A stretch of DNA of 59,484 bases, counting the filler, from Jimgerdemannia flammicorona (taxonomy: Eukaryota): the NCBI GenBank assembly GCA_003990765.1. It is 3 parts of 3 records of this genome, joined end to end, with 100 filler letters (N's around TTAATTAATTAA, not from the genome) between each part and the next. Parts side by side here need not be neighbours in the genome. Positions count along the whole stretch, not along the records: positions 19,868 to 39,628 come from RBNJ01001856.1; 2 more parts are not named here. One strand, given 5' to 3'. The notes under the pieces were generated by a model that was not told the DNA's origin, did not search any database, and worked only from the letters and a program-made list of their open reading frames with translations. Both the position numbers and the translations under genes were made by a program. This document shows, piece by piece, positions 1-59,484 of this stretch; within the stretch, counting starts at the first letter, position 1, and the number at the start of each line of letters is the position of its first letter.

Positions 1-249
1 GACCTCCCCTGACTACCGGTCTCGCAAGAGTATCCCAACTGACCTGGGACCTCCTCCCCGCCCAAATCCAATCCCTCGCCACCTTTACGAGCTTCTTCAC
101 CACCCATGCCGGGAAGTCCAGATGATACGCCACGTTCACTTAATTTACCAGATCATTTATATTCATAGATAGTACTCTAAATGAGTCAATTCGAATTAAA
201 TTTGAATTTGATTTATCACATGATAGTTTGATCCAAATCTCAAATCTGA

Positions 250-548
250 AGCCATCTGAATTAACTTGAATTAATCCAAATTACTCCATCTGAATTGCTC
301 CATCTGAATCACCCATCCAAATTACTCCATCCAAATCACTCTATCTATCTGAATTACTCAATCTGAATTACTCAATTCAAATCACTCAATCTAAATCACT
401 CAATCCAAATCACTCAATCCAAATTCTTTAATTTGAATCCTCTAATTCAAATCCTTCAATTCAAATCCTTCAATCCAAATCCTCATCTGAATCCTTCAAC
501 TGAATCCTCCAATCCAAATCCTCTAATCCAAATTCTCCAATCTGAATT
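250..548. repeat. Degenerate ~14-bp tandem repeat (aattactccatctg / aatcactcaatcca / aatccttcaatcca), left subterminal array of the hAT element
   Basis: Directly visible array just inside the left TIR. A short gatcaatcta x3 array (~6317-6350) lies inside the right TIR. Confidence 0.8.
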
Positions 549-1039
549 CTCTATAACTTATATGTCAGATACATATATATATATAATATACACATATATA
601 AATACATATGCATGTACATGTAAACACATGTTGACAGATTAGTCTTCAATAGTTCACAATACTGATAATGCTTCAAGTTAAACATCTCTGATAGTTTTAC
701 ATCTTCCACACAATCCTTGCTCATAACTATTGTAGGTAAAAAATTAAAAAAAAAAAAAAAAAAAAAAAGACACACTTATGATATAACTGATACTTTATTT
801 GACATATACATGATACTGTTTCATCCACCCCCATAAACTGTATAGCCAGAAGTTCAAAATACTTGATAGTTCAACTTCAAACATATATTGATATATAAAA
901 GACAAGTATTCTAACAAAATCAAAAAGAATATAGAGACAAATAAAATCAATATTCAAGCTGTAATAGATATATTTATCTGATTGCCTGACTATTTCTATA
1001 TCAACAACTCTATTTAATCAAAAATATTTAGTCATATTC

Positions 1040-2093
1040 TTTGGCAGAATTTTAAAATCAGCTCATTTACTGAATTGTATATATAGACCAGTCATTTATA
1101 ACTATTAAGAGTGATTAATTGCATAGCATCTTTGGTCTCCTCAAGCATGATTTATATTTGCCAAGTGCTAATACTATTTACAAAGATATCCTAGAGGCCT
1201 ATAGGAAGGAGCACAATAATCTCCACTAGATACTTCAGGTAAAATAAATAAATAAGAGCAGCACTATGACCATTACAAGCTAAATTATATATATATATTT
1301 ATAAAGAGCTTATCAATTTAATCTCACATTCAATAAGCAGAATTTAGCAGGCAAAATTTTATTTACAATTGATATATGGACATTCTTCAATATAATTTCA
1401 TTTCTAGATATTACTGGTCATTAGATTGATCTTAATTGGTAATATAAATCTCTCACTCTTGACTTTGTCAAACTTGCTGGCCCTTATTCTGGAGACAATA
1501 TTGCAGATGCTTTTATTAGTTATATCTAGGAGCTTGGGATTACAACTAAGGTAAAAAGGAGAACTTACCATCAGATTAGTATTTTGAGAGAGATCTTAAA
1601 ACAAAACAGATTTTATTGGTTAATTATTTTTGCATAAATTTGCTGACCAAATATTTCAAGTACAGATTTTGGCTATTATGATGGACAATGCTACAAACAA
1701 CTCAACATTTTTCTAAGTTTAGCAGCTAGCCTCAAATAGGAAAATATGGCCTTTAGTATAGAAAGCTACCATATATAGTGCTAAGTCTATATACTGAATC
1801 TTACTATTCAGAACTATCTTATGTATATAGATAAAACATCCAAGAGAGGAGGGACTCTGAGTATAGTTTCCAAGCTATGAAAACTGGTTATATTGGTCCA
1901 ATTGTCCCTATAATAATGAGACAAATTTGCTATATAGTGTAGAGCAATCAGTTTAGTCCCAAAAGAGCTTATATTAGATATCTGTATATATTAGAACTTG
2001 ATATTTGCAATAATCCAGCATATGCTAGAGTTTGCTATAGTATGCATTATTTTCTTTGATTGGCTGAAGCAACTTGTTTTGAGTGATTGAAGA

Positions 2094-2125
<32 letters not shown>

Positions 2126-3227
2126 CAAAATAAAAAAAGTCAATAGATTCAATGGTTGCTACCAACAAAGAAATATGGAGCAAGGCTCTAGGTAAAAGTG
2201 AGTGAGACATACTTAGGAATGTTGTCAGAGTTTTGGAAGTAAGTAGTAATTACTCTGGCCCTATATTTATTTTGTCTGCCTCTATATAATATAATACTTT
2301 ATTATATATAACTACCAGTATTTTGATAATTGTATGAAGAATATAGTTAAACAAATAACCCTGACAATAAGCTCTGCAATACCAGTATACAACCTTCTGA
2401 TTGATCAGCTAGAGAACAAGCTTAAGAATAGGCTAAAGGATTGTAGTGATTTACAGTTAAGCCCAGATCAGAGAGATATCATAAAGGTTACTCAAAGTAA
2501 GCTTAGAAAATACTACTCCAAAACAGATACTCAATCAGTATGGGTATATCAGTGTGTGGCTATTGCCTCTTCTAAAATAGAGAAATCTCTACAAAAACTC
2601 ACTCTCTTTCTCTGAACAGTACTGGACCCATGCTTAAAGCTACAATACTATAAAGATCAGAGCTGGGAGCTATACTTCATTGAGGGAACCAAGCAGGCTG
2701 TAATCAAAACATACTGGAAAAACTATATACTACTGCAAGGTTCTAGCCAAAGTTTGGATGAATATATCAAGAGATCTCTCCTGTCTTACATTTACTTCAG
2801 CAGAAAGAGCAAGAGAGAGCTATTAGTGGAAGAGCTGCTATCAATAGACAAACTCACCATTTACCTTGTCAGTGACTGTGTGATCCTGCTAGAGGGTATG
2901 GAGGTACTCAACTAGTAAAAGATAGGTTGTCAGACAGATGGTTAGTTGTATTGAGCCAATTCAATCCACCAATCTAACTACTATTCTAACCACTATTCTA
3001 ACCACTGCTCTATCTACTGGGGCATGTAGCTACAGCTACATCAAACAGACTTCTCTAGTCTGTATAATATGGCTTGAGACTATCTAGTAATTTCTACCAC
3101 CAGTGCTTCTATTGAGTAGATGTTCTCAGATAGAGTGGATCTCATTGTCCCTAAGAGGTATATACTAAATGCTGAGACAATCTGGACATATATGTGTCTG
3201 AAATCTTGGTGGGACTTGGGCTGCTAA
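1040..3227 (+). pseudogene. hAT transposase pseudogene with introns and many stop codons
   Basis: Manual translation gives FTIDIWT..ISFLDITGH*ID (first catalytic D), ILAIMMDNATN (second D), HI*C*VYILNL (CxxH-like), ELILDICIY*N (RWNS region) and MA*DYLVISTTSASIE*MFS...MCLKSWW (hAT dimerisation domain). GT-AG introns are visible. The 5' start is approximate. Confidence 0.9.
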
Positions 3228-3651
3228 AATTTGGTGAGTCCTGGGGTTCATGGATAAGTTAATTGATCTTGTAGATTATTTAATACTTTTTTAAAAATAA
3301 AAAGAAAAAAAAAACTTAGGACTCAGTCTGGAGTTGATACCCAAGTGGGGCAGTAGTTGATGAGATTGGTGGTAATAGAGGGAGTATGCAAAATTTGCAG
3401 CCCTTCATCAGTAGCAAAGGGTAGTCCTAAGCTATAAGTGTCTGAGACAGGGGGGTTTGTAGAAAAGACAGAGTAGGCAGAGGGAGTGTGCAAAATTTGC
3501 AGCCCTCTACCAGCAGTATGGGGTACTCTCAAGCAGCCTGTGCCCAGACTGGGGGTCAGCAGGGTTGGTGGAAGAAGTATGCAAAATTTGCAGCTCTCCA
3601 CCAGTAGCAAAAGAGACAACTCCAAGCCACCAAGAAGTCTAAGTCTAGGTT

Positions 3652-3751
3652 AGAGGGTACTTCTGGTAGTCAGAGAGTACTTCTGGTGGTCAGAGGGTAC
3701 TTCTGGTGGTTGGAGGGCATTTTTGGCAGTCAGAGAGTACTTTTAGCAGTT
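3652..3751. repeat. 20-bp tandem repeat x5 (agagggtacttctggtggtc)
   Basis: Units start at 3652, 3672, 3692, 3712 and 3732. Copies differ mainly by transitions. Confidence 0.85.
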
Positions 3752-5261
3752 GAAGTCTATTACAGATTTAGGCCCTATAACTGGTTCAGGTCTCATGGGC
3801 ACCCTGGCCCTATACCATAGTACTATACTAGTGGTACTACAGAGCAGGGCCAAGGGGCTGATAGGGCCCAATATAATTACTAAACTAGTACTACAGAAAG
3901 AGGTATCTGGCTGCCAACTCAACCTCTTATAAAAGACTCTCCAACTCATACAAAATAACTGCTAAACCCTTAAAAAAGATTGCCTAACTCTCACAAAAAC
4001 TGCTCCACCTACTGGTCCCAGGTCTTGATGAGCCTGTCATCTATTGTGAGTATAATAACTATTGTATCTGAGCTCTCCTCAAAGGTGACAGTACTGTGGT
4101 GGTTATGTAGTTGGAATAGGATAATTATATTGGTTACAAACAGGACTCCAAAACTATAGATGAGGTCATACCAGACTCTACTACTATCTTCTCAGATTGG
4201 GTTCTTCCTTTCTGAGATTTAAAATATTACTGAGGTGATATTGTTGTCTATATATATAGATAGAGATATATTATATCCAATATGTATATTCTGATATAAT
4301 ATGAGTATATAGTTGGGTGAACTCTTGACTCAGAATCTCATACTGCCAGACTGTGCTGGTAGATACCTGTCCTTAGTTCAGCCCCAGGAGCCCCAGCTTG
4401 GAAACCTGCCAAAACAAACAGTATCTGGTTAGTTCTTTTTGTATGTAGGGGGGCAGAAACCCCCTGAGCTGCAGAAACCCCCTAGGCTGCAGCACCAAAA
4501 AAGTGGAGCTCCTCACTTTATATGATATACTAAATTGTGTTAAGAATATATACAGCTATGCTGAGATTACCACTAAGCTGGCCTACTATATACTTTATTA
4601 ATCTGCTCAAAGAACTCTAGATCATAGCCACTATTACTATATAGACCATATCATACTTATATATAGTTTGCTCTTCAATAGTACTTCTAAAGTTCTGGTA
4701 AAGGTATAGAATCTTATATATCTCTAGAATTATATCAAAAAGAGTATATCAGTAAAGAGAGTAATTATCTGAGAAGAAGAAAAAAAAAAAAAAGAGAGAT
4801 GAGTGCAGGGAATTTTGAAACTCCAGAACCCACCCTTCATCAATATTACAGTATATCCAATTTCTATCCAAACTTCCCCTCCTTGCTTTTTTCACCCCCT
4901 CTTTTCTATCATCTGATATTTGATGCAATTCTTATAAATCTCATTAATGTAGCAACAAAGCTCATCACTATAGAGATTCCTTATTACTACTACAACCACC
5001 TCTCTATGACTGTTAATAATAATATGGTTCTTTTCATCATTGATTACTCCTGCTGACCAATGGGCCCCTTGGTTAAGAATGATTGGCTCTAATTTAAATA
5101 TAGACACCCAAGCCTTGATAATGATACTAGTACTACTTATGCTGAATATCTTGTCCTTAAATTTCTCTATTTAATCAGATACTAGACATAGTTGAACTCA
5201 GGTAACTTTGAACTCTTATTTCTAATGAAACTGAGTCCTGATCTGAGAGGTCAAGATAAGT

Positions 5262-5431
5262 ATACAGATAGGTTATATGTGGGCAGATTTCTTGTAGATG
5301 AGTTGTATGCAGATGAGTTACATATAGATGAGTTGTATGCAGATAAATTGTATGCAGACAGATTGCATGCAGATGAGTTGTATATAAATGAGTTGTATGT
5401 AGATAGGTTACATATAGACTAATTGCATGTA
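5262..5431. repeat. 15-bp tandem repeat (agatgagttgtatgc), about 11 copies
   Basis: Directly visible. It explains the DELYA repeats in ORF 5192..5422. Confidence 0.85.
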
Positions 5432-6454
5432 GGTATTATGTAGGTGTTTTTAGGAGAGACTACATAAAAATGAAGTTAAATAAATACAGAGATGGGTATT
5501 TTAGAAAAAGAGTATGAGTGGGTGAGTTGTATACTGATAAGTTACATGAGTTATACAAGATTGCTCATAAAGGCTTGCTTTTGTTTCTTTTGAGATCTCT
5601 GTTATGTGATATATTGACTCAACAGTTCAGCCATCAAAGGCATGCTCTATAATATTTACCAGCCTTTCTTCATCTTAACCAGATATTGTGAATAAAGTCA
5701 GCAGATCTCACTATAGAACTATAGACCCTAAGAAAAGCATAAGGTAAATTGAATCATACTGAGGGAAATTAAAAAAGTAAATATAAATAAATAAGTGGCA
5801 GCAGAATGAGCAATCTATATCTACTATCAGCTGCTCCAAAAAGGCTGCTGTATATATAACTATGAGGTCTGTAAATTCTGAGGTCCAAAGGACTGCTGTG
5901 AGTTGTTGTCAGAATTTTCTCTCATCTCTGCTATCATTATTGCCATCACTATTGCCACTACTATTACTACTACTATCACCTCTTTGGCTCTCAATAAGTA
6001 GCTTGTGTGTTGCCCATATAAGAAAGAATCTAATATTATCAGCAGAGAGTATATTTCTATCTTGAATACTCTCTCTTTTGATGATCATTACAGGGTAAAA
6101 ATAATAAGTAGACTGGACTAATATATAATTAAGGGCTGTTGTTTTGTTTGCTTATAATGCAGCAGAAAAGAAAAAAAAACCAAGAAAAAGAACAAAGAAA
6201 GAACAAAAGAAGAGAGGGAACAAAAGAAAGAATGATATCACTAAAGTATAGTAGAAAAAAAAAAACAGAGCAAAAAATGAACAAAAGAAAGGGTAATATT
6301 ACAAAAGATTTTATATGATCAATCTAGATCAATCTAGATCAATCCAGATCAGGTTACAAGACCAATCTAAGTTGATTTAAATCTATCATATAATAAATCT
6401 AAATTGAATCTCATCTGGATCAATTCCATCCATTCAGAGTACTATTTATGAATA

Positions 6455-7425
6455 CTCTTCTTTGGCTTCATTTGAAGATTAAATAGTTGAGATTTTAGAT
6501 AGAATCAATTTAATATAGATACTTTTATATATATGATATTTATATAGGATCTCTCATATATCATAAGTTATTATAGTATATATTATAAGCTTCATTTATA
6601 AGTTTAATAATATAAATATAATCTTGCATAATGCTTAAAGAATATTTGCAAAGTTATAATCTTGAATTAGTACTTGTGGCTTTATATACTCTGTCAAGTC
6701 ATATTTATTTAGGAGATTTATCATATGAAATGCCCAAATAGCATAGTCTTTCCTATTAAAGATCAGAATAGACCTTTTAGCTATATTTACATTAATGACT
6801 AGAACTGTATTTCCCATACTTATTGAGATTATACCTATAGAAGGAATACTTGTGATTGATATATCTATTTCTATACATTATTAGGCTGATTGTTTGACAT
6901 TTCTAATATAGTATATTTAAAGAGATATATTTGCTATAGTTACTTAATACTTAGTGGGGCTCATAATCTTTATTATAAAGAGAGATATTTTATTGAAGTT
7001 GTGTAGATTATGTATTTCTCTATATTACTAATATGTAAATGATTTAAATCTGATGGAATGACATAAGATCATATACTGGTATATCAAGTTACTATCCTAA
7101 TAAAGTCAATATACTCAGAAGTATGAGTGGAGAGAAAGTAAATAGAAATATGACTTTATATTATTTAAATATAGCAATACTTATAAATAATTGAGAGTCT
7201 TGATTAAAATTTGATATTACTGAGAAGCTATTAGAGTATGGATAATCTATAAGAGAGCTGAAAAACTCAATCATCTGGAAATGACAATATTCTCATATAT
7301 CCTGAATATAGTATAGCTATTCAGTAAGATGAGAGAAAAAATCATAGTCATATGTTTTATCTGAAATTGAATTAGATTGACATTGTTTATGTATCAATTA
7401 ATGTCAATTTAAATATATTATAACA
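6455..7425 (-). mobile_element. Ty1/Copia relic: 5' LTR (~6971-7425), PBS (~6957-6968) and gag N-terminus
   Basis: On the minus strand the LTR begins TGTTATAATA (7425) and ends ...TATAATA (mutated ...TAACA). It is followed by GATTATGAGCCCC, resembling the GGTTATGAGCCC Copia PBS, then by LIFNRKDYAIWAFHMINLLNKYDLTEYI, resembling the Copia gag N-terminal FDGxNYxxWxxxM motif. Confidence 0.7.
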
Positions 7426-7429
7426 TATA

Positions 7430-8470
7430 TCTAAATAACAAATCTTTAAATTGAATTAATTTAATATTTTATTAAAATATAATATTATACTTAAAATAAG
7501 TCAATATTATATAATTAAAAATATAAATCAAATTAATTTTAATTAGATTAAAGAATAATTTGATTAAATCAATTCAATTAACTATATATAATAATAATAT
7601 AAGTATTATATTTTAAAATTATTATTATTATAAATAAGTTATATATTATATATTATTAATAAATCAAATTAAAATTTAATTTGATTCTATTTAATTTAAA
7701 TTAAGATTTGATTTGATTTGATTCAAATTAAATTAAGATATAGTTTTATTTAATTTTAAAATTTAACTTACTTTTTAAGTTTTAATTACTAATAAAAATA
7801 TATTCAAATTTAATATTTTTTAGCTAGTTAAATTTAGCTTATATAGATTAGTATAATATAATAAATAATTAAATTTGAATGTTTCAAGTTTAAATTTAAA
7901 TTTTAAATAATATTAAATCTTAATTTAATTATATTAAATTAAATTAAATCTAAACACAATCTTGATTTAATTTATTTTAAAGTTTAATTATATATTATAT
8001 AATATAATATATTAGTTTTAATTATAAGTTAAAAAGAGTTAATAACTTAAAAACTATAATAAATCTTTCTTAAAGTATATTTAATTTGGTTATTTAATAA
8101 TTTAAGTAAATATTATAATTTTTTAATATTTTAATAATTAATAACTTATAAAATAAATTAAATATAATATATTCAGATTTATTTTAAATCTAATTATATT
8201 TATAGCTAATAAATTACTGACTTATAGTTGAGCTTTTAACTATTTACATATATATAACTAGTTACTATTTATTTTTTTAAAAAAAGATAAGCTTTTATTT
8301 TATTAATTTTAAATAGTAGAAAAAAGACAAATTGAATAATAGTAATATTTGACTTTTCTTTTATTTAAATAATATTTAAATTTTCAAAGATATTAAGCTA
8401 CATATATCTATATTATATTGCAAACTACAAATAGCTCATTAAATAAGTTTTTATTTAGTATCTTACTATT
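7430..8470. repeat. Extremely AT-rich block, probably a fully eroded repeat
   Basis: Nearly devoid of C and G, with no ORF. It adjoins the Copia relic and switches abruptly to normal composition at ~8510. Confidence 0.6.
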
Positions 8471-10235
8471 TGAATAACCATGGTAGTTCTAGAGCTAATA
8501 ACCTATTTAGTAATAAAATTCCTTTCTCTCGCTGGGCAATCACGTGGGCCCTCGCTCACGTGCTCCCTCGAAGCGGTCACTTAAAATCTTACCTCTGGTG
8601 GCTTAGCATGACTAAAAAACCCCTGGAACAACACCAGTTATGTCGAACCCTGAATTATCAGAATGTGTCAAAAGAGAAAAAATACTCGCCATCTTCACAA
8701 CGCCATCAACTACCGTCGACAGCTAAAATAATCAGGATTAACAAAACAATAATTGGTTGGTCACGTCGTTTTGCTACTCCTTCGTCAGACTCCGCCTCAT
8801 TCCCCATCACCTTATTAGCGTCAACTGCTAATGTAATGTAATTTCGGCCATGAGTTTATCGGGCAGGTGACGCGTTTTGCGGTTCGAGATCCATCCGTAC
8901 CAGTTAATGATTTTCGAAACTGGTCTAATTAAAAGGCATTGCAACCCCCCAAATTGCTGATATATACAAAAAAAAAAAAAAGTTATCAACAATCAGAGGT
9001 TTTATCCCAGATTCCAATTATATAGCTAATTATGACGTGTTTTGCGTGGATTTTGCGTAATTAAATTTCGATCTACTATTGGCTAGTACAAAATTCATGC
9101 GGTGGTCGAGGTTGGTCCAATTTCAATTTACAGCGACTACGACGTCAGCGAATCGAAAAAACCTATCCACTCCTACTCCCCCATATTATTTACCAGGCTA
9201 TACCACTTAGTAGCGTGTGCGTGCAGTCTGCCGTGCACCCTAACCTCCTACGGCGTGGGAGGGACAGAGGCGGGGTGGGCAGACTATGGCTTGGGGGAGA
9301 TACCAAGCTTGGTGCATAGCCTGGTTCGTCGGATGCACGGCATTCCTGGGAAAACAGTTTGCCTTAACCCCCCCAGCAGGGGGGGACAAGTTGGGTGGTA
9401 GGTACCATCCAGCCCCTGTTTGTGTTGCCTCCGAACGAGGAGCTTAGCCTTGCGGTCTTCGCCCTTCTTCCCCCGTCGTTACCTAGCATCTCCACATTCT
9501 CAACCTTTTTCCTTCCTTACTTGTATCCTGGGCGGCCGGGCTTCGCCCTCCGTTACCCGCACTTTGTGTGGCCTTTTGGTGGTTGCCGTCAGACAGCCAT
9601 TGGTCTGTTCACATTACTTATCGATATACTATTCGCCCTATTGTCGACGCGTCCCGCTGTGATTTAGGTAAATATCCGTCGGTCGTATCAACAGTTGGCA
9701 ACCAACACCGAAGCTCGTTTTCTCGCATTTTTTATTCACATCTTCAAACGTAGCCACCAGGACTGCCCATCTATGCAAAAACTAAGTACTCATATTATTG
9801 CTTCGCACTTACAATCGTTTGTTCGCAAGAAAGAAATATATTTGGCCGATATGAAAATGCCATATCGGTCTTGGCCAACTCTAGAAGCCAACTGACGAGC
9901 CCCCTGAGTAAGGGCGAAACCGATTTGGCTGCGAAATAATTACGTGAAATACGCGAGCAGGAAAGCGGCGAGCGTGAAATGGAAACAGACATGAATCTTT
10001 ACGCGACATACACTCTGCTGCAATTGATGACACCCCCCCACCGAGATTGTCTGCCGAGGTCTCCCTGCTTTGAACGCACTCCACAGTTCTCCGCACGGGT
10101 TGGGTCAGCCGTGGGTACCCGACGAGATTCTGGCCTCCGCCGAGATTCGTACTGCCATGTTTCTGGCCGTGGTTCCGAAATGGCTTCGAGAGTACCTCGT
10201 AGTAGTTGGTCTTCTAGGTTGCGGTCATCCAAGTT

Positions 10236-10345
10236 GGGTCCTTGTTAGTCTTCAGGGTTGAGGTCTTCGTTAGTCTTCTGGGTTGGGGTCTTCGTTGGGT
10301 TTCTGGATTGGGGTCTTCGTTAGTTTTCCATGTTGGATTTTCTTC
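10236..10345. repeat. 25-bp tandem repeat (gggtcttcgttagtcttctgggttg), about 4 copies
   Basis: Directly visible. Confidence 0.75.
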
Positions 10346-10599
10346 CGCGTGAAACGTAACCTAACTTCGATTTTCTGACTATTACAGATCAAGTTCGAAT
10401 TGATGCTAAACGGGATGCCACCCGACCCATGCAGAGCACCACTCCGCAGCCACTCTGTATGTCTTGTTGCAAAACTGCCGCTTTGTAAGAATCTTGTCTC
10501 GAGTTGGGTTTGCTTCGGGTAGAGTTTAGAGTTTCACCCACAACAACCTTTCACTCATCTTCTCGACGATGGAAAACACAGCGACAAACTATACACGCC

Positions 10600-10900
10600 A
10601 TCGAGAACGAAATTAAGCTCCACGGAACATTTCAGTGTGCCGGAGGCTGCGGTCCAGTGGTAGAAGACATGTTTCAGTTCGTGCGGAAACGACGCCGATA
10701 GTCGAAAATTGGATGATATATTTAAATGCAGCGATGACTGAGGTTTCGGCAGGAGCTGAGGATGCCAACATGGTACTTTGATGAACTTTGTGGGGCCGTC
10801 GAGAATGTTCTGTGGCCCAGACACGTGCAAAACGCAATGTGTGCAAAAGCGATTCGGCATCGCTTCGACCTGTCAGTTTTTATTCAATGCACGTATTCGG
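10600..10900 (+). pseudogene. Possible fragment of a PIF/Harbinger transposase N-terminal region
   Basis: A stop-interrupted frame reads VEDMFQFVRKRRR*...LRFRQELRMPTWYFDELCGAVE, resembling the FRxxxRMxxxxFxxLC motif. No downstream DDE motifs were found. Confidence 0.25.
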
Positions 10901-12184
10901 AACTAATTCAAGGCTATAGAAATGGTCCTGTGAAGTAGAAAACGCATCGAGAAGTACCACCGCGGTATGTAGCGGCGACGTCGTCGCCTTCGTATGCGGC
11001 GGTAAGAGTGCAGATGAGGCGGTATGAGTGCAGATATGGGGGGGGGGTCCGGGATAGAGGAATGTTTAAAGCCGCATATTCCAGTCAAATTGGAATTGTA
11101 CGTTTGGAATGATGAGATTGTATTTTTCATTTTATTTTTCATTTTTTAAAAGTAGGGTAAATGTCCGAATAGTGTTCAAAAAAATACCTACAAAGGTTAC
11201 CAAGAAGCACTGAACTGGCATTTACGGCAAAGAATTAGGTAGGATTTTTGTAGGATGGAGCCGAATGATAGAATTTTCGCATGGCGTAAATCCATGTATG
11301 CCACGATGCCCCGGGTATTAAGGCGGGGCGAAGGCGTTCGTAAATGAGCGACCTCCGTACACGGCAATGGATTGGCCCTACGTTCGCGGTCAGCGTTACG
11401 ATCGCATAAGAGATGGGCAGGTTGGGGCGTTGATCTTCGTAGAGGGATCGGTGTCTGCGGCAACGGCGTTCTTTGCCTCTGTGGAAAAATGGACCGCGCG
11501 CGTGGTAAATCATCTACCTCTTAATATGAAATTACATCAAGGAAAAACATGGCCCACGTTTTTCCCTTTTCCAATTGTTGTCTTCTTACTACTCTTCCCT
11601 AGATCCTCCCTCTTCTCCCCCCTGTTCTCCCCGCTCACCGCTTGCTCGCCCCTCACCCACCTCAAACCTGTCTGCCCACCGCCTGATCACGGCCTCGACC
11701 AGCGCCGTACACCGTTCCTGCACGTTCGTCCGGCAGGTCAAGCACAGCTGCCGCACGTTTGGCCAGTTGGGGAACCGGAACAGGTCGATCGAGAAGGGTC
11801 GCCGAGGGCCCTGAATGTGAAGAAGAGGAGGATGTCCACAAACATGTTAGTTATCCGGTTCTCGGCTACCACCGTGAAGATGAAAAAAAAACAAACACCC
11901 ACCACCCTCTTCGCCGCCTCCACGACTCAGATCCCATTCTCGATGGCTAATCCGTTGAAATTGCGGAGAGCCTAGTCGCGGTGCTCCTTAAGCTCCTCGA
12001 CGACCTCGGCGGAGGCGTCATGGCACGCTGGATGGCGTGGCTCCTCCACAGGCAAAGAGTGTTAATGACTGAAACGATCATCTGATGAGGGTCGGAAATT
12101 CCTCCTCGTCGTACCCCAACCCTCCCTTATCGATGAGACTGCCAATGAGCTGCACGGCCTGCTCAACCTCGACGTCGCCCTCTC

Positions 12185-12321
12185 CGAACGTCCATAATGA
12201 CGATGAGGTGCTCAATGCGGGAGACGGCGCCGTCTTCGAACGTCCATAATAGCGATGAGGTGCTCAATGCGGGAGACGGCGCCGTCTTCGAACGTCCATA
12301 ATAGCGATGAGGTGCTCGATG
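12185..12321. repeat. 52-bp tandem repeat, about 2.6 copies; the full copies contain the palindrome agacggcgccgtct
   Basis: Units start at 12185, 12237 and 12289 and are nearly identical. Confidence 0.9.
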
Positions 12322-13686
12322 CAGAGGATGACGCCGCTGAGGGAGTGGAACAGGTCGTTAGCGAATTGGGCCGTCGAGATGTCCTGTAGATAATGGGAGG
12401 GAGAATGAAGAATAATCTAAGAGACTGTATATATTCACAGTCCGAAACAAACAGATAGCCGCCCAGACACGACCATCCACCAATCCCACAAAAAACAGAG
12501 ATGATCACACTTAAATCAAAGATAATGTCCTCACCCTCCCCTCACATACCTCCTCCATTTATGGCCCTCAAGCTCTTGCGGCATGCAGGGTTCTCATACA
12601 GCATACTGGCTGTGGTAAGTTTGAGGTAGATTTTTGTGACATCGTCTAGGAGGGCCTCATAAGATCTGAGCATGCGGAGGTCGAGATCCATAGGCGTATT
12701 TGGTCGAGGCGCGAAAGCGTCTTCGCCATATGGCGTGAGATGGCGTTGCGAGTTGGACATCGATCTGTGTGTGTCTGGGTTTGGGGAGAAGGAAGGGGGA
12801 TGAGTATCGAATCCGTTGTACTTTGTTCGACATCCTCACGCGAGCCACAACCCCACGTTCAAACCACCAACCCTCACACGACCTACAAACCAGGGCGAGT
12901 CTCAGGCACGCGACAAGACCTCGACCATGAATCTCGACGAGAACGGACTATGAAAGTAACCGTCCTTGGAGGCAACCCTGACCGTATCAAATGACGATGT
13001 CAACTGTCTGTAAGACGTGTGTTTTATTGTTTATAAATAAAATACATAAATACACACGATCGTGTAAACAAACGCCACCAAATGAATAGCCCGGTTTCAA
13101 GGGGCTCATCAGTTGGCTTAAAAGCAACCAAGACCAAGACCAACTGGGCGGTACTACGCTTTCGCGTTGGCATTTCGCTCCGGTCGTGGTAATAGTGAGT
13201 GGGCATTCGAAAAAAAAATGAAATAAAATAAAATAAAAAAACGACACGGCAGCAGAAGAAACCGAGAGCAATACTTGACGTAAATGGGCAACTTCTTTCC
13301 CACTCGTCAAAACTACAAAGGCCAAGATACACACTCCAGAAGGGAGAGGGGCCCTTATTATCGTCCCAGCCTGGACGCAAACCTACACCGATCTAACACA
13401 AGGTGTTATATACATGGAGTGTCTAACACCAAATGTCATACACGTGTATATACTTATACGCACGCAAGCGTCGCCCAAGCGGACCATATAGTAGGCTGCC
13501 CCTTGTGCGGCGAATCTATAAACCTCAGTAGACTTTGAAGGTATAGAACATAACAAGTGATTGATTTACTATAACAAAAAAAAATTATTATTATGTTGAG
13601 CCAAAATTTAGCGCCAGTCACAAGCTTCTCAAAAAGGAAATCACCATATAAATTTTATAATACTATACAAATTTTATAATACTGAA

Positions 13687-13812
13687 GACGAACGATTGAG
13701 GCGGACGGCGGATGCGGACGGACGATTGAGGCGGACGCGGACGGACGATTGAGGCGGACGGGCGATTGAGGGGGATGCGGCTGGACGATTGAGGCGGACA
13801 ATTGAGATGGGC
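13687..13812. repeat. GC-rich array of gacgattgaggcggac units
   Basis: About 6 units are visible. The last (caattgagatgggc) already carries transitions. Confidence 0.85.
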
Positions 13813-13879
13813 AATGATCGAGAATTTACTAACATTTATATTTCTATATTAAGAATTCAACAATGAGAATGATTTTTTT

Positions 13880-15500
13880 TACAGCAATTTCTGCTTTTTT
13901 TTCCTGTTAATCCTTTAGTATATTTACAAATAGTTGATAATTTAATACTATCTAAAGCTTGAGGAATAATTTTATTTAAACTATTCTAAGTATAATCATA
14001 ATGTTCTCTTGTAAATAATTTTGCAGCTCTCTAATATATTTCAATATAATTTAGTTCATAATAAAATTTGGATAAAAAATAATTTTATAACCAGCTACAG
14101 TAATAATTTCTTTAAGCATACATTTTTGATTAAGAAAGTCAGATTGTAATTCTAAAATTCTTTGTATATAAAAATTATTTCTTAAATGTTTTTCTTCTTT
14201 TTTATTATATTTTTGACAAATTTTATGTAAATTATCTTTCCATAATCCTCTTTCTTATAAAGTAATCTTTATTCTTTTTAATTGATCTCTTTTTTCTTCC
14301 TAACTTAAATTTATTTGATTTATATTTAAAGTATCTTCTATAAAAGCTTAATGTTCTGTTAAATTATCAAAAGTAAAAATTATTAATACAATTAGAGTGA
14401 GTAGCTTCAAAAATAAGAATTACTTATTCTTTTACTTATTTAATAATATTCTCTGCAGTCTACTAATTATCTCTTCTAACTTCTGATCTAATAATTGCTC
14501 TAGTCATTTAGATATATTGAGAAATAATAATTATTGCTCTTTATTTAAATGTAAAGTTCTAATTATTTTAGTTCAAAATTTACTTACTATTAATATATAT
14601 ATATATATATATATGTTTTTTTCTTAAAGGTATTTTATCTTAAAGATACCAAATTAATTTTTTACTATCATTTAAATAAAAAATAGGTTCATTATAAGTA
14701 ATAAAAATATGATTTTTTTTTAATAAATTTAAGTTTAGAATAAATAAGTTTTTTAATATTATTTTTATTAGATATTATTAAAAAATTTTCATAAATATTT
14801 ATTTGATTTAAAAAAACTACTCTATCTTTTAAAATATCTTCTCTTTTATAATCATTATAATATTCTTTTTCTAATCAATTTTGAGCTATATCTTTATAAA
14901 TAGTTTTTAAAATTCTACAAAATAGAAAAACATTTTCATTAATATAATTTTTAAGTTTTAATAGTAAAATATCAAATTTATATTCTTTAAAATATTGTAA
15001 ACTTAAAGATAAATATCTTCATAAGTTAATAAACTTTTAGTTTTTATATTTATCTTATTTTGATAATAAAAGTTGATAAGTTTTAAACCATACTTTTGAC
15101 TAATTTATAATATAATATATACTTTAAGATTTCTATCTTAAATCAATAGTAATAGTTATACTTACTTTAGTAATATTATAACCAATTTGTTTAAATCTTA
15201 AATATTAAATAAAAGAAATTAATTTTACTTTTAATTATTTATTAATATTTAATTTTATTAATTTTTTTCAATATTATTTACCTTATCTTGAAAATTATAA
15301 TTAATATTTTTATCAGATAAATATTTATATTCAATATTATTTTCAACTTTATTTATAATCTATTTTAAATATTATTTTTAGTATTTATATATTTAAAAAA
15401 TTTATAATTTTAGTGAAACCTTTAGCTACTTCTTTATTTTATTTTTTATATCTTTATAAGATATATTCTGAATTATCTCTATATATTATAATTAAGATAT
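13880..15500 (-). pseudogene. Heavily transition-mutated IS630/Tc1-like DDE transposase (PKFHCELNxIExYWG family)
   Basis: Minus-strand translation gives YKREDILKDRVVFL (cf. GHEREDV), TYNEPIFYLND (THDESTFYAND), IFEATHSNC..FTFDNLTEH (FxFDNxxxH), L*ERGLW, RILELQSDFLNQK, GYKIIFYPNF.YELNYIEIY*RAAK...REHYDYT*NSLNKIIPQALDSI. The 5' limit is approximate. Confidence 0.75.
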
Positions 15501-15559
15501 TTGTAATTTTTTGACCTTTATTAAATTAAATAATTTTTTTATTATTGTTAATTAAAAGT

Positions 15560-15648
<89 letters not shown>

Positions 15649-15785
15649 CAATATTTTCTATATTTTGAGATATATGATCATTAATATAAATTAAAGTAGA
15701 ATACAAATTTACCTTTTTAATAGTATAAGCTATTTTTAATTAGGATATTTGTTTTTTTAAATAGTATTTTTTAAAAAATAAAATG

Positions 15786-16150
15786 AATAATTGAGATAGA
15801 ATAATAAATAATAATTGAGACAAAATGATAAATAAAAATTAAGATAAAATAATAATTAGAATAATAATTGAGACAGAATAATAATTGTAATAAAATAATG
15901 AATAATTATTAAAATAAAATAATAAATAATAATTAAGATAGAATAATGAAAATAATTAAGATAAAATAATAAATAATAATTAAAATAGAATAATAATTGA
16001 GATAGAATAATAATTAAAATAGTAATTGAGATAGAATGATGATTAGAATAATAATTGAGATAAAATAATAAATGATAATTGAGAAATAAATAATAATTAA
16101 GAAAAATGATAATTGAGATAGAATAATAATTGAGATAGATAATTAAAATA
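15786..16150. repeat. AT-rich array of aataattgagatagaat units
   Basis: Directly visible. Interconvertible with the 13687-13812 unit almost entirely by C>T/G>A changes. Confidence 0.85.
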
Positions 16151-17530
16151 AGAGTTTTTTAAAAGATATCTCAAATGAGATATATAATAAAAAAAAATAA
16201 AAACTAGTTAACTTTCTCTTCAGAATTTTTAACTTAATTTCAAAATATAAGTTCTGACATAATAAACCTTTTCTCTAAGAAATATAAAGACTATAAATCT
16301 AAAAGTCAGTTAAAGTATATTAAACAAAAAACAAAAAACAAAAAACAATAGAGTTTTATATAGTTTTATAGAGTAAATAATGGTTTATTATCAATAGTAT
16401 TCAAAGAGGTTAACTTCAGATTAAGATTTAAGTCCAATATATATATATATATATCCAACTTTTGATATTGCAACAGATAATAGAGATAGACTAGTTATAT
16501 GCTTGAGAAGAGGCAGAAGACTCGACCATTCAATTGTCACATGATCACGTGACCAGTCACATGATCTCTGATTACATGTTTGCTGAGATTTGGCAGTCAT
16601 ACTATTTGGTCACATGACAGGGAGTTGCAAGTGATGACACAGCAATTAACGCCCACAGTCACATCCTGAAACAATAGTCACATCCAAAAGTCACGAATCC
16701 ACCAAAACGAGACAAAACGGGCCGTTCGGAGCGTATATGGCAACTGTCAAGCTCCGATTTACCAGGCCAGTATGCAGAGAGAGTGTTCAAAATGGAAAGC
16801 ATTCTCTTCACACGGGTTCTAATTAAGGATGTATAAGCTACCTGCCAGATTTTGAATGCTTCTGGGGTTGCGTGTCGAATCCTTATTTATGTTTGGGATC
16901 TGTAACAGAACCGAACCATCAAGTACGGACTCCGATGCCTAGGCGGAAGGGGTATTATACCATGACTTTCATTTCTGAAATACCAACTTGTTAATTACAT
17001 TTACTGGTATGAGGTTTCTTGGGTTCGTACCGATGCATTTCCGACCGAAAAATGGTAGATAAAAACCGGCATCTGCTGGAAATTTTTACTGAGGGGAAAA
17101 TATATCAGAGTGCACATAATGGCAAAGCTTCGATACAATATTTCAGTAGATTTATCATAACTCAGACCGTAAAAGCTCAAACTGTTCTTGGTTTCGCTAT
17201 CTCGAAAAATACCAAATATCAATTCATATGAGAGTCGCATATTTTGATATTAGCCATAAACATATTGAAATGTCATAAAATAAATACAATTTTACATATT
17301 ATTGACATATTGCGAGTCTCATAGAGATTCACGGCATAATATTTTGACTCGATCCTATACTTGAGCACCTTCCAGCTCATGGAAGTGACCCTGTTCATTA
17401 TATTGTATTCACTACATATAGGAAACACTTGAATATTCAAATAGAAGTGCGACGTGATCGAACGGTAATAACTATGTTAGAGTAGTGTATTGTTCATAAT
17501 GCTGTGTGCACTCATAGGTAACTCATTCCC

Positions 17531-18037
17531 TTAAATTGGTTGAAAATGGAGATGAAAGCGAATCAAGCGCATGTCGGGGTCCTTCGAAGGCCAGTACACC
17601 GAGGGATTCGGCTTTGTAATACTGATGTGGTCGATACTGAGCCGGCCCCTATTCACCATTGTCATGAGCTCCAGCTTGAATCTTTCGAACTCTTCCTCCG
17701 TCTGGTCAAAACGCTCTTCGACGAAGTCCCAGAAGGTTGTCCAGTTCAGGCCGTCGCAGGCGCTGCGCTCCAAGGATTTGAGTTTTTTCAACATCTCCTT
17801 TCGGTTCCTGCTATCCGCGGGGCTTTTCGCCGTAGCCGCCACTAGCCTCTCCGGCTCTGAGTTCGGGAACTGCAAATCAAGCACGAAGCTGCCCCAGCAT
17901 TTTCGGTTCTTCACCAGGACCTGGTCGTGGATCATCTGGATGAAGCGCACTATGAACACTCCGTACATCTCCATCGTAGAGCTAAGGCAAGATACCTTAT
18001 CTTCAGAGGCATTACGACGAGAACATACGTTGCCCAT
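17531..18037 (-). CDS. Hypothetical 168-aa protein with an N-terminal MGNVCS (myristoylation/palmitoylation-like) start
   Basis: Intact ATG ORF in GC-balanced, CpG-containing DNA with protein-like composition. A TATATAAA lies on the minus strand about 65 nt upstream (~18099-18106). No family recognised. Confidence 0.55.
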   Translation of the reverse strand: MGNVCSRRNASEDKVSCLSSTMEMYGVFIVRFIQMIHDQVLVKNRKCWGSFVLDLQFPNSEPERLVAATAKSPADSRNRKEMLKKLKSLERSACDGLNWTTFWDFVEERFDQTEEEFERFKLELMTMVNRGRLSIDHISITKPNPSVYWPSKDPDMRLIRFHLHFQPI

Positions 18038-19735
18038 GCTAAGGACAGAAATGCGTTAGGCCAAGGATAAAATGAAAAGCTCAGATCAGACTGTGAGGGT
18101 TTATATAGATAATTGGCTCGAAATTACGTTGTTATTGACTACCAGTCATATTCATGACACGGAAAGACATTATGACGAGTGCCACACCTGACCCCCGACC
18201 TGTAGCAAGCCCACATAATTTACTATCAGATGGGACTTTAACTATATTTCCAGTGCTGCGGCGCACAGGCCTAACAAACCAAAAGATACCACGTGACCTG
18301 AGGTGACCTTTCAACTTCCGCATACTAAATTTCTCTTCTACTTTCTATTTACATTAGTTTCTGCCACTTCGCAGGATATGACAGGCACTGATATGGACAC
18401 ACAAAAAATGCTTCGTCAGGAGGACTTGTCGGTTTCTGTAGCACTGCTCTGTTTAACATACAATTTGCACCACATAATATAACAACCGTTGAAAAAAAAA
18501 AAAAAAAAAAAAATTATGTAACGCGTGGTTCGCTCTTCAATCTTTTAGTACTTGGTGTCCAAAAAGGTTTAATGTCCAACACGCTCACATTTCCTTGGAA
18601 TTTATAATATTCAACCACACTTTCCCGTGGTCGTCAAAAACATCTCCACCAACGGCGACAAAACGTGAAATCACTTAAATTTCTTCATATTTGCTCGAAC
18701 CCCTATTTACCGCAAAACGGGTAGACTTACCGAGGACCACATTTTGTCACAGGAAGATCAAAGTTTATCACATATTGCGATTGGAATCTTTAGTTGGTAA
18801 TACGCAATTTCCGGATGACACAAGCTCTATTGCTCATGAGTCGTATGTTTCGGAGTAGGCCCGATGGTTTAATCGGCGGGGATTTTATATTGCACATGAG
18901 AGGATGATGTGCTGACATCTAGAAAGGCATGGTGGAACAGAAATGTACAATTGGACCAACATCGAATAATTCATTCATGAAAGTGACAACTTTCCAGATG
19001 CATAACCGAGCGTCGCCTGGGTGGCCACGAATCCGTTTATAAAAATGACCCTGCCCGTATCCCTCCAGGAAGTCCAGGTCGAACGTATTTTCGTTCCATA
19101 GAACTCCTCATCCCATACTATCCGCCGAACGAAGATCGCAACTGTCAATTCATCAACCGAATCAACAATATGCCTAGACCCCCAAAATGCCGCACATGAA
19201 GCCCTGCACGGAATGCAAGCACCAAATGAGGCGCGGTGGACATGCAATGGAATATTGTCCCGAAAGGACATGTCCCATTTACTTCCCGCACGTAGCCCAT
19301 AGGTGTATGGCATGCAAGTCTAAGTTGAACTAGTTCCAGAAGGGCGACCGACCTCGTGACTTCGCCATGTGCATAAACGAGTCGTGTCCGGGCGTCAGGC
19401 AGTGCGTCGCCTGCAAAGGGAAGATCCATCTCGTTCGCGTGGGTGACGATTAGGAGATTCTACGCCCGACGTACTGGAAGCGACTCTGCTGCCAATTCTA
19501 CAAAATGGAAGGCGTATATGGCGATAATTAAATCGCGCTTTGCACCAATCCCCTATGCGATTGGGCAGACATGGATGGGTAAATGACGTGGAGAATCATT
19601 GTCACACTCACGACGATGTTATCTGATGAATATATTTTGGGTGAACTCTTAAAGGCTACCCCTATCAAGATTGGCATCTATAAAAATTCTTCCCTATATA
19701 ATATCGGTAATCATAGACTCATATCCGATCGCGAA

Positions 19736-19767
<32 letters not shown>

Positions 19768-19867
19768 NNNNNNNNNNNNNNNNNNNNNNNNNNNNNNNNN
19801 NNNNNNNNNNNTTAATTAATTAANNNNNNNNNNNNNNNNNNNNNNNNNNNNNNNNNNNNNNNNNNNN
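19768..19867. other. Artificial contig-joining linker (N44-TTAATTAATTAA-N44)
   Basis: Exactly 100 bp with stop codons in all six frames, and identical to 39629-39728. Confidence 0.97.
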
Positions 19868-20331
19868 AAAAAAAAAAAAAAAAAAAAAAACGATGATCGT
19901 AGTTGGTGCAGTCAAGGTCCCATGTACTATCCATGGACAACGGTCCACATAAAATTCGGGAGGGAGGTGGCCATTACCTATGTCCTGCGCGCCCGCCCGC
20001 CTGGCACGAGCTCCGGTTGGCAGCAAAGTAAAGAAAAAGGGACCATGTTAGAGGTGACCTTTATGCATGACGGCTGAGGTTGGTTTGGTGCTCTGAGCGA
20101 GGACGAAACCGTTCCTAATAACCTTCTGGCATGAGCAATTTCCGCACCTCCGCGCTGTGTCAACCGGAATTCATTACCATGTAAGCTCTCGAAACAAAAT
20201 TAAACATTCAACGGACTTATCCAAACTCCGCTTTGCATACATCTCCTGTAACTTGTATTTGGTTACAAAGTTGCCTCGCCTCGCGTACTGTTGCCTCCAT
20301 GTGGATTTGAATCAATTCCAAGTTGGGAAAT

Positions 20332-20343
20332 TCAAAAATTGAC

Positions 20344-20374
<31 letters not shown>

Positions 20375-20393
20375 CGGACTCAAAAATTGACTC
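20332..20393 (-). mobile_element. Tiny poly(A) retro-insertion with a 14-bp target-site duplication
   Basis: tcaaaaattgactc at 20332-20345 and 20380-20393 flanks T27 + aacggac. Confidence 0.65.
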
Positions 20394-21764
20394 ATTGACG
20401 TTTGTCCTCTTGTCTTTTTTCATAGTCGCTAGAATGCTATTTTTAAACGTTTCCATACCATGTCAATTGAACCCCTTTATGACTAGCAAGTCTGACGCGC
20501 CATACTCCAAGTTACAAGTTACCGCAGCAAGGTGTACAAGGCGGGGGAGAGGAATCAATATCTTGGCCGCTGGGCTTGAATTATGATCAACACGGACCCT
20601 TTTTGCCGTATATATGAACGCTATCCCCCAAATACGGGAAGATTGCTTTATTTCTTCTAGTCCGAAATTCGAAAAGAGCATGATGTCATGATATGTCAGC
20701 AGCATTCAAATGTCATTTCGGCGTAGTGATAGCCTGGGAGTTTCGAAAGACGATTAAGTTGGATCGTTCAATAGGTTGTTATCCCCGCAGGTGCCATCAT
20801 ATGAGGCCAAGTGACGGTGCTACATCACGCACATTCTGCTCGCCAAGGATTGGAAGCCGATGAGTGAGCTGAGCCCAGAGGCCTCGTGAATTGATATACT
20901 TCTTTGAGTAGATTCCGCTCAAAAGCCCCTTTGTTCGGTCGTTGAAATCTTGTACGCTGTTCAGTGCACCAGCCCGCGTCGCGTCGCTCCAATCACGTGC
21001 ACCAATACCCGACGCGTTCCTGGGTGGCACGTCGCATCAGTACAAGAAAAGTTGCGCGCAACGTGCATTTAATGAATCCGGTTAACACATAGTCGCCACG
21101 TTAGCCGATCACTCCGAGCACGAGCGTCGTCACCCGCTGCACATGGAGGATTCGTGAGAATCATGACCAGGAACGAACCACGCAACGATTCAAAAGATGG
21201 ATTACGAGCACGTTTCCACCAATCGTTGTCGGCCAGTGAGGAAGGACGGCACATGAAATCACTTCCCGCCACATGGCTCGCCAGCGAACCGGGAATGCAA
21301 GAGCCAAACCCGATGGCGAAATAGGTGGTCCATTGTTGCCAAGGTATATCTTACCAACCAAGACTTCAAATGAGATGCACATGTGTGTCGCTTGACTCGG
21401 GAGTAAAAGGTTAGAGAGCATTCTCAAAAGTTATATCATTCCTAAGGACCCAAGGGTTACAACATTACCAAATTATAATGAAATATATATCATCTGTTTG
21501 GGTGGTTGGCAGATTATTAAGACAGAATTTATCGCATCGCTTCAATCGTGTCACTTATTGTGCTATTTGCGTAACGCTACACAGAAATCGGCCACTGCCA
21601 ATCGATCTTTGCACACTTATACTGTTATAAAGTCCCTCCATTTGCCTATTTCCAGTCCTGTCATTTACGATTTCTCCCCACCTCATCTACTCCGAGTCAA
21701 ACGCTTTTGCGTAGACTATCCCCGCATCATATACTCCGCCTACCACCCTCCTTACAACGACACC

Positions 21765-22643
21765 ATGAACGCTTCCAGGTCGCAAACAAACCACATGGGT
21801 TACCCGCGCTCCTCCATCTCCTCACACACATCTGTCATGGCTGGTACAAATCCTAAATCAGACAGCTTTAGGAAGACCCACAAATCCTCGCTTACTCATG
21901 GAAATTTATCGAGGAACAGCCTGTATATAGAGGATGCCTACGATCGCTCGACCGACCGCCTAGACATAAAGATGGAACGATACCACGCCTCTGTTATTAA
22001 CGTAGCCATCGACGTTGAAACTTCCGACAATGAGGAAAAGATCCGCAAGAAGAAGAACAAGAAATCCGCGAGGAAACCCGTCAAAGGCGACATCGACACT
22101 GTTCTCGCGCCTCCCCGACCGCTAGCGTTTCCGTTTCACAACGACTCGCTCTTTCTCCCGGTCGCGGAGACCGAGCCCGCAAAGCAGGCGCAGCTCGGCA
22201 TCAAGTCCAAGTCCAGCAGCAACACCCTTCGTTCGACGGCAGCTCCCGAGACCGTCCGAACGAACGGGACCGTCCGAACAAACGGGACCGTCCGCTCGAT
22301 CCAGTCCCTATTCCGGAGGAGTACCGACGACTCCGCCACGAGGCGCTCCTTCTCGAGCAACCACTCCCAGTTGTCCACGAACCTCAGGCAACAGCGCGAG
22401 GCCGATGCGCGTACTGAAACCCTCACCGGACGGCACCCCCTTCGCCACACGGTGTCAGCCTACGAGAAGCCGCTCCCGGCGACGCCTGCTCCTGAGAGGC
22501 ATGACGAGGAGGATCATCACCACAACGATAACATCGTCACAAAGATGTGGAGGCTGCTTAAGTCAACGAACAAGCAGTCCAAAAGCCAGAAGCACTCCGG
22601 GTGGTCGTGGTCGACCACCAAGACTTTGCTGAGGGTGTTCTAG
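21765..22643 (+). CDS. Hypothetical Ser/Thr/Arg/Lys-rich, probably disordered protein (~292 aa)
   Basis: Long open frame with C-ending codon bias. The first ATG (cacc ATG) is at 21765, and the ORF-track extension from 21498 uses a non-ATG start. Has a KIRKKKNKK basic stretch and an in-frame TVRTNG repeat. Confidence 0.65.
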   Translation: MNASRSQTNHMGYPRSSISSHTSVMAGTNPKSDSFRKTHKSSLTHGNLSRNSLYIEDAYDRSTDRLDIKMERYHASVINVAIDVETSDNEEKIRKKKNKKSARKPVKGDIDTVLAPPRPLAFPFHNDSLFLPVAETEPAKQAQLGIKSKSSSNTLRSTAAPETVRTNGTVRTNGTVRSIQSLFRRSTDDSATRRSFSSNHSQLSTNLRQQREADARTETLTGRHPLRHTVSAYEKPLPATPAPERHDEEDHHHNDNIVTKMWRLLKSTNKQSKSQKHSGWSWSTTKTLLRVF

Positions 22644-24943
22644 GCCCTGTTGACTGTTGATCCTCGTCTCCTCCACTTCCTCCCCATATGCTCCTCTCTT
22701 CTCGTCAGCGCTGCGATTCCGACATGCGTGATGAATAATGACGTTAATGAACACTCATCCCCCATTTTTTTTTTTTTTTTTTTTGTACAGTTTCCTTTCT
22801 CACATAGAATCCCCATAGATATGAGTTTTGCGCTCATTGTACATCTGCATCACATATATATATATATAATAGCAACTCTGATGATTTTGTTCTTGTACCT
22901 CGAAACGCCGTGCTCGCTCACATCCGCACATCTGTGCCAGGTAGCCTACACTTCACACCTGTGTACACATCCATTTTGCATCATGTATTCATCTCCCCTC
23001 TTCATCCACTCTCCATCTCTCATCCTCTTGTCATCTCTCATTCTCTTGTCATCTCTCATCCTCTTATCTCCGCTCTTCATCTCATCCCCTTGTCTCCATT
23101 CTCCATCTCTCATCCTCCACCTCTCTGTAATAAGTCACTCACTCCTATGCCACTTTATGGAGCTTCGCACAGCGAGCTCGATACCACCCCCTCATACCAC
23201 AATCATTCACAATTCCTCACTTTGTAGAAACATGGAGAATGCGATCTTGACTCTACAATAACGATTTTCGTGTTACTCTCCATACCGATCAACTGTCAAC
23301 TTAATTTTTTTTTTTTTTTTTTTTTTTGTTTTTCCCATCGCGGTTTGCCCATGTGCAGGCCATGCTCCTCTCGGCGTTCCGTGCATATGGGGGTCCTGAC
23401 AAATTTGCCTAGATGGCACGGTGCTTCTCGGACGTCAAAGACCTCGGCAAAGCGGGGATGATCACGTCCCTTGCCGTTTCGGGACGGAGGACCGTGGGAA
23501 TGGGGATTGGGATTTTTTTTCGGGCTTGGCTGCTGGTTTTTTGTTTGTTGCTTCCACGCAAACAAAGTTCGAAAGGGTTCACAACCCAAAATTATTTATG
23601 CATGCGGATAGAATAAGATCAGGGGCGACGACTATATTTACTTTCCGATCCCCCCCACATTGATGGACCGTGCTCCGAACCATGACGGGTATTAGTTATC
23701 GTGACTTGCGTCAATGGTAAGGTAGCACTCGGTTGTAACATTAAAAATAGATTTTTGCGGCAACAGCATACCATTTGTCTCAGTCATTATGCTATGAAAC
23801 GCTACGAACACAGGGTCCGCCTCTTTGACATGTCGAGGCTAGTGACTTTCCATTTCGAGCCCTTTCCAAAGGCGGAATATTTTCATCTTCCGCCGATAGA
23901 AAGGCGGCCCCCTATGATTTAGCAGGGGATATTTACAGGCCGAGACGAAAACGGCGATGTTGGAAAATAGAATGGTGGGCGGGAGTAGCAACCCGAAAGG
24001 ATCTTTATCGATCACTCCAACATACGCGCGCGTCCCGTCATTCGTCGGAAGTCTAGAAATCACAGAAATCACTTGAGAAGGTTGTGTTGGGTCGCGTGAG
24101 CCAGTCCCATCCCCCGGAAGCACACCATGGTTTCCGAGAAAGTGGTTGCCGGCTGAAAGCATGCGGTGTATGTAATTATATAATTACATGTCTGATCAAT
24201 GGTATGATGTTTTTGGCTGAGTTTGTGGTGCCCGAGTAGCCGAAATAGAGCGGGCTGCAGCGGCTCGATAGAACGGTGTGTTGTGAAGCACACCATTCAC
24301 GGTGCAAGGAGTTTTTCACATGTCCCCGAGACCACCGAAGTATTTGCTAAAGGGACAACAACTAGCTGGGGTTGAGCGATTGATCATACGCCATACGCCA
24401 TATCAGTAATGCTTGAGAAAATGACAAAACTCATCCGTCGAAAGCCTCGCATTTCACAGCGCAAAGCAGGGGAGTTTACAGACAAGGCTTGAGAATTTTC
24501 CTTTGAGATGATATCAATGCCAATGAAAACCCGTGTATACATTTGTATTTCTATCAGTATACAGGATTAAAACGTAATGCCCAATGCAGTGATGAATTGA
24601 AATAACTGCAAAGTATCCAGATATCTGACGATATTCATAGACCTTGGATATTCATAGACCTTGTCCACATGTCCATTGATCGAGAGGAAGCAGGTTCGAT
24701 CCTTCATGTTCAAGGTTGAAGACACTGGCCATATCCCTTGGCATGTCTGGCTAAAAAAATATCGTATCATAGAGTAGATTGTATAAAATTGCTAAAAGAA
24801 ATAAATATTTATTTTGTAAAAAAAAAAAAGGTCTGCATAATGCGACGTACCCAATGAATGATTAACATACCCAGGGATAACATACACGATTCGAACTGCC
24901 ATGTAAACCTATCATCAAATCCTTTCAGTCAATTCCACACGAT

Positions 24944-24998
24944 TCCATGAATTGATTCAATTTTTTTTATTTTTATAGTCTCCATGAATTGATTCAAT
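24944..24998 (-). mobile_element. Extremely 5'-truncated LINE insertion upstream of KPTN, with an ~18-bp TSD
   Basis: tccatgaattgattcaat at 24944-24961 and 24981-24998 flanks a T-tract + atagtc, which is the reverse complement of the gactat(A)n 3' end of the contig-3 LINEs. Confidence 0.55.
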
Positions 24999-25111
24999 GA
25001 CAATATGCCATTCACACATTCGTGCGTGCCAATGGGGTTTTCGAGTCAGGGTGGCTTAGATATTACTCGCGCTCCTAATGTACAAATCCAACTCGCTCAC
25101 CCGTGCCCGAA

Positions 25112-27834
25112 ATGCAGAACGAAAAAGAATTCTTCGACGAATGCCACTACTGCCGCTTCTCCCGTGGCAGGACGTAAGTAAACCCTTCACTTATTCAGCT
25201 TGCCGAACTTCGCAGGGTCCGCACTGACGATCCAAATCTTCCGCATCGGATGCACAAACCATAGCAACATCTACGGCCTTGCCACCGTCTCTTCCAAGAT
25301 GCCTACGTGTCTGCCATGCTCTTCGGATTTCCCGTCTCACAGATACACACATATGCCATTTCTACCTGTCGGCCCAAAAGAGGGTACGTTTGTCGGGCCT
25401 TTATTGATTCTTCTTTGTACTGTGCATTCATTAAATCACTACACGTCAACACAGTACCAAGCCTCCGCGCACCCAGACAGCACGCGCTCGTCGCATCGGC
25501 AACCGAGGTTACGGCGTTGATCTCGTCTGAGGGCTACTGGAACACGCTGACGATTCCGCTGAACCATGAGACAGGTTGGTTGATCGGGCGATGAGTTTCC
25601 AGATTGTATTTTTCGTCCATTGGCTTGCTAAACCCCCGTTCTTTGATATCTCAATAAGGCAAATTCGAGATCATCTCGATTGACGCCTTCGAACGCACCA
25701 TCGACCGCGGGCTCAATACCGTCACCAACTTCATCATCGCCGTGGCAGCCTTCCAGGTCCTTCATTCACCTCCGCACGATACCGCTTGTCTTTGATCATG
25801 ATGGCGTCCCCGGCTCACCGATGTCTGCCTTCATAATCTGCTGTATAGACTGGCGGGTCCAAGTCTAACATCGAGCTAAATGAGACTGACGACTATTGTC
25901 TGCGGATATACGGGGCGTCCACGGCACCGAGCGTGTACTTGGAGGAAACACTGTTCAACATTGGAGGTTAGTTGGCGACGCTTTCTTGTGGTCTGATCTG
26001 ATTGGCGGTGGTAATGAAACAAAAATATAATGTTCTCTCCTTCCCTCGCGCTTTTTGGTATAGGCTCATTCCAGGTCATTAAGCTAAAAGCAGCACCCAT
26101 GCATCTCTCCCACATCAAGTGAGTGCAGCACCTCTTTCGTCTCATCTTAGTATTTCGCAACCTCGCTTGCACGTCTTCACCGACATGCCTCTCATCCCCA
26201 CGCAGCATCACTCAGAACGGGCGATGCCAGACCGCGATCATCCTTTCCGCGACGGACGGGATCGTGCACGTGTATCTCGAGGTTGGTAACCGTACTTGCA
26301 GAGGTTTGGGTTTACGTGTCGAGTCGTTCGCGAGGTTGGATCATCGTTCTCATTCGTGGTGCCTCCTGCAGGAGCCTGTGACTGCCGAATTCCTTGAGGT
26401 CGATGTGGAGGAGTACTTCTCGATCCTAGGCCGTATGTCGACCGCGAGGCTCAAGTATGCGGGATGACCTTCCTTCTTGTATTGATATTCGGCGTACCTT
26501 CGGATAGTTCCCTCATTCCATACGTTATCATCAACCGCGGCAGCGTTCTGTCCCTGGACATCTTCGATGAGGAGGACACGCGCGTGGTCGTGGCCGGTAG
26601 CCAGAGCGGAGAGTTGCACATGGCGGTTTACCAAATCGACAAGATGGTCAATGGGCTGAGTGGGTGGAGTTCCGCGTTCGGTTTCGTTTGACGTGGTTTC
26701 TGTCAGAGTCGTGTGCTATTGCGTTGGTAGATTTACGGTATTCCTTGTCTATGTCGTACCGCCGATTTCTATCTCTACCACCAAACAAGTCGAAGAATCC
26801 TCCCACTCGACGAAACTCTTCACTCCGATCACCTCTGTCAAGATCTTCCGCGCCGTCCAACGCAAGGCGACCTCGGCACCGCCGACAGGTAATCCCACTT
26901 ATTCGCACATAGATCATGGCAATGTCTTGCTACACTCACTTACCTACACCCCCGTCCATCCATCTGTACATGATCCATCAACCCGAAGTAGCCACCACGT
27001 CATCCACCACCGTCCGCGTCGCCCAGCCAACAACCCCGCTCAACCTCCTCATTACCTGCGCGATTGAGCAGGCCAGCGTGTACCAGTGAGTCACATCTCA
27101 CTCCGATCAATCCTTCCTGACATCCTTCCTGCGATAACATGCCCGAACTCCACCCTCCTTCCCCCAAAAGCGACATCACAACGCGCGGCCTCTCCAGGTG
27201 CACGATCCTTCCCGAGTCGAATCAGAATGACAGCGTGTTATGCTCGCACGTGCTCGACGTCGACTGGGATGGTGAAGCAGAGCTGATTCTGGGGACGTAC
27301 GGACGGCAGTTGCTGATTTACAAGCAGAGTGAGTATTGTGATGTTGGGATCCGGGCTGCCATCTGCAGGATTAAATTGGATTTTTTGGTACTTGTCACAC
27401 ATTGAATGTCATCTTTTTCCGTCTCACCTCCGCTTAAACAGTCCCAGGAATGGACAACCAATATCAAATCCTCTGGCGACGCACGTTCGCATACCCGATC
27501 TACCGTATTGAGAGTCTGGATCTGAACCGCGACGGTCTGGACGAGCTGATCGTGACAACGACGTTCGGCGTCCACATCTTCCAGGTTAACATTTACATCC
27601 TTCCGTATTCACATATTGGTTATAGAAACTTTCGCTAATATTTGGAGAACTTATTTTCAGCCGAATCTCGAGGAGGCGCGCGTGCGGTTGGTGGAGGTGC
27701 TGCGGTACGTGGAGGAGATGAAGCTGAAGAAGCAGACGTTGTTAAAGGAGAGAGAAAGGAAGAGGGTGGAGGAAAGGAAGGAGGGAGAGGAAGGAAAGGG
27801 GAAGGAAAAGGGTGTGATGATCGAGTCAGAATGA
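25112..27834 (+). CDS. KPTN: Kaptin (KICSTOR complex subunit), multi-exon
   Basis: Spliced translation gives MQNEKEFFDECHYCRFSRGRT/NIYGLAT, FEIISIDAF, CLRIYG, TAIILSATDGIVHVY, VLSLDI..VVAGSQSG, PITSVKIF, LPESNQNDSVLCSHVLDVDWDGEAELILGTYGRQLLIYK and LWRRTFAYPIYRIESLDLNRDGLDELIVTTTFGVHIFQ. These are collinear with animal kaptin motifs as I recall them ([51 protein letters not shown]). More than 10 short GT-AG introns; internal exon limits were not all resolved. Confidence 0.92.
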
Positions 27835-28047
27835 TGGTGGCTTATGATGGTTGGTTGTGCGAGGAACGGCTTCTTTTTATGTACATAAGAGGTTGGAGTA
27901 ATGGAACCACAATTTACAAACTGAGCGCAAGAGCGATCTGCAAATATATATAGCGAGTTTTCGCGAAGATATTTTTGGGACACTAGCCCATTATACAGTC
28001 TAACATGACAATATTCCCCAACTCAAAGAACAAACTCAACCCTCATC

Positions 28048-29571
28048 TTAATTTTTCTTGCGCTTAATCAAACTCCCCGACAAAATATTAACCACGGGTT
28101 CCTGCGTCGCCTCCACCCTCTTCCTCTTTACCATACCCTGCAAATCGTTCACCTGCGCCCCAGCAGCAATGCCAATCGCACCACCCTGCGTCCCCCTCTC
28201 TCCAATTCCAGGATCGTCGGTGGTCATGACGATCGTCGGCACGGACGCCTGGACTTCAGCGCCCTGTACGAACTCGGTAAACTCCCTCGTTGACGTGACC
28301 GCCGCCTCGCGGGTCGAGAAGTCCGCGAACATAAGCTTGTTCCATGCCAGGGTGAAGCGGTCTTGGGTCAGCCCTTTGTCGCGCCAGGCCTCGCCTTGCT
28401 TGTTCTGTTCCTCTCCGTCTTTGGTGGCCTCTTTGCGCCCACCGATCTCTACCACAAAGAACCCCGCGAGCTGACCGGCTCCGCATTCCTCCCCGATTGA
28501 CATCAGCTCCCAGAACTCCTGCACCGTGATCTCTCCCTCCCCTTCCTCTTTCTCTTCCTTTCCATCCTCTGTCTTCCCCTCTTCCTCCCCTTCTCCCTCT
28601 CCTTCCTCTCCTTCCTCTTCCTCCTCTTCCTCTCCCTCTCCCTCACTCTCCCTCTTTTCACCCCCTCCCCCTTCTCCTTCCATGCCCTCCTCATTCTCCT
28701 CGTCACCACTCTCATCACGATCGGCTTCCGCAGGTTCTTCGTCATCACTCCCAACAACGCGACCGTCTCCGTAAGTGCGGAACAACCGCTGCTTAGGATC
28801 GTCCTGGAATTGCGGAATCACGTCCCGGGCGCGCGCGCTAGGGTCATGCGGATACCCGTACGTCCAGCGAACGCCATTAGTGGCAGTGGCGGTGGCGGCA
28901 GGGATTGTCTCGCGGATGGCGCTGCAAGCGACCCGTTCAGTCTCGACTCCCGGGATAAACCACCACGCCTTCATGGGCGGCCCCCCCTGTGTTGCCGACT
29001 CTCCGACGACGTTCGCGGCATCCCACGTATTAAACGGCCCTGTCAGCGCCCTCTTCCACCACCGGATGAGGCCGCGATCGTCCTGAGCGCGCTTGAGCGG
29101 ATTCTTGGAGGAGCGGGCGAAGAGGTATTGCGGCTGTGCGCGGGCAAACACGTGGATAGTCGTTGTTGGGGGAAGAGATGCAATGTAGGCGGTGATGAGG
29201 GCGCGGGTTGGGGAGGTAAGAGAGTGGTTTGTGGGACGTGGCCAATAGCCTGAGGTGTCGACCTTGGAGATGTAGGCGATGAGGGAGGGTGTTGGGGTTG
29301 TGGTGGAGTATTCGTAAGTTTCGAGACCGCAGATGAGGATTTCAGGGGAGGTGTCTGTAGATGCCTCTGCGGGGAGGTTGAGTGGTGGACGGTGCGAGAC
29401 CAGGAGGAGGCGGTGCACGAGGGTGCAGTCGGGGTCTGGGGTCGAGACGAGGGGCTTGCAGGGTTTGGGTTTGGTGGAGAGGTTGTGGATGGTGAATGTG
29501 TGGGTTCCTGGTATCCGAGAAAAGGTATCAGCCAGTGATTTTTCGAGGGTTGCGGAGTTGAGGAATGGCAT
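28048..29571 (-). CDS. RTT109: Histone H3K56 acetyltransferase Rtt109 (KAT11), intronless
   Basis: Motifs YISKVDTSG, VFARAQPQYLF..S.KNP.K..DDRGLIRWW, IPQFQDDPKQR, EFWELM...EC.AG...GF and a C-terminal VNxL...KRK. The first ATG (MPFLNS) is at 29571. Confidence 0.95.
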   Translation of the reverse strand: MPFLNSATLEKSLADTFSRIPGTHTFTIHNLSTKPKPCKPLVSTPDPDCTLVHRLLLVSHRPPLNLPAEASTDTSPEILICGLETYEYSTTTPTPSLIAYISKVDTSGYWPRPTNHSLTSPTRALITAYIASLPPTTTIHVFARAQPQYLFARSSKNPLKRAQDDRGLIRWWKRALTGPFNTWDAANVVGESATQGGPPMKAWWFIPGVETERVACSAIRETIPAATATATNGVRWTYGYPHDPSARARDVIPQFQDDPKQRLFRTYGDGRVVGSDDEEPAEADRDESGDEENEEGMEGEGGGGEKRESEGEGEEEEEEEGEEGEGEGEEEGKTEDGKEEKEEGEGEITVQEFWELMSIGEECGAGQLAGFFVVEIGGRKEATKDGEEQNKQGEAWRDKGLTQDRFTLAWNKLMFADFSTREAAVTSTREFTEFVQGAEVQASVPTIVMTTDDPGIGERGTQGGAIGIAAGAQVNDLQGMVKRKRVEATQEPVVNILSGSLIKRKKN

Positions 29572-29620
29572 GGCTTGTTTCAATGAAGCGCTTGGAGGAA
29601 CCAAGCGGCGAACTTACAAA

Positions 29621-29661
29621 ACGCGTACTCACGTGATCATTTCTCCGTTTCTGATTGGCCA
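29621..29661 (-). promoter_or_regulatory. RTT109 proximal promoter with MCB (ACGCGT), CACGTG and CCAAT-like boxes
   Basis: ACGCGT at 29621-29626, CACGTG at 29630-29635 and ATTGG at ~29654-29658, 50-90 bp upstream of the ATG. An MCB fits G1/S expression of RTT109 in yeasts. Short motifs can occur by chance. Confidence 0.45.
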
Positions 29662-30572
29662 ACATATTCCAGTTACTTTGTATAGCAACTTCTTTTGATT
29701 TCTTACTATCTGGTTAGAAAGTGTACTGACGATGACATTTGTGTGGAAGATTCTTCAATAGTACAATCAGGTCGCTTTTAATGTGGCCAAATAAATGTTT
29801 CTTGGGCCACTTTGATAGCAGATCATATGCCATGTGATTTTCGTCACTGATATTACGTCAATTAACTTGTCAGAAACTCCGATGGAACTTCTTGTCCCCC
29901 ATGATTCGAAGCCATGTGCATGCGTACTTTGTCAATGTACACAATCTTGAACATTCTGCACTGTTTGCAGAGTGCTTCTACGTATCGTATCGCTTTTTTG
30001 TCTTTTTTCACAGTAATAAAAGGAAGCACATTGATGAGTGTGTATGTCGTGCTTTGGTTAACCGGGATTATAGAAAAGAAGGTTGCAGTTGTCATCAACG
30101 GGATTCCCGATGTGTCGACGACGTTGAAGGTCAGAGGATGCAAGCACATTTCGGGTGGGTACATGGTACGGACATTATTTTCATTCCTCCACGGCACATG
30201 TCAAACGAAGTGTTGAACACGAGACGAGCAAATCGACACCCGAAGTTTATGAACAAGACTCAAAAATCAAATGTCCAAGAAAAGGAAACAAAAGAAGCAA
30301 ACAGGAGGAAAAATAAAAATAAAAAACAAAAACACAGGGTACCAGGTCAAGACGAGAAACCGCCGTATTACTAATTATCTATATACAACTCAGTACCGAA
30401 ATGATATGCAGCTCACGCTTCCTTTCCGAACGTATAGCGGGCACCACTCTTGCCAATACCAGCACTTCCTGAGGCTCCGAGATATCCAACTAAAAGAAGT
30501 ATGGAATAGAAATGGATGGAGATTAGATCTTATGCAAAAGTCCAGCCTAGCGGATCTCTACCATACCCCAGT

Positions 30573-33500
30573 TCAAAGAGGACGAAACCTACCACCATAA
30601 CTCTCCCTCCGACTCGACGGACCAGCGACATCCGCGTTCTGGCCGAAATGGGTGTCAACGATCTCATCAAAAATTTCATCTGCATCAAAGAATTCCTCGG
30701 CATCCACGAATTCATCGTCATCGGAATCGCTGTCGTCTTGTGCCTCGCCATGCTCCCCCTCCTGAAGACCCTCATCCTCCATGTAGACCGACTCCTCTTC
30801 GTCTGTCTCGTAATTGTTCTGCTGCATCTCGTCTTCCGTTTGAAGACTCAACGCCAGCGCCGCAGCCAATTCCAGTTCCTCCTGCTCCTCCACGGTCAAC
30901 ACCTCCGTGACGGGCTGCTGCTCCTGCGCCATCTCATCCTGCCTCTTGCACAACAGATTGTATGCTTCGTACACGTGCCCGACCAGCAGCGACTCAGGCA
31001 ATGTAGCAATGACATCATCGTCCTCGGATATCAAATCCTGCCACTTGCCAATGATGGGATCGTCAGGCGCCAAGTTGCTGTTGGCGCTCGTGAGGTATCG
31101 GATGACGAATTTCCTCAGTGCAGCGCAAAGTTTGTCGTATGATGTGATGTTTGTGGTTGTCATGATGAACTCCTCCGTGATGATGTCACCTGCCTCGAGT
31201 GGTATCCTGTACTTCTCCGGCACAAGGTCAAACAGGACGTTCGAGACCATATTCTCGATCGTCTCGTAGAAGGCGACGACATGGCCCAGGCGCAGCTCGC
31301 CGAGGACGGTCTTGCGGAACAGCTCGGGGTTTAGGACCGAAAGTGAAGATACTGTCTCCGCGTCTGCTGACGAGCCGGTCGCGAGCCTCGGGGCTACTAC
31401 GCTGGAGTAGCTGAGCCATTGATGACAGTAGTCCTTGATTAGCATGTTCTCGTTGACCTCCAGCTTGCCGAGCGTCCTTTCCAGATAGCACAGCAGGATC
31501 TCGAGGTCCGAGAGCAGGTCGGGTGCCATGTCGCGGAGGTTGGAATCGTTCGTAATGTCTGTGGCCAGCCTGTTATCGAGCGGAACCTGCGGGATGAGGT
31601 ACTCGATATTGCTCGTGATGTTCATGTGCTCCTGGAACATCTCGCCACGGTACGGAAACTTATCCATCTCGGTCTGAATATGCACCTTGTTGAAAACAAG
31701 CATCCTGGCAAGATACGCCTCAATTTCTGCCAGGTCATACTCGATGACCTGTCCGCGGCCATACTCTGGCCTGCGTTGAAAGTTCATAAGCAACCCCCGG
31801 TGGTATCGCGACTTGAGACAATCGTTTGCGTCGGCGATGACCTGCGAGTCGTGCAGATCCTGGAGGCGAACGGAAGTGAAGGTGGCGCGTTGCTGGGCCG
31901 GTTGTAGCTGCCCGTTGTCATCGGTGCCGCTAAAATTGACCTCGGTGGGCTGAAGGAACACCAGAGGCCGGCAGGCGTTAACCTCGATCATGCCGACGTC
32001 GGCTAGGAAGTTGTTTTGGTATTGCGCCAGCGTTTCGAGGGCGACATGCAGGTAGACAGATTCGTCCTTCGGCTCGTAGATGGCGAACACCACCTTAGTA
32101 TCTACGGTCATCTCTTCCATCGGGGGTAGGTCCTCGCAGCCGAACCTCGTGACTAGATGGCGGACCGAGTTCCAGGCATCAACGAAGTCGCTGAAGAGCA
32201 TTACGAGCTGAACGTAGAGATGGTATTCCGATTTCTTGCGCTCTTGTTCCAGGAACTTGGCAAACGTCAGTCTTCGAGCATCTTCCCGCTTGATGCGGTG
32301 ACCTAGTCGAGCCCGGATTTCTTTCGGGAACCTGATCAGGGGCAATAAATACTGGACGAGGTTGAGATTATTCCAATGGTTGAAGAACTTCCCCAGGAAG
32401 GGGAATTGCCGATGCTTTTCTGGATTCGGTTCATAGATTGTGCGCAATTCCTGCACAAACATTTCGTCGGTGATCGTAGTTCCAAGATACCTCCACAGTG
32501 TGAGATATTGCTGCTGTTGTTCCTGTTGATGTGCGGCCAGATCGAGAGTCTCCATCAACTCGTGCTCCAAGAGGTAACCATCCTGCTGGACCTTCACAAG
32601 CTTCGTCCGGTATTCCGCAATGGACTGACGCAGATTCGAGATCTCGGGCATTAGGCACGTATTCATGAAACTGGTCATCCATGCCTCCCTTAAGTCGACG
32701 GTGGAAAGCGGCGCTATTGTCTCGGCATGTTGTTTCTCCATACGAAGCAGCACGGCGTGTAGCATCACGTGCAGCATATCATCATCGCAATTGAGGATAT
32801 GTTTGAGCACGTTCCAATCCTTGCAGATGTGGTCAAGGCAATACTGTCGAGGGTCCTGGTTTGTGACTGCATTTGCGATGGCGGATGGCACGAAAGCGAA
32901 GATGGAGTGAGTGAAGAGGTGTAGCACCCTGTAGGCAGTGGGTGTTAACATGCTGTGGGTGTATTGCGGATATTCGATGCTCTCAGGGGATTCAAACACA
33001 TAACCACGCAAATCATTTCTGTTGAGCGCGTCGTCTACTGGCCGGCTGTCACTAACCCACTGGTGGTTAGTACCACCAATGGTTCGGCCACACGTTGGAC
33101 ATCTGCTTTGGATCATGGGCTTTTGGATGAGTCAGATAAAAATAATTCGGAGACGTATCAATAAAATTTACGAACAGATTACCTCCTCAACAAAGTTGAA
33201 ATATATATATATAATACGTTACCAGCCCACAGTTCGCCACGACATAAATCATGCCACACGAACACTGATACCTTCTTGTAAAGCCACTGTGAACCGTAAT
33301 ATTGTTCGAGCTTATAAGTATGTATTTGGCAGCAGCACAAAAAAAAAAAAAAGCAAACTAAGTTAAAGTTACCCTGTAGACTGCAGAACATGCAATATTG
33401 CCGTGGTTTCATCTGCTGGACAAGCAACCACGAAGTTAGGCTGAACTTGCTCCGGATTGTGTAAATAAGTTGCCAACGGCGTGCATCTTGGTTCCAAGGC

Positions 33501-36500
33501 TGCATGCAATACAATCACGTGCGCAATAACAGAGTGACGCATAATAATCTCAGGGTTGTCATCTGTCTCCGGCAGAAGCGGGGAGTTGCGATCAAGTACG
33601 AGCCCATTGAGAAGTTGCCGAGGAAAACCGGTGAGATGCGGGGTGCTTGTCAGCCAAGCCGCGAGCGCAGCTTGACTTTGGTTCCACTGGACCGACGAAG
33701 GAGTGAAGAGAAGGTTCACGGCGGCGCCGAATAATCCAAGCTTCGAGTTGAAATCTTGAAGGGAAAGCAATTGGACGATACCAGACTCGTTTCGCGTGGC
33801 CTGCAGCCGCGAGAACGCCTCATAGGCCTGCCGTGCCTGACTTGCGAAAGTGTATGGATCGAATTCCTTCCGGGTATAGTTAATTTGGTCCCACTTCACC
33901 CGCTCGTTAGCAATCCACGGAAGCACGTCTTGGAAAGGAGCGCATCGGTCCCGAAGTTCCATAGGAGAGAGACCGAACTGATCTCGCAGGGATTGAAGGA
34001 AATAGACTACGACGCGGTACGCAACTGGCGTATCGACCTCAAGGATCAGATTGATTTCTTTTACGACGTCGTCATTGCCGTGAAACACCCCGCGGCCAAA
34101 CTGTAAGGCAAGTTTTCCAAACAGCGTTTTCATAAGCGCAACTGCGCAAATGTATTTAAGCGGTTCGCGGAAATCTTGGAGGATGGTGAAGGCGTTTTCG
34201 AATAGTTGGCCCAGTTTCGAAATGCTTGTTGGTGCCAGAAATCTCTCGCAGATGACATCGCAGCAAATCACGGCGAGCTGTGAATCCAACCCCGCATTAT
34301 CAAGGCATCTTTTAATCATCTGCATTTCCGTCGAAAGACCGTTGGTAGCATTTGCTGACAAGGGCAATTCCAGCACATTAAAGAATAATTCCGGTGACGC
34401 TGAATTCTGTGCGACGAAAATCTTTTGAATCAGCGAGGCAGACTGTGGCAAGGGATTTGCAATGAAAATCTGCTCCAAAACTCCAAGATTGGCAAGTGAT
34501 TCTCGGGAAATGACATCGGGATTGCAAGTGACAATCTCAAGACACTGAATGAAGAACGTCCTCTGGCAGTTGTGCTTTTCGACACTGTCGCGAATTAGGT
34601 CGGTTTGGTCAAGCTCGCCGAAATAGGTCAAAACATCAGCGACAAATCTTTGCAGATAGTCGTTGGTTAGCTCCGCATTGTGAATGTTATCCACGAGTTC
34701 CAAGACCCCGCGGAGGGGAAGTTTGCGCGGAAATACTAAGGTTGAACAGATTTCAAAAACACATTTCAAAAGCCTCCAAGCCGCGCAATTATTATACTCG
34801 GGAATCTTGGCGCACAGTGCGAGGAGTGTGTCTGCGTTGCGTTGCCAGATGTCCGTGTCTATGGCTTCGCGAAGCTCCAAAAGAACTAGCCGTGCAACAT
34901 ATGGTGCGAGGTCGATCTTCCTATCATCCGTGGCGTGTAGCAACGACTCGAGGTCACATCCCATGTTCGACATGCAGAACTGGACGATTCTCAGCTGCGT
35001 CATGATTCTCTCTTCGTTTTCCCACCAGTGGACGTGGAACAGGACGGGATTGGCACGTCCTTCGAGTTCTTGAATTACTATCCTTGACAGGAACCTTATG
35101 TGCTCTGAGGTATTAATTCCCAGAGACATGGTCAGCAAATCGGCCAGATAGAACTCTCCGTACTTCTCGAACGCACGGTGCTCCAGCAATGGCACGAATG
35201 TGGTAACCCACCGAACAAACTGTTCGTGGTGATCCAGGGCTGTCTTTGGGGTTTCAAAGTAAGTCAGCTTGAAGCCCTCGATCCTTTCCATGAAATGGCG
35301 AGAAAATGGGAAACGGAAGATATGCAAACGACCAGGGAGACGGTATCCGTTTGGCTGAGGTTCCGTCGTCTCGATCTTGAAAATGGCATGGTCGTTGAAA
35401 ATTCTCATCCAAAGCTCGTAAAGGGCGTTGTTCTCATAATCGTCGTCGTCGTCCTCGATGAAGAACAGAGATGAGAGGGCCGACTTTTTCTCCAATGAAT
35501 AGATGAGCTTAGCGAGCGGGACACGAACGACGTGACAGATCTGTTTTTCCAAGGCGCGGGAGAACGAGTTCGAGAGCTTGAGAGTCTGTTTGTCACATGC
35601 GGTATGATATTGCCAATTAGGAGTTCCATGCTTTTCAAGCAATGTCTCCACCTGACGTTGCAAGATATGGACGAGCGGCTGACAGTAAGGAAGCTTCTCT
35701 CCTATAATACTGCAGAGATTATAGGATGATTTCAGTGCTTAAGCTAAAAATATCTTGCCTCATAGCAACCATTTAAATGATAAAAATATAAATAATTACC
35801 GGATTCTCTCGAGGGATTCCGAGCTTGGGTCATATTTGATGCACAAAAGGCACCATTGCAACTCTTTCTCAAGAATATCGCTGAACGGATACACTAACGA
35901 CTTTGCCACGGCCGGCGAGGCCACTTCATCAACGCTATCAACATTTCCTTGATGTCCATGAATAATGTTGTATATTGAGCCATCAAGGAGAGACGTCAAT
36001 GAGCGTTTGCGTGGAGTGAGCTCCTCAATAAATATTTGATACCAATCGCAAAGGAAGTCGGAGCGGTTCTTGTCGAGCATCGGCGAGCCGGCTCCGACCC
36101 CACGGTTGATGTGCATCATAATGCATGCGCACTTTTGAGACCCTTGATGGGACGTCCCCAAAGCTTTGGCAAGGTACTCTTTGCGGTAAAAATCGATGAA
36201 GAATCGGGCAAGTTTCACGCAACCTTGACTTGACGTCGCCGGATCGCACTGGAGGATGAGAAGTCCTTTGGTGGACTCGAGCCAGAAGTGCTGGATGTTA
36301 CTTTGTAGCTGCGATTCGGAATGGAATAGCTCCAACTTTTCCACTGTGACGTCTTCCCTCCCAACACATGCATGGATGTCGGTATTGATATTAGAGAAGG
36401 TCTTAATGAGCACGTTTCCAAAGTCATTTGAGCCGACTTGGTCAGAGTAAAACCAGTCAAAGAAAGATGACAGGTGCGAGTGCTTCTGGCTGTTGAAGTA

Positions 36501-39500
36501 AAAGCTGTACCACCGTGCGACCTCTTCGGGGTTTTCTACGGCCAGCGGAGATCCTGTGGACCGGACAATGGCCTCTGAGCACGCAATCTCAATTAGATTC
36601 TGCTTGCACTTCTCAAGCATTTCTGCCTTGTCCGAGACTTTCCCCCAGTTCGAATGTCGCATGACAAGACAGCGGAGGGTGTTATCACCGCAGTATCCGA
36701 CGAACATGTCATACACGCCAAACATTTTGCCATGTGCTGAGATTTTGATGGCCCATGTAGCTAGCTCCTTGACCACAGCGGAGTTTTCTTCATTCAGCAG
36801 CGAATCCCATCCGATCCTCTGCTTTTCGAAACGATTTAGGAGGGGAGGGTCGGCATGTTCCACTGCGCTTTGATCCATTATAACGATGCATCTGAAATCT
36901 TCATGTACGGGACACATAGGGTTCGCGAACTCGCCTGGATTTTGTTGATGAAAATTATTATTTTGAGTCCTCTTCAACTTTTAGTGATATAAAGAAAAAT
37001 AGTCATAGAAATTTACGAACCTAATGCAACGCGACAAAAGTTCTTTTGATCCTTCCCACTGCCGACGCTCGTGTAGTTTTTGTTCCAGAGATCATAAAGA
37101 GATCCTAAATTGAGCGGGATAAAGTACGTAGTGATGATTAAATACTCCACATTTTAGATTTCTCATTCGCAAAGGCGAAGCATTACAATCGTTACCGTAG
37201 ATGATATCCAAGTCTTTCAAAATGACAGGCCTCCCTTCTTCAACACATAGCAGGATTTTGTTGAGGACGCCGTATGCATAATTGCTGCTATCTTTATCGG
37301 CCGGGAATTGTGACCCATACATGACTTGAGGGGTTTTTCGCGTCCAGGATTCATGGGTGAAGGCGTTCGCCAAGGTGTCTATGGTTAAGTCACTGTCCCC
37401 AATGGCCATGAGGTGGCGCGCATCGGGGTCTCCAAGACTGGCACGAATGCACTCGAGAGCTTGAGGAAATCTTGGGACCTCATTCTCACCATTCAGATGT
37501 TTCCCTTTAAAAATGGCCCGTGGGAAAAACATATTGCACAACATCTCAGGACTCTCATCCCCGCCAGAAAAATTGCGCGCGACAGCCTCTTGTACCGCTG
37601 CTGGTGTCAACTCCGCGTCACCTCGACCAAGACTTTTGACCAGCGCATAATAGTCCCGCAGTCCGTGAAAATTCTGAATCCGCTGATGCTGTTGATATTT
37701 GTCGTATCCTCTGGCCAGGGAGTCGAGAGCATTCTCTGGGAGCCTCACCGTCATCAGTCCTTTTGTAGTCTCCTTGACGTCGTTAATGTCCTGTCTTGGC
37801 CTTTGAATGCGAATTGCGCGCGACATTTTGGAAGCTGGTTTTCATTAGATTAGTAAGTATATTTTAGAGGGAGTATAATTTAAAGAAGGTACATTACACC
37901 CTGACGTGCGCATCTAGCCCCTTCTGCAGAAAAGGAGAGGATATGGTGGACAAAATCTTTGAAACTTACCGTCAAGTCGCCAGTTACTTATTCCAATCAC
38001 AGCGACTTCAGGACAGGCGTCGGGACCTTGCGGCTCCAGAAGGGCATGCAGAACCTTGAGGGGGTTGAATGGGCTCGTCTCGGCGAGGCCGACTAATAGT
38101 TTTGGGGTATTCTTTATTGTATCTGATCTGGATAAAGAAAAGATAATTGTAATTATATTAACAAGAAACTTTACCTTCATCCAATAAGACCACTGCTCTT
38201 GAAGGAAACCGATCAGTATTGCTCTTCTCCTGATAACGCTCAGCTTTTTTGAAAACTTTGATAATGCCTTCAGAAGTCGATGATGTTGATCCTTGATGCG
38301 GAATGACATAAACCTGGAAAAAGCCAAAGTTCTGTCAAGGCTCCGGAAGAAAATCAATTTTTATTGACGTGCGAAACCAGTGAAAGTGCAAACCTGAGGG
38401 TGAGTTTGAAAATACTGGTCGGATGAATCAAGACCGCGTAGATTTTCCTTCACAATTTTTATCGCCAGGCTCTTTGACGCGCCAGGCGAACCGATGAGGA
38501 AAAGCGGGGTACGGGTCAGAATGCAAGCGATCATAGAGTGTACATTCTCAAGGAGGGCCTCGTTGAGCGCCGTGAATGCCGGTAGTCGCATGCGGTGCAG
38601 GTAGTCCAATTGATCCTGGCGCACAATCTGAAGAAAATCGTCAGGACTGAGTACCATACGATGTTTACTGAGGAACACGCCACTGATAACGGAGCGATAT
38701 TTAGCGCGGTCTTTTTGTTCACAAAGTCTACCCTGGTACGCAATTGAAAGAGCGAGGACGATGGCGCGGACGTCGCTGAACTTGTCTTTTTTTGGTGGAT
38801 ATTCGGAGCATTTTGCAGCGGTACAAGTTTCTCGGTGAAGTTGAGACTTTTCTTTTCGTGCAGCCGACTTGAGTTCCTTATCAAAGAAATTTGCAAACCG
38901 GATAGCCCGCTTGACGTCACGAAGGCTGACGCTATACATATCCTCAACCGAACGGATGAATCTTTGCGACTCGAACAGCAGCTCAGCAAATAGAAGGACA
39001 ATGGCAGATGGTGCCGGCGTCGCTGTTCCCGAAACATGTCGTCCCATAGTGAGGCTATTCGCCATGATATTGATGTATGCCTTCTCATCCCTTTCCTCAA
39101 GTGTGCCGTAGTCCCAAATGAGATCAACCATTGCCTCGGGAAGCGGATGGACCTGATAGACGAGCTGACTTTGTTCCTGATATCGAGTTTTCAAACCGGC
39201 GTCGTTCGTAATGGTTTTTCGCAAACGATAAGGATTGCATGCAGCCATCAGTCGAATATTTGTATGGATCTTGTGGCCCAATAACACACGATCGCATATC
39301 AGCGATGATAGCATCCGGATGTAGTTGCAAGTGTTCACTTCGTCCAAAAAACTGCCGATCATCAATGAGTATGATTAGAAAACAAACCGTGAACATGTTT
39401 TTCAACGAAAAGATGTTTTAATTTCCTTGGAGGATAGCATATACTTACACCCAAACTTCGCCACGCGTTGCACGTTCCTCTGCGTCTTCCATGAACTTGA

Positions 39501-39588
39501 TTATCCTTTCCTTTGTTATACCTGCGTGCAGGTCAAGCACAGCGAAGTCAACTTCTACCATATTAGCAAGGAATCCAATGAGGGATGT
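30573..39588 (-). CDS. RNF213: RNF213/mysterin-like giant AAA+ ATPase / RZ-finger E3 ubiquitin ligase (5' part missing at contig end)
   Basis: Ten exons join in frame via GT-AG introns (~39588-39449, 39351-38394, 38313-38175, 38092-37970, 37835-37196, 37104-37021, 36934-35800, 35709-33373, 33286-33223, 33119-30573; ~2700 aa). RNF213-type motifs in order: VFLDEVNT, AACNPYR, LVYQVHPLP..IWDYG.L, VSLRDV.R, ALLENV..PLFLIGSPGASKSLA, VVLLDEVGLAE.SP.NPLKVLH.LLE, IGISNW.LDASKMSRA, FHGLRDYY.LVK, GSQFP.D, SLYDLWN.NY, VHEDFRCIVI, PLLNRFEK, then the RZ finger. The symbol denotes homology, not proven orthology. Confidence 0.93.
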
Positions 39589-39628
39589 CTGTTCGATTAA
39601 CAAAATGCGGAAAGGGATCAAGTAAAAA

Positions 39629-39728
39629 NNNNNNNNNNNNNNNNNNNNNNNNNNNNNNNNNNNNNNNNNNNNTTAATTAATTAANNNNNNNNNNNNNNNN
39701 NNNNNNNNNNNNNNNNNNNNNNNNNNNN
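39629..39728. other. Artificial contig-joining linker (N44-TTAATTAATTAA-N44)
   Basis: Identical to 19768-19867. Confidence 0.97.
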
Positions 39729-39883
39729 TAAAACAAAATGGCATTTCATTGAGTAGGGGTGGGGGGGAGAGGGGGGTCCTCCTAGGGGAATTGGATGAGG
39801 GGTGGGCTTAATGTATTTATATGGGATAGATGGATATTAATAAAGGAAGGAGTCCAAGAGACAATAAAAAAAAAAAAAAAAAA
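39729..39883 (+). mobile_element. 3' end and poly(A) of an L1/Tx1-type LINE inserted in the Gypsy 5' LTR
   Basis: ...GPPRGIG* followed by taataaaggaaggagtccaagagacaat(A)n matches the 3' end of the LINE at ~47670-47794. Confidence 0.85.
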
Positions 39884-41320
39884 CTGTGAGTCATTATGAC
39901 CACAGTTCAGGTATCTTGAAGAATATAAAAGAAGGATCAAGGAACTGCAGTAGCAGCAACTCAACAAAACTCACTAATCTCAAAATAGCTCAAAGACTTA
40001 CTATAAATAAAATGCCTGCTACTCACCAAATCTCAAGGTCAAGAAATCACCAAGGCACCTCAGTTGAAGAAAGGATGTTCCAAGACATCAGAAGAGCTAT
40101 GAGGACCTATACAAGAAGGACTCCTAGCCTCAACCTGGGTACTGCAGATCCTTATCACTTTATTCTCTACTGCTGTGAAATGGAAATAAGGATCACTATT
40201 GCTACCAAATGCCTCTAAATGTAGCAGGAGTATAAAATAGGAAACTTTCTCTGCTGGAAGTTCCCACAGGCCAGCCTCCAAGAATTACAAGATACCACTC
40301 CCATAGATATATGACAGCTAAGAAGATTCATCAGATCTTCAGGCATGTACCATAGTCAATCCCCAACTTAGAGTATATTAAAGTCTCAGATTTCAGAGAT
40401 CTGTCAGCCTACCATATCAATGCACTAGAAGTCAGAGTGACTACAGAAGCCCAGTCTACCATCATCCTCAACAGTGATAAAGTAGAAGACTTCTGGTATC
40501 CCATCTTCCAGGACAATTCAGATCAATTCCTGCAAAGATTGATCTCAGTATTCCAAGGCCCAAGCATTCAGGTTTGACCTCTCCAAGACCCCACATTTAT
40601 TCCCTATTTTATGGAAGAGAACCTCATAGACTAGAGAGCCCCAGACCTTCTTGTTCCCACTGCTGCCAAATGTGATGATGTCATCAGTGATAATGTCACC
40701 CTGCATGATATACATATATGAAGTATATAAAATATATGATCTATATGATGAGACTGAAACATTTGCAGACCTCATCTCCTTTGAGGATAGTGATAACAAG
40801 GATGAAGTCTCTATAGTTCTGAACATTCTGCTCTAAGTTCTTTAGTTATACTGAATTATGCCAGCATCCTTTTTCTATATAACAGCTGTTCCTCTACTGG
40901 TATTCTGACCTTGTGACTCAGAATTATTCCAGCATCTTAAACCTATGCAACCATCTATACTGACCCTGGAACTTGGCAGTTTTCTATACTCCAGCATTTT
41001 TATTGGTTATTGGAATTTATATTTAGCTTTATATCTTAGCAATCATTGAATTATATTTTATATAAATACCCTTCTTATTTTCTCTGAAATAAAGTCAGTC
41101 AAGTTCACTTATATACACTTCCTTGTAAGCAATCTAAGAAATAATAAGACAGTTTAAAGATAAGAAGTTTGAGGACTATAAGACCTTAGGAAGGTACTCA
41201 AATAAGAACTTGCTTATAACAAACTTGAGTTAGTCTAAGAGATACACCTTGAAGAGAATCTGATATATTTGAAGGACTCTGTGACCACTATATGACAACT
41301 TGGTGCCCATTGGCTGGTGA
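39884..41320 (+). repeat. 5' LTR (5'-truncated, ends ...TGACA at 41297) and primer-binding site (TGGTGCCC..., ~41301-41320)
   Basis: TATATAAA at ~41059, AATAAA at ~41088, and a terminal CA followed by actTGG. Homologous to 53015-53955. Confidence 0.7.
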
Positions 41321-41893
41321 TTCAAAACAAATCCCTCACTTTCAAGCTGAAAAATGAACAACCACCACAACAACTACCCTGACTACAAGAGTCACCTCTG
41401 TAAGAATTCAAGATAAAATAGAAATGTACCCCCCCACATTCTATGGATATACTACTAAAGAGTCAATCCTGACCTTTATTGAAGACTTTGAACAATTTGC
41501 TACTGTATGAGTCTTTAGTGTGGATACACAATTGGCCCTTCTACCAGTCAGTCTCAGAGGACCTGCCAGAGATAGGTTCAATGCAGTCACTATTACTGAT
41601 GCTGATATAGCCAAACTTACCAACATGAAGGCCTTTCTCAGAATAACATACTATACTAAAGAGATCAAGTAAGCTCTCAAGGATCAACTCAATATTATTT
41701 GCCAGAGACTCAATGAAGATCCCAACTCATTCTATACCCAAATCTGCTATCAGATTGTCTTAGCTGACTATGATAACTGCCTCAAGGAACAAATAGCAGA
41801 TTCAACCTTCCTCAAAAAAGTTCACCCTGAAATTGCCCTAACAATCCAGTCTACCTCAGCTATACTGACCCTTGATCAGAAAGTGATCTTTGT

Positions 41894-44800
41894 TACCATT
41901 CAGATTACACAACCTTTAGAGGGCACTCACAACATCATTTTTGGAGAAAAGAGACTAACAATATGGCAACTGACAGGCAACCTGAGGTGTGTACTGGGCA
42001 GGGTGGCCCAAGTACTTTCGACTGGTAGCAGGTGGAGAGAGGCCCAGGCCTGGGGGGGGGTATGAGGGGGCTGCTGGTGGGTGGATGTAGAAGGGGTAGA
42101 GGTGGTGGCAGAGGCTCCAGATCTGGGAGAGTAAGCTTCATAGAGATGGTGAAGGGGAGACAGCAGGTATCAGGGCTGGAGGGCTGGCTGAGGAAGGGTA
42201 AGGAGACCAGGAAGGTGACAGTGTAGGCAGGAGCAGCCCTTGGAAGGGGGGGCAGTGGAGCTGGGGGAGTAGTGGCTGGGGAGAGTGTGACTGCTGATAG
42301 TGATAGGACTGTCAATCTGGAAAAAAATCCAGATGTGATAGCTGATGGTGAGGCTGAGCAGCTGAGGCTTAGAAGACAAGGGGACTTGGTGGATGGTGTA
42401 ACAGGTCTGGCAGTGGCCCCATTGCTCAAAAAATCAATTTCGGTATTCGCAGTTACACTGTGCTTCTGGGCCTAGTGGTGACAGTGAAAATGATGCTGGA
42501 GCTCATTGCTAAGTAGGTGGCAGGAGCTATGTCTATGAAGTTTTTGAAGGGACTGGAGGGAGTAGAGGTGGGTTTTGAGGAGGCGGCACTGCTGGAGGAG
42601 GTGGTGCTGCTGGAGGAGGCACTGAAGGTTGGATTGGTGGTTGGGGAAGTATGTGTTCTGATGGCACATTACCTGAAGTGGGATCCCAGGGTGGTCCAAC
42701 TGCTGGTGAAAGGAGTACTGATAGTGATAGTGATGGAGATGAGAAAGAGAGTTGAGGATTTCATGGCAGAATATGGAGAGGTGGTAGATATCAGATTCAG
42801 GGTCTGGGAAGGGACCTTGCTCAGAACTGGTGATGTGGATGTGAGAATTCGGCTAGCTGAGAAGGAAGCTACTGGGAAGGCAAGGGACTGGCCTTTGGTA
42901 ATAGTCTGGGGAGCAATCTTATATAAGGTGATGAGGGTGAAGGGAAGTGAGGAGGAGGAGGAGGATTTATTGGAAGCACTAGAAGAGTTGGGTAGTGCTG
43001 TAGAGAGGCAAGCAAAGGCTTGGGAGACTTTTGTGGAGTCGATGCACTTAGAGGTGGTGGATGGAAAGTGGATTCAAGTGACCAAGGAGTAGTGAGAAAG
43101 GGCTCAGAGGCATAAGAGATAGAAAGAGCTGCTGGCCAAGCTGGACAACAGACCACTGGGGGATATAAGCAAGGTGAAGGGCACAGGGGGAGCTGAAGCA
43201 AGTGTCTGGGCCAGTGAGGGGGAGGGGAAGGACAAGAAGGAGGCAGGGGAGAATAAGGAGAAGCCTAGTAATGACCCATATGCTGATGGTATGCTGGAGG
43301 TTTGGGAGGAGGACTGGGAGGGCTTCCCTACTCCTACCTCTCTTATCAGGCATGACCCGGCTTCCCAAAACAGAGTGGTCAAAGATGTGTCAATGCAAGG
43401 AGCCCAGAGGGTGCAATTTGGAGTTCTGGAGGCAGCATATGGGGGACAGGTAGTGGTGGCTGGAGAGGAGGAACTGGTGGATGTCCCAGAGGTTTGAGAT
43501 GAGTCTGCAAGCACTGGAGCTGACACCATAATGTTGGATGGAGGGAGGTTGGTGACTCTGGGGGGGAAGGAGGTGGGGAACTTACTTTGGATATGCTGGA
43601 TGATAAATAACCTGGCAGCAGAAGAGTTAGGGGAGGTAGACTTATGAGTGATGAGTGATGAGCATTGGGCAAGGATACTGCAGGGGGATGGAGTAATGAA
43701 GGCATTGAAGGTGGAAATTCTTGTGGTGTACCTGGAGGAGGAAGAGTATAAGGTAGATAAGGAGAGAGAGGCAGAGATGGCAGTCGTTGCTAGAGAGAGG
43801 GCTGAATACTGCTGGAACAAGTGTCATGGACTGCAGCTCTAGCAGGAGACATGTCTAGAATACCAAGAGGAGTTCGAGGAGAAGGCAGATGGAGAGATGA
43901 ATGAACTGCTGGCTGGATTGGAGGCTCAGAGGGCAGAAGAGAAAGAGGTGGCTGTGGAACATAATCTGGACATGGCACAGGAGGAGATGAGCATAGAGCA
44001 GTAGAGATCAATTGACAGTATAACATATTTCATTATGAACAGTATAACCAACATTTTTTCTTTAAATGTGAATGGGTTACAGGGTGCTGCTTGATGTAGG
44101 AACATTTTTACTTAGATGAAGAGATTGGAGGCCAATCTCTTCCTCTTGCAGGATGTCAGGTATAAGGATGATTCTGATAAGATAGAATGGATGAAGGAAT
44201 GGAGAGGTGTGGCGATTTAGAAGGGCAAGGTTGGAATTTTGATTTGAAAAGGCAGAGGGGAGATACAGGATGTGAGGAGCTAGGGAGAGAGACTGGTCTG
44301 GGGTGAGTGGATTCATGCAGACTGGGAGCTAGTTACCATTGGCTCCTGTTACTGCCCTGCAGTATGGGGTGAGTGGGTAGATTGGGTGAAGAGTTTACAG
44401 GAGAGTGGGATCCTTGCAGAGGCTGGGGTGGATATGCTTGGGGGAGATTTCAATATGGTTCAGGACATACTATTGAATAGAACAGATGGAGGATGAGGTG
44501 CTGAGAGCAGGAGTAGAGGACTGGTGGTATGGGAGAAAGTAGAAAGACTTAGTATGCTGGTAGATGCTAGTAGAGAGTGCTGGGGGAATAGGAGGGTTTA
44601 TACACATTGGGCAGGAGGTCTGGGAACAAGAATCGACTGGATTTTAATGGCCAGCTGCTAGGGCCTAGATGTTTGGAAGTCACTGGAGGTGGAATGGTGT
44701 CCATGGTCGGATCACTGGGGGCTTTTGGGACAGGAGTGCTTTGGGGGAAGTGGGGATGGACCTGGACATTGGTACCTCAATTTCTCTTTGTTAGATGACA

Positions 44801-47754
44801 AGACCCGGTGGGATGAGTGGGCTAAAGACATTTAGCTGAGGATGGAGAACTGGTGGTGGGAAGGTGCCTCAGTTGGGGTTCAGTAGATGAGGATGAAGGA
44901 GATGGTCAAGATTTACTGGAGTGAGGCTGGTAAGGAGGCAGGGAAGCAGAGAAGGTGAAGAGTGCATTGGGCTTCTACTAGATTAACTAGACTCCTGGAG
45001 GAGTGGGCAAGGCTGACAATATTGGAGAGAGAGGAAGATTGGAGATTAATGAGGGCAAAAATGGAGGTTGGGAAATTACAACAGGTGCTGCAAGAAGAGA
45101 AAGAGGCAAGGGTACAGAGCTTGGCAGCATAACTTCGCTGACAGGATCTGGAGGAAGGGGAGAGGCCTTCCAAGTTTCTTACAAGGACCCTTAGGGCAAG
45201 ACAAGTACAGCAACAGTGGGAAGGGGTGTTGGACTCAGATAGTATATGTACTGGTACATAGTGTATAGGACATTCTTGGATCGCTGAAGGAGAGATGGAG
45301 TGGATTGTGGAGTGAGGAGGAGGGTGGGGCAGATGCTGCTACCATTGACTGAATATTGGAGGATTGGCACCCACCACAAGTTGAGGGGCTAGGTGACCTG
45401 ATGATGCCTGTACAGGAGGATGAGATCCACCAGGTTCTTGCTGTGACAATGCCAGGTACAGCGCCTGGGGAGGATGGTCTGCCCTGGGACTTTTGGAAGT
45501 GAATGGTTGGAGTCCCAGAGGTGATGGGGGAGATGGCAGTATTGTGCAACTTTATTCTATAGATAGGGAGGTGGGTGGGGGAGCAGGACCTTGGACTGGT
45601 GATACTGCTTTATAAAAACAAAGGAAGGCAGGAGGATTGGAAGAACTGGCAGCCGATGATGTTGCTAGATATGGACAGAAAGTTGGTAACTAAGGTGGTG
45701 GTGGCAAGACTACAGAAGGTGGTCCAGCAAGTCGTGGGTGTTGAGCAGAGGGGATTTGTGGGTGATCAGCTCATTAGGGATGGCACTGCCTGGGTAAATA
45801 GAGTTATTGAAGGGGCAAGGGCCTATGGACTGGATGGGCATCTAGTCTTCTTGGACCAGGAGAAGGCTTATGACCGGGTATGAAGAGTCTGGCTGGTGAA
45901 AGTTTTGGATAGAATGGGGGTTCCATACTAATTCCGGTCAGCAATGGTCAGCCTACTGGAAGGGAGTAGGGCTGTATTCATGTGTAATAGACATAGAGGG
46001 GTAGCATTCCCCTTGGGTAGGGGGGTGCCCCAGGGGGACCCACTGTCCCCCATTTTGTATGCTCTTTCCCTAGAACCTCTTATGGACAGAATTAGGCAGA
46101 GAATAGCAGGGCTCTCTGTCTTTGGCATTGGATAGAAAGTTGGGGCCTTTGCAGATGACATGATGGTTGGTTTGGGTTTGATTGCTGATGTTGAAGAGCT
46201 CAAGAAGACTGTGGAGTGGTATGAGGAGAACTCTGAAGCTAAGCTGAATTGGCATAAGTGTGAAACAATGGTGCTAGGCAATGGCCTGGAAGGAGGAGAG
46301 GTTATAGGAACAATCATCCCCACTGGTGAAGCAGTATAGTACTTGGGTATCTATTTGTTAGTCTATGGGTCAGTTCTGCCCAGGCTTTGGTGGAAGCAGA
46401 TGATTGAAATCTGGGAGGAGGCCCTGCAGAGTTGGGGGGGAAGACAATTTTCTCTGGTAGGGCAGGTCTCGATTTTGAATGTCTACTGGCTGCCGAAGTT
46501 GTGGTATCTGGCATATCATCTGGACTTCCCTGCCTGGGTGGTGAAGAGATTGATGAAGTCAGCAAAGGGATGGATTTGGGCTGGCAGGCAGAGTCAGATT
46601 AATTGGGAGACCTTGTCCCTATCAGTGGTGAGAGGTGGTCTTGGGCTGGTTGACTTTCCAAAATAGTTACACTGCTTGAGAGCATGGTGGCTAAAGAGGG
46701 CAGTGGAATTGTGAGAAGGTGGTTAGATTCCTCTGCTGCAGAAGATCTGGGAGAGGTAGTCATTGCTAAGAGGCTCAACTGGCGATCTCCTCTTATTGGT
46801 TGGACTTCAGAATACTGAACAACTGCAATATAAGGGATTTTGGTGGGGGATAGTAGAAGGGGTGCACTGCATTGGAATTTGTTAGCAGGGAAATGAAGGA
46901 GAGGTGGCTTGGGACCTGGTGATGTGGAGATGGGATCATATACTGCTGGGTGGCACTCCTTTAATTGAGTTTGACATTGGTGATGGAATGAAATGCCAAA
47001 GGGGACCAGGCCAGGATCTGTGGCCTAGCGGTTGGCAAGGAGTTGGAATTGGCAAAGAGTGGAACTGACATGGTGTTTGGACCTGGAGTGCCGCAGTGAA
47101 GAAGTGGATGCTGCTAAAGTACTGGGTGGTCTGGTGGCACATGCTGTGGAGGAATATAATGCTCAACTTTCGCTCAGGGCACCTTATCATAGGGGGTTGC
47201 TTCGACTGTGAGGAGTGCCATAATGTAGGGCAGGAGGGGGATTATGTACAGACACCTGAACATTGGCTAGGAGAGTGTAAGGTGTTGGGGGATTTTTGGC
47301 AGACAATTGGGGAATGCTTGGGGGTATGGCATAGGGGAGATGAAGTATGGGGGAGGTGGGAGGACTTGAGGGATAGATTGGTAGGGGGGATAGAGATGGA
47401 GTGGCTTACTTTGGGCTGGGCTTTGACTATTTGAGTGGGGCTGGCCAGTTACTGGCTATTTGTTTTTGAGGATAGGAGGAGATAGGACTTGGGGGATCAG
47501 TTGTTGTGGTGGCATAGGCTTATGGAAGACACCTTAACAGGCTGGTGGCTTGGTTGGGGGCTGTAGAGTGGTCAGAGGTACTGCTTAGTAGAGAAAATTT
47601 GTGGACAGAGTAGGGGGAGAGTTAGAGTAGTTGATGGAAGGGTGATCTTTGTTCATAAAGAGGTGGGGAGGGGCCCCCCTATGGGGATTGGATAGTGGGT
47701 GGTGGTGATGTATACTTATTCATAGACTGGTAATAAAGGTAGAGTCCAAGTGAC

Positions 47755-47796
<42 letters not shown>

Positions 47797-47805
47797 GATC
47801 TTTGT
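41894..47805 (+). mobile_element. Apparently full-length L1/Tx1-clade LINE (~5.9 kb) with poly(A) and a 14-bp TSD
   Basis: TSD aaagtgatctttgt at 41880-41893 and 47792-47805. Removing the insert restores the gag frame (QKVIFV/QRYWTAR). ORF1 relic at ~42030-44020, ORF2 from 44035. Confidence 0.93.
44035..47695 (+). pseudogene. LINE ORF2 (APE endonuclease, RT, C-terminal Cys/His knuckle), stop-interrupted
   Basis: SLNVNGL, LLQDV, GGDFN, RIDWIL, SDH; APGEDGL, WQPMMLLDMD.K, QRGFV, LDQEKAYDRV, GVPQGDPLSP, FADD, YLG; C..C...EHWLGEC. Confidence 0.92.
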
Positions 47806-49417
47806 ACAGAGATATTGGACTGCTAGATACTCTGCTGAACACTCAATAGAGAAAATAACTGGCATCAAGATAGAGCCATCAAAGCCAACTAGTATCATAT
47901 CTACTACAGTTATAAACAGACAACCATCCCTACCTACCCCCAAGGCAGCCAAAGCTGACCCAGTGGAGGAACTCACCAAGCAGTTTGCTGAGATAACTGT
48001 ATATCTTGGTGATATTGTTAGAGAAGTCTGAAGTACCAACAGGAGACCAGTACAGAGATTTGCAGCTGCTACAGAAGAATATAATATCACATACTTCAGA
48101 TGTAAAGAAGAAGGCCACTATATAAAGAGTTGCATGACTGAAATAAGATGCAAAGCCCAACCAAGCAATGCTAGCAGAATCAGAGAACAAATCAATGCAG
48201 TAGTCATCAAGGAGATTGGTAACACTGATAATAAAGAATACTATAAGAAACTTGAATTCTACCCTGCTACTAAAGATACCAGAACTCAGTCCAAGTCCTA
48301 TGACAAGAAGAGCAACAGCAAGTCAGTTAGAAGACCAAAGAAGACCCCAGCTATCACTATTCAAAGCAAGACCCAATCTGAGAAGATTGATCAAGATATG
48401 GAGTTAAATAAAGCTGCCTACCAAATCATTGAAGGCACTACTCCAGTCTTAGTAGAAAGTGAAAGCAAGAAGGAATAGAAGCTGCATAAGACTAAGATCC
48501 ACTAGTATGATATCTACAAGGACCTCAAGAAACAGAAGATCAATGCTACTTTTGGACAGCTAGCTGAAGTTCCTGCCTTTAGACAGCAGTTAAGAGTAAG
48601 ACTTACAACTACCACCAAGAATCAAGAGTACAAGATTATAGAAGCTCACAATGTATAAGAAGATGATCAAGAAGACTCAAGTGAAGAATCTGAAGACCAG
48701 TACAAGACATCAGCCTATACTCCATATCAGATTGAAGATTATATCTTTGATATTATCATTGATACTAGTGCTAGAGGATGCCTCATGAGTAAGAAGACAA
48801 TTGACTGCCTAGGCTGAGATATTGAAGAGTCCACCAAGATAGTCTATATCATAGCAGATGGTATACAAGCTACCCCTCTTGGCAAAATCTGAGAAGTCCC
48901 TATCAAGATAAGAGGAGCTACCATCCTAGTAGATGTGATTATTATAAGTATCACCAACTATGACATCCTTATTAGCAACCAAAGGTCAAGGCCATCATTG
49001 ACCTCAATGCCCAGAAGATGCAGATCAACTATAGAGAAAGAAAGGTATGAGTCTTTATCAATGTCTATAAAGGAGTTCTACTAGACATAGAGGAAGGAGA
49101 TGAAGAGGACACAGAAGTCTTCATGTACTCGATGAACAAGAATAAGAACAAGACACTCAAGCTCACAGATGAGCAGTAGTACAATAAGATTATTGATGGC
49201 TATGCCTCTCAAGGAAGATGCCCCCATGGTACTAGAATATACTACTCTGAACACCTGAATGACTGCTGGTCCTATATTAGTGAAGTCAGGAAAATCTGCC
49301 AACAGAAGCATAAATAAAAAGCTGCTGAAGCAAAAAGGAAAGCCAAAGAAGATGACCAGCCTCCAGAGCTTCAAGCTGATAGTGATGATGAGGAGGAACA
49401 AAAACCAGATATTACCC

Positions 49418-49827
49418 TCAAGATTAAGAAGTTTCACCCCAAAGCCAAGATCCCAGAATATAAGACTGAAGGAGCCATAGGAATGGACCTTGTCAGCATT
49501 CAAGATGCTACCCTCGAACCACAGACCACCACTCTACTTGGTACCAGAATTGGAGTCAAGCTGCCAGAGAACTATGCTGGAATTATCAAGACTAGAAGCA
49601 GTCTGGCCAAAAGTAAAATCTCAGTTGAAGGAGGAGTAATTGACTCTGATTATACTGGTAAGATCTTTCTCATAGTCAGAAATCACAACTCCACCACCCC
49701 ATTTGAAGTCAAGAAGTATAACAGGATTAGTCAGATGCTGATCTATGAAATTAAGAAACCCAAGATCACTAAAGTCATCAAACTCATCAAGATCAAGAGA
49801 GAAGAACAAGGCTTTGGATCTACTGAA
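49418..49827 (+). pseudogene. dut: Trimeric dUTPase domain within Gypsy pol, between PR and RT
   Basis: All five motifs present: GMDL, RSS, GVIDSDYTG, RISQ, R..QGFGST. Confidence 0.93.
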
Positions 49828-52580
49828 AGAGGAGCCTATACTGCTACCAAGATTACTGAACTTGAATACAAGAAAGATAGGGACCAGAACAAGCACATAT
49901 ATACTATTGGAGAAAACTTTCCCCTAGAAGAATAACTTCTCAAGATTCTACACTAGAATAAAGAAGTACTTACTACAGACTTCAGAGATATCCACAATCA
50001 AGAACTCAAGTACTATCATGAAGTTGATACTGGTGATACTAAGCCCATCTACCAGAAAGCCAGATTTATACCACCTGCTTACAGAGAATGGCTGCAAGCA
50101 GAACTTAAGGAAATGGAAGAAGCCAGAATCATCAAGCAAGCTATCAGTCCCTGGGCTTCACTCATTGTCCTTACTCTGAAGAAAGGAAGCAAGTCTGGAG
50201 AGTTTGTGTCAAGACTCTGCATTGACTACAGAAAGCTCAATACAATCACTAAGAAGGATAGGCAGCCCTTGCCAAATATTTAAGAAATTCTTACCACTCT
50301 TGGAAGCAAAGCCAAATACTATACTACCTTGGATCTGTTCTCAGGCTCCAATCAGATTAGTCTCACTCAAGGTACCAGTGAGAAATCAACCTTCATTATA
50401 CCTGATACTACCTATATCTACCTATGAATATCATTTGGAATATACAATACCCCAGCAAGTTTTCAGTAAATGATAAACAGAGTCTTCAGCAATGAGATTG
50501 GAAAATAGCTCTTTGTCTATGTTAATGATGTGATCATCTTCAGCAATACTGTATGGGAATATATCAACCATATACAGCTAGCCCTCAAGAAGCTCAAGGA
50601 GCATGACCTCTACATCAAGTCCAAGAAGTGTAAGTTTGTAGCTCAGGAAATTACCTACCTAGGACACCTCATTAACCAGACTGGAATCCATACAGACCCT
50701 ATGAAGATTGAGGCTATTGCAGCCTACCTGAGATCCAGAATAACTACAGAAGTCCATGTCTTCCTTAGACTAGTCTCCTACTACAGAAGATTCATCAAAG
50801 GATACTCCAATATTGTAGCACCTATCTACAAGCTACTCAAGAAGGAGACCAAATTCAAATGGACCAAGAAATACCAAGAAATCTTCAATAAACTCAAGAC
50901 CAGGTTGACCTAAGTACCTATTCTCAGAAGACCAGATTGGAACCTAGAGTTCATCCTGTAGACAGATGTAAGTGCTATAGGACTTGGAGCAGTCCTAGCT
51001 CAGAAGAAAGATAGACATGAATATGATATCTCTTATATAAGCCAAGATACCTGTGGAGCAGAACAGAACTATGAGTCATATAAGCTCAAATATTTAGCAG
51101 TAGTTTGGACAGTAGACAAGTTCCACTACTACCTAGCTAGAAAACACTTCACCATTCAAACAGACCATTCTGCTCTTACCTGGCTATTCCACACTCTGAA
51201 CCCTAAAGGAATATATGTCAGATAGATCTATAGGCTGCAAGAGTATAACTGTACTGTCAAGCACTGCTTAGAAAAACCAACACCAATGCTGATGCACTCT
51301 CAAGGACACCCCAAAACACCTCTATTAAGACTATTCAACATAAATAAAGAGTTATACTATGGATTAATTAGCTATCTTAGATAGCAGAAGATACCCAACC
51401 ACCTCAAACCCTAGATAATCACTATCATTAACCAGACTTAGAAACAGTTTGAACTAAACAATACTATACTTAGAAAAGGAGGAAAGCTTGTAATATCTAA
51501 ATACAAGAAGTATTAAGTAATGAAGGAAGTATACAAACAAGAATACCTAGGAGGAACCAACATATATGACAAGGCAAGAAGAACTATATGGTGGCTTAAG
51601 ATAGAAGAAGACCTGTGCCAATTTATCAAAGGGTGTGACAAGTGCCAAAAACAGAAATAAGATCAGTAAGATCAGACACCTAGGTCATCAAAAATTGAGC
51701 CTATTTCCTTCCACCATATCACAATAGATATCATTGGGCCACTACTAGTAACACTATCAGGAAACTACTATATTATAGTTATTGTAGACCTCTTTACCAA
51801 ATAGATAGAAGCAAGAGTATTATTAGAAGCTAATGTGCTCTCTATAGCCAACTTTCTATATCTGTCACTATAAGACATCAAGGCAAATCACCACAGACCA
51901 TGGCACAGAATTTGTCAATGGATTCTATGAGATAATATATCAGAAATACAAGATTCAGCACATCAAGACCACTATGTACCACTCTCAAGAAAATGGACAG
52001 ACAGAGAGAACCAACAAGACCCTCAAGAACATTCTGGCAAAGATCTCAGATACATATGAGAATTGGGATAACTACCTCTCTACTACCCTCTCTGTCCTAT
52101 AAAATATATGGTCACAGAGTACACACTTTACCCCAAGAGAACTGCTCTTCAGAAAAGAAGATTCTGATAGAACCTCAGCTACAAATCTAGATCTAACTTA
52201 GAGATAGGTTGACTCAGAAATCTGGAGACTATACCAAATTAGAAAGAAGGCTGAAGATTATATCATCAAGTCACAAGCACTGATAAGAAAGAATGCAGAA
52301 AAGAATTATAAGACTCTAGAATCCATCCAAATTAGAGAAAAGGTCCTACTGTATTAAAATATGGTAGAAGCCTCATAGTCACGAAAACTGGAGCCTAAAT
52401 GGAAAGAACCCTTCTATATATAAGATATCAAGAGAACTACCTTCTGGCTTAGAAAAATCTCAGGGACCATACTGCCTATCATGGTACATAGAAACAGATT
52501 CAAGAAGTACCATAAACCTATATAAGAGAAGCAAAAAATGATGATCACCCATGAGGTTCTAGTTCATGAATCATAACAGC

Positions 52581-53141
52581 ATGTTCCATAATCAGCAGGC
52601 TATCTGTCTAGACCATTCTCTAAGAGATACAGCACCAGCAACTACTTATCCATAAGACTTTCAAAGCCAGAGAAGTTCAAACTATCAACTGATTGATCAA
52701 GATCAGAATCAGGCCCTTACTCTATATAAAGAGAGTGACTCTTCACCATTATGCCAAAATATATAGAGAAGATATCAATCTATAAATACTACTTTTTGAC
52801 CCCTTGCCAGAGGTTATAGGATTAGCAAATTTTTCAGAACTAGACTAATGAATAAGGACATTCAAGAAGATCCTTATTCAGGAGAAAGATGTAACAGTGA
52901 CCTCAGAATGATGACATCAGCACAAGAGACAGCCTTTCCTTGTAAGTTACTAGATTGGAACACAAGAATATCATACAGCATGACTCAGGCTATGAGATGA
53001 GTAATAATAACCAACTGTGAGTTATTGTGACTACAGTTTAGGCATCTTAAGAAATATAAAAGAAGAATTAAGAAACCATAGTAGCAGCAACTCAACAAAA
53101 CCCACCAATTTCAAAATAGCTCAAAAACTTACTATAAATGA
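52581..53141 (+). pseudogene. Accessory ORF3 downstream of integrase, crossing the PPT/LTR junction
   Basis: The ATG lies 3 nt after the pol stop. One frame runs ~185 codons, with internal stops each one transition from Q/R/W codons. The 5'-LTR copy reads LEEYKRRIKELQ in the same frame. Confidence 0.45.
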
Positions 53142-53953
53142 AATATCTGCTGCTTACCAAACCTCAAGGTCAAGGAACTACCAAGACACCTCAGTTGAAA
53201 AAAGGATATTCTAAGACATCAGAAGAGCCATGAGGACCCATATAGGAAGGACTTCTAGCCTCAACCTGAGTACTGCAGATCTTTATCACTTTATCCTCTA
53301 CTGCTATGAAATGGAAATAAGGATTACTATTATTACTGAATATCTCCAAATGTGGCAGGAGTACCAAATAGAAAACCTTCTCTGCTAGGAGTTTCTATAG
53401 GCCAGCCTCCAAGAATTATAAGATACTACTCTCATAGATATATGAGAAGCAAGAACAGCTAAGAAGATTCATCAGATCTTCAGATATGTACCATAATTGA
53501 TCCCCAACTTGAAGTATATTAGAGTCTCAGATTTTAGAAATCTGTCAGCCCACTGTATCAATGCATTAGAAGCCAGAGTGGCTACAGAAGCTCAGTCCAT
53601 CATCACCCTCAACAGTGATGAAGTAGAAGACTTCTGGCATCTCATCCTCCAGGACAACCCAGATCAATTCCTACAAGGATTGATCTCAGTATTCCAAGGC
53701 CCAAGCATTCAGATTAGACCTCCCCAAGACTCCACATTTGTTCCCTATTTTGTGGAAGAGAACCTTATAGACTAAAGAGCCCCAGACCTTCTTGTTCTCA
53801 CTGCTGCTAAATGTGATGACATCATCAGTGATGATGTCACCCTGTATGACATATGTAAAGTATATGAAACATACAACCTATACAATGAGACTGAAATGTT
53901 CATGGACCTCATCTCCTTTAAGGACAGTGATGATAAGAATAAAGCCTCCATGG

Positions 53954-53955
<2 letters not shown>
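52880..53955 (+). repeat. PPT (aggagaaaga, 52880-52889) and 3' LTR starting TGTAAC at 52890, truncated by a LINE at 53956
   Basis: A purine run is directly followed by TG, and the sequence is homologous to the 5' repeat from 53015 onward. The left boundary cannot be verified because the 5' copy is truncated. Confidence 0.6.
53143..53955 (+). pseudogene. Accessory ORF4 inside the long terminal repeat (second copy at ~40012-40836)
   Basis: The same reading frame is kept in both copies: MPATHQISRSR..EERMFQDIRRAMR..HFILYCCEMEIR..ARTAKKIHQIFR..LEYIRVSDFRDLSA..FQGPSIQ. Most stops are copy-specific. About 270 aa. Confidence 0.55.
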
Positions 53956-53990
<35 letters not shown>

Positions 53991-56900
53991 GTCACTTAGA
54001 CTTCTCCTTTATTACTGCCATCTATAATAATAATAATACAATATTACTCCATCCCCTCAACCAATACTCCTCAGATCTACTTCTCTATCCTCCACTTCCT
54101 TCTACCAGAGGATAACTCAGTTGCCCACCACCTGAATCCTCCTGCCACATTTCTGAGAAATACACTGTACCAAATCCCAGCAACTCCCCCCACCCAACTC
54201 CCACCCTCTCCACCAGCCATTCCAAATATCCAGTAACAACTATTCCCAACATACCACTCTATCCCCAACTTCAACCCCCTGGCCCTCCTCAAATATATGT
54301 AATCAATGCCTGACCAGCCCAACCTATATGGCCAGAGCCCAACCAAGTATCAGCCATTTATCCCCAACCCCTCCTACAAGCCTTCAGCAGAGCTCTCCCC
54401 ATCTCCCTTCCCCTCCCTCTAGGGCTCACAGCCCTAAGCAGTCTGCAATATGGCACCAAAACACCCCTAAAATGTTATACTCATCAAGCCAATGTTCAGG
54501 CATTTGTATCACTCCCTCTTCCTGTCCAACATCTAAACAATCCTTACACCCAAAAATGCCATCAGCCACCAAGTGCTCAGACCAATAGTTCAACATCACA
54601 TTCTATCATAGAATCTGCCACCATACTATCCAGAACTTGGGGGATAGCTACTGCATCACCTGCTTGCTCTAAAGCCAGAGACCATTCCAGTTCCACTCCT
54701 CACCAATCCCAACCCTCTGCCAGGTTTCAGGCCAAAGGTCTCCACCTAAGCTCCACAAATACTCTATTCCATCACTAAGCTGGAAATCCTCCACCAAAAC
54801 ACTGCCCAGCAGTAGCCTGTCCTATCTCCACATCTGTGGTCCCCAATTCTCCTCTCCCTCATCTCTCTGTCACTGAAGTTCAATTCTCTTAGCACTATCT
54901 ACCACCCTCAACCAAAAGCCCTTATACCACATCCTCTTGCTCCCATCCATAGCCACCATCACAAGCGGGTTACCAGAAGCTCTATGGGGGGAATACCAGG
55001 CCTCTCACACCCTCTGTATAAGTAGTACTCACTCCTGGCCCCTCAGCTCACTTGCTCTCCTCAGCCACCACACTCTCAAGCAATGAAGACATTTGGTAAA
55101 GTTCACTAAATCCAGCCTGCCTCTTTCCACTGATAGGGTTAGAACCTCCCATCCTATCTGACTTCACTGCCCTGCCCAGATTCATGATCTCACCACTTCA
55201 ACAGTCTCCTAACCACCCAAGCTGAGAAGTCCAGATAATACCCTACATACCACAGCTTCAGTAGCCAATACACATTCAGCACCATCACTCTTCCTACCAA
55301 GGATATATGCCGACCACCCCACTGCAAAAGCACATTTCCCCACACTAGGAGCTGCTGTTCCCACCAAGCATGGAGCAGAAGGGACCCATACACCAAAAAG
55401 TAGATCCCCAGGTAACAAACTGGCTCTCCTGCTGGCACTATCATCCCAATCACATCACCACTAATGATTCTGCCACCTAGCACCAGAGTCTCACATTTGT
55501 GTCAATTGAGTTTAGCACTGGAGTCTCTCTCATACCATTCAACAGACCTTTGCAATTCCCCTATATCTGCCAATGAGCCCAGTCTAACCACCATGTCATC
55601 TGCAAAGGCCCCCACCTTCCAATTTATCTCTAGAATGTCCAAACCCCCAATTCGATGCTGGATCCTATCCAGTAGGGGCTCTAGGTAAAGGGCATACATG
55701 ATGGGTGACAGAGGATCTCCTTGTGGCACCCCACGACCAAGAGAAAAGGTTACACCCCTATGGCCATTGATGATAAAAGCAGCCTGACTGTTTTCCAAAA
55801 GACAGATCAATGACCTTCTGAACTTTGGGGGAACACCAATCCATTTCAATACTCTCTCTAGCCAGATTCTCCTCACTCTATCATACACCTTCTCCTGATC
55901 CAAAAACACCAATCTGCCATCTACCCCAGTAGCCTGAGCCTCTTCAATTACACCATATACCCAAGCCATCCCATCTCTGATCAACCAGCCACTGACAAAT
56001 CCTCTTTGCTCTACACTAAGTACTTGCTGAGTGATTCCCTGCAGCCTTGTCACTAGGATCTTTGTCACCAGTTTGTGGTCCATGTCGAGTAGCATGATTG
56101 GCTGCCAGTTCTTCCAATCTTTCCATCTCCCCTTATCTTTGTAGAGCAAGGAGACCAGCCCTAGGTGCTGGCCCCCAATCTAAGTTCCAGACCCAGAGAA
56201 CCTCACTACACATTTCTATCATTTTCTCCAATACCACTGCCACTTCAGCTATCTTCTTCCAAAAATCCCAGGGAAGTCCATCCTCACCCAGAGCCATCTC
56301 CTTACTTGTTATAGCCAAGACCTTACAAATTTCCTCTCCCCTCACTAGATCCCCTAGAGTCCCCAGGCCTATTGCAGGGTCCAGATGCCAATCCTTCAGC
56401 TGTCTCTCAATGTTCAAGGCATCTTCCCCCCCTTTTTCCTTGCTCTACAAATCCTCCCAACAGGTCCTCAGCAATCTCAGAATTTCTGGAGTCCCCACCA
56501 CCATCTCCCCATCCTCATCCAAGAGCCCATCCCACTGCTGCTTAGTTCTCTGCACTTGTAACATCTGCAACAAAACCCTAGTGGGTCTCTCTCCCTCCTC
56601 AAGCCTCTGCCACCTCAGCCATACCAACATCCCCTTCAGCCTAACCTCTTCCTCTCTTCATAACACCTCCTTAAACTCCTCAACTTCCTTCTGAATCCTC
56701 ACAATATGCTAGTTGGCCACCTCCCAGCCTTCTAGCACTCCTGCCCATCTCCCCAGGAGTGCCACCAATCACTGTGAGGCCCATAGCACCCTTCACTGCT
56801 GCTGAGCACACCTTCCTTTCCCTGCTTCCCTCCAGTACTCCTGAGCACTTGCTTTCAGCCTCCTCCAGCAGTTCCCAATCACCAGGCCCTGTTCCCACCA

Positions 56901-59484
56901 CCTCCCAATTTTCCCAATAACCTCCTTCTCTCAGTCCACCCATATAGCCCCATCCTCTAATAAAGAAAAATTTAGTTGCCAATGTCCAGGCCCATCCCCA
57001 CTTCCCCCAAACCTCTCCCCACCTAACCAGACCCCAGTGATCTGACCATGGACACCAAACCACCTCTAGTATTGTCCAGACATCCACTCCCCAGCATTCT
57101 GCCATCAATATCCAGTTGATCCTTGAGCCCAGCCCTGTCACCTAGTGAGTATAAATTCGACAATTATCTCAAAACTGTCTCCCTGTATCAACCAAAGAAC
57201 TCAACCTCTATATCTCCAACCAATCATCCAACCCACCACTCCTACTCCTCATTCCTCTCCCTCTATCTGTCCTGTCCATCCCCTTATTCTGTACCATGTT
57301 GAAGTCCCCCCCTAGGCAGTCAAACCCAACCTCACCCAAGATACTGGTCTTTTTCAAACTTCAAATCCAATCCACCCATTCCCCCCACTCTGCTGGGCAG
57401 TAACATGACCCAACTGTCAACAGGCTCCATCCAGGTCTCTTCCACACTCCCCATACCAACCAATTCCCCCAATGTCCAACATCCCCAATGTCTCCCATCC
57501 CCTTTCAAACCAGGATACCCACCCTCCCCATCTACACTGCTGCCCCCCCCCCATTCCTTAGTCCAATCCTATACATCCATATCTACCTCATAATGGACAT
57601 CCTGCAGTAAGAAGAGATCTGAATCCAGTCCCTTTAGCCATCCAAATATGTACTTCCTCCTAGCTGCCCCTCTTAATCCATTCATATTCAAAGAGAATAT
57701 TCTAGTTGTACTGTTCATAATGAATAATGTTTGAATTTAAGACCCCAGTTCAGTATTCCATACTTATCTCATCCTCAGCCAGATCCAAGCACCACTCTGC
57801 TTCCAAGTTACTCTGCTACAGTCTGAGCATTCAGTGCCTCCAAGATTTCTTAATATTCCACCCCATCCACCACCTCTATCTCCAACTGATAGTCTGTACA
57901 GACTACTCTCCACTTCTCCAATCCCTTTCTCAAGCCCCACAAGTATGCTGCCCAGTCATTTGCAATCCCTCTAAGTTCCTCCTCCCACTGATCATCAACT
58001 TGATATTCAACTGATTCCAAGAGAACTGCCAGGATCTCATTCCTAACCTTCCTCAGTATCTCCTCACTATGAAGGATTTCCTCCCAATATCTCTCTTCTA
58101 TAACTCTGAAGTTCTCTCCCCCCAGCTCCTCCACTGCCACCCCTTCCAGAGTCTTCCACAGCCACTTCTCCTCATCCATCACCTCTGCCATACCCTGGGT
58201 GACCTGATCAACCCCCACTTCTAGGTCCACCAAAGCACTCCTCCTCACTGACTCATCCCACTCCTCATCCAGTATATCTAGTAACTCCTCCTCACCCTCT
58301 GCCCCACCCAGGACACTATACTGAGGGTGTACTCCTTCACTCATTTCTGCATCTGCCTCTACACCACTCTGCCTCTCCTCCCTTGGTCCATCCTGGGCCC
58401 CACCTTGGGCTGCCCCATGTTTCCCTGCCCAGACACTCTTATGCAATCCCACTCTCCCATCCTCTGTGCTGCTGCCAGCCCCACTGCTGCCCAACTTCTC
58501 CAGCAGCTCCTTCTGGATCCTCCTCCCTTGTATCTTCTCCCAGGTCAACTGGTCTATTCTGATCCTCTTTCCATCAACTACTTCCACCACTGTCTTGGCT
58601 TCATACTTCTTCCAAGCCAATCTCCACCTCTCAACTGTACCTGCTAGATTCTCCAGAGCCTCAAGCAAATCCTCCCCCTCTTTCTGAGTCCCCTTTATCT
58701 GTGTGACCTTGTACTCCACCTGTCCCCACTTTAGAGTTACTGGCCAATCCCTCATCTTCCTCATGTTTTCCTTTCCAGCCAGCCTCACCCAGACATCAAT
58801 GTCACTAGTCCAGATCTCCATACCCTCCCAGACCTTGAACCTGATGTCCACAATCTCTCCATACTCCTTGACTGACCCCACAATCAACTCCCTGGCCCTC
58901 TCCCTCAACACTATAGGAAGATCCAATATCATCAACTGTACCATTTGGGGGTCCCAGTGTATGTACCTGGCCATAGAGACCACAACTCTGCCCACTGTTA
59001 CCCCCTTCTCCATGGTAGCCAGCAATGCTTCCTCTTTCTCAAACTCCACCTTGACCCCTTCTTTCCCTTCAAAAACTTCACTGATGCTGCCCCTTTCACC
59101 TCCTGCACTACCAGCTCCAAGATCATCCTAGCAGTCACTGCCAAGCCCCTGAAACACAATGTGATGGCAAATTCCAACCTTGATTTCTTAAGTAACAGTG
59201 CTGACACCATGCCTGTTACCCCATCTGCCAGGTCCCCAGACCTTGTGCACAACCCCTGTCCTGAACCATCAGCCACCATCACATCTGGATTTTTTTCCAG
59301 ATCTCCAGTCACAGCCCCATCAACAGTCACATCTTCAGCCCCTACTCCCCCTCCTCTCCTACCACCAGACACTCCCCTAGGCACCCCCCCCTGTCCCCCA
59401 GCAGTAGCCATCAACACCTTCCTGAGGCCCAGCCAACCATCCAGACCAGAGGCCATTCTTCCCATCTTGACCTTGTCTTTTTTT
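53956..59484 (-). mobile_element. Second L1/Tx1-clade LINE, a diverged relative of 41894-47805, with its 5' end cut by the contig end
   Basis: T-tract at 53956-53987 followed by atagtcacttaga (same 3' end). ORF2 at ~57718-54057 has LDQEKVYDRV, GVPQGDPLSP and AFADDM. The ORF1 relic (57850..59049) is homologous to 42517..43092. Confidence 0.93.

Follow-up and report, generated by a model that had tools for sequence, protein, structure and literature searches.

Does the giant RNF213-like protein encoded at this locus of Jimgerdemannia flammicorona carry, behind its conserved C-terminal domain, motifs that would connect it with the endoplasmic reticulum (ER) and with ubiquitin? A first-pass annotation had proposed a ubiquitin-interacting motif (UIM) and an FFAT motif in the last part of the protein. 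We followed this up in the whole stretch of DNA, hereafter the window, which comprises 59,484 nucleotides. The UIM-type and FFAT motifs are real, conserved and transcribed short motifs, and the features discussed below are collected in Table 1.

Table 1. Features of the RNF213-like gene in the window, sorted by position
Feature	Position	Strand	Basis
RNF213-like AAA+/RZ-finger ligase gene, partial	30413..39625	-	tblastn of P0004; P0003 and P0158 gene models
Last coding exon, stop codon 30413-30415	30413..30489	-	spliced translation identical to P0003 C-terminus
Last intron, 103 nt, GTAGGT...TTTTAG	30490..30592	-	joint 30489/30593 in X1 and X3 contigs
LIR/AIM-like IFDEIV (F-x-x-I after acidic residues)	30657..30674	-	sequence; not conserved
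FFAT core 2, EFFDADE, canonical EFFDAxE	30675..30695	-	penalty 0
FFAT core 1, EFVDAEE, conserved core	30693..30713	-	penalty 0.5; DFVDAEE in P0004 and P0167
Acidic, serine-containing flank DSDSDDD, N-terminal to FFAT cores	30714..30734	-	sequence; flank rule as described in passages of PMC3261905
UIM-like helix EEQEELELAAALALSLQTE	30834..30890	-	P0001 residues 748-766; Pfam UIM 13.7 bits
RNF213-type C-terminal domain, RZ finger to last conserved helix (LPESLLVGHVYEAYNLL)	30948..33119	-	profile A2
RZ-type zinc finger, split by intron 33120-33222	33045..33279	-	Pfam PF20173; intron joints in RNA contigs

The gene is only partly contained in the window. According to tblastn, the part present corresponds to residues 1970-4683 of the 4685-aa orthologue P0004 from Endogone, and runs of N at 39629-39672 and 39685-39728 truncate the gene on its 5' side. 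The carrier protein has a size of about 4800 residues (4817 aa in P0158), the end of which was studied in P0001, the minus-strand frame 30573..33131 of 852 aa. The gene models P0003 and P0158 represent the same locus as the window and are counted twice in the homologue scan below. Splicing at the joint 30489/30593 is documented by a 17,564-nt contig (X1) and a 239-nt metatranscriptome contig (X3), and the loose end of a further contig (X2) is compatible with it. The unspliced DNA reads into a different C-terminus, ...GGRFRPL, which was ruled out; the true end is the spliced one, as in P0003. Thus, the UIM and FFAT motifs lie 58-115 residues from the C-terminus.

The host protein is a true RNF213 homologue, as its AAA core, its C-terminal domain and its RZ finger reveal. 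Residues 1417-2823 of P0004, an orthologue with 59% identity, match the AAA core of solved RNF213 chains at E 6e-122 to 1e-119; this comparison was made with P0004, the window itself starting at P0004 residue 1970. When a profile of 26 homologues (A2) was compared with the PDB, only RNF213 chains were retrieved (9 distinct sequences, E 1.8e-94 to 1.3e-93). Here the profile alone succeeded, as single-sequence phmmer searches of the PDB with P0001 and P0003 gave no match. The RZ finger reaches 55.1 bits on P0003 residues 1155-1198 and 58.1 bits on P0004 (PF20173, cut-off 27), and direct reading of the sequence gives the spacing C-x8-C-x2-C-x8-H. All three lines of evidence bear out the RNF213-like host named in the first-pass annotation.

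Animal RNF213 (mysterin) shares the giant AAA+ core, the RZ finger and the C-terminal domain, which is aligned end to end, but differs from the fungal P0004 and P0003 in that no RING was detected in the latter. Pfam revealed no RING family in P0004 and P0003 at E up to 0.1, and a C3HC4 regular expression found a RING in 0 of 18 long homologues, a pattern that a divergent RING could escape. In the RNF213-like proteins of Endogonales and Glomeromycotina, the RZ finger is kept and a RING is not detectable, which fits an RZ-based catalytic mechanism.

A second difference concerns the C-terminus. The A2 alignment stops 11-14 residues short of where the solved RNF213 chains finish, i.e., these chains end 11-14 residues past the last conserved helix, whereas the fungal protein continues for about 140. 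Since animal RNF213 stops about 11 residues past this helix, the tail of roughly 140 residues, acidic and probably for the most part disordered, is an addition. Aspartate and glutamate make up 33% of it (41 of 124 residues). According to the first pass, neither motif is known from the C-terminus of animal RNF213, and the solved chains are indeed without the extension that carries them. Our literature search retrieved no paper, in the parts of the texts it covered, tying RNF213 to FFAT, VAP or UIM.

The tail is part of the mature transcript. The RNA-derived contigs X1 and X2 run unbroken across 30593-33119 and keep the tail as exon, and the only intron that spliced RNA contigs reveal near the tail is the downstream one at 30490-30592. 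An unrecognised intron removing the segment, which had been named as a possible objection, is hence not found. X3, which stems from an independent root metatranscriptome, covers both UIM and FFAT; its sole difference within the UIM, 30869 A>T, is read as the conservative exchange L755M. The transcript evidence comes from X1, X2 and X3, and the runs X5-X10, with their small shares, do not enter it.

FFAT motifs are described in passages of PMC3261905 and PMC7396842 as a core EFFDAxE with an acidic flank, and in PMC3261905 and PMC7705450 as located outside folded domains. In the window, the stretch DSDSDDDEFVDAEEFFDADE (P0001 residues 800-819, 30675-30734 on the minus strand) contains two such cores, which overlap by one E common to both. 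Each has its own acidic flank: SDSDDD precedes core 1, and FVDAEE precedes core 2. The penalties given here follow a simplified scheme of our own after the Methods of PMC3261905, as described in passages of that paper, and not the published matrices. The near-FFAT EFVDAEE reported before EFFDADE and behind an acidic tract is present at the expected place. As for the "perfect" EFFDAxE, EFFDADE stands exactly where it had been seen, but the core conserved among relatives is [DE]FVDAEE instead, which is common to three of the four tail-bearing sequences. At the core-2 site, these relatives show EFFEADE (P0136), EFLDEES (P0004) and EGLFD (P0167). The second core of Endogone P0004 thereby has an E at position 5, a residue that abolished ER targeting in one tested case described in part of PMC3261905. 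About 45 residues separate the FFAT cores from the UIM.

A UIM consists of an acidic run followed by hydrophobic-x-x-A-hydrophobic-x-x-S-x-x-acidic. The window segment EEQEELE-LAAALALS-LQTEDE meets this consensus, with the core L..AL..S at 30846-30869 (minus strand). A single-sequence AlphaFold2 model of the tail is poor overall (mean pLDDT 48.5), with its top local pLDDT, about 70, in a helix at model residues 120-148 that corresponds to the UIM. The linker between the UIM and FFAT cores is modelled as coil, which extends to residue 189 with a pLDDT of about 50, and residues 190-202 form a helix of low confidence that meets the end of core 2.

Conservation was assessed in the only four sequences that bear the tail, namely the window (P0158), Endogone P0004, P0136 and P0167, the last two being short metagenome fragments. 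Over the aligned region the identity is only 30-47%. Nevertheless, all four reveal the UIM core together with at least one FFAT core with a penalty of at most 0.5. Preserved throughout are the order UIM-linker-FFAT, the A and S of the UIM, and F2, D/E4 and A5 of the FFAT core. The motif conservation in close relatives, proposed as a check in the first pass, is thus observed in each of the tail-bearing sequences. Length-limited homologue searches with the tail regions of P0004 and P0003 retrieved the queries only, a result that says nothing on the absence of relatives.

Scanning 156 homologues over their whole length (271,607 residues) yielded eight FFAT cores in six proteins at a penalty of at most 1.0; reversed sequences gave one core and shuffles one to three. 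Six of the eight fall within the tail, with P0003 and P0158 contributing the same locus twice. The Endogone paralogue P0153 is without a tail FFAT core, and the same holds for the tails of the other homologues scanned at this penalty.

Could the tail be a generic acidic-aromatic region that acts in cis, e.g., by plugging a basic surface elsewhere in the ligase, with the motifs as by-products of a composition rich in D, E, F, A and L? The high content of acidic residues would fit, and so would the finding that other homologues have basic tails, such that tail charge is not constant among family members. For ZNFX1, a related protein with an RZ finger, passages of a preprint (bioRxiv 10.1101/2025.10.14.682297) describe an autoinhibitory plug of negative charge. 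Moreover, when the penalty is relaxed to 1.5, the family's FFAT-like cores do not rise above background, with 14 observed versus 5 in reversed and 6-12 in shuffled sequences. We nevertheless hold this explanation unlikely. When the 124-residue tail was shuffled 200,000 times with its composition preserved, the canonical E[FY][FY]DA.E arose in 0.024%, the wider FFAT pattern [DE][FY][FYCILMVWH][DE][AC].[DE] in 0.64%, two or more wide cores in 0.002%, and the UIM core [LIVM]..A[LIVMA]..S in 2.0%. The wider FFAT and the UIM core arose jointly in just 0.01%, which argues against composition as the source of both motifs. The order and key residues of the motifs are also kept in 4/4 sequences, in contrast to the freely diverging linker.

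A further explanation grants a function to the FFAT alone and regards the "UIM" as a spacer helix or as the amphipathic terminus of the C-terminal domain. It draws on the Pfam scores, which modify the UIM claim of the first pass: 30834-30890 does fit the consensus and its coordinates are correct to the base, but the score stays below the gathering threshold (13.7 bits, E 0.058, cut-off 21). The same is true for P0136 (UIM_2, 14.8 bits, E 0.033, cut-off 21), and for the tail of Endogone P0004 Pfam lists no UIM row, even with E values of up to 10 allowed. Single UIMs are, in addition, weak binders of ubiquitin. Against this explanation, which we consider improbable, stands the core hydrophobic-x-x-A-hydrophobic-x-x-S-L/M-Q, which follows acidic residues and is aligned ungapped in all four sequences (P0158, P0004, P0136 and P0167). 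Furthermore, the helix falls past the end of the RNF213 C-terminal domain.

Immediately behind the acidic FFAT cores, F-D-E-I follows in the window, so that the tail resembles an autophagy-type adaptor such as CALCOCO1, in which the FFAT would bind VAP, the UIM-like helix the UIM-docking site of Atg8, and IFDEIV its LIR-docking site. Passages of PMC7396842 describe CALCOCO1 as binding VAPA/B through an FFAT-like motif and ATG8 through two regions, and UIM-like sequences as able to bind ATG8 via the UIM-docking site. This adaptor role is quite unlikely, as the fourth hydrophobic residue of the LIR-like core is missing at the matching site in P0004 and P0136 and P0167 ends before it; at the sequence level, moreover, UIM-ubiquitin and UIM-Atg8 binding cannot be separated. 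Because it is not conserved, IFDEIV was set aside.

We return to docking on VAP and binding of ubiquitin, a reading to which we give slightly more credence than doubt: a RING-less RNF213-type ligase of the Endogonales with an added acidic tail, whose FFAT would dock on VAP/Scs2 and whose UIM would bind ubiquitin. In the Endogonales orthologue group, the RNF213-type C-terminal domain has gained an acidic extension, probably disordered for the most part. For the FFAT, in its acidic and probably phosphorylatable tract, the most likely role would be docking, with the soluble ligase held at the MSP domain of VAP/Scs2, a membrane protein of the ER. For the single UIM-type helix, weak binding of ubiquitin is the most likely role; it might hold the enzyme on substrates already bearing ubiquitin, help in chain building, or serve self-regulation. 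The acidic tail with its FFAT thus suggests a ligase docked on the ER. VAP binding, ubiquitin binding, a cytosolic location and all downstream functions of the ligase we infer from sequence. The 25 long ORFs scanned in the window include no VAP or ubiquitin gene.

As to the partner organelle of the ligase, lipid droplets or endosymbiont compartments are a matter of speculation. Bacteria live inside these mycorrhizal fungi. One may picture the Endogonales RNF213 as a surveillance machine that VAP anchors at contact sites of the ER, where the FFAT would park the AAA+/RZ enzyme on the ER and the UIM, in the window together with the LIR-like motif, would couple it to ubiquitin- or Atg8-marked targets, possibly lipid droplets or intracellular bacteria. 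We regard this as a long shot. Were it true, the role that animal RNF213 plays towards membranes and microbes would be an ancient one, for which the Endogonales use another means of targeting. For RNF213, passages of the literature describe action at lipid droplets (PMC6400562) and ubiquitylation of LPS (PMC11958729).

With VAP docking as the preferred reading, the protein can be compared with the known FFAT clients of VAP/Scs2 (the "VAPome"). Like these, it has an EFFDAxE core behind an acidic tract and probably outside folded domains. Neighbouring double FFATs also have counterparts, as passages of PMC3261905 mention AKAP220, with two motifs close together, and RMD3, with two side by side. 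The difference lies in the carrier, which is a giant ubiquitin ligase rather than a lipid-transfer protein and for which VAP binding is predicted. FAF1 and USP20 can be compared as well, being soluble factors of the ubiquitin pathway brought to the ER by VAP: FAF1 is described in part of PMC4068158 as a ubiquitin-binding p97 adaptor interacting with VAPB, and USP20 in part of PMC3261905 as having a conserved FFAT-like motif within a loop. They belong to unrelated families, however, and here a putative ubiquitin-binding UIM adjoins the FFAT on an E3 ligase. CALCOCO1, a soluble ER-phagy receptor, is similar in that it binds VAP by an FFAT-like motif at its C-terminal side and contacts a ubiquitin-like protein by a helix or motif, but has no enzymatic core and, per its authors in the passages cited, no UIM-like sequence in the UDS-interacting region (PMC7396842).

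The locus presents a natural homologue whose added tail bears an ER-anchoring motif of textbook form and a helix of the ubiquitin-binding type, and a giant E3 ligase thereby joins the list of candidate VAP clients. RNF213 reaches membranes such as lipid droplets and bacterial surfaces, and the tail offers a simple testable hypothesis on how one member of its family is targeted. All this concerns a single orthologue group, with evidence at the motif level only.

The nearest full-length relatives outside the Endogonales are the RNF213-like proteins of the Glomeromycotina (Gigaspora, Ambispora, Diversispora, Acaulospora, Racocetra and Cetraspora), with 33-36% identity in the C-terminal domain. 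They differ by basic tails, many with a C-terminus of the hydrophobic-D/N-x-M type, and by zero tail FFAT cores with a penalty of at most 1.0. The Gigaspora protein P0125 carries an FFAT-like EFHDAHD near its N-terminus, not in its tail. At the far end of the orthologue P0004, the N-terminus is CBM20-like with 22.7 bits, under the cut-off of 23.3, and P0157 carries the source label "CBM20 domain-containing".

The 852-residue minus-strand reading frame P0001 closes in translation with ...TVEEQEELELAAALALSLQTEDEMQQNNYETDEEESVYMEDEGLQEGEHGEAQDDSDSDDDEFVDAEEFFDADEIFDEIVDTHFGQ... and carries a UIM-like string and two FFAT cores, EFVDAEE (core 1) and EFFDADE (core 2), exactly at the coordinates proposed in the first-pass annotation. 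The two cores share one glutamate and are directly preceded by the acidic, serine-containing DSDSDDD. The motifs of the RNF213-like tail are real, and they are also conserved and expressed; the interpretation placed on them in the first-pass annotation is supported in part.

Features of the RNF213-like gene and its surroundings (nucleotide positions in the window)
Feature	Position	Strand	Remark
Gene under study	30413-39625	-	residues 1970-4683 of P0004
Long frame P0001	30573-33131	-	translation
UIM-like string	30834-30890	-	translation; P0001 748-766
FFAT core EFVDAEE	30693-30713	-	translation; P0001 807-813
FFAT core EFFDADE	30675-30695	-	translation; P0001 813-819
LIR/AIM-like IFDEIV	30657-30674	-	directly past the FFAT cores
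Last exon	30413-30489	-	short
Skipped stretch	30490-30592	-	missing from X1
Skipped stretch	33120-33222	-	missing from X1 and X2
Skipped stretch	33287-33372	-	missing from X1 and X2
N runs	39629-39672, 39685-39728		44 bases each
HAT_KAT11 (Rtt109-type) histone acetyltransferase	28051-29613	-	E 3.8e-30
Extreme GC skew	42000-48000		+0.37 to +0.50
Extreme GC skew, opposite	54000-58000		-0.46 to -0.52
Reverse-transcriptase fragment	45563-45883	+	in GC-skew stretch
Reverse-transcriptase fragment	55505-56179	-	in GC-skew stretch
dUTPase domain and adjoining reverse-transcriptase fragment	49318-49932, 50509-50910	+	dUTPase E 6.6e-29
Very AT-rich block	6001-8000		GC 20%
Very AT-rich block	14001-16000		GC 13%

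Contigs of four public runs (X1 to X4), which carry no expression-level information, were compared with the gene. Those of X1 (17,564 nt) and X2 (9,008 nt) skip three and two stretches, respectively, all with GT..AG ends on the minus strand. These ends identify the contigs as derived from spliced RNA; the runs' own 'RNA' label is a guess. Both contigs span 30593-33119 joint-free, and consequently no unrecognised intron, named beforehand as a possible refutation, takes out the UIM/FFAT segment. The 30489/30593 joint is repeated in a 239-nt contig of X3, a root metatranscriptome of another study. According to the splice joints, the real protein end lies in the short last exon; once spliced, the translation has the same C-terminus as P0003, a model of the same species. 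A second X3 contig covers 30705-30949. Within the UIM, X3 differs at one base only, 30869 A>T; the L755 codon is hit at its first base and becomes M, which we read as a conservative change. Contigs of X3 and of X4, likewise a root metatranscriptome from another study, are 95-100% like the gene over 30342-33120, in small shares; they point to J. flammicorona or a close strain being transcriptionally active in the sampled roots.

An exhaustive HMMER search with P0001 yielded 340 proteins at E<=0.001 (159 at 1e-10, 40 at 1e-30), the best 150 of which were taken for listing. P0003, P0158 and P0004 come nearest to P0001 among the matches listed. P0003 (2040 aa, 100% identical) is named at source as a hypothetical protein of J. 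flammicorona; P0158 (4817 aa), which comes from a different record of J. flammicorona, belongs to the 90% cluster of P0003 and has the same last 260 residues. The orthologue P0004 of Endogone sp. FLAS-F59071 (4685 aa) is 59% identical. Its residues 1417-2823 match solved RNF213 chains at E 6e-122 to 1e-119, and its family matches comprise AAA, AAA_5, an RZ finger (58 bits) and, close to threshold, an N-terminal CBM20. Single-sequence searches with the C-terminal 852 or 2040 residues gave no match in the PDB; profile A2, built from 26 homologues, matched RNF213 only (E 1.8e-94). Together, the core matches of P0004 and the profile match reveal a true RNF213 homologue. In the window, LPESLLVGHVYEAYNLL forms the last conserved helix of the C-terminal domain. 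Beyond this helix animal RNF213 is all but tailless, its chains ending 11-14 residues past the A2 match, which starts at the RZ finger, whereas the Jimgerdemannia protein extends with UIM and FFAT.

Pfam detected no RING finger in P0004 or P0003, and the C3HC4 pattern occurs in none of 18 long RNF213-like homologues (fungal, amphioxus and algal; P0004, P0158 and 16 others). The RZ finger, described in a preprint as a catalytic E3 element in RNF213 and ZNFX1 (bioRxiv 10.1101/2025.10.14.682297), is kept in RNF213-like proteins without a detected RING; outside vertebrates, the family may be RING-less. The gene is cut 5' by two N runs, followed upstream by retroelement remains, and no match to the first 1969 residues of P0004 was found upstream within the window. 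The N-terminal part is found on a separate contig as P0157 (1194 aa), whose label reads 'CBM20 domain-containing'.

Among the best 150 of the 340 homologues, 89 have alignments reaching at least query residue 680, and most of those, among the matches listed, end in short basic tails. An acidic tail is shared by four independent sequences: the window/P0158, P0004, and the metagenome fragments P0136 and P0167, the last one (163 aa) added by a profile search among short proteins. All four contain a UIM core (hydrophobic-x-x-A-hydrophobic-x-x-S, then L/M-Q, with acidic residues before), namely LAAALALS, LTMALSMS, VDKAIALS and IKEAIALS, and past a spacer of variable length and sequence an acidic tract with an FFAT core of penalty <=0.5; P0167 has EEEEREIKEAIALSMQ and DDDDDFVDAEE. 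Conservation in relatives, which the first-pass annotation had left to be checked, is thus found wherever the tail is shared, at just 47, 34 and 30% identity to the window across the tail region. The Endogone paralogue P0153 has a C-terminal domain about 43% identical and an unrelated tail.

FFAT penalties use the weights that Mikitova & Levine 2012 give in their Methods (PMC3261905), with partial values of our own. Scanning 156 proteins over their whole length (271,607 residues) gave eight cores with penalty <=1.0 in six proteins, against one in reversed sequences and 1-3 in five shuffles. Six lie in the tail: two each in P0003 and P0158 (same locus), DFVDAEE in P0004 and EFFEADE in P0136. 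The others are EFVEALE (residue 532, Diversispora P0025) and EFHDAHD (residue 74) of the partial Gigaspora margarita P0125. With the penalty relaxed to <=1.5, the 14 FFAT-like cores counted in the family are no excess over the controls (reversed, 5; shuffled, 6-12). Three of the four tail sequences have [DE]FVDAEE, the conserved form of the FFAT; EFFDADE corresponds to EFFEADE in P0136 and is replaced by EFLDEES in P0004. According to PMC3261905, ER targeting was abolished in an AKAP220 test by an E in position 5, and a tested motif was weak when H occupied position 3.

Apart from the acidic tails, EFHDAHD of P0125 sits in an acidic tract near the N-terminus, just ahead of a CBM20-like region; here the RNF213 family may have acquired a VAP-binding motif independently. 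Many homologues (e.g., P0009, P0013, P0020, P0024) combine a basic tail with a hydrophobic-D/N-x-M C-terminus (...EFDAM, ...TFDTM, ...KFDAM, ...IFDQM); Glomeromycotina P0009, P0013 and P0025 are among the carriers, and a loose pattern for this end fits 18 of 164 proteins. Past its acidic insert, P0004 ends in ...GRAVDF.

In 200,000 shuffles of the 124-residue tail, a canonical FFAT core arose in 0.024%, a wider one in 0.64%, a UIM core in 2.0%, and the wider FFAT core together with the UIM core in 0.01%. Because the original reading went through 59 kb in search of any notable feature, the shuffle figures cannot decide the matter by themselves; conservation is the stronger argument. Pfam scores give weak backing for the UIM: UIM reached 13.7 bits (E 0.058, below the cut-off of 21) on residues 750-765, UIM_2 14.8 bits on P0136, and the P0004 tail brought up no UIM match even with E allowed to reach 10. 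AlphaFold2, run on residues 628-846 as a single sequence, produced a poor model (mean pLDDT 48.5). Its best-confidence element, helix 120-148 (P0001 747-775, pLDDT about 70), spans the UIM; coil extends to model residue 189, and a low-confidence helix (190-202) touches the end of core 2.

As described in PMC7705450, PMC3261905 and PMC7396842, VAP proteins of the ER use their MSP domain to bind FFAT cores embedded in acidic tracts; affinity is higher where the flanks are acidic or phosphorylated (PMC7705450). In our reading, the tail would anchor the soluble ligase to VAP/Scs2 and ubiquitin would be bound by the UIM. We consider the docking likely and ubiquitin binding a tentative proposal, slightly short of even; the combined statement we favour by a little. 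VAP/Scs2 is presupposed in J. flammicorona; the window's 25 other long ORFs include no gene for it. FFAT alone may be functional. Alternatively, the UIM helix may bind Atg8 via a UIM-docking site, giving a CALCOCO1-like module (PMC7396842); the LIR-like IFDEIV would suit this, although neither P0004 nor P0136 conserves it. Finally, the tail may act within the molecule as an acidic plug.

FFAT-like motifs are known on the ubiquitin-system proteins FAF1 (PMC4068158) and USP20 (PMC3261905), so that the RNF213-family ligase with its added UIM-plus-FFAT tail is a variation on kinds already described and no new kind of system. In a literature search covering few subscription journals, no title or abstract linked RNF213 with FFAT, VAP or UIM, or described fungal RNF213 homologues; papers mentioning both RNF213 and FFAT were, among the matches listed, mostly Chlamydia reviews.

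Downstream, the RNF213-like gene is followed on its own strand by the gene for the histone acetyltransferase, which has a long glutamate/glycine-rich insert. The two GC-skew stretches probably represent a single retroelement, present as two decayed copies that face opposite ways, and the dUTPase beside a reverse-transcriptase fragment suggests a retroelement carrying dUTPase. The AT-rich blocks are flanked by genes with a GC content near 50%.

Follow-up and report, generated by a model that had tools for sequence, protein, structure and literature searches.

An expressed RZ finger assembled across a 64-nt micro-exon in an RNF213-like gene of Jimgerdemannia flammicorona

Results

Gene structure at the locus

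The window, i.e. the whole stretch of Jimgerdemannia flammicorona DNA that was analysed (59,484 nucleotides, filler included), consists of three contigs joined by two N spacers, the first at positions 19768-19867, and its middle contig measures 19761 bp. The gene described here lies on the minus strand of this middle contig and is made up of the following features, listed in the direction of transcription from the second spacer.

39629..39728, no strand: N spacer between joined contigs (N runs)
37019..39591, minus strand: further upstream exons absent from the deposited model, AAA core (tblastn of P0004 residues 1970-2659)
33373..36917, minus strand: upstream exons within the deposited model, corresponding in position to the E3 module of RNF213
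33372..33287, minus strand: intron 1, 86 nt, GT..AG, with a T-run
33286..33223, minus strand: micro-exon, 64 nt, P0003 residues 1153-1173, first half of the RZ finger
33222..33120, minus strand: intron 2, 103 nt, GT..AG, AT-rich
33119..33045, minus strand: second half of the RZ finger (PF20173 match, aligned to the mouse RNF213 finger)
30594..33044, minus strand: C-terminal domain (CTD), homologue of the RNF213 CTD, and acidic tail (profile against PDB, tblastn limits)
30416..30490, minus strand: last coding exon, P0003 residues 2016-2040 (deposited model, tblastn only)

The deposited 2040-aa protein P0003 (hypothetical protein BC938DRAFT_474617, Jimgerdemannia flammicorona) was retrieved with 100% identity and a precomputed PF20173 match, and it contains exactly the splice and the peptide that the initial annotation had proposed. 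A tblastn search with P0003 placed residues 1153-1173 at 33285..33223 and residues 1174-2015 at 33119..30594, and a short intron occurs near 35739-35795 within the 33373..36917 exons. The motif had been described as invisible in the ORF track, which holds for a plain ORF list but not for the public annotation, in which P0003 carries both the splice and PF20173. Similarly, the warning that gene predictors may skip the exon does not apply to this gene, whose deposited model includes it, and stands as a possibility for the relatives, where 13 of 74 fingers were found as halves. The exon and the finger are already present in the public annotation, and the gene on its own changes little.

The deposited model begins at 36917, and the Endogone ortholog P0004 matches exons up to 39591, while its residues 1-1969 gave no match upstream within the window. 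The gene is cut at the contig end within the AAA core, and about 1970 N-terminal residues are located elsewhere. In a 17.5-kb transcript contig of run X2 (see below) the micro-exon occupies positions 11765-11828, which fits a protein of roughly the size of P0004.

Splicing and expression of the micro-exon

Direct reading of the sequence showed a GTAACT donor after the end of the upstream exon (33373) and an AG immediately before 33286; the micro-exon, ending at 33223, is followed by a GTAACG donor, and the next exon opens at 33119 with an AG before it. A Gly codon is split by the first intron, two bases closing the upstream exon and the micro-exon consisting of the remaining base plus 21 codons. 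Since 64 is not divisible by 3, skipping of the micro-exon leads to an early stop, located two codons past the junction in the translated spliced sequence, while retention of intron 1 returned an immediate stop and retention of intron 2 a stop after 11 codons. Among the spliced, skipped and retained forms compared, the open frame is kept solely by the doubly spliced mRNA.

Transcript contigs from four runs (X1-X4), out of 12 run rows found, were then checked for the two joints. The joint 33373/33286 was present in two of the four runs (X1 and X2) and the joint 33223/33119 in three (X1, X2 and X4). Both joints are contained exactly, with no extra letters, in one contig each of X1 (9008 nt) and X2 (17564 nt); in X4, which is a root metatranscriptome generated in a separate study, the joint 33223/33119 is spanned by a contig of 151 nt. 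No X3 contig crosses either joint, which says nothing for or against. X1 and X2 are runs of Jimgerdemannia flammicorona itself whose RNA status on record is a guess; their contigs lack both introns and are therefore transcript-derived. As these two runs may underlie the public annotation, the splice support that they provide may not be independent of the deposited model. Both junctions of the initial annotation were thus borne out by the GT..AG ends, the reading frame and the transcript contigs, and the gene is expressed with correct splicing at the RZ finger.

The length of the exon would also suit a regulated cassette, whose skipping would act as an on/off switch through the stop two codons past the junction, giving either a truncated protein devoid of finger and CTD or decay of the mRNA. 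However, the micro-exon is included in all three runs crossing the region, and neither its skipping nor intron retention was detected among the contigs of the four runs, although contigs can hide rare forms; we therefore regard a cassette as very improbable.

Identity of the RZ finger

When searched alone against the Pfam family PF20173 (ZnF_RZ-type), the micro-exon matched profile positions 10-26 (E 1.8e-4, 21.5 bits) and the following exon positions 28-52 (E 3.7e-7, 30.1 bits). Two separate pieces of DNA match adjoining parts of one 54-position profile, which strongly supports their join. Spliced P0003 reached 55.1 bits at residues 1155-1198 (cut-off 27, E 5.6e-15), so that the spliced peptide does score as an RZ finger, in agreement with its original identification. 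A phmmer search of the PDB with the 88-residue finger region returned RNF213 chains as best matches (E 0.004), aligned at their finger. The alignment to mouse RNF213 assigns the following residues (P0003 numbering).

33264..33262, minus strand: C1160, putative first zinc ligand (alignment to mouse RNF213)
33258..33256, minus strand: C1162, the extra Cys two residues past the first ligand (Cys+2)
33252..33250, minus strand: M1164, at the canonical His ligand position (alignment to mouse RNF213)
33231..33229, minus strand: C1171, putative nucleophile, aligned to mouse C4462
33101..33099, minus strand: C1180, putative ligand (alignment to mouse RNF213)
33092..33090, minus strand: C1183, putative ligand (alignment to mouse RNF213)
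33065..33063, minus strand: H1192, putative general base, aligned to the His after the GG motif of the RNF213 finger

In the accessible text of the Ahel 2021 preprint, the zinc ligands of mouse RNF213 are C4451, H4455, C4471 and C4474 and the nucleophile is C4462; the human equivalents of these residues and a predicted general base, H4537, are given in the accessible part of PMC11549300. The canonical CHCC set (C-x3-H...C-x2-C) of RNF213 and ZNFX1 is not matched in the Jimgerdemannia finger, where three ligands align, the His position is occupied by Met1164 and a Cys is found at +2. The alignment to mouse RNF213 agrees with two earlier readings of the peptide, namely that the putative nucleophilic Cys (in ANCG) and the base His (in GGTNH) are retained, and that the C-x3-H ligand pair is replaced by C-S-C.

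Kinship with RNF213

In an exhaustive HMMER search, the 848-aa last large exon retrieved 337 relatives at E <=0.001, of which the best 150 were used; many of these 150 proteins measure 3300-4950 aa and are matched at their C-terminal end. A different database search, with either the 848-aa exon or alignment A1, gave the self match only. Pfam analysis of ten giant relatives detected ZnF_RZ-type in nine and the dynein-related AAA, AAA_5 or AAA_7 families in nine, along with CBM_20 near the N-terminus in two, both under the 23.3-bit cut-off (P0004, 22.7 bits; P0013, 19.7 bits).

Profile A1, built on the post-finger region of 12 short relatives, matched RNF213 chains in the PDB with an E of 1.6e-80, its positions 2-692 being aligned with residues 3942-4620 of 6tay_A, i.e. 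the whole CTD. The AAA exon (38364-39374), searched against the PDB by phmmer, also matched RNF213 (E 1.8e-31). The gene contains the second Walker A-like motif, GSPGASKS. The first is off the contig and seen in the Endogone ortholog P0004 alone, whose Walker A-like pair corresponds to that of vertebrate RNF213. RNF213 was reached in the PDB only via the 88-aa finger region, the AAA exon or the CTD profile, the whole 2040-aa P0003 giving 0 phmmer matches at E <=1. By phmmer against the PDB, no sequence match to RNF213 was obtained with the 789-aa exon preceding the finger, and Pfam recognised no family in the region before the finger. RNF213-fragment clusters were returned by the ESM Atlas at 0.84, under the 0.9 line, and are taken as a lead only.

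The CTD of RNF213 is described as the E2-binding site in the accessible text of the 2025 ZNFX1 preprint, where ZNFX1 is without such a domain; the full CTD found here therefore places the gene with the RNF213 kind and not with ZNFX1. Membership of the ZNFX1 type was rejected in view of the AAA core and the full CTD, and Pfam detected no helicase family. Judged by these homologies, the gene is a member of the giant AAA/RZ kind and a homologue of RNF213.

Absence of a RING domain

Pfam detected no RING in P0003. We also applied a RING regular expression to the 150-900 residues preceding the finger, and none of the 29 relatives long enough for this search (this gene included, among the best 150 of 337) contained a match. 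Applied to 54 CxxxH proteins, most of them named vertebrate RNF213, the same expression located a RING in 52, at 417-507 residues ahead of the finger, and the test therefore works. A single weak Pfam RING match was recorded among the ten giants (P0150, E 0.009). According to the accessible text of PMC11549300, the RING of RNF213 is dispensable for its RZ-driven activity, and a branch without RING agrees with this.

The C-x-C variant among relatives

An HMM built from the relatives' own fingers detected fingers in 74 of the best 150 (of 337) relatives, 64 of them including the first half. Within these 64, Cys+2 occurs without a His at +4 (His+4) in 49 and His+4 without Cys+2 in 13, while P0097 has both residues and P0068, from which the final His is missing too, has neither. 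Exactly one of the two residues is therefore found in 62 of 64 fingers, and of the 50 without His+4, 49 carry Cys+2. C-x-C is the majority state of the clade of this gene and no peculiarity of this gene. In a named set of 56 fingers, 54 were CxxxH, one was CxC (P0195) and one, from a coral protein, had an insertion. The CxC fingers score 47-60 bits against Pfam, versus 66-77 bits for P0030, P0039 and P0150, whose fingers are CxxxH.

At +4 the Cys+2 fingers of the best 150 (of 337) relatives show Tyr in 20 cases, Phe in 15, Glu in seven and Met in two, the other residues occurring once or twice. Met as a zinc ligand was considered and rejected, as it stands at +4 in only two of 50 Cys+2 fingers, those of this gene and of P0115, the others having mostly Tyr or Phe.

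The role of Cys+2 as a ligand is suggested by its retention in 49 of 50 His-less fingers across very diverged proteins, and by the finding that P0030 and P0039, which bear the His within the CxC clade, lack Cys+2. Cys+2 thus likely acts as a zinc ligand replacing the His, which would form a Cys4 site. In zinc sites, pairs of ligands spaced one residue apart occur frequently, an example being the C-x-H pair of RING fingers.

Alternatively, the substitution could mark a decayed, catalytically dead relic that can no longer bind zinc now that the His ligand is gone, leaving the protein with no role beyond that of an AAA machine or scaffold. The canonical His is indeed a Met here, some relatives look decayed (P0068, and P0018, P0066 and P0102, in which the nucleophilic Cys is absent), and H4509A or H4455A renders RNF213 inactive according to the accessible texts of the Ahel 2021 preprint and PMC11549300. 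However, among the best 150 of 337 relatives 61 of 64 fingers retain the nucleophilic Cys and 43 of 47 complete ones retain the final His, besides the near-constant Cys+2 of the His-less fingers; such conservation, in sequences that share just 25-35% identity over the neighbouring domain, is unexpected for a relic, and the gene is expressed and its transcript spliced correctly. Decay of the finger is therefore considered unlikely.

Somewhat less probable still is a finger that is active but in which Cys1162 is not the fourth ligand, so that water, another residue or a neighbouring domain completes the site and Cys+2 is kept for some other reason, for instance as a second reactive thiol. The near mutual exclusion of Cys+2 and His+4 (62 of 64) speaks against such a finger, as do the frequency of ligand pairs one residue apart in zinc sites and the residues mostly found at +4 in CxC fingers, Tyr, Phe and Glu all being unusual as zinc ligands. 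On the other side, P0097 has Cys+2 and His+4 together, and mouse C4457, near the first ligand pair and partly conserved, is neither ligand nor catalytic in the accessible text of the Ahel 2021 preprint, so that extra cysteines in the loop need not bind metal.

Phylogeny of the ligand swap

Two trees were calculated from the post-finger region, both as quick searches with many long branches. The first comprised 55 of the 64 rows, the nine with tails <300 aa (P0115, P0063, P0057, P0090, P0068, P0081, P0097, P0110 and P0126) being dropped, and needed two state changes. The second was extended to 63 rows with eight chosen named proteins (P0154, P0156, P0157, P0158, P0161, P0163, P0186 and P0195) and needed three, of which well-supported branches force only one.

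The 63-row CTD tree is split into two sister clades at 100% SH-aLRT. One side consists of 18 His+4 rows, namely 17 CxxxH and the coral protein with both residues, and includes vertebrate, mussel and coral RNF213. The other has 45 rows (43 CxC plus P0030 and P0039) and includes Jimgerdemannia, Endogone and one EukProt protist. The gene does not group with animal RNF213 and falls in this sister clade. Given the few state changes on the trees, the swap appears as an old clade character due largely to one split and not as repeated covariation. On these alignments, the putative Cys4 form and the absent RING mark a deep sister clade of animal RNF213.

Gene models of the relatives

The 74 fingers (best 150 of 337 relatives) comprise 61 whole ones, 10 with the second half only and three with the first half only. 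Five of the second-half-only models begin <=3 residues from the match, and in P0032, P0025 and P0023 the second half lies inside a longer protein. Some of the relatives' gene models seem to be broken by the intron within the finger, perhaps through a missed small exon; as a practical warning, an intron at this position may cost a gene model half a finger.

Discussion

Proposed mechanism and significance

The results assembled here lead us to propose, with a probability of roughly three in four, that the 64-nt exon and the next exon encode an expressed RZ finger, the putative Cys4 transthiolation site of a giant RNF213-like E3 of this Endogonales fungus, belonging to a RING-less sister clade. 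By analogy with RNF213, ATP bound in the dynein-type AAA core would license the E3; since the first Walker A and the N-terminus lie off the contig, ATP control is predicted from the ortholog. A ubiquitin-loaded E2 would then dock on the C-terminal domain following the finger and hand its ubiquitin to Cys1171 (P0003 numbering), with His1192 as the probable general base in the transfer to substrate. The zinc would be held by four cysteines (C1160, C1162, C1180 and C1183), C1162 standing in for the absent His.

The locus harbours an ordinary expressed gene, and the RING-less sister clade with its putative Cys4 finger outside animals represents a modest new variant at the family level. A large non-animal RNF213-like branch keeps the AAA core, the CTD, the nucleophilic Cys and the base His, is without the RING and has its His ligand swapped. 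This C-x-C branch offers a natural experiment and a testable prediction on the residues that the RZ fold needs.

A broader and rather speculative proposal, to which we give little weight, is that an old sister lineage of RNF213, devoid of a RING and equipped with a Cys4 finger, occurs in fungi and protists and forms an ATP-gated, carbohydrate-targeted ligase in cell-autonomous defence. Endogonales fungi harbour intracellular bacteria, and in these fungi the defence target of the RNF213-like ligase could be such bacteria. If this were true, RNF213-type immunity would predate the origin of animals and the RING would be a later addition to an RZ, CTD and AAA core.

Comparison with known systems

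A literature search, mostly without full texts or supplements, returned no description of fungal RNF213 relatives or of a Cys4 RZ finger. The closest characterised system is vertebrate RNF213 (mysterin), with solved structures 6TAX, 6TAY, 7OIK and 8S24, which in the accessible part of an eLife 2020 article is called a protein of all vertebrates, whereas the gene described here is fungal. Both proteins are of the giant type with a dynein-type AAA core; their RZ fingers lie about 800 residues before the C-terminus and precede homologous CTDs, and their nucleophilic Cys and base His align. RNF213 also bears a CBM20 at the N-terminus according to the accessible text of PMC11549300, and the ortholog P0004 has at this place the weak, sub-threshold CBM_20 match mentioned above. 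On the other hand, RNF213 contains a RING about 500 residues before the RZ finger, which this gene and the testable relatives lack, and its ligands follow the C-x3-H...C-x2-C pattern, in contrast to C-x-C...C-x2-C here.

ZNFX1 shares an RZ finger with a catalytic Cys and a conserved His, as reported in the accessible text of the 2025 preprint, but the same text describes an SF1 helicase with the RZ finger near its C-terminus and without a CTD of the RNF213 type.

A close counterpart is the hypothetical protein BC937DRAFT_92153 of Endogone sp. FLAS-F59071 (P0004, 4685 aa), which is 59% identical over finger and CTD. It differs in having Phe at +4, where Met is found here, and in being near complete while the Jimgerdemannia gene is cut at the contig end; it has the same C-x-C finger and provides a full-length template for this gene.

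Extent of the ligase gene and its neighbours

The deposited model of the RNF213-like ligase (P0003) starts at position 36917 and leaves out upstream exons that match its Endogone ortholog and include the AAA core, while the remaining ~1970 residues of the gene are located on another contig. At the opposite end, a weak, sub-threshold match to the ubiquitin-interaction motif (E 0.17-0.46) was detected at P0003 residues 1919-1934 (window about 30837-30884, minus strand), within the ligase's highly acidic C-terminal tail. The window consists of three contigs placed end to end (1-19767, 19868-39628 and 39729-59484), and features on separate pieces are therefore not necessarily genomic neighbours.

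Features of the window
37019-39591, minus strand: upstream ligase exons left out of P0003, matching Endogone ortholog residues 1970-2659
28051-29613, minus strand: HAT_KAT11 histone acetyltransferase domain (E 3.8e-30), on the same contig as the ligase gene, downstream neighbour
55505-56179, minus strand: reverse transcriptase RVT_1 (E 1.1e-21), third contig
19768-19867 and 39629-39728: spacers, paired 44-base N runs

Since the 17.5-kb transcript contig from X2, a J. flammicorona sequencing run presumed to be RNA, extends about 4.6 kb beyond position 32000, it may merge the ligase and HAT_KAT11 genes. The reverse transcriptase is probably a retroelement.

The RZ finger in related gene models

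Three relatives carry unusual fingers. P0097 combines Cys+2 and His+4 (counted from the first zinc ligand Cys), the protist protein P0056 has its first Cys ligand replaced by His and also carries Cys+2, and the first ligand loop of the coral protein P0154 is lengthened by an insertion of two residues.

The RZ finger was only half present in 13 of the 74 related gene models. Half-finger models were P0025, P0032, P0023, P0009, P0118 and P0152; five models start at the second half of the finger (P0005, P0033, P0076, P0091 and P0121), and the partial cases P0008 and P0124 are counted among the 13, outside the named list. Several half-finger models start at a Met near the conserved P-M that follows the J. 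flammicorona intron position, which suggests that small exons were missed in public annotations.

Follow-up and report, generated by a model that had tools for sequence, protein, structure and literature searches.

The 14-kb feature at positions 39,884–53,955 of a stretch of 59,484 nucleotides from the Jimgerdemannia flammicorona assembly GCA_003990765.1, hereafter the window, raises the question of whether transposons outside the Dikarya have been hypermutated by a repeat-directed process, and of what kind. RIP and RIP-like mutagenesis are regarded as a trait of the Dikarya, chiefly of the ascomycetes. A preliminary description of the locus had proposed a repeat-targeted C>T system, either RIP-like or due to deamination of dense 5mC at sites including non-CpG ones, and the analyses reported here support this proposal.

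The Locus and Its Host

The window comprises three short contigs, with N spacers at 19768–19867 and 39629–39728, and the assembly is fragmented. The Rtt109 gene on contig 2 was 100% identical to a J. flammicorona protein, and the taxonomy of this early-diverging, mycorrhizal fungus (Endogonales, Mucoromycota) therefore places the host outside the Dikarya, as had been presumed; the contrary case that had been considered, ordinary RIP in a species of Pezizomycotina, does not apply.

A dead LTR retrotransposon of the Ty3/Gypsy type, with a dUTPase and with a LINE nested inside, makes up the 14-kb feature (Table 1), its direct LTR pair enclosing gag (CCHC), PR, RT, RNase H and IN in the order expected of Metaviridae. 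Ty3/Gypsy LTR retrotransposons carrying a dUTPase have been reported in fungi, and the present element resembles these in having gag, PR, dUTPase, RT, RNase H and IN between two LTRs, but this copy is dead, with 42 stops among the 1306 codons of the pol frame (48982–52899). The decay of catalytic motifs noticed earlier was found again in the zinc knuckle, the protease and the RT. None of the 120 protein-search matches listed was an intact full-length relative of the element at more than 39% identity. The nested LINE (G 36%, C 13.5%) is bounded by a 14-bp target-site duplication, AAAGTGATCTTTGT, at 41880–41893 and 47792–47805, and shares about 67% identity with the second LINE copy. No target-site duplication of the LTR element itself was readable in the sequence at either of its ends, and the final few bases of the 3' LTR were possibly lost where the following LINE joins with its poly(T). 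The two LTRs might also derive from two elements joined by recombination, which would change the dating and leave the spectrum unchanged.

Table 1. Positions of transposons, their parts and compositional blocks in the window.
Feature	Position	Strand	Basis or remark
CpG-free AT-rich block, presumed transposon relics (contig 1)	501–8500	.	CpG 0 vs 176 expected; compositional scar shared
Very AT-rich island, GC 9–20%, no CpG	14001–16500	.	~24-nt tandem array (repeat family D2)
LINE 3' tail fragment with A18 run, adjoining the 5' LTR	39729–39883	+	blastn, 77–78% identity to 3' ends of two other LINE copies
5' LTR of Ty3/Gypsy, hypermutated	39884–40822	+	Alignment to 3' LTR
Internal leader and gag start, up to LINE insertion site	40823–41893	+	ORF 41673–42065 runs into insertion point; no CpG
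Nested LINE (non-LTR retrotransposon)	41894–47791	+	RVT_1 match 45563–45883; poly(A) tail 47758–47794
gag remnant, CCHC zinc knuckle YFRC...H....C, first Cys to Tyr (48092)	48032–48478	+	Profile match and motif
Protease active-site motif, decayed to DTSA	48761–48772	+	Motif read
pol, single reading frame, many stops, no frameshift detected	48982–51661	+	Pfam, stops read as X
dUTPase domain of pol	49441–49825	+	Pfam
RT domain of pol, YVND at 50518	50191–50668	+	Pfam
RNase H domain of pol	50860–51247	+	Pfam
Integrase zinc domain of pol	51508–51661	+	Pfam
3' LTR, hypermutated	53015–53955	+	Alignment to 5' LTR
Second LINE copy, poly(T) 53956–53988, ends at contig end	53956–59484	-	RVT_1 match 55502–56179

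Substitution Spectrum of the LTR Pair

The LTRs were compared by alignment (blastn match of 39882–40817 to 53013–53954; repeat families D5, D6 and D8), which gave 945 columns, 931 of them ungapped, with 803 identities; two indels accounted for the 14 gap columns. The 128 differences consisted of 126 transitions and 2 transversions, so that the transition-only pattern first seen by eye extends over nearly every difference in the full LTRs. Transitions far exceed transversions, indels number two and 2.7 kb of pol carry no frameshift despite the stops; therefore, point mutation has far outrun other forms of decay. Two mundane sources, neutral divergence under a naturally high transition bias and an artefact of assembly or of sequencing (damaged DNA, for example), are the least credible for these differences and can hardly be entertained. 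The fragmentation into three short contigs would suit an artefact, and the two LINE copies (~67% identity) differ by 825 transitions and 730 transversions, a ratio of ~1.1, so deep divergence inside that family looks ordinary. Nevertheless, no usual bias would yield a count of 126:2 (binomial P = 6e-20 against a Ti/Tv of 2, and 2.6e-7 against 5.7), damage or chemistry would have had to spare the genes of the same contigs, which keep a CpG O/E near 1.0, and in contigs from three coded metagenome runs the variation of these families is likewise dominated by transitions.

The differences were distributed as 70 C/T and 56 G/A, in proportion to the numbers of C (244) and G (187) inferred for the ancestral sequence, with 55 and 70 mutation events in the respective copies; both strands and both copies were affected. 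Within each LTR, no clustering of C>T versus G>A into strand runs was found (35 runs vs 28.3 expected and 40 vs 35.6 expected; runs tests, P(<=observed) 0.98 and 0.89). Former CpG was the source of 20 of the 126 transitions, the other 106 lying at CpA, CpC or CpT. All 10 former CpG sites seen as TG-vs-CA differences had been converted in both copies, and 0 CpG remain in either LTR. Conversion per copy reached 55/302 at CpA (18%), 34/228 at CpC (15%) and 15/284 at CpT (5%), depending on the 3' neighbour (P = 8.9e-6) and showing no effect of the 5' neighbour (P = 0.82).

AID/APOBEC-type enzymes hypermutate retroelements in animals, and a cytosine deaminase of this type, editing the cDNA during reverse transcription or the transposon DNA later, was considered; in its favour, the element encodes a dUTPase, with which some retroelements counter uracil in their own DNA. 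This explanation is very improbable, although slightly less so than an artefact. Editing of minus-strand cDNA would leave only G>A on the plus strand, but the two classes of change follow base content; edits made before plus-strand strong-stop copying would be shared by both LTRs, but these differ at 126 sites. The neighbour preference lies on the 3' side and not on the 5' side, and the complete disappearance of CpG from transposons at large is not what APOBEC enzymes leave behind.

Direction of Change and Variation within the Family

The direction of change is C>T/G>A, as observed by three tests. Against an intact relative (P0092, 80% identity, gap-free alignment of 495 amino acids), 98 amino-acid differences were found, 76 of them forward (a single C>T or G>A), 13 reverse, 4 by transversion and 5 mixed. 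The origin of the stops in codons mutable by C>T or G>A, as claimed earlier, was borne out by this alignment, in which all 8 in-frame stops stood opposite R, W or Q codons. The second reference consisted of 129 positions conserved across 120 distant Ty3 relatives; the element differed at 32 of them, with 18 changes forward and 1 reverse, 7 due to transversion and 6 mixed. As third reference, contigs of the family from metagenome runs coded X1, X2 and X3 were used, and in the 40 best-supported rows of run X1 the window carried A/T where all family contigs had G/C in 38. These 38 polarised private changes fell at CpA (14), CpC (15), CpT (8) and CpG (1), and the 18 best-supported private changes of the nested LINE were 16 G>A and 2 C>T. 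Confinement of the mutations to CpG, which had been named as evidence against the proposal, is thus contradicted by 106 of the 126 LTR transitions and by 37 of the 38 private changes. Across the family, the variable places counted as transitions/transversions amounted to 1381/232 in X1, 813/125 in X2 and 179/16 in X3, that is, ratios of 6–11, far below the 63 of the LTR pair.

CpG Depletion and Its Restriction to Transposons

The transposons of contig 3 retained 36 CpG against ~835 expected, with observed/expected counts of 0/71 (39884–41899, including the 5' LTR) and 3/226 for the LTR element, and 27/288 (nested copy, 0.09) and 6/250 (copy at 53956–59484) for the LINEs. Gene regions gave 344/314, 155/153 and 1242/1187. 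The contrast between CpG-poor transposons and CpG-rich genes was therefore stronger than first described, with O/E ranges of 0.00–0.09 and 1.01–1.09, and the borders fell between adjacent 500-bp bins. Similarly, CpG-normal DNA begins between two such bins at ~8500, at the edge of the contig-1 block, and CpG-normal genes lie on either side of the AT-rich island. The mutational process was thus observed to be confined to transposons, with neighbouring genes spared.

The composite index (CpA+TpG)/(ApC+GpT) was 1.26–1.65 in the transposons of the window. Values of 1.03 or less are usually taken as RIP-like, so the transposons would not be recognised at the usual threshold.

Comparison with Known Systems

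The pattern shares with RID-dependent RIP, as known from Neurospora crassa and further Pezizomycotina, the repeat-confined C:G to T:A change that affects either strand and every copy, the premature stops from CAA, CAG, CGA and TGG, a preference set by the 3' neighbour and the sparing of genes. RIP in Neurospora depends on RID/Masc1 and is set off by duplicated sequence during the premeiotic dikaryotic phase, and its events mutate long tracts on one strand. Such single-strand tracts are absent from the LTRs, the composite index is not RIP-like, and the order of conversion is CpG (saturated) > CpA ~ CpC > CpT, unlike the Neurospora order, in which CpA is far above the rest. The pattern thus departs from RIP sensu stricto, whose transition dominance is present here and whose CpA preference, index and one-strand clustering are absent. 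Moreover, the host belongs to the Mucoromycota, and PMC9963178 gives RID-1 as conserved exclusively in Pezizomycotina.

A RID-independent RIP that depends on DIM-2, DIM-5 and HP1 was reportedly described in Neurospora by Gladyshev and Kleckner in 2017, with H3K9 heterochromatin guiding a DIM-2-class methyltransferase, and its repeat C>T changes at CpG and non-CpG sites on both strands are also found here. The transposons of Basidiomycota are said by Horns et al. (2012) to undergo a CpG (TpCpG) hypermutation thought to be linked to methylation, which resembles the present case in its transposon-specific CpG loss in a fungus outside the Pezizomycotina. CpG-restricted decay of methylated DNA, of the vertebrate or basidiomycete type, agrees with the limitation of CpG loss to transposons, but is contradicted by the predominance of non-CpG changes. 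Entomophthorales, including Zoophthora radicans, offer another suggestion of RIP outside the Dikarya in a transposon-inflated zygomycete genome; the evidence in PMC11105155 (eLife 2024) consists of compositional indices together with methyltransferases whose domain layout is RID-like, and the authors attach caveats of their own. The case of Jimgerdemannia, in a different phylum, differs in resting on aligned, polarised substitutions.

PMC9963178 attributes DIM-2-like homologues to the Endogonales. The same source (Dataset S1) lists three DIM2-class proteins in J. flammicorona AD002 (471264, 479070 and 483080), the reciprocal best match of which is N. crassa DIM-2, along with homologues of KMT1, HP1 and Raf1/DIM-9, in likeness to the DIM-2/heterochromatin pathway. 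Unlike in Neurospora, the likeness here comes from sequence and listed proteins, with 24–29% identity between Endogonales DIM-2-like proteins and N. crassa DIM-2 (reciprocal BLAST).

Candidate Mechanism

A dependence on the 3' neighbour with no 5' effect fits an enzyme of the C5-DNA-methyltransferase type, and therefore a RIP-like pathway is proposed, in which transposon-targeted C>T mutation would be produced by DIM-2-like methyltransferases acting with H3K9-methyl heterochromatin, without RID. The chances that this proposal is right appear evenly balanced. Against it stand the lack of strand runs, the departure from the Neurospora context and index, the ordinary divergence of the two LINE copies and the lower Ti/Tv across the families. 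After integration, the element and every other transposon of the window would have been mutated by a transposon-targeted process acting on DNA in its double-stranded form; both strands and both LTRs were hit, CpG was wholly removed, CpA and CpC were converted more than CpT and the adjacent genes were left untouched. The DIM-2-like methyltransferases would act with KMT1 and HP1 in the absence of RID. The spectrum, its polarity and context and its confinement to transposons are observed, while the identity of the enzyme, active deamination by it over passive 5mC decay and any dependence on duplication or on a sexual phase are inferred.

Passive decay is a serious competitor, although we consider it probably wrong. 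Transposons dense in 5mCpG, and with sparser mCpA and mCpC set by DIM-2-like or other DNMTs, would then mutate by spontaneous, poorly repaired deamination, with neither a dedicated mutagenic step nor duplication sensing. The same spectrum, 3'-neighbour dependence, transposon restriction and CpG saturation are predicted; the lack of single-strand tracts and the even scatter across both copies would reflect slow independent events, and the AT-rich relic (GC 9–20%) suggests that decay persists once copies are no longer alike. In R. irregularis, of the sister subphylum Glomeromycotina, transposons are heavily CG-methylated according to PMC8647823. The rate, however, seems too high for passive decay: the visible CpGs are all gone, and ~0.2 substitutions per CpA site stand against 0.0011 transversions per site per copy, so that CpA has changed at roughly 180 times, and CpG at more than ~600 times, the transversion rate. 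In mammals, the excess at methylated CpG is about 30–50 times. In addition, pol is still without a frameshift across 2.7 kb, and the younger nested LINE is already at a CpG O/E of 0.09. The sequence would fit active mutagenesis and passive 5mC decay alike, with the rate argument leaning towards the active process.

Implications for Fungal Genome Defence

On the proposed RIP-like reading, the Endogonales may have a true RIP-type defence free of RID, in which DIM-2-like methyltransferases actively mutate C>T under the direction of repeats or of heterochromatin; this broader claim is put forward tentatively, its probability being a little short of even. If it is true, the DIM-2 branch of RIP predates the Mucoromycota–Dikarya split or arose twice. 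A RIP-like scar has not been reported in the Endogonales, a fungal group without such a process on record, and a polarised, alignment-based signature there would relocate the point at which DNMT-linked mutagenesis of repeats arose, or reveal a second origin; the DIM-2-like genes of early-diverging fungi would gain a testable role. In a 2025 kingdom-wide RIP screen that included the J. flammicorona genome, this genome was not flagged and only Ascomycota were concluded to show RIP-type signatures, and a 2021 paper describes Mucoromycotina as having no detected RIP signature. Such a defence, if present, would have been missed by index and k-mer screens because the change of CpG to TpG/CpA raises the very dinucleotides whose loss is screened, and because 73% of the genome is repeat. 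The coexistence of such a defence with a genome of 231 Mb that is 73% repeat is a puzzle in itself. The inflation of LTR-based dating anticipated in the preliminary description is evident from a divergence of 13.5% by transitions against 0.2% by transversions, and ages of transposons taken from LTR divergence or Kimura distance in these genomes would be inflated more than tenfold unless transversions only were counted.

Mutation Spectrum and Context of the LTR Pair

The two LTRs of the dead Ty3/Gypsy element on contig 3 differed almost only by transitions, the 931 ungapped columns of their alignment comprising 803 identities, 126 transitions and 2 transversions, with 2 indels. This excess was significant against a transition/transversion ratio (Ti/Tv) of 2 (P = 6e-20) as well as of 5.7 (P = 2.6e-7), and an artefact or ordinary divergence was judged a very improbable source. 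The differences were 70 C/T and 56 G/A, in keeping with the inferred ancestral content (C 244, G 187), and changes were found in both copies (55 and 70 events). The split of the spectrum over both LTRs and both bases indicated a mutagenic process that acted after integration and on both strands of the duplex. The LTR pair may be of recombinant origin, which would change its dating and leave the spectrum as it is.

The sequence context was analyzed with C or G assumed ancestral at every difference. Former CpG accounted for only 10 dinucleotide sites (20 differences), with TG in one LTR against CA in the other; no site of the TA-against-CG type was present in the pair and no CpG survived in either LTR, so that CpG appeared saturated. 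The other 106 transitions, counted by copy-sites, depended on the 3' neighbor, with 55/302 at CpA, 34/228 at CpC and 15/284 at CpT (P = 8.9e-6), and no effect of the 5' neighbor on conversion was detected (P = 0.82). A plant-like CHG preference was rejected, the values for CAG, CTG and CAT being 0.11, 0.01 and 0.24, respectively. No grouping of C>T or G>A changes into runs was seen within an LTR copy. The dependence on the 3' neighbor, the indifference to the 5' neighbor, the strand symmetry and the differences between the LTRs argue for a process linked to C5 methyltransferases and against editing of cDNA by an AID/APOBEC-type deaminase, which was considered improbable.

Direction of Change

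The direction of change was set with P0092, an intact JGI protein of 514 amino acids comprising dUTPase and RT. It shares 80% identity with the window copy and aligned to 48982–50466 in a single frame free of gaps. Among the 98 amino-acid differences, 76 were explained by one forward change on the window side (C>T or G>A), 13 by one reverse change and 4 by a transversion, with 5 mixed or ambiguous; all eight stops of the window copy along this alignment stood opposite R, W or Q. No close full-length protein relative was found, the 120 matches listed being all at most 39% identical, and the RT-to-integrase part was polarized only at deeply conserved positions. At 129 positions with at least 80% conservation among these 120 distant Ty3 relatives, the window deviated at 32 (18 forward, 1 reverse, 7 transversions and 6 mixed).

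Contigs from three coded runs (X1, X2 and X3; best word share 0.10) of a single soil-metagenome study served as family relatives only, and their depth and gaps were not counted as evidence. When they were aligned to 40900–53955 at a likeness of at least 80%, the variable places gave Ti/Tv counts of 1381/232, 813/125 and 179/16 for X1, X2 and X3, respectively. In 38 of the 40 best-supported rows, a sample chosen by the tool with 1905 further rows beyond it, the window carried A or T and every aligned contig G or C, the contexts being CpA (14), CpC (15), CpT (8) and CpG (1). Eighteen of the best-supported polarized rows lay within the nested LINE, showing that the LINE was affected too. The evidence came from a single LTR pair, a single closely related protein and a set of metagenome differences chosen by the tool.

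CpG in Transposons and Genes

The CpG counts of the transposons and of the gene-bearing stretches are presented in the table, and each switch between CpG-poor and CpG-normal DNA took place between two neighboring 500-bp bins. The AT-rich island of contig 1 (2.5 kb, GC 9–20%) is flanked by CpG-normal genes and carries an array, with a repeat unit of about 24 nt, that almost lacks C on the plus strand (C 11 and G 35 at 15501–16000); it may be a fully decayed repeat. Three tandem 52-nt units in a CpG-normal region of the same contig still contain CpGs and show both transversions and transitions among their differences, and short genic repeats seem to escape the mutagenic process.

Features of the window, with CpG counts
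Feature	Position	Strand	CpG observed/expected	Remarks
Contig 1 segment	501–8500		0/176	
Tandem 52-nt units	12171–12336			Three units
AT-rich island, contig 1	14001–16500		0/12.7	
N spacers	19768–19867; 39629–39728			Link three short contigs
Rtt109/KAT11 histone acetyltransferase ORF	28048–29613	-		Pfam 3.8e-30
Run of long ORFs	30573–39374	-		852, 789, 394, 249 and 337 aa
C-terminal ORF of the run	30573–33131	-		RZ-type zinc finger near its N-terminus
LINE tail with poly(A)	39729–39883			Adjoins 5' LTR
Ty3/Gypsy LTR retrotransposon	39884–53955		0/71; 3/226 (two segments)	Single element
LTRs	39884–40822; 53015–53955			Flank the Ty3/Gypsy element
Target-site duplication of nested LINE	41880–41893; 47792–47805			14 bp
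Nested LINE	41894–47791	+		Within gag; poly(A) 47758–47794
gag remnant, CCHC knuckle	48092			Inside LTR element
Protease motif	48761			Inside LTR element
dUTPase	49441–49825	+		Between protease and RT; Pfam 6.6e-29
Second LINE copy	53956–59484	-		Poly(T) adjoins 3' LTR
3' tail of second LINE	53956–54071			
Two LINEs			27/288; 6/250	
Gene-bearing stretches			344/314; 155/153; 1242/1187	

Possible Mechanisms

The process would be tied to C5 methyltransferases, and an active RIP-like process was given an even chance of being the cause. Passive decay by slow deamination of dense 5mC was regarded as a possible, though less likely, explanation: substitutions at CpA amounted to about 0.2 per site and CpG was lost totally, against only 0.0011 transversions per site per copy, and the pol frame was intact over 2.7 kb. 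Methylated CpG mutates in excess in mammals as well, but the rate ratios found here were at least an order of magnitude above that baseline. These rates lean toward a deamination step that is enzymatic or active rather than slow.

For an active RIP-like process, RIP in Neurospora is possible without RID via the DIM-2/DIM-5/HP1 route, and a route of this type would most likely be the model for J. flammicorona. According to the survey of Navarro-Mendoza et al. 2023 (PMC9963178), RID occurs only in Pezizomycotina and DIM-2-like homologues are present in Endogonales and Glomeromycota. For J. flammicorona AD002, Dataset S1 of that survey lists three DIM2-class proteins, JGI 471264, 479070 and 483080, which carry BAH and C5-methylase domains and have N. 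crassa DIM-2 (24–29% identity) as their reciprocal best hit; homologues of KMT1, HP1 and Raf1/DIM-9 are listed as well.

Comparison with RIP in Other Fungi

Several results were at odds with simple RIP, among them the transition and transversion counts of the LINE pair and the lack of a readable target-site duplication for the LTR element. The family-wide Ti/Tv was 6–11, far under the value of 63 for the LTR pair, and the composite RIP index of the window transposons was 1.26–1.65, values that the usual threshold would class as non-RIP. Neurospora RIP removes the dinucleotides that conversion of CpG to TpG/CpA adds in the J. flammicorona transposons.

No report of RIP-like mutation was found in the literature for Jimgerdemannia, Endogonaceae or Mucoromycota, and on transposable elements and methylation in Endogonales only the DNMT survey PMC9963178 was found. 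RIP signatures were described as undetected in Mucoromycotina by Dallaire et al. 2021, citing Venice et al. 2020, and such signatures were presented as unique to Ascomycota in a 2025 PLoS Biology screen. J. flammicorona, with 231 Mb and 73% repeats, appears in the tables of this screen, where its AT-rich 4-mers were enriched 1.5–4.0-fold in non-coding versus coding DNA but only 0.76–0.81-fold in transposons versus other non-coding DNA; on these tabulated values, the species failed the double criterion of the screen. A 2026 review assigned RIP to Ascomycota and described early-diverging fungi as 6mA-dominated. Compared with this literature, the J. flammicorona case is RIP-like in outcome but new in phylum and different in its context rule, and the process presumably operates without RID.

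Structure of the Transposons and the Gene-Bearing Contig

The LTR element also contains RT, RNase H and an integrase zinc domain, and every domain from dUTPase to integrase shares a single frame once stops are replaced by X. The closest protein relatives of this dUTPase-bearing layout were P0092 and the more distant P0098 (38% identity). The nested LINE has a clean target-site duplication with two still identical copies, and none was readable at the two ends of the LTR element. LINE 3' tails, inverted relative to each other, border this element on both sides, with A18 to its left and about T33 to its right. The LTR element may have landed where two LINEs met tail to tail, or LTR ends may serve as targets for LINEs.

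The two LINE copies were about 67% identical, with 825 transitions and 730 transversions counted over the blocks that aligned well, and were uninformative as a second polarized pair at this identity; most of their divergence probably arose between active lineages. Both showed a very strong sense-strand GC skew of about 0.46–0.5 (G 36–37%, C 12–13.5%) without an excess of T. An interpretation of this skew as a strand-specific C>T scar was dropped, since it is shared by both diverged copies and T is not enriched, and it looks like a family property rather than a mutation scar. The first-listed repeat family of the window (D1) consisted of the N spacers alone.

Ordinary genes were found on contig 2. 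The preliminary description had guessed from sequence that the fungus lay outside Dikarya, and rightly so: the Rtt109/KAT11 ORF was 100% identical to an NCBI J. flammicorona protein across 97% of its length, followed by matches from Endogone, Umbelopsis and other Mucoromycota, and J. flammicorona is classified in Endogonales, Mucoromycotina, Mucoromycota. The run of long ORFs on this contig resembles one giant gene. Beyond its C-terminal ORF, the ORFs of the run had no Pfam match; the RZ-type zinc finger in the C-terminal ORF (E = 4.8e-6, just under the Pfam cut-off) recalls RNF213/ZNFX1-like proteins.

Follow-up and report, generated by a model that had tools for sequence, protein, structure and literature searches.

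The window, a stretch of 59,484 nucleotides (filler included) from Jimgerdemannia flammicorona, contains a dead, hypermutated copy of a Gypsy element carrying a real additional gene, ORF4, which most likely lies wholly inside the U3 of an LTR of about 1.5 kb. This LTR would run from the TGTAAC at 52890, after a polypurine tract (PPT), to the end corresponding to 41297, before the PBS. A position wholly inside U3 would mean that each element has two copies of the gene. In live copies, ORF4 would be expressed from the 3' part of the element RNA or from its own TATA-like promoter about 90 nt upstream, and its transcript would use the poly(A) signal of the LTR itself. The protein would act in the nucleus, where it may regulate the transcription or the silencing of the element. 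The features of the window are listed in Table 1.

Table 1. Positions of the element, its frames and signals, and the surrounding LINE insertions in the window.
Feature	Position	Strand	Remark
LINE 3' end and poly(A) tail	39729..39875	+	Cuts the left of the 5' LTR copy; assembly piece begins at 39729 after the N linker
Putative 5' LTR, visible part	39876..41297	+	Left end missing; its last letters, ...ATGACA, lie 3 nt 5' of the PBS-like TGGTGCCCA
TATA-like AATATAAAAGAAG	39922..39934	+	About 90 nt 5' of the ORF4 ATG; present in both copies (also 53053)
ORF4 copy 1 (pseudogene)	40012..40836	+	ATG and TAA match the ends of intact P0005
TATATAAATA (41059) and AATAAA (41088)	41059..41093	+	Presumed promoter and poly(A) signal, U3/R border
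PBS-like TGGTGCCCA...	41301..41318	+	Read from sequence; extent approximate
gag, first part	41358..41893	+	Reading frame; start approximate; interrupted by LINE
Full-length LINE inside gag	41894..47792	+	RVT_1 94 bits; poly(A) tail; sense strand G-rich
gag remainder (degenerate CCHC knuckle) and aspartic protease (about 48728-48907)	47807..49060	+	Weak protease matches
pol	49102..52577	+	dUTPase, RT, RNase H, integrase
dUTPase	about 49441-49824	+	Within pol
RT	about 50191-50667	+	Within pol
RNase H	about 50860-51246	+	Within pol
ORF3	52581..53000	+	139 codons, 3 internal stops
Polypurine tract AGGAGAAAGA	52880..52889	+	Followed by TGTAAC; the 3' LTR would begin at 52890
ORF4 copy 2 (pseudogene)	53143..53955	+	Last ~10 codons removed by LINE; from homologue comparison
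Related LINE	53956..59484	-	Reaches the window end; poly(T) adjoins ORF4 copy 2

The element is a dead Ty3/Gypsy LTR retrotransposon of the non-chromodomain kind, with gag, PR, dUTPase, RT, RNase H and IN. Its assignment to Ty3/Gypsy in the preliminary description was confirmed by Pfam, with matches to dUTPase, to RVT_1, to RNase H and to an integrase zinc domain, and a weak one to an aspartic protease. The domains in pol follow in the order RVT_1 (79 bits), RT_RNaseH_2 (97 bits) and Integrase_H2C2 (34 bits), and the protease lies upstream of the RT with weak matches (E 0.0014 and 0.0055) under the Pfam cut-offs. This is the Ty3/Gypsy order PR - RT - RNase H - IN. An intact relative (P0013), which itself carries PF00665, shares 81% identity with the integrase core and terminates at the same residue as pol, so that the pol stop, TAA at 52575-52577, holds. 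Neither the end of the integrase nor that of P0013 gave a Pfam match to a chromodomain. Both a PBS and a PPT are present, TGGTGCCCA at 41301 and AGGAGAAAGA at 52880, and the window was found to contain no tRNA gene with which the PBS could be compared.

The frames of the element had been described as open, but the standard code leaves none of them open. Pol is interrupted by 18 stops over its first 920 codons and by a single frameshift near 51860; of the 139 codons of ORF3, 3 are internal stops. ORF4 copy 2 contains 7 stops, its start codon has changed from ATG to ATA and its 3' end is cut at 53955; copy 1 contains stops and two frameshifts (10-nt and 4-nt indels relative to copy 2). The window copy of the element is a pseudogene, and the apparent open frames are an illusion produced by reading through stops.

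The in-frame stops result from transition hypermutation. The duplicated pair differs by 127 transitions versus 7 transversions (134 substitutions). Observed/expected CpG ratios are 0.00-0.02 for the Gypsy element and 0.02-0.09 for the LINEs, versus 1.05 for the gene-bearing piece at 19868-39628. A transition excess and CpG loss confined to repeats are what repeat-targeted C-to-T hypermutation, either RIP-like or methylation-linked deamination, leaves behind. At C/T differences the next base is a purine in 41 of 71 cases, versus 163 of 381 background sites, and the classical depletion of CpA was not seen (CpA and TpG observed/expected 1.09-1.51). A word search of sequencing runs listed one run, a soil metagenome (X1, 0.10 of words). 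Its contigs differ from the window by 542 A>G and 593 T>C (window A/T, contig G/C), versus 335 G>A and 423 C>T in the reverse direction. C-to-T/G-to-A hypermutation of this kind would have inactivated the element and the LINEs that inserted later, eliminated CpG entirely and created stops from Gln, Trp and Arg codons.

If stop codons were read as sense, for example in a ciliate-type code, the frames would be open, and the in-frame stops are indeed mostly TAA or TAG. However, TGA also interrupts pol, ORF3 and ORF4, and the frames stay broken under table 6. Exons of 852 and 789 codons, which belong to host genes of this window, are open in the standard code, and intact homologues carry Q, W, R or H at the stop positions. 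An alternative genetic code was rejected on these grounds, and its probability is close to nil.

Judged by sequence conservation, ORF4 is a true protein gene of a very small orphan family. The duplicated stretch (39876-40836 and 53007-53955) is 86% identical between its two copies. The ORF4 copy described at 40012-40836 proved exact, as the intact homologue P0005 begins MPA... at its ATG and ends ...LNFLL at its stop. An MP[AP] start at the copy 1 ATG is found in P0005, P0009 and P0010, and a ...LN[FI]LL ending at the copy 1 stop in P0004-P0008. The start proposed 1 nt past the ORF3 stop had to be corrected, and the homologues and copy 1 place it at 53143. When proteins were searched with ORF4, 4 of the 506 word-sharing candidates reached E <= 0.01 (best 5.5e-99). 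A wider search gave 5 ORF4 representatives among 1.84 billion, with identity down to 29% and every one open. The intact homologues are 138-342 aa long with 29-80% identity, and they are known here from protein sequences alone. All of the 7 stops in copy 2 fall at positions where close homologues carry Q, W, R or H. The codon usage of ORF4 is gag-pol-like, scoring +0.19 bits per codon versus -0.15 and -0.35 in the off-frames.

A host gene or an unrelated passenger, captured by or adjacent to one element lineage and without a role in its life cycle, could in principle account for a tiny family seen only as proteins and for an ORF4 that shows no similarity to any retroelement protein family in Pfam. 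This origin is improbable, since both window copies sit at equivalent positions of the element, the codon usage agrees with that of gag-pol and the family stays open down to 29% identity. In addition, the X1 depth of ORF4 is of the same order as that of the Gypsy body, which fits co-amplification.

As to the proposed placement of ORF4 in the U3 of a ~1.5-kb LTR, the gene is real and both the layout and the PPT fit, but the LTR length is not readable. ORF4 is found 3' of pol and again 5' of the TATA box, AATAAA and PBS, which is the layout that a gene in the U3 of a long LTR would give. The three signals stand after copy 1 as originally described (TATATAAATA at 41059, AATAAA at 41088 and the PBS-like TGGTGCCCA at 41301). 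The junction of AGGAGAAAGA with TGTAAC inside the ORF3 span was likewise recovered, at 52880-52895. Between the pol stop and 53006 there is a single purine run of at least 9 nt, and TG comes next; a PPT followed by TG arises by chance in 7.5% of Markov simulations over the 429-nt region. The direct repeat is visible over about 950 nt (86% identity), with both outer ends cut by LINEs; TGT... at 52890 and ...ACA at 41297 are read from the sequence, and no target-site duplication of the element is visible. On its left, copy 1 breaks off at 39875/39876, where it meets the poly(A) tail of a LINE beside the joint between assembly pieces, and in the alignment its likeness to copy 2 begins directly after the A run. 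Copy 2 is cut on the right at 53955/53956 by the poly(T) of the reverse LINE. Because LINE insertions cut both sides, neither LTR end can be read from the duplicated pair. The terminal inverted repeat is weak, limited to TGT... versus ...ACA.

The same arrangement would arise if two elements stood in tandem with one short LTR in common (about 40850-41297). ORF4 would in that case be internal, a 3' ORF that follows pol and precedes the LTR, as in many Gypsy elements that have an additional ORF. The upstream ORF4 copy would then come from a preceding element, the body of which has been lost on the far side of the LINE insertion and assembly joint. An LTR of about 450 bp is of ordinary size, but tandem arrays are uncommon. 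Since copy 1 is truncated on its left at 39875, pol sequence could lie further left, and the chance expectation of the PPT and TG at 52880 also leaves room for a tandem. Additional ORFs after pol are well known, according to the excerpted text of PMC7264820. Against this, the required PPT site of a short LTR, 40776-41058, has no purine run longer than 5 nt, in agreement with the claim that the ORF4 stop and the TATA box have no PPT between them. Loss of a PPT by mutation is unlikely when transitions dominate and transversions make up only 7 of 134 substitutions; the missing PPT counts against a short LTR because transitions cannot erase a purine tract. The polypurine evidence, which is indirect, favours a long LTR over a tandem sharing a short one, which we consider unlikely, and a ~1.5-kb LTR containing ORF4 is likely.

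The sequencing depth of X1 also argues against the tandem, in a rough way. Added together, the depths of both ORF4 copies come to about 700-757 versus a mean of about 398 in eight internal Gypsy bins, about 1.8 times the internal depth, as a rough proxy that gives depth and not copy number. The depth is noisy, with 938 in the bin 41047-41705, above the prediction of the long-LTR model. No RNA runs were among the matches listed in the word search of sequencing runs. In the X1 assembly (8252 short contigs, those shown being about 214-270 nt), no pile-up of molecule starts or ends was reported, 6 of the 959 loose ends were shown, and neither LTR end was readable. The ORF4 alignment gave 469 pattern matches in metagenome_contigs and 49 in viral_contigs, with 0 confirmed loci in either. 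A transition-tolerant R/Y pattern that matches both window copies gave 0 matches in the metagenome, genome and viral collections, and the integrase of P0013 gave 61 matches in genome_contigs, 0 of them confirmed.

ORF3 is more likely an untranslated spacer than a gene. Its ATG at 52581 stands as described, 3 nt beyond the confirmed pol stop. A true accessory gene could begin at that stop or shortly upstream of it, cross the PPT and, much like nef, continue into the LTR. The 3 internal stops in 139 codons, versus 11 and 11 in the other two frames, would agree with coding, as stops occur at 2.0 per 100 codons where coding is proven and at 7.2 per 100 in off-frames. However, its codon-usage score of -0.11 bits per codon is not coding-like, it has no Pfam match and it is seen in one copy only. 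Among proteins of 77-245 aa no homologue was found (1 word-sharing candidate, 0 scoring). A gene at ORF3 is doubtful.

The ORF4 protein, of about 275 aa, combines an Arg-rich N-terminus with a core predicted to be helical and a C-terminal tail that is acidic. In P0005, the first 45 residues contain 10 K/R and 2 D/E, and the last 60 residues contain 4 K/R and 18 D/E. AlphaFold gives the helical core a pLDDT of 70-92, but the model mean is 59.5 and 4 of the 5 models are below 50. The reported absence of an env-like transmembrane segment was verified with the Kyte-Doolittle 19-residue mean hydropathy, whose maximum is 0.59-0.74 in three intact ORF4 homologues (P0004, P0005 and P0010) and 0.03 in ORF3. 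Neither the ORF4 homologues nor ORF3 has the transmembrane anchor of an env-like third ORF of the errantivirus or Athila type.

Searches for a family or fold of ORF4 returned no significant match. Pfam found no family at E <= 0.01 (a weak ATG5_HBR match of the window copy, E 0.11, is under the Pfam cut-off) and the PDB sequence search gave nothing at E <= 1. The suggested fold search, run with Foldseek on predicted models against PDB and BFVD, gave no match at E <= 0.001. The wide VIA-align structure alignment had a best Z of 3.8, with several helix-turn-helix proteins in insignificant rows only, and the Atlas structure search had a best feature score of 0.83 with TM <= 0.33. No homology to Sag, Nef or Bet was detected by Pfam, PDB sequence or Foldseek searches at the same thresholds, the last with a moderately confident model. 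ORF4 is a clean orphan family without a known fold. A role in binding nucleic acid or as a transactivator is speculative.

A few complex retroviruses are distinguished by genes that lie inside their LTRs. The sag gene of MMTV is a superantigen ORF in the U3 of a betaretrovirus LTR, and HIV/SIV nef and foamy-virus bet are accessory genes overlapping the 3' LTR. As proposed for ORF4, the whole sag frame (roughly 300 codons) is within U3, is present in both LTRs and ends before the TATA box and poly(A) signal. In contrast, the searches above detected no likeness in sequence or fold between sag and ORF4, and ORF4 has no membrane segment. The carrier of sag is a vertebrate retrovirus, whereas that of ORF4 is a Ty3/Gypsy retrotransposon of a probable fungus in which the position inside the LTR is inferred. 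With nef and bet the element would share an accessory frame 3' of pol/env that enters U3, and ORF3, if real, would cross the PPT like nef. Unlike these genes, to which the searches detected no homology, ORF4 would lie wholly within the repeat and not straddle its edge, and ORF3 is unsupported.

Extra, mostly orphan ORFs (aORFs) beside gag-pol have been described for Ty3/Gypsy elements of plants (PMC7264820) and bdelloid rotifers (PMC5408684), and a figure legend for a fungal element shows an 'add. ORF' (PMC2864245). ORF4 resembles the aORFs as an additional, orphan frame next to the gag-pol of an LTR retrotransposon. In the excerpts of PMC7264820 and PMC5408684, the aORFs are placed either between an LTR and gag or after pol and ahead of the 3' LTR, from which an ORF inside the LTR would differ. 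The excerpted text of PMC7264820 has 0 occurrences of 'in/within/inside the LTR' and 'overlap', and that of PMC5408684 has 0 occurrences of 'into/within/inside the LTR', 'LTR region' and 'overlap'. According to the part of PMC2864245 available, PosPlaTy3-5 of Postia placenta also has a dUTPase domain between protease and RT in a Gypsy pol, but fungal dUTPase-bearing Gypsy elements of this type are described as chromodomain elements, whereas the integrase here ends without a chromodomain match. That part of PMC2864245 makes no mention of an LTR-borne ORF in the fungal dUTPase-bearing Gypsy elements.

Our literature search found no Ty3/Gypsy retrotransposon described with a gene inside its LTR. 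If the long-LTR reading is true, U3 accessory genes are also possible in LTR retrotransposons outside animals, every insertion doubles ORF4, and ORF4 can persist in solo LTRs, which would be a new route for a retrotransposon to leave trans-acting factors in a genome. If two elements instead form a tandem, ORF4 is simply one more additional ORF of the ordinary kind, in an element that has decayed. The TATA-like AATATAAAAGAAG is possibly the own promoter of ORF4, going by its position. As a tentative extension, each LTR could be a self-contained unit with a TATA-like promoter, the 275-codon ORF4 and a poly(A) signal, and both LTRs, and even solo ones, might express a trans-acting nuclear regulator whose N-terminus is basic, whose core is helical and whose tail is acidic. 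Such a regulator would target the transcription of the family or the repeat-silencing or hypermutation machinery of the host. It would represent a sag/nef-like U3 gene of independent origin in a Ty3/Gypsy retrotransposon outside animals.

The LINE inside gag is flanked by a 13-bp target-site duplication, AAGTGATCTTTGT, at 41881 and 47793, and the reverse LINE next to ORF4 copy 2 is 64-68% identical to it.

The window's three assembly pieces are joined by two linkers of 100 nt each (19768–19867 and 39629–39728; form N44-TTAATTAATTAA-N44). Its third piece (39729–59484) was read in the three forward frames with stops marked and was scanned with Pfam. It contains a Ty3/Gypsy element with the order gag, PR, dUTPase, RT, RNase H and integrase, so the Gypsy element proposed in the preliminary description is confirmed by its Pfam domains and by its integrase core. 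The pol stop chosen there is also correct: the intact integrase relative P0013 ends ...VLVHEL, and the window reads ...VLVHES-TAA. Passages of PMC2864245 already describe some fungal Gypsy elements that carry a dUTPase between PR and RT.

Features of the Gypsy element, in order along the plus strand
Feature	Position	Strand	Evidence
gag-like frame	from about 41358	+	frame reading
zinc knuckle, degenerate	after gag-like frame start	+	frame reading/Pfam scan
aspartic protease	downstream of zinc knuckle	+	Pfam, weak (E 0.0014 and 0.0055, below cut-offs)
dUTPase	49441–49824, between protease and RT	+	Pfam, 96 bits
RT	after dUTPase	+	Pfam, 79 bits
RNase H	after RT	+	Pfam, 97 bits
integrase zinc domain	after RNase H	+	Pfam, 34 bits
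integrase core	last pol domain	+	81% identity to intact database protein P0013

This copy of the element is dead. Read with the standard code, pol is interrupted by 18 stops in 920 codons and shifts frame once, near 51860. The accessory frame ORF4 has 7 stops in its downstream copy (copy 2), and stops plus two indels in its upstream copy (copy 1). With the 3 internal stops of ORF3, the frame following pol, the expectation that ORF3 and ORF4 are open here did not hold. A ciliate-type code was rejected, because TGA interrupts the frames too; an alternative code is also contradicted by host exons of 852 and 789 codons in the same window, which are open in the standard code. The in-frame stops are products of transition hypermutation. 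The CpG observed/expected ratio is 0.00–0.02 in the Gypsy element and 0.02–0.09 in the LINEs, versus 1.05 in the gene-bearing piece. Substitutions between the two copies of the duplicated stretch comprise 127 transitions and 7 transversions. A purine comes next at 41 of 71 C/T differences and at 163 of 381 unchanged pyrimidines. At each of the 7 stops of ORF4 copy 2, close homologues carry Gln, Trp, Arg or His. Compared with contigs from X1, a soil metagenome and the one public sequencing run with related sequence, A/T in the window against G/C in the contigs (A>G 542, T>C 593) is commoner than the opposite pattern (G>A 335, C>T 423).

Sequence comparison identifies ORF4 as a true accessory gene that is conserved and belongs to an orphan family. 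When copy 2 with stops masked as X was searched against 5.8 billion proteins, 4 of 506 word-sharing candidates were found at E <= 0.01 (5.5e-99 to 1.1e-55), and 5 proteins at E <= 0.001 emerged when 1.84 billion representatives were searched with a profile. Pooled, the homologues comprise eight intact frames of 138–342 aa, with 29–80% identity to the reference member P0005. Since predicted-protein databases contain open frames only, the close matches are selected for openness; this selection does not explain the open frames of members with 29–47% identity whose alignments span most of the protein. Codon usage of ORF4 is gag-pol-like (+0.19 bits per codon, versus -0.15 and -0.35 for the off-frames). 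P0005, P0009 and P0010 start with MP[AP], and close family members end with ...LN[FI]LL. The ATG (40012) and TAA (40834–40836) of copy 1 match the homologue start and end exactly, so the upstream copy had been placed to the nucleotide at 40012–40836. Copy 2 has ATA in place of its start codon (53143), and its final ten or so codons are lost to a reverse LINE, whose poly(T) lies at 53956. The 44 codons 5' of the ATG (39880–40011 and 53011–53142) are stop-free in the same frame in both copies, with 7 and 4 stops in the other two frames of copy 2; despite this stop-free stretch, three homologues begin at the MP[AP] methionine.

The duplication is confirmed, and the duplicated stretch spans 39876–40836 and 53007–53955. 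At its left edge copy 1 abuts a LINE poly(A) tail beside the start of the assembly piece, and at its right edge copy 2 abuts the reverse LINE, so the true repeat ends are not readable from the copy pair. The sole purine run of at least 9 nt between the pol stop and 53006 is AGGAGAAAGA at 52880, directly followed by TGTAAC; in Markov simulation, 7.5% of comparable 429-nt regions contain such a run plus TG by chance. The repeat must finish at ...ACA (41297), 3 nt upstream of TGGTGCCCA. If two tandem elements instead shared one short LTR starting after ORF4, a polypurine tract would be expected near 40840–40900. The longest purine run in 40776–41058 is 5 nt, in agreement with the earlier statement that no such tract lies between the ORF4 stop and the TATA box, and hypermutation cannot have erased one there because transitions keep purines as purines. 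We regard the tandem arrangement as unlikely. Depths of the two ORF4 copies in run X1 add up to about 700–757, versus a mean of about 398 for the eight internal Gypsy bins; by this rough measure the ratio fits a repeat present twice per element, and bin 41047–41705, at depth 938, fits poorly. Polypurine position and depth thus make a U3 location of ORF4 the most likely one. A long LTR containing ORF4 is probable, its length of about 1.5 kb being deduced from these features, and of the two U3 frames first proposed ORF4 is kept while ORF3 is doubtful.

ORF3 (52581–53000) could be a true accessory gene in view of its few stops: 3 internal ones in 139 codons versus 11 in each of the other two frames, where proven frames have 2.0 stops per 100 codons and off-frames 7.2. 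Against this, it scores -0.11 bits per codon for codon usage and matches no Pfam family, and a search of proteins of 77–245 aa, a range above shorter fragments, gave one word-sharing candidate and none that scored; the P0013 contig is perhaps too short for ORF3. On balance a gene here is rather unlikely.

ORF4 matched no Pfam family at E <= 0.01 and no PDB sequence at E <= 1. The AlphaFold model of P0005 from a 9-row alignment has a mean pLDDT of 59.5 (four of five models <50), with helices at residues 47–150 (pLDDT 70–92) and disordered ends. Foldseek returned nothing from PDB or BFVD at E <= 0.001, and no Atlas score exceeded 0.83. The best Z of a wide structural search was 3.8, under the useful level, with several helix-turn-helix DNA binders among its rows. 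Residues 1–45 of P0005 include 10 Lys/Arg and 2 Asp/Glu, and the final 60 include 4 and 18. The basic N-terminus, predicted helical core and acidic tail might suggest a nuclear regulator. No hydrophobic segment reaches membrane-span values, consistent with the proposed lack of an env-like transmembrane segment.

Sequence reading places TATATAAATA at 41059 and AATAAA at 41088; given these, a U3 of about 1.2 kb and a short R would be expected. ORF4 of the 3' LTR would be carried on the full-length RNA, 3' of pol. A TATA-like AATATAAAAGAAG about 90 nt 5' of the ORF4 ATG is retained in both copies and could drive a separate ORF4 transcript that ends at the LTR poly(A) site, in which case every LTR would amount to a small gene of its own.

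MMTV sag lies entirely within U3, which nef and bet overlap. These are nearest to ORF4 by layout; no homology to them emerged from the Pfam, PDB and Foldseek searches. Literature matches for 'LTR ORF' were nearly all MMTV papers, and no retrotransposon with an ORF inside or extending into its LTR was found in open-access text. Additional ORFs in Ty3/Gypsy elements are already known (PMC7264820, PMC5408684). PMC7264820 has no occurrence of 'in/within/inside the LTR' or 'overlap', and PMC5408684 has none of 'into/within/inside the LTR', 'LTR region' or 'overlap'. The value of the finding depends on the LTR ends being confirmed in a full genome.

A full-length 5.9-kb LINE lies within gag (41894–47792, +), flanked by a 13-bp target-site duplication and carrying a poly(A) tail of about 45 nt. 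The family also occurs at 53956–59484 (-), 39729–39875 (+) and 25–132 (-), so that three insertions lie inside or adjoin one Gypsy element. The LINE sense strand is strongly G-rich and C-poor (GC skew +0.35 to +0.53 across 6 kb); the reverse copy (53956–59484) is its mirror image and only 64–68% identical. Elsewhere, extremely AT-rich stretches at 7001–8000 and 14001–16000 (GC 0.10–0.16, flanked by about 50% GC) may be older, fully decayed repeats. Two host genes, both open in the standard code, lie in the piece with the CpG ratio of 1.05. The product of the one at 28048–29613 (-) is a histone acetyltransferase (HAT_KAT11) that has an acidic insert. The one at 30573–39374 (-) is giant and multi-exon, with short introns and exons of 852, 789, 394, 249 and 337 codons, and ends in an RZ-type zinc finger (26.5 bits, slightly below the Pfam cut-off of 27). 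Run X1 yields 8252 short contigs with at least 80% likeness over the 19.7-kb piece 39729–59484, indicating that at least one environmental sample is very rich in the Gypsy and LINE repeat families.
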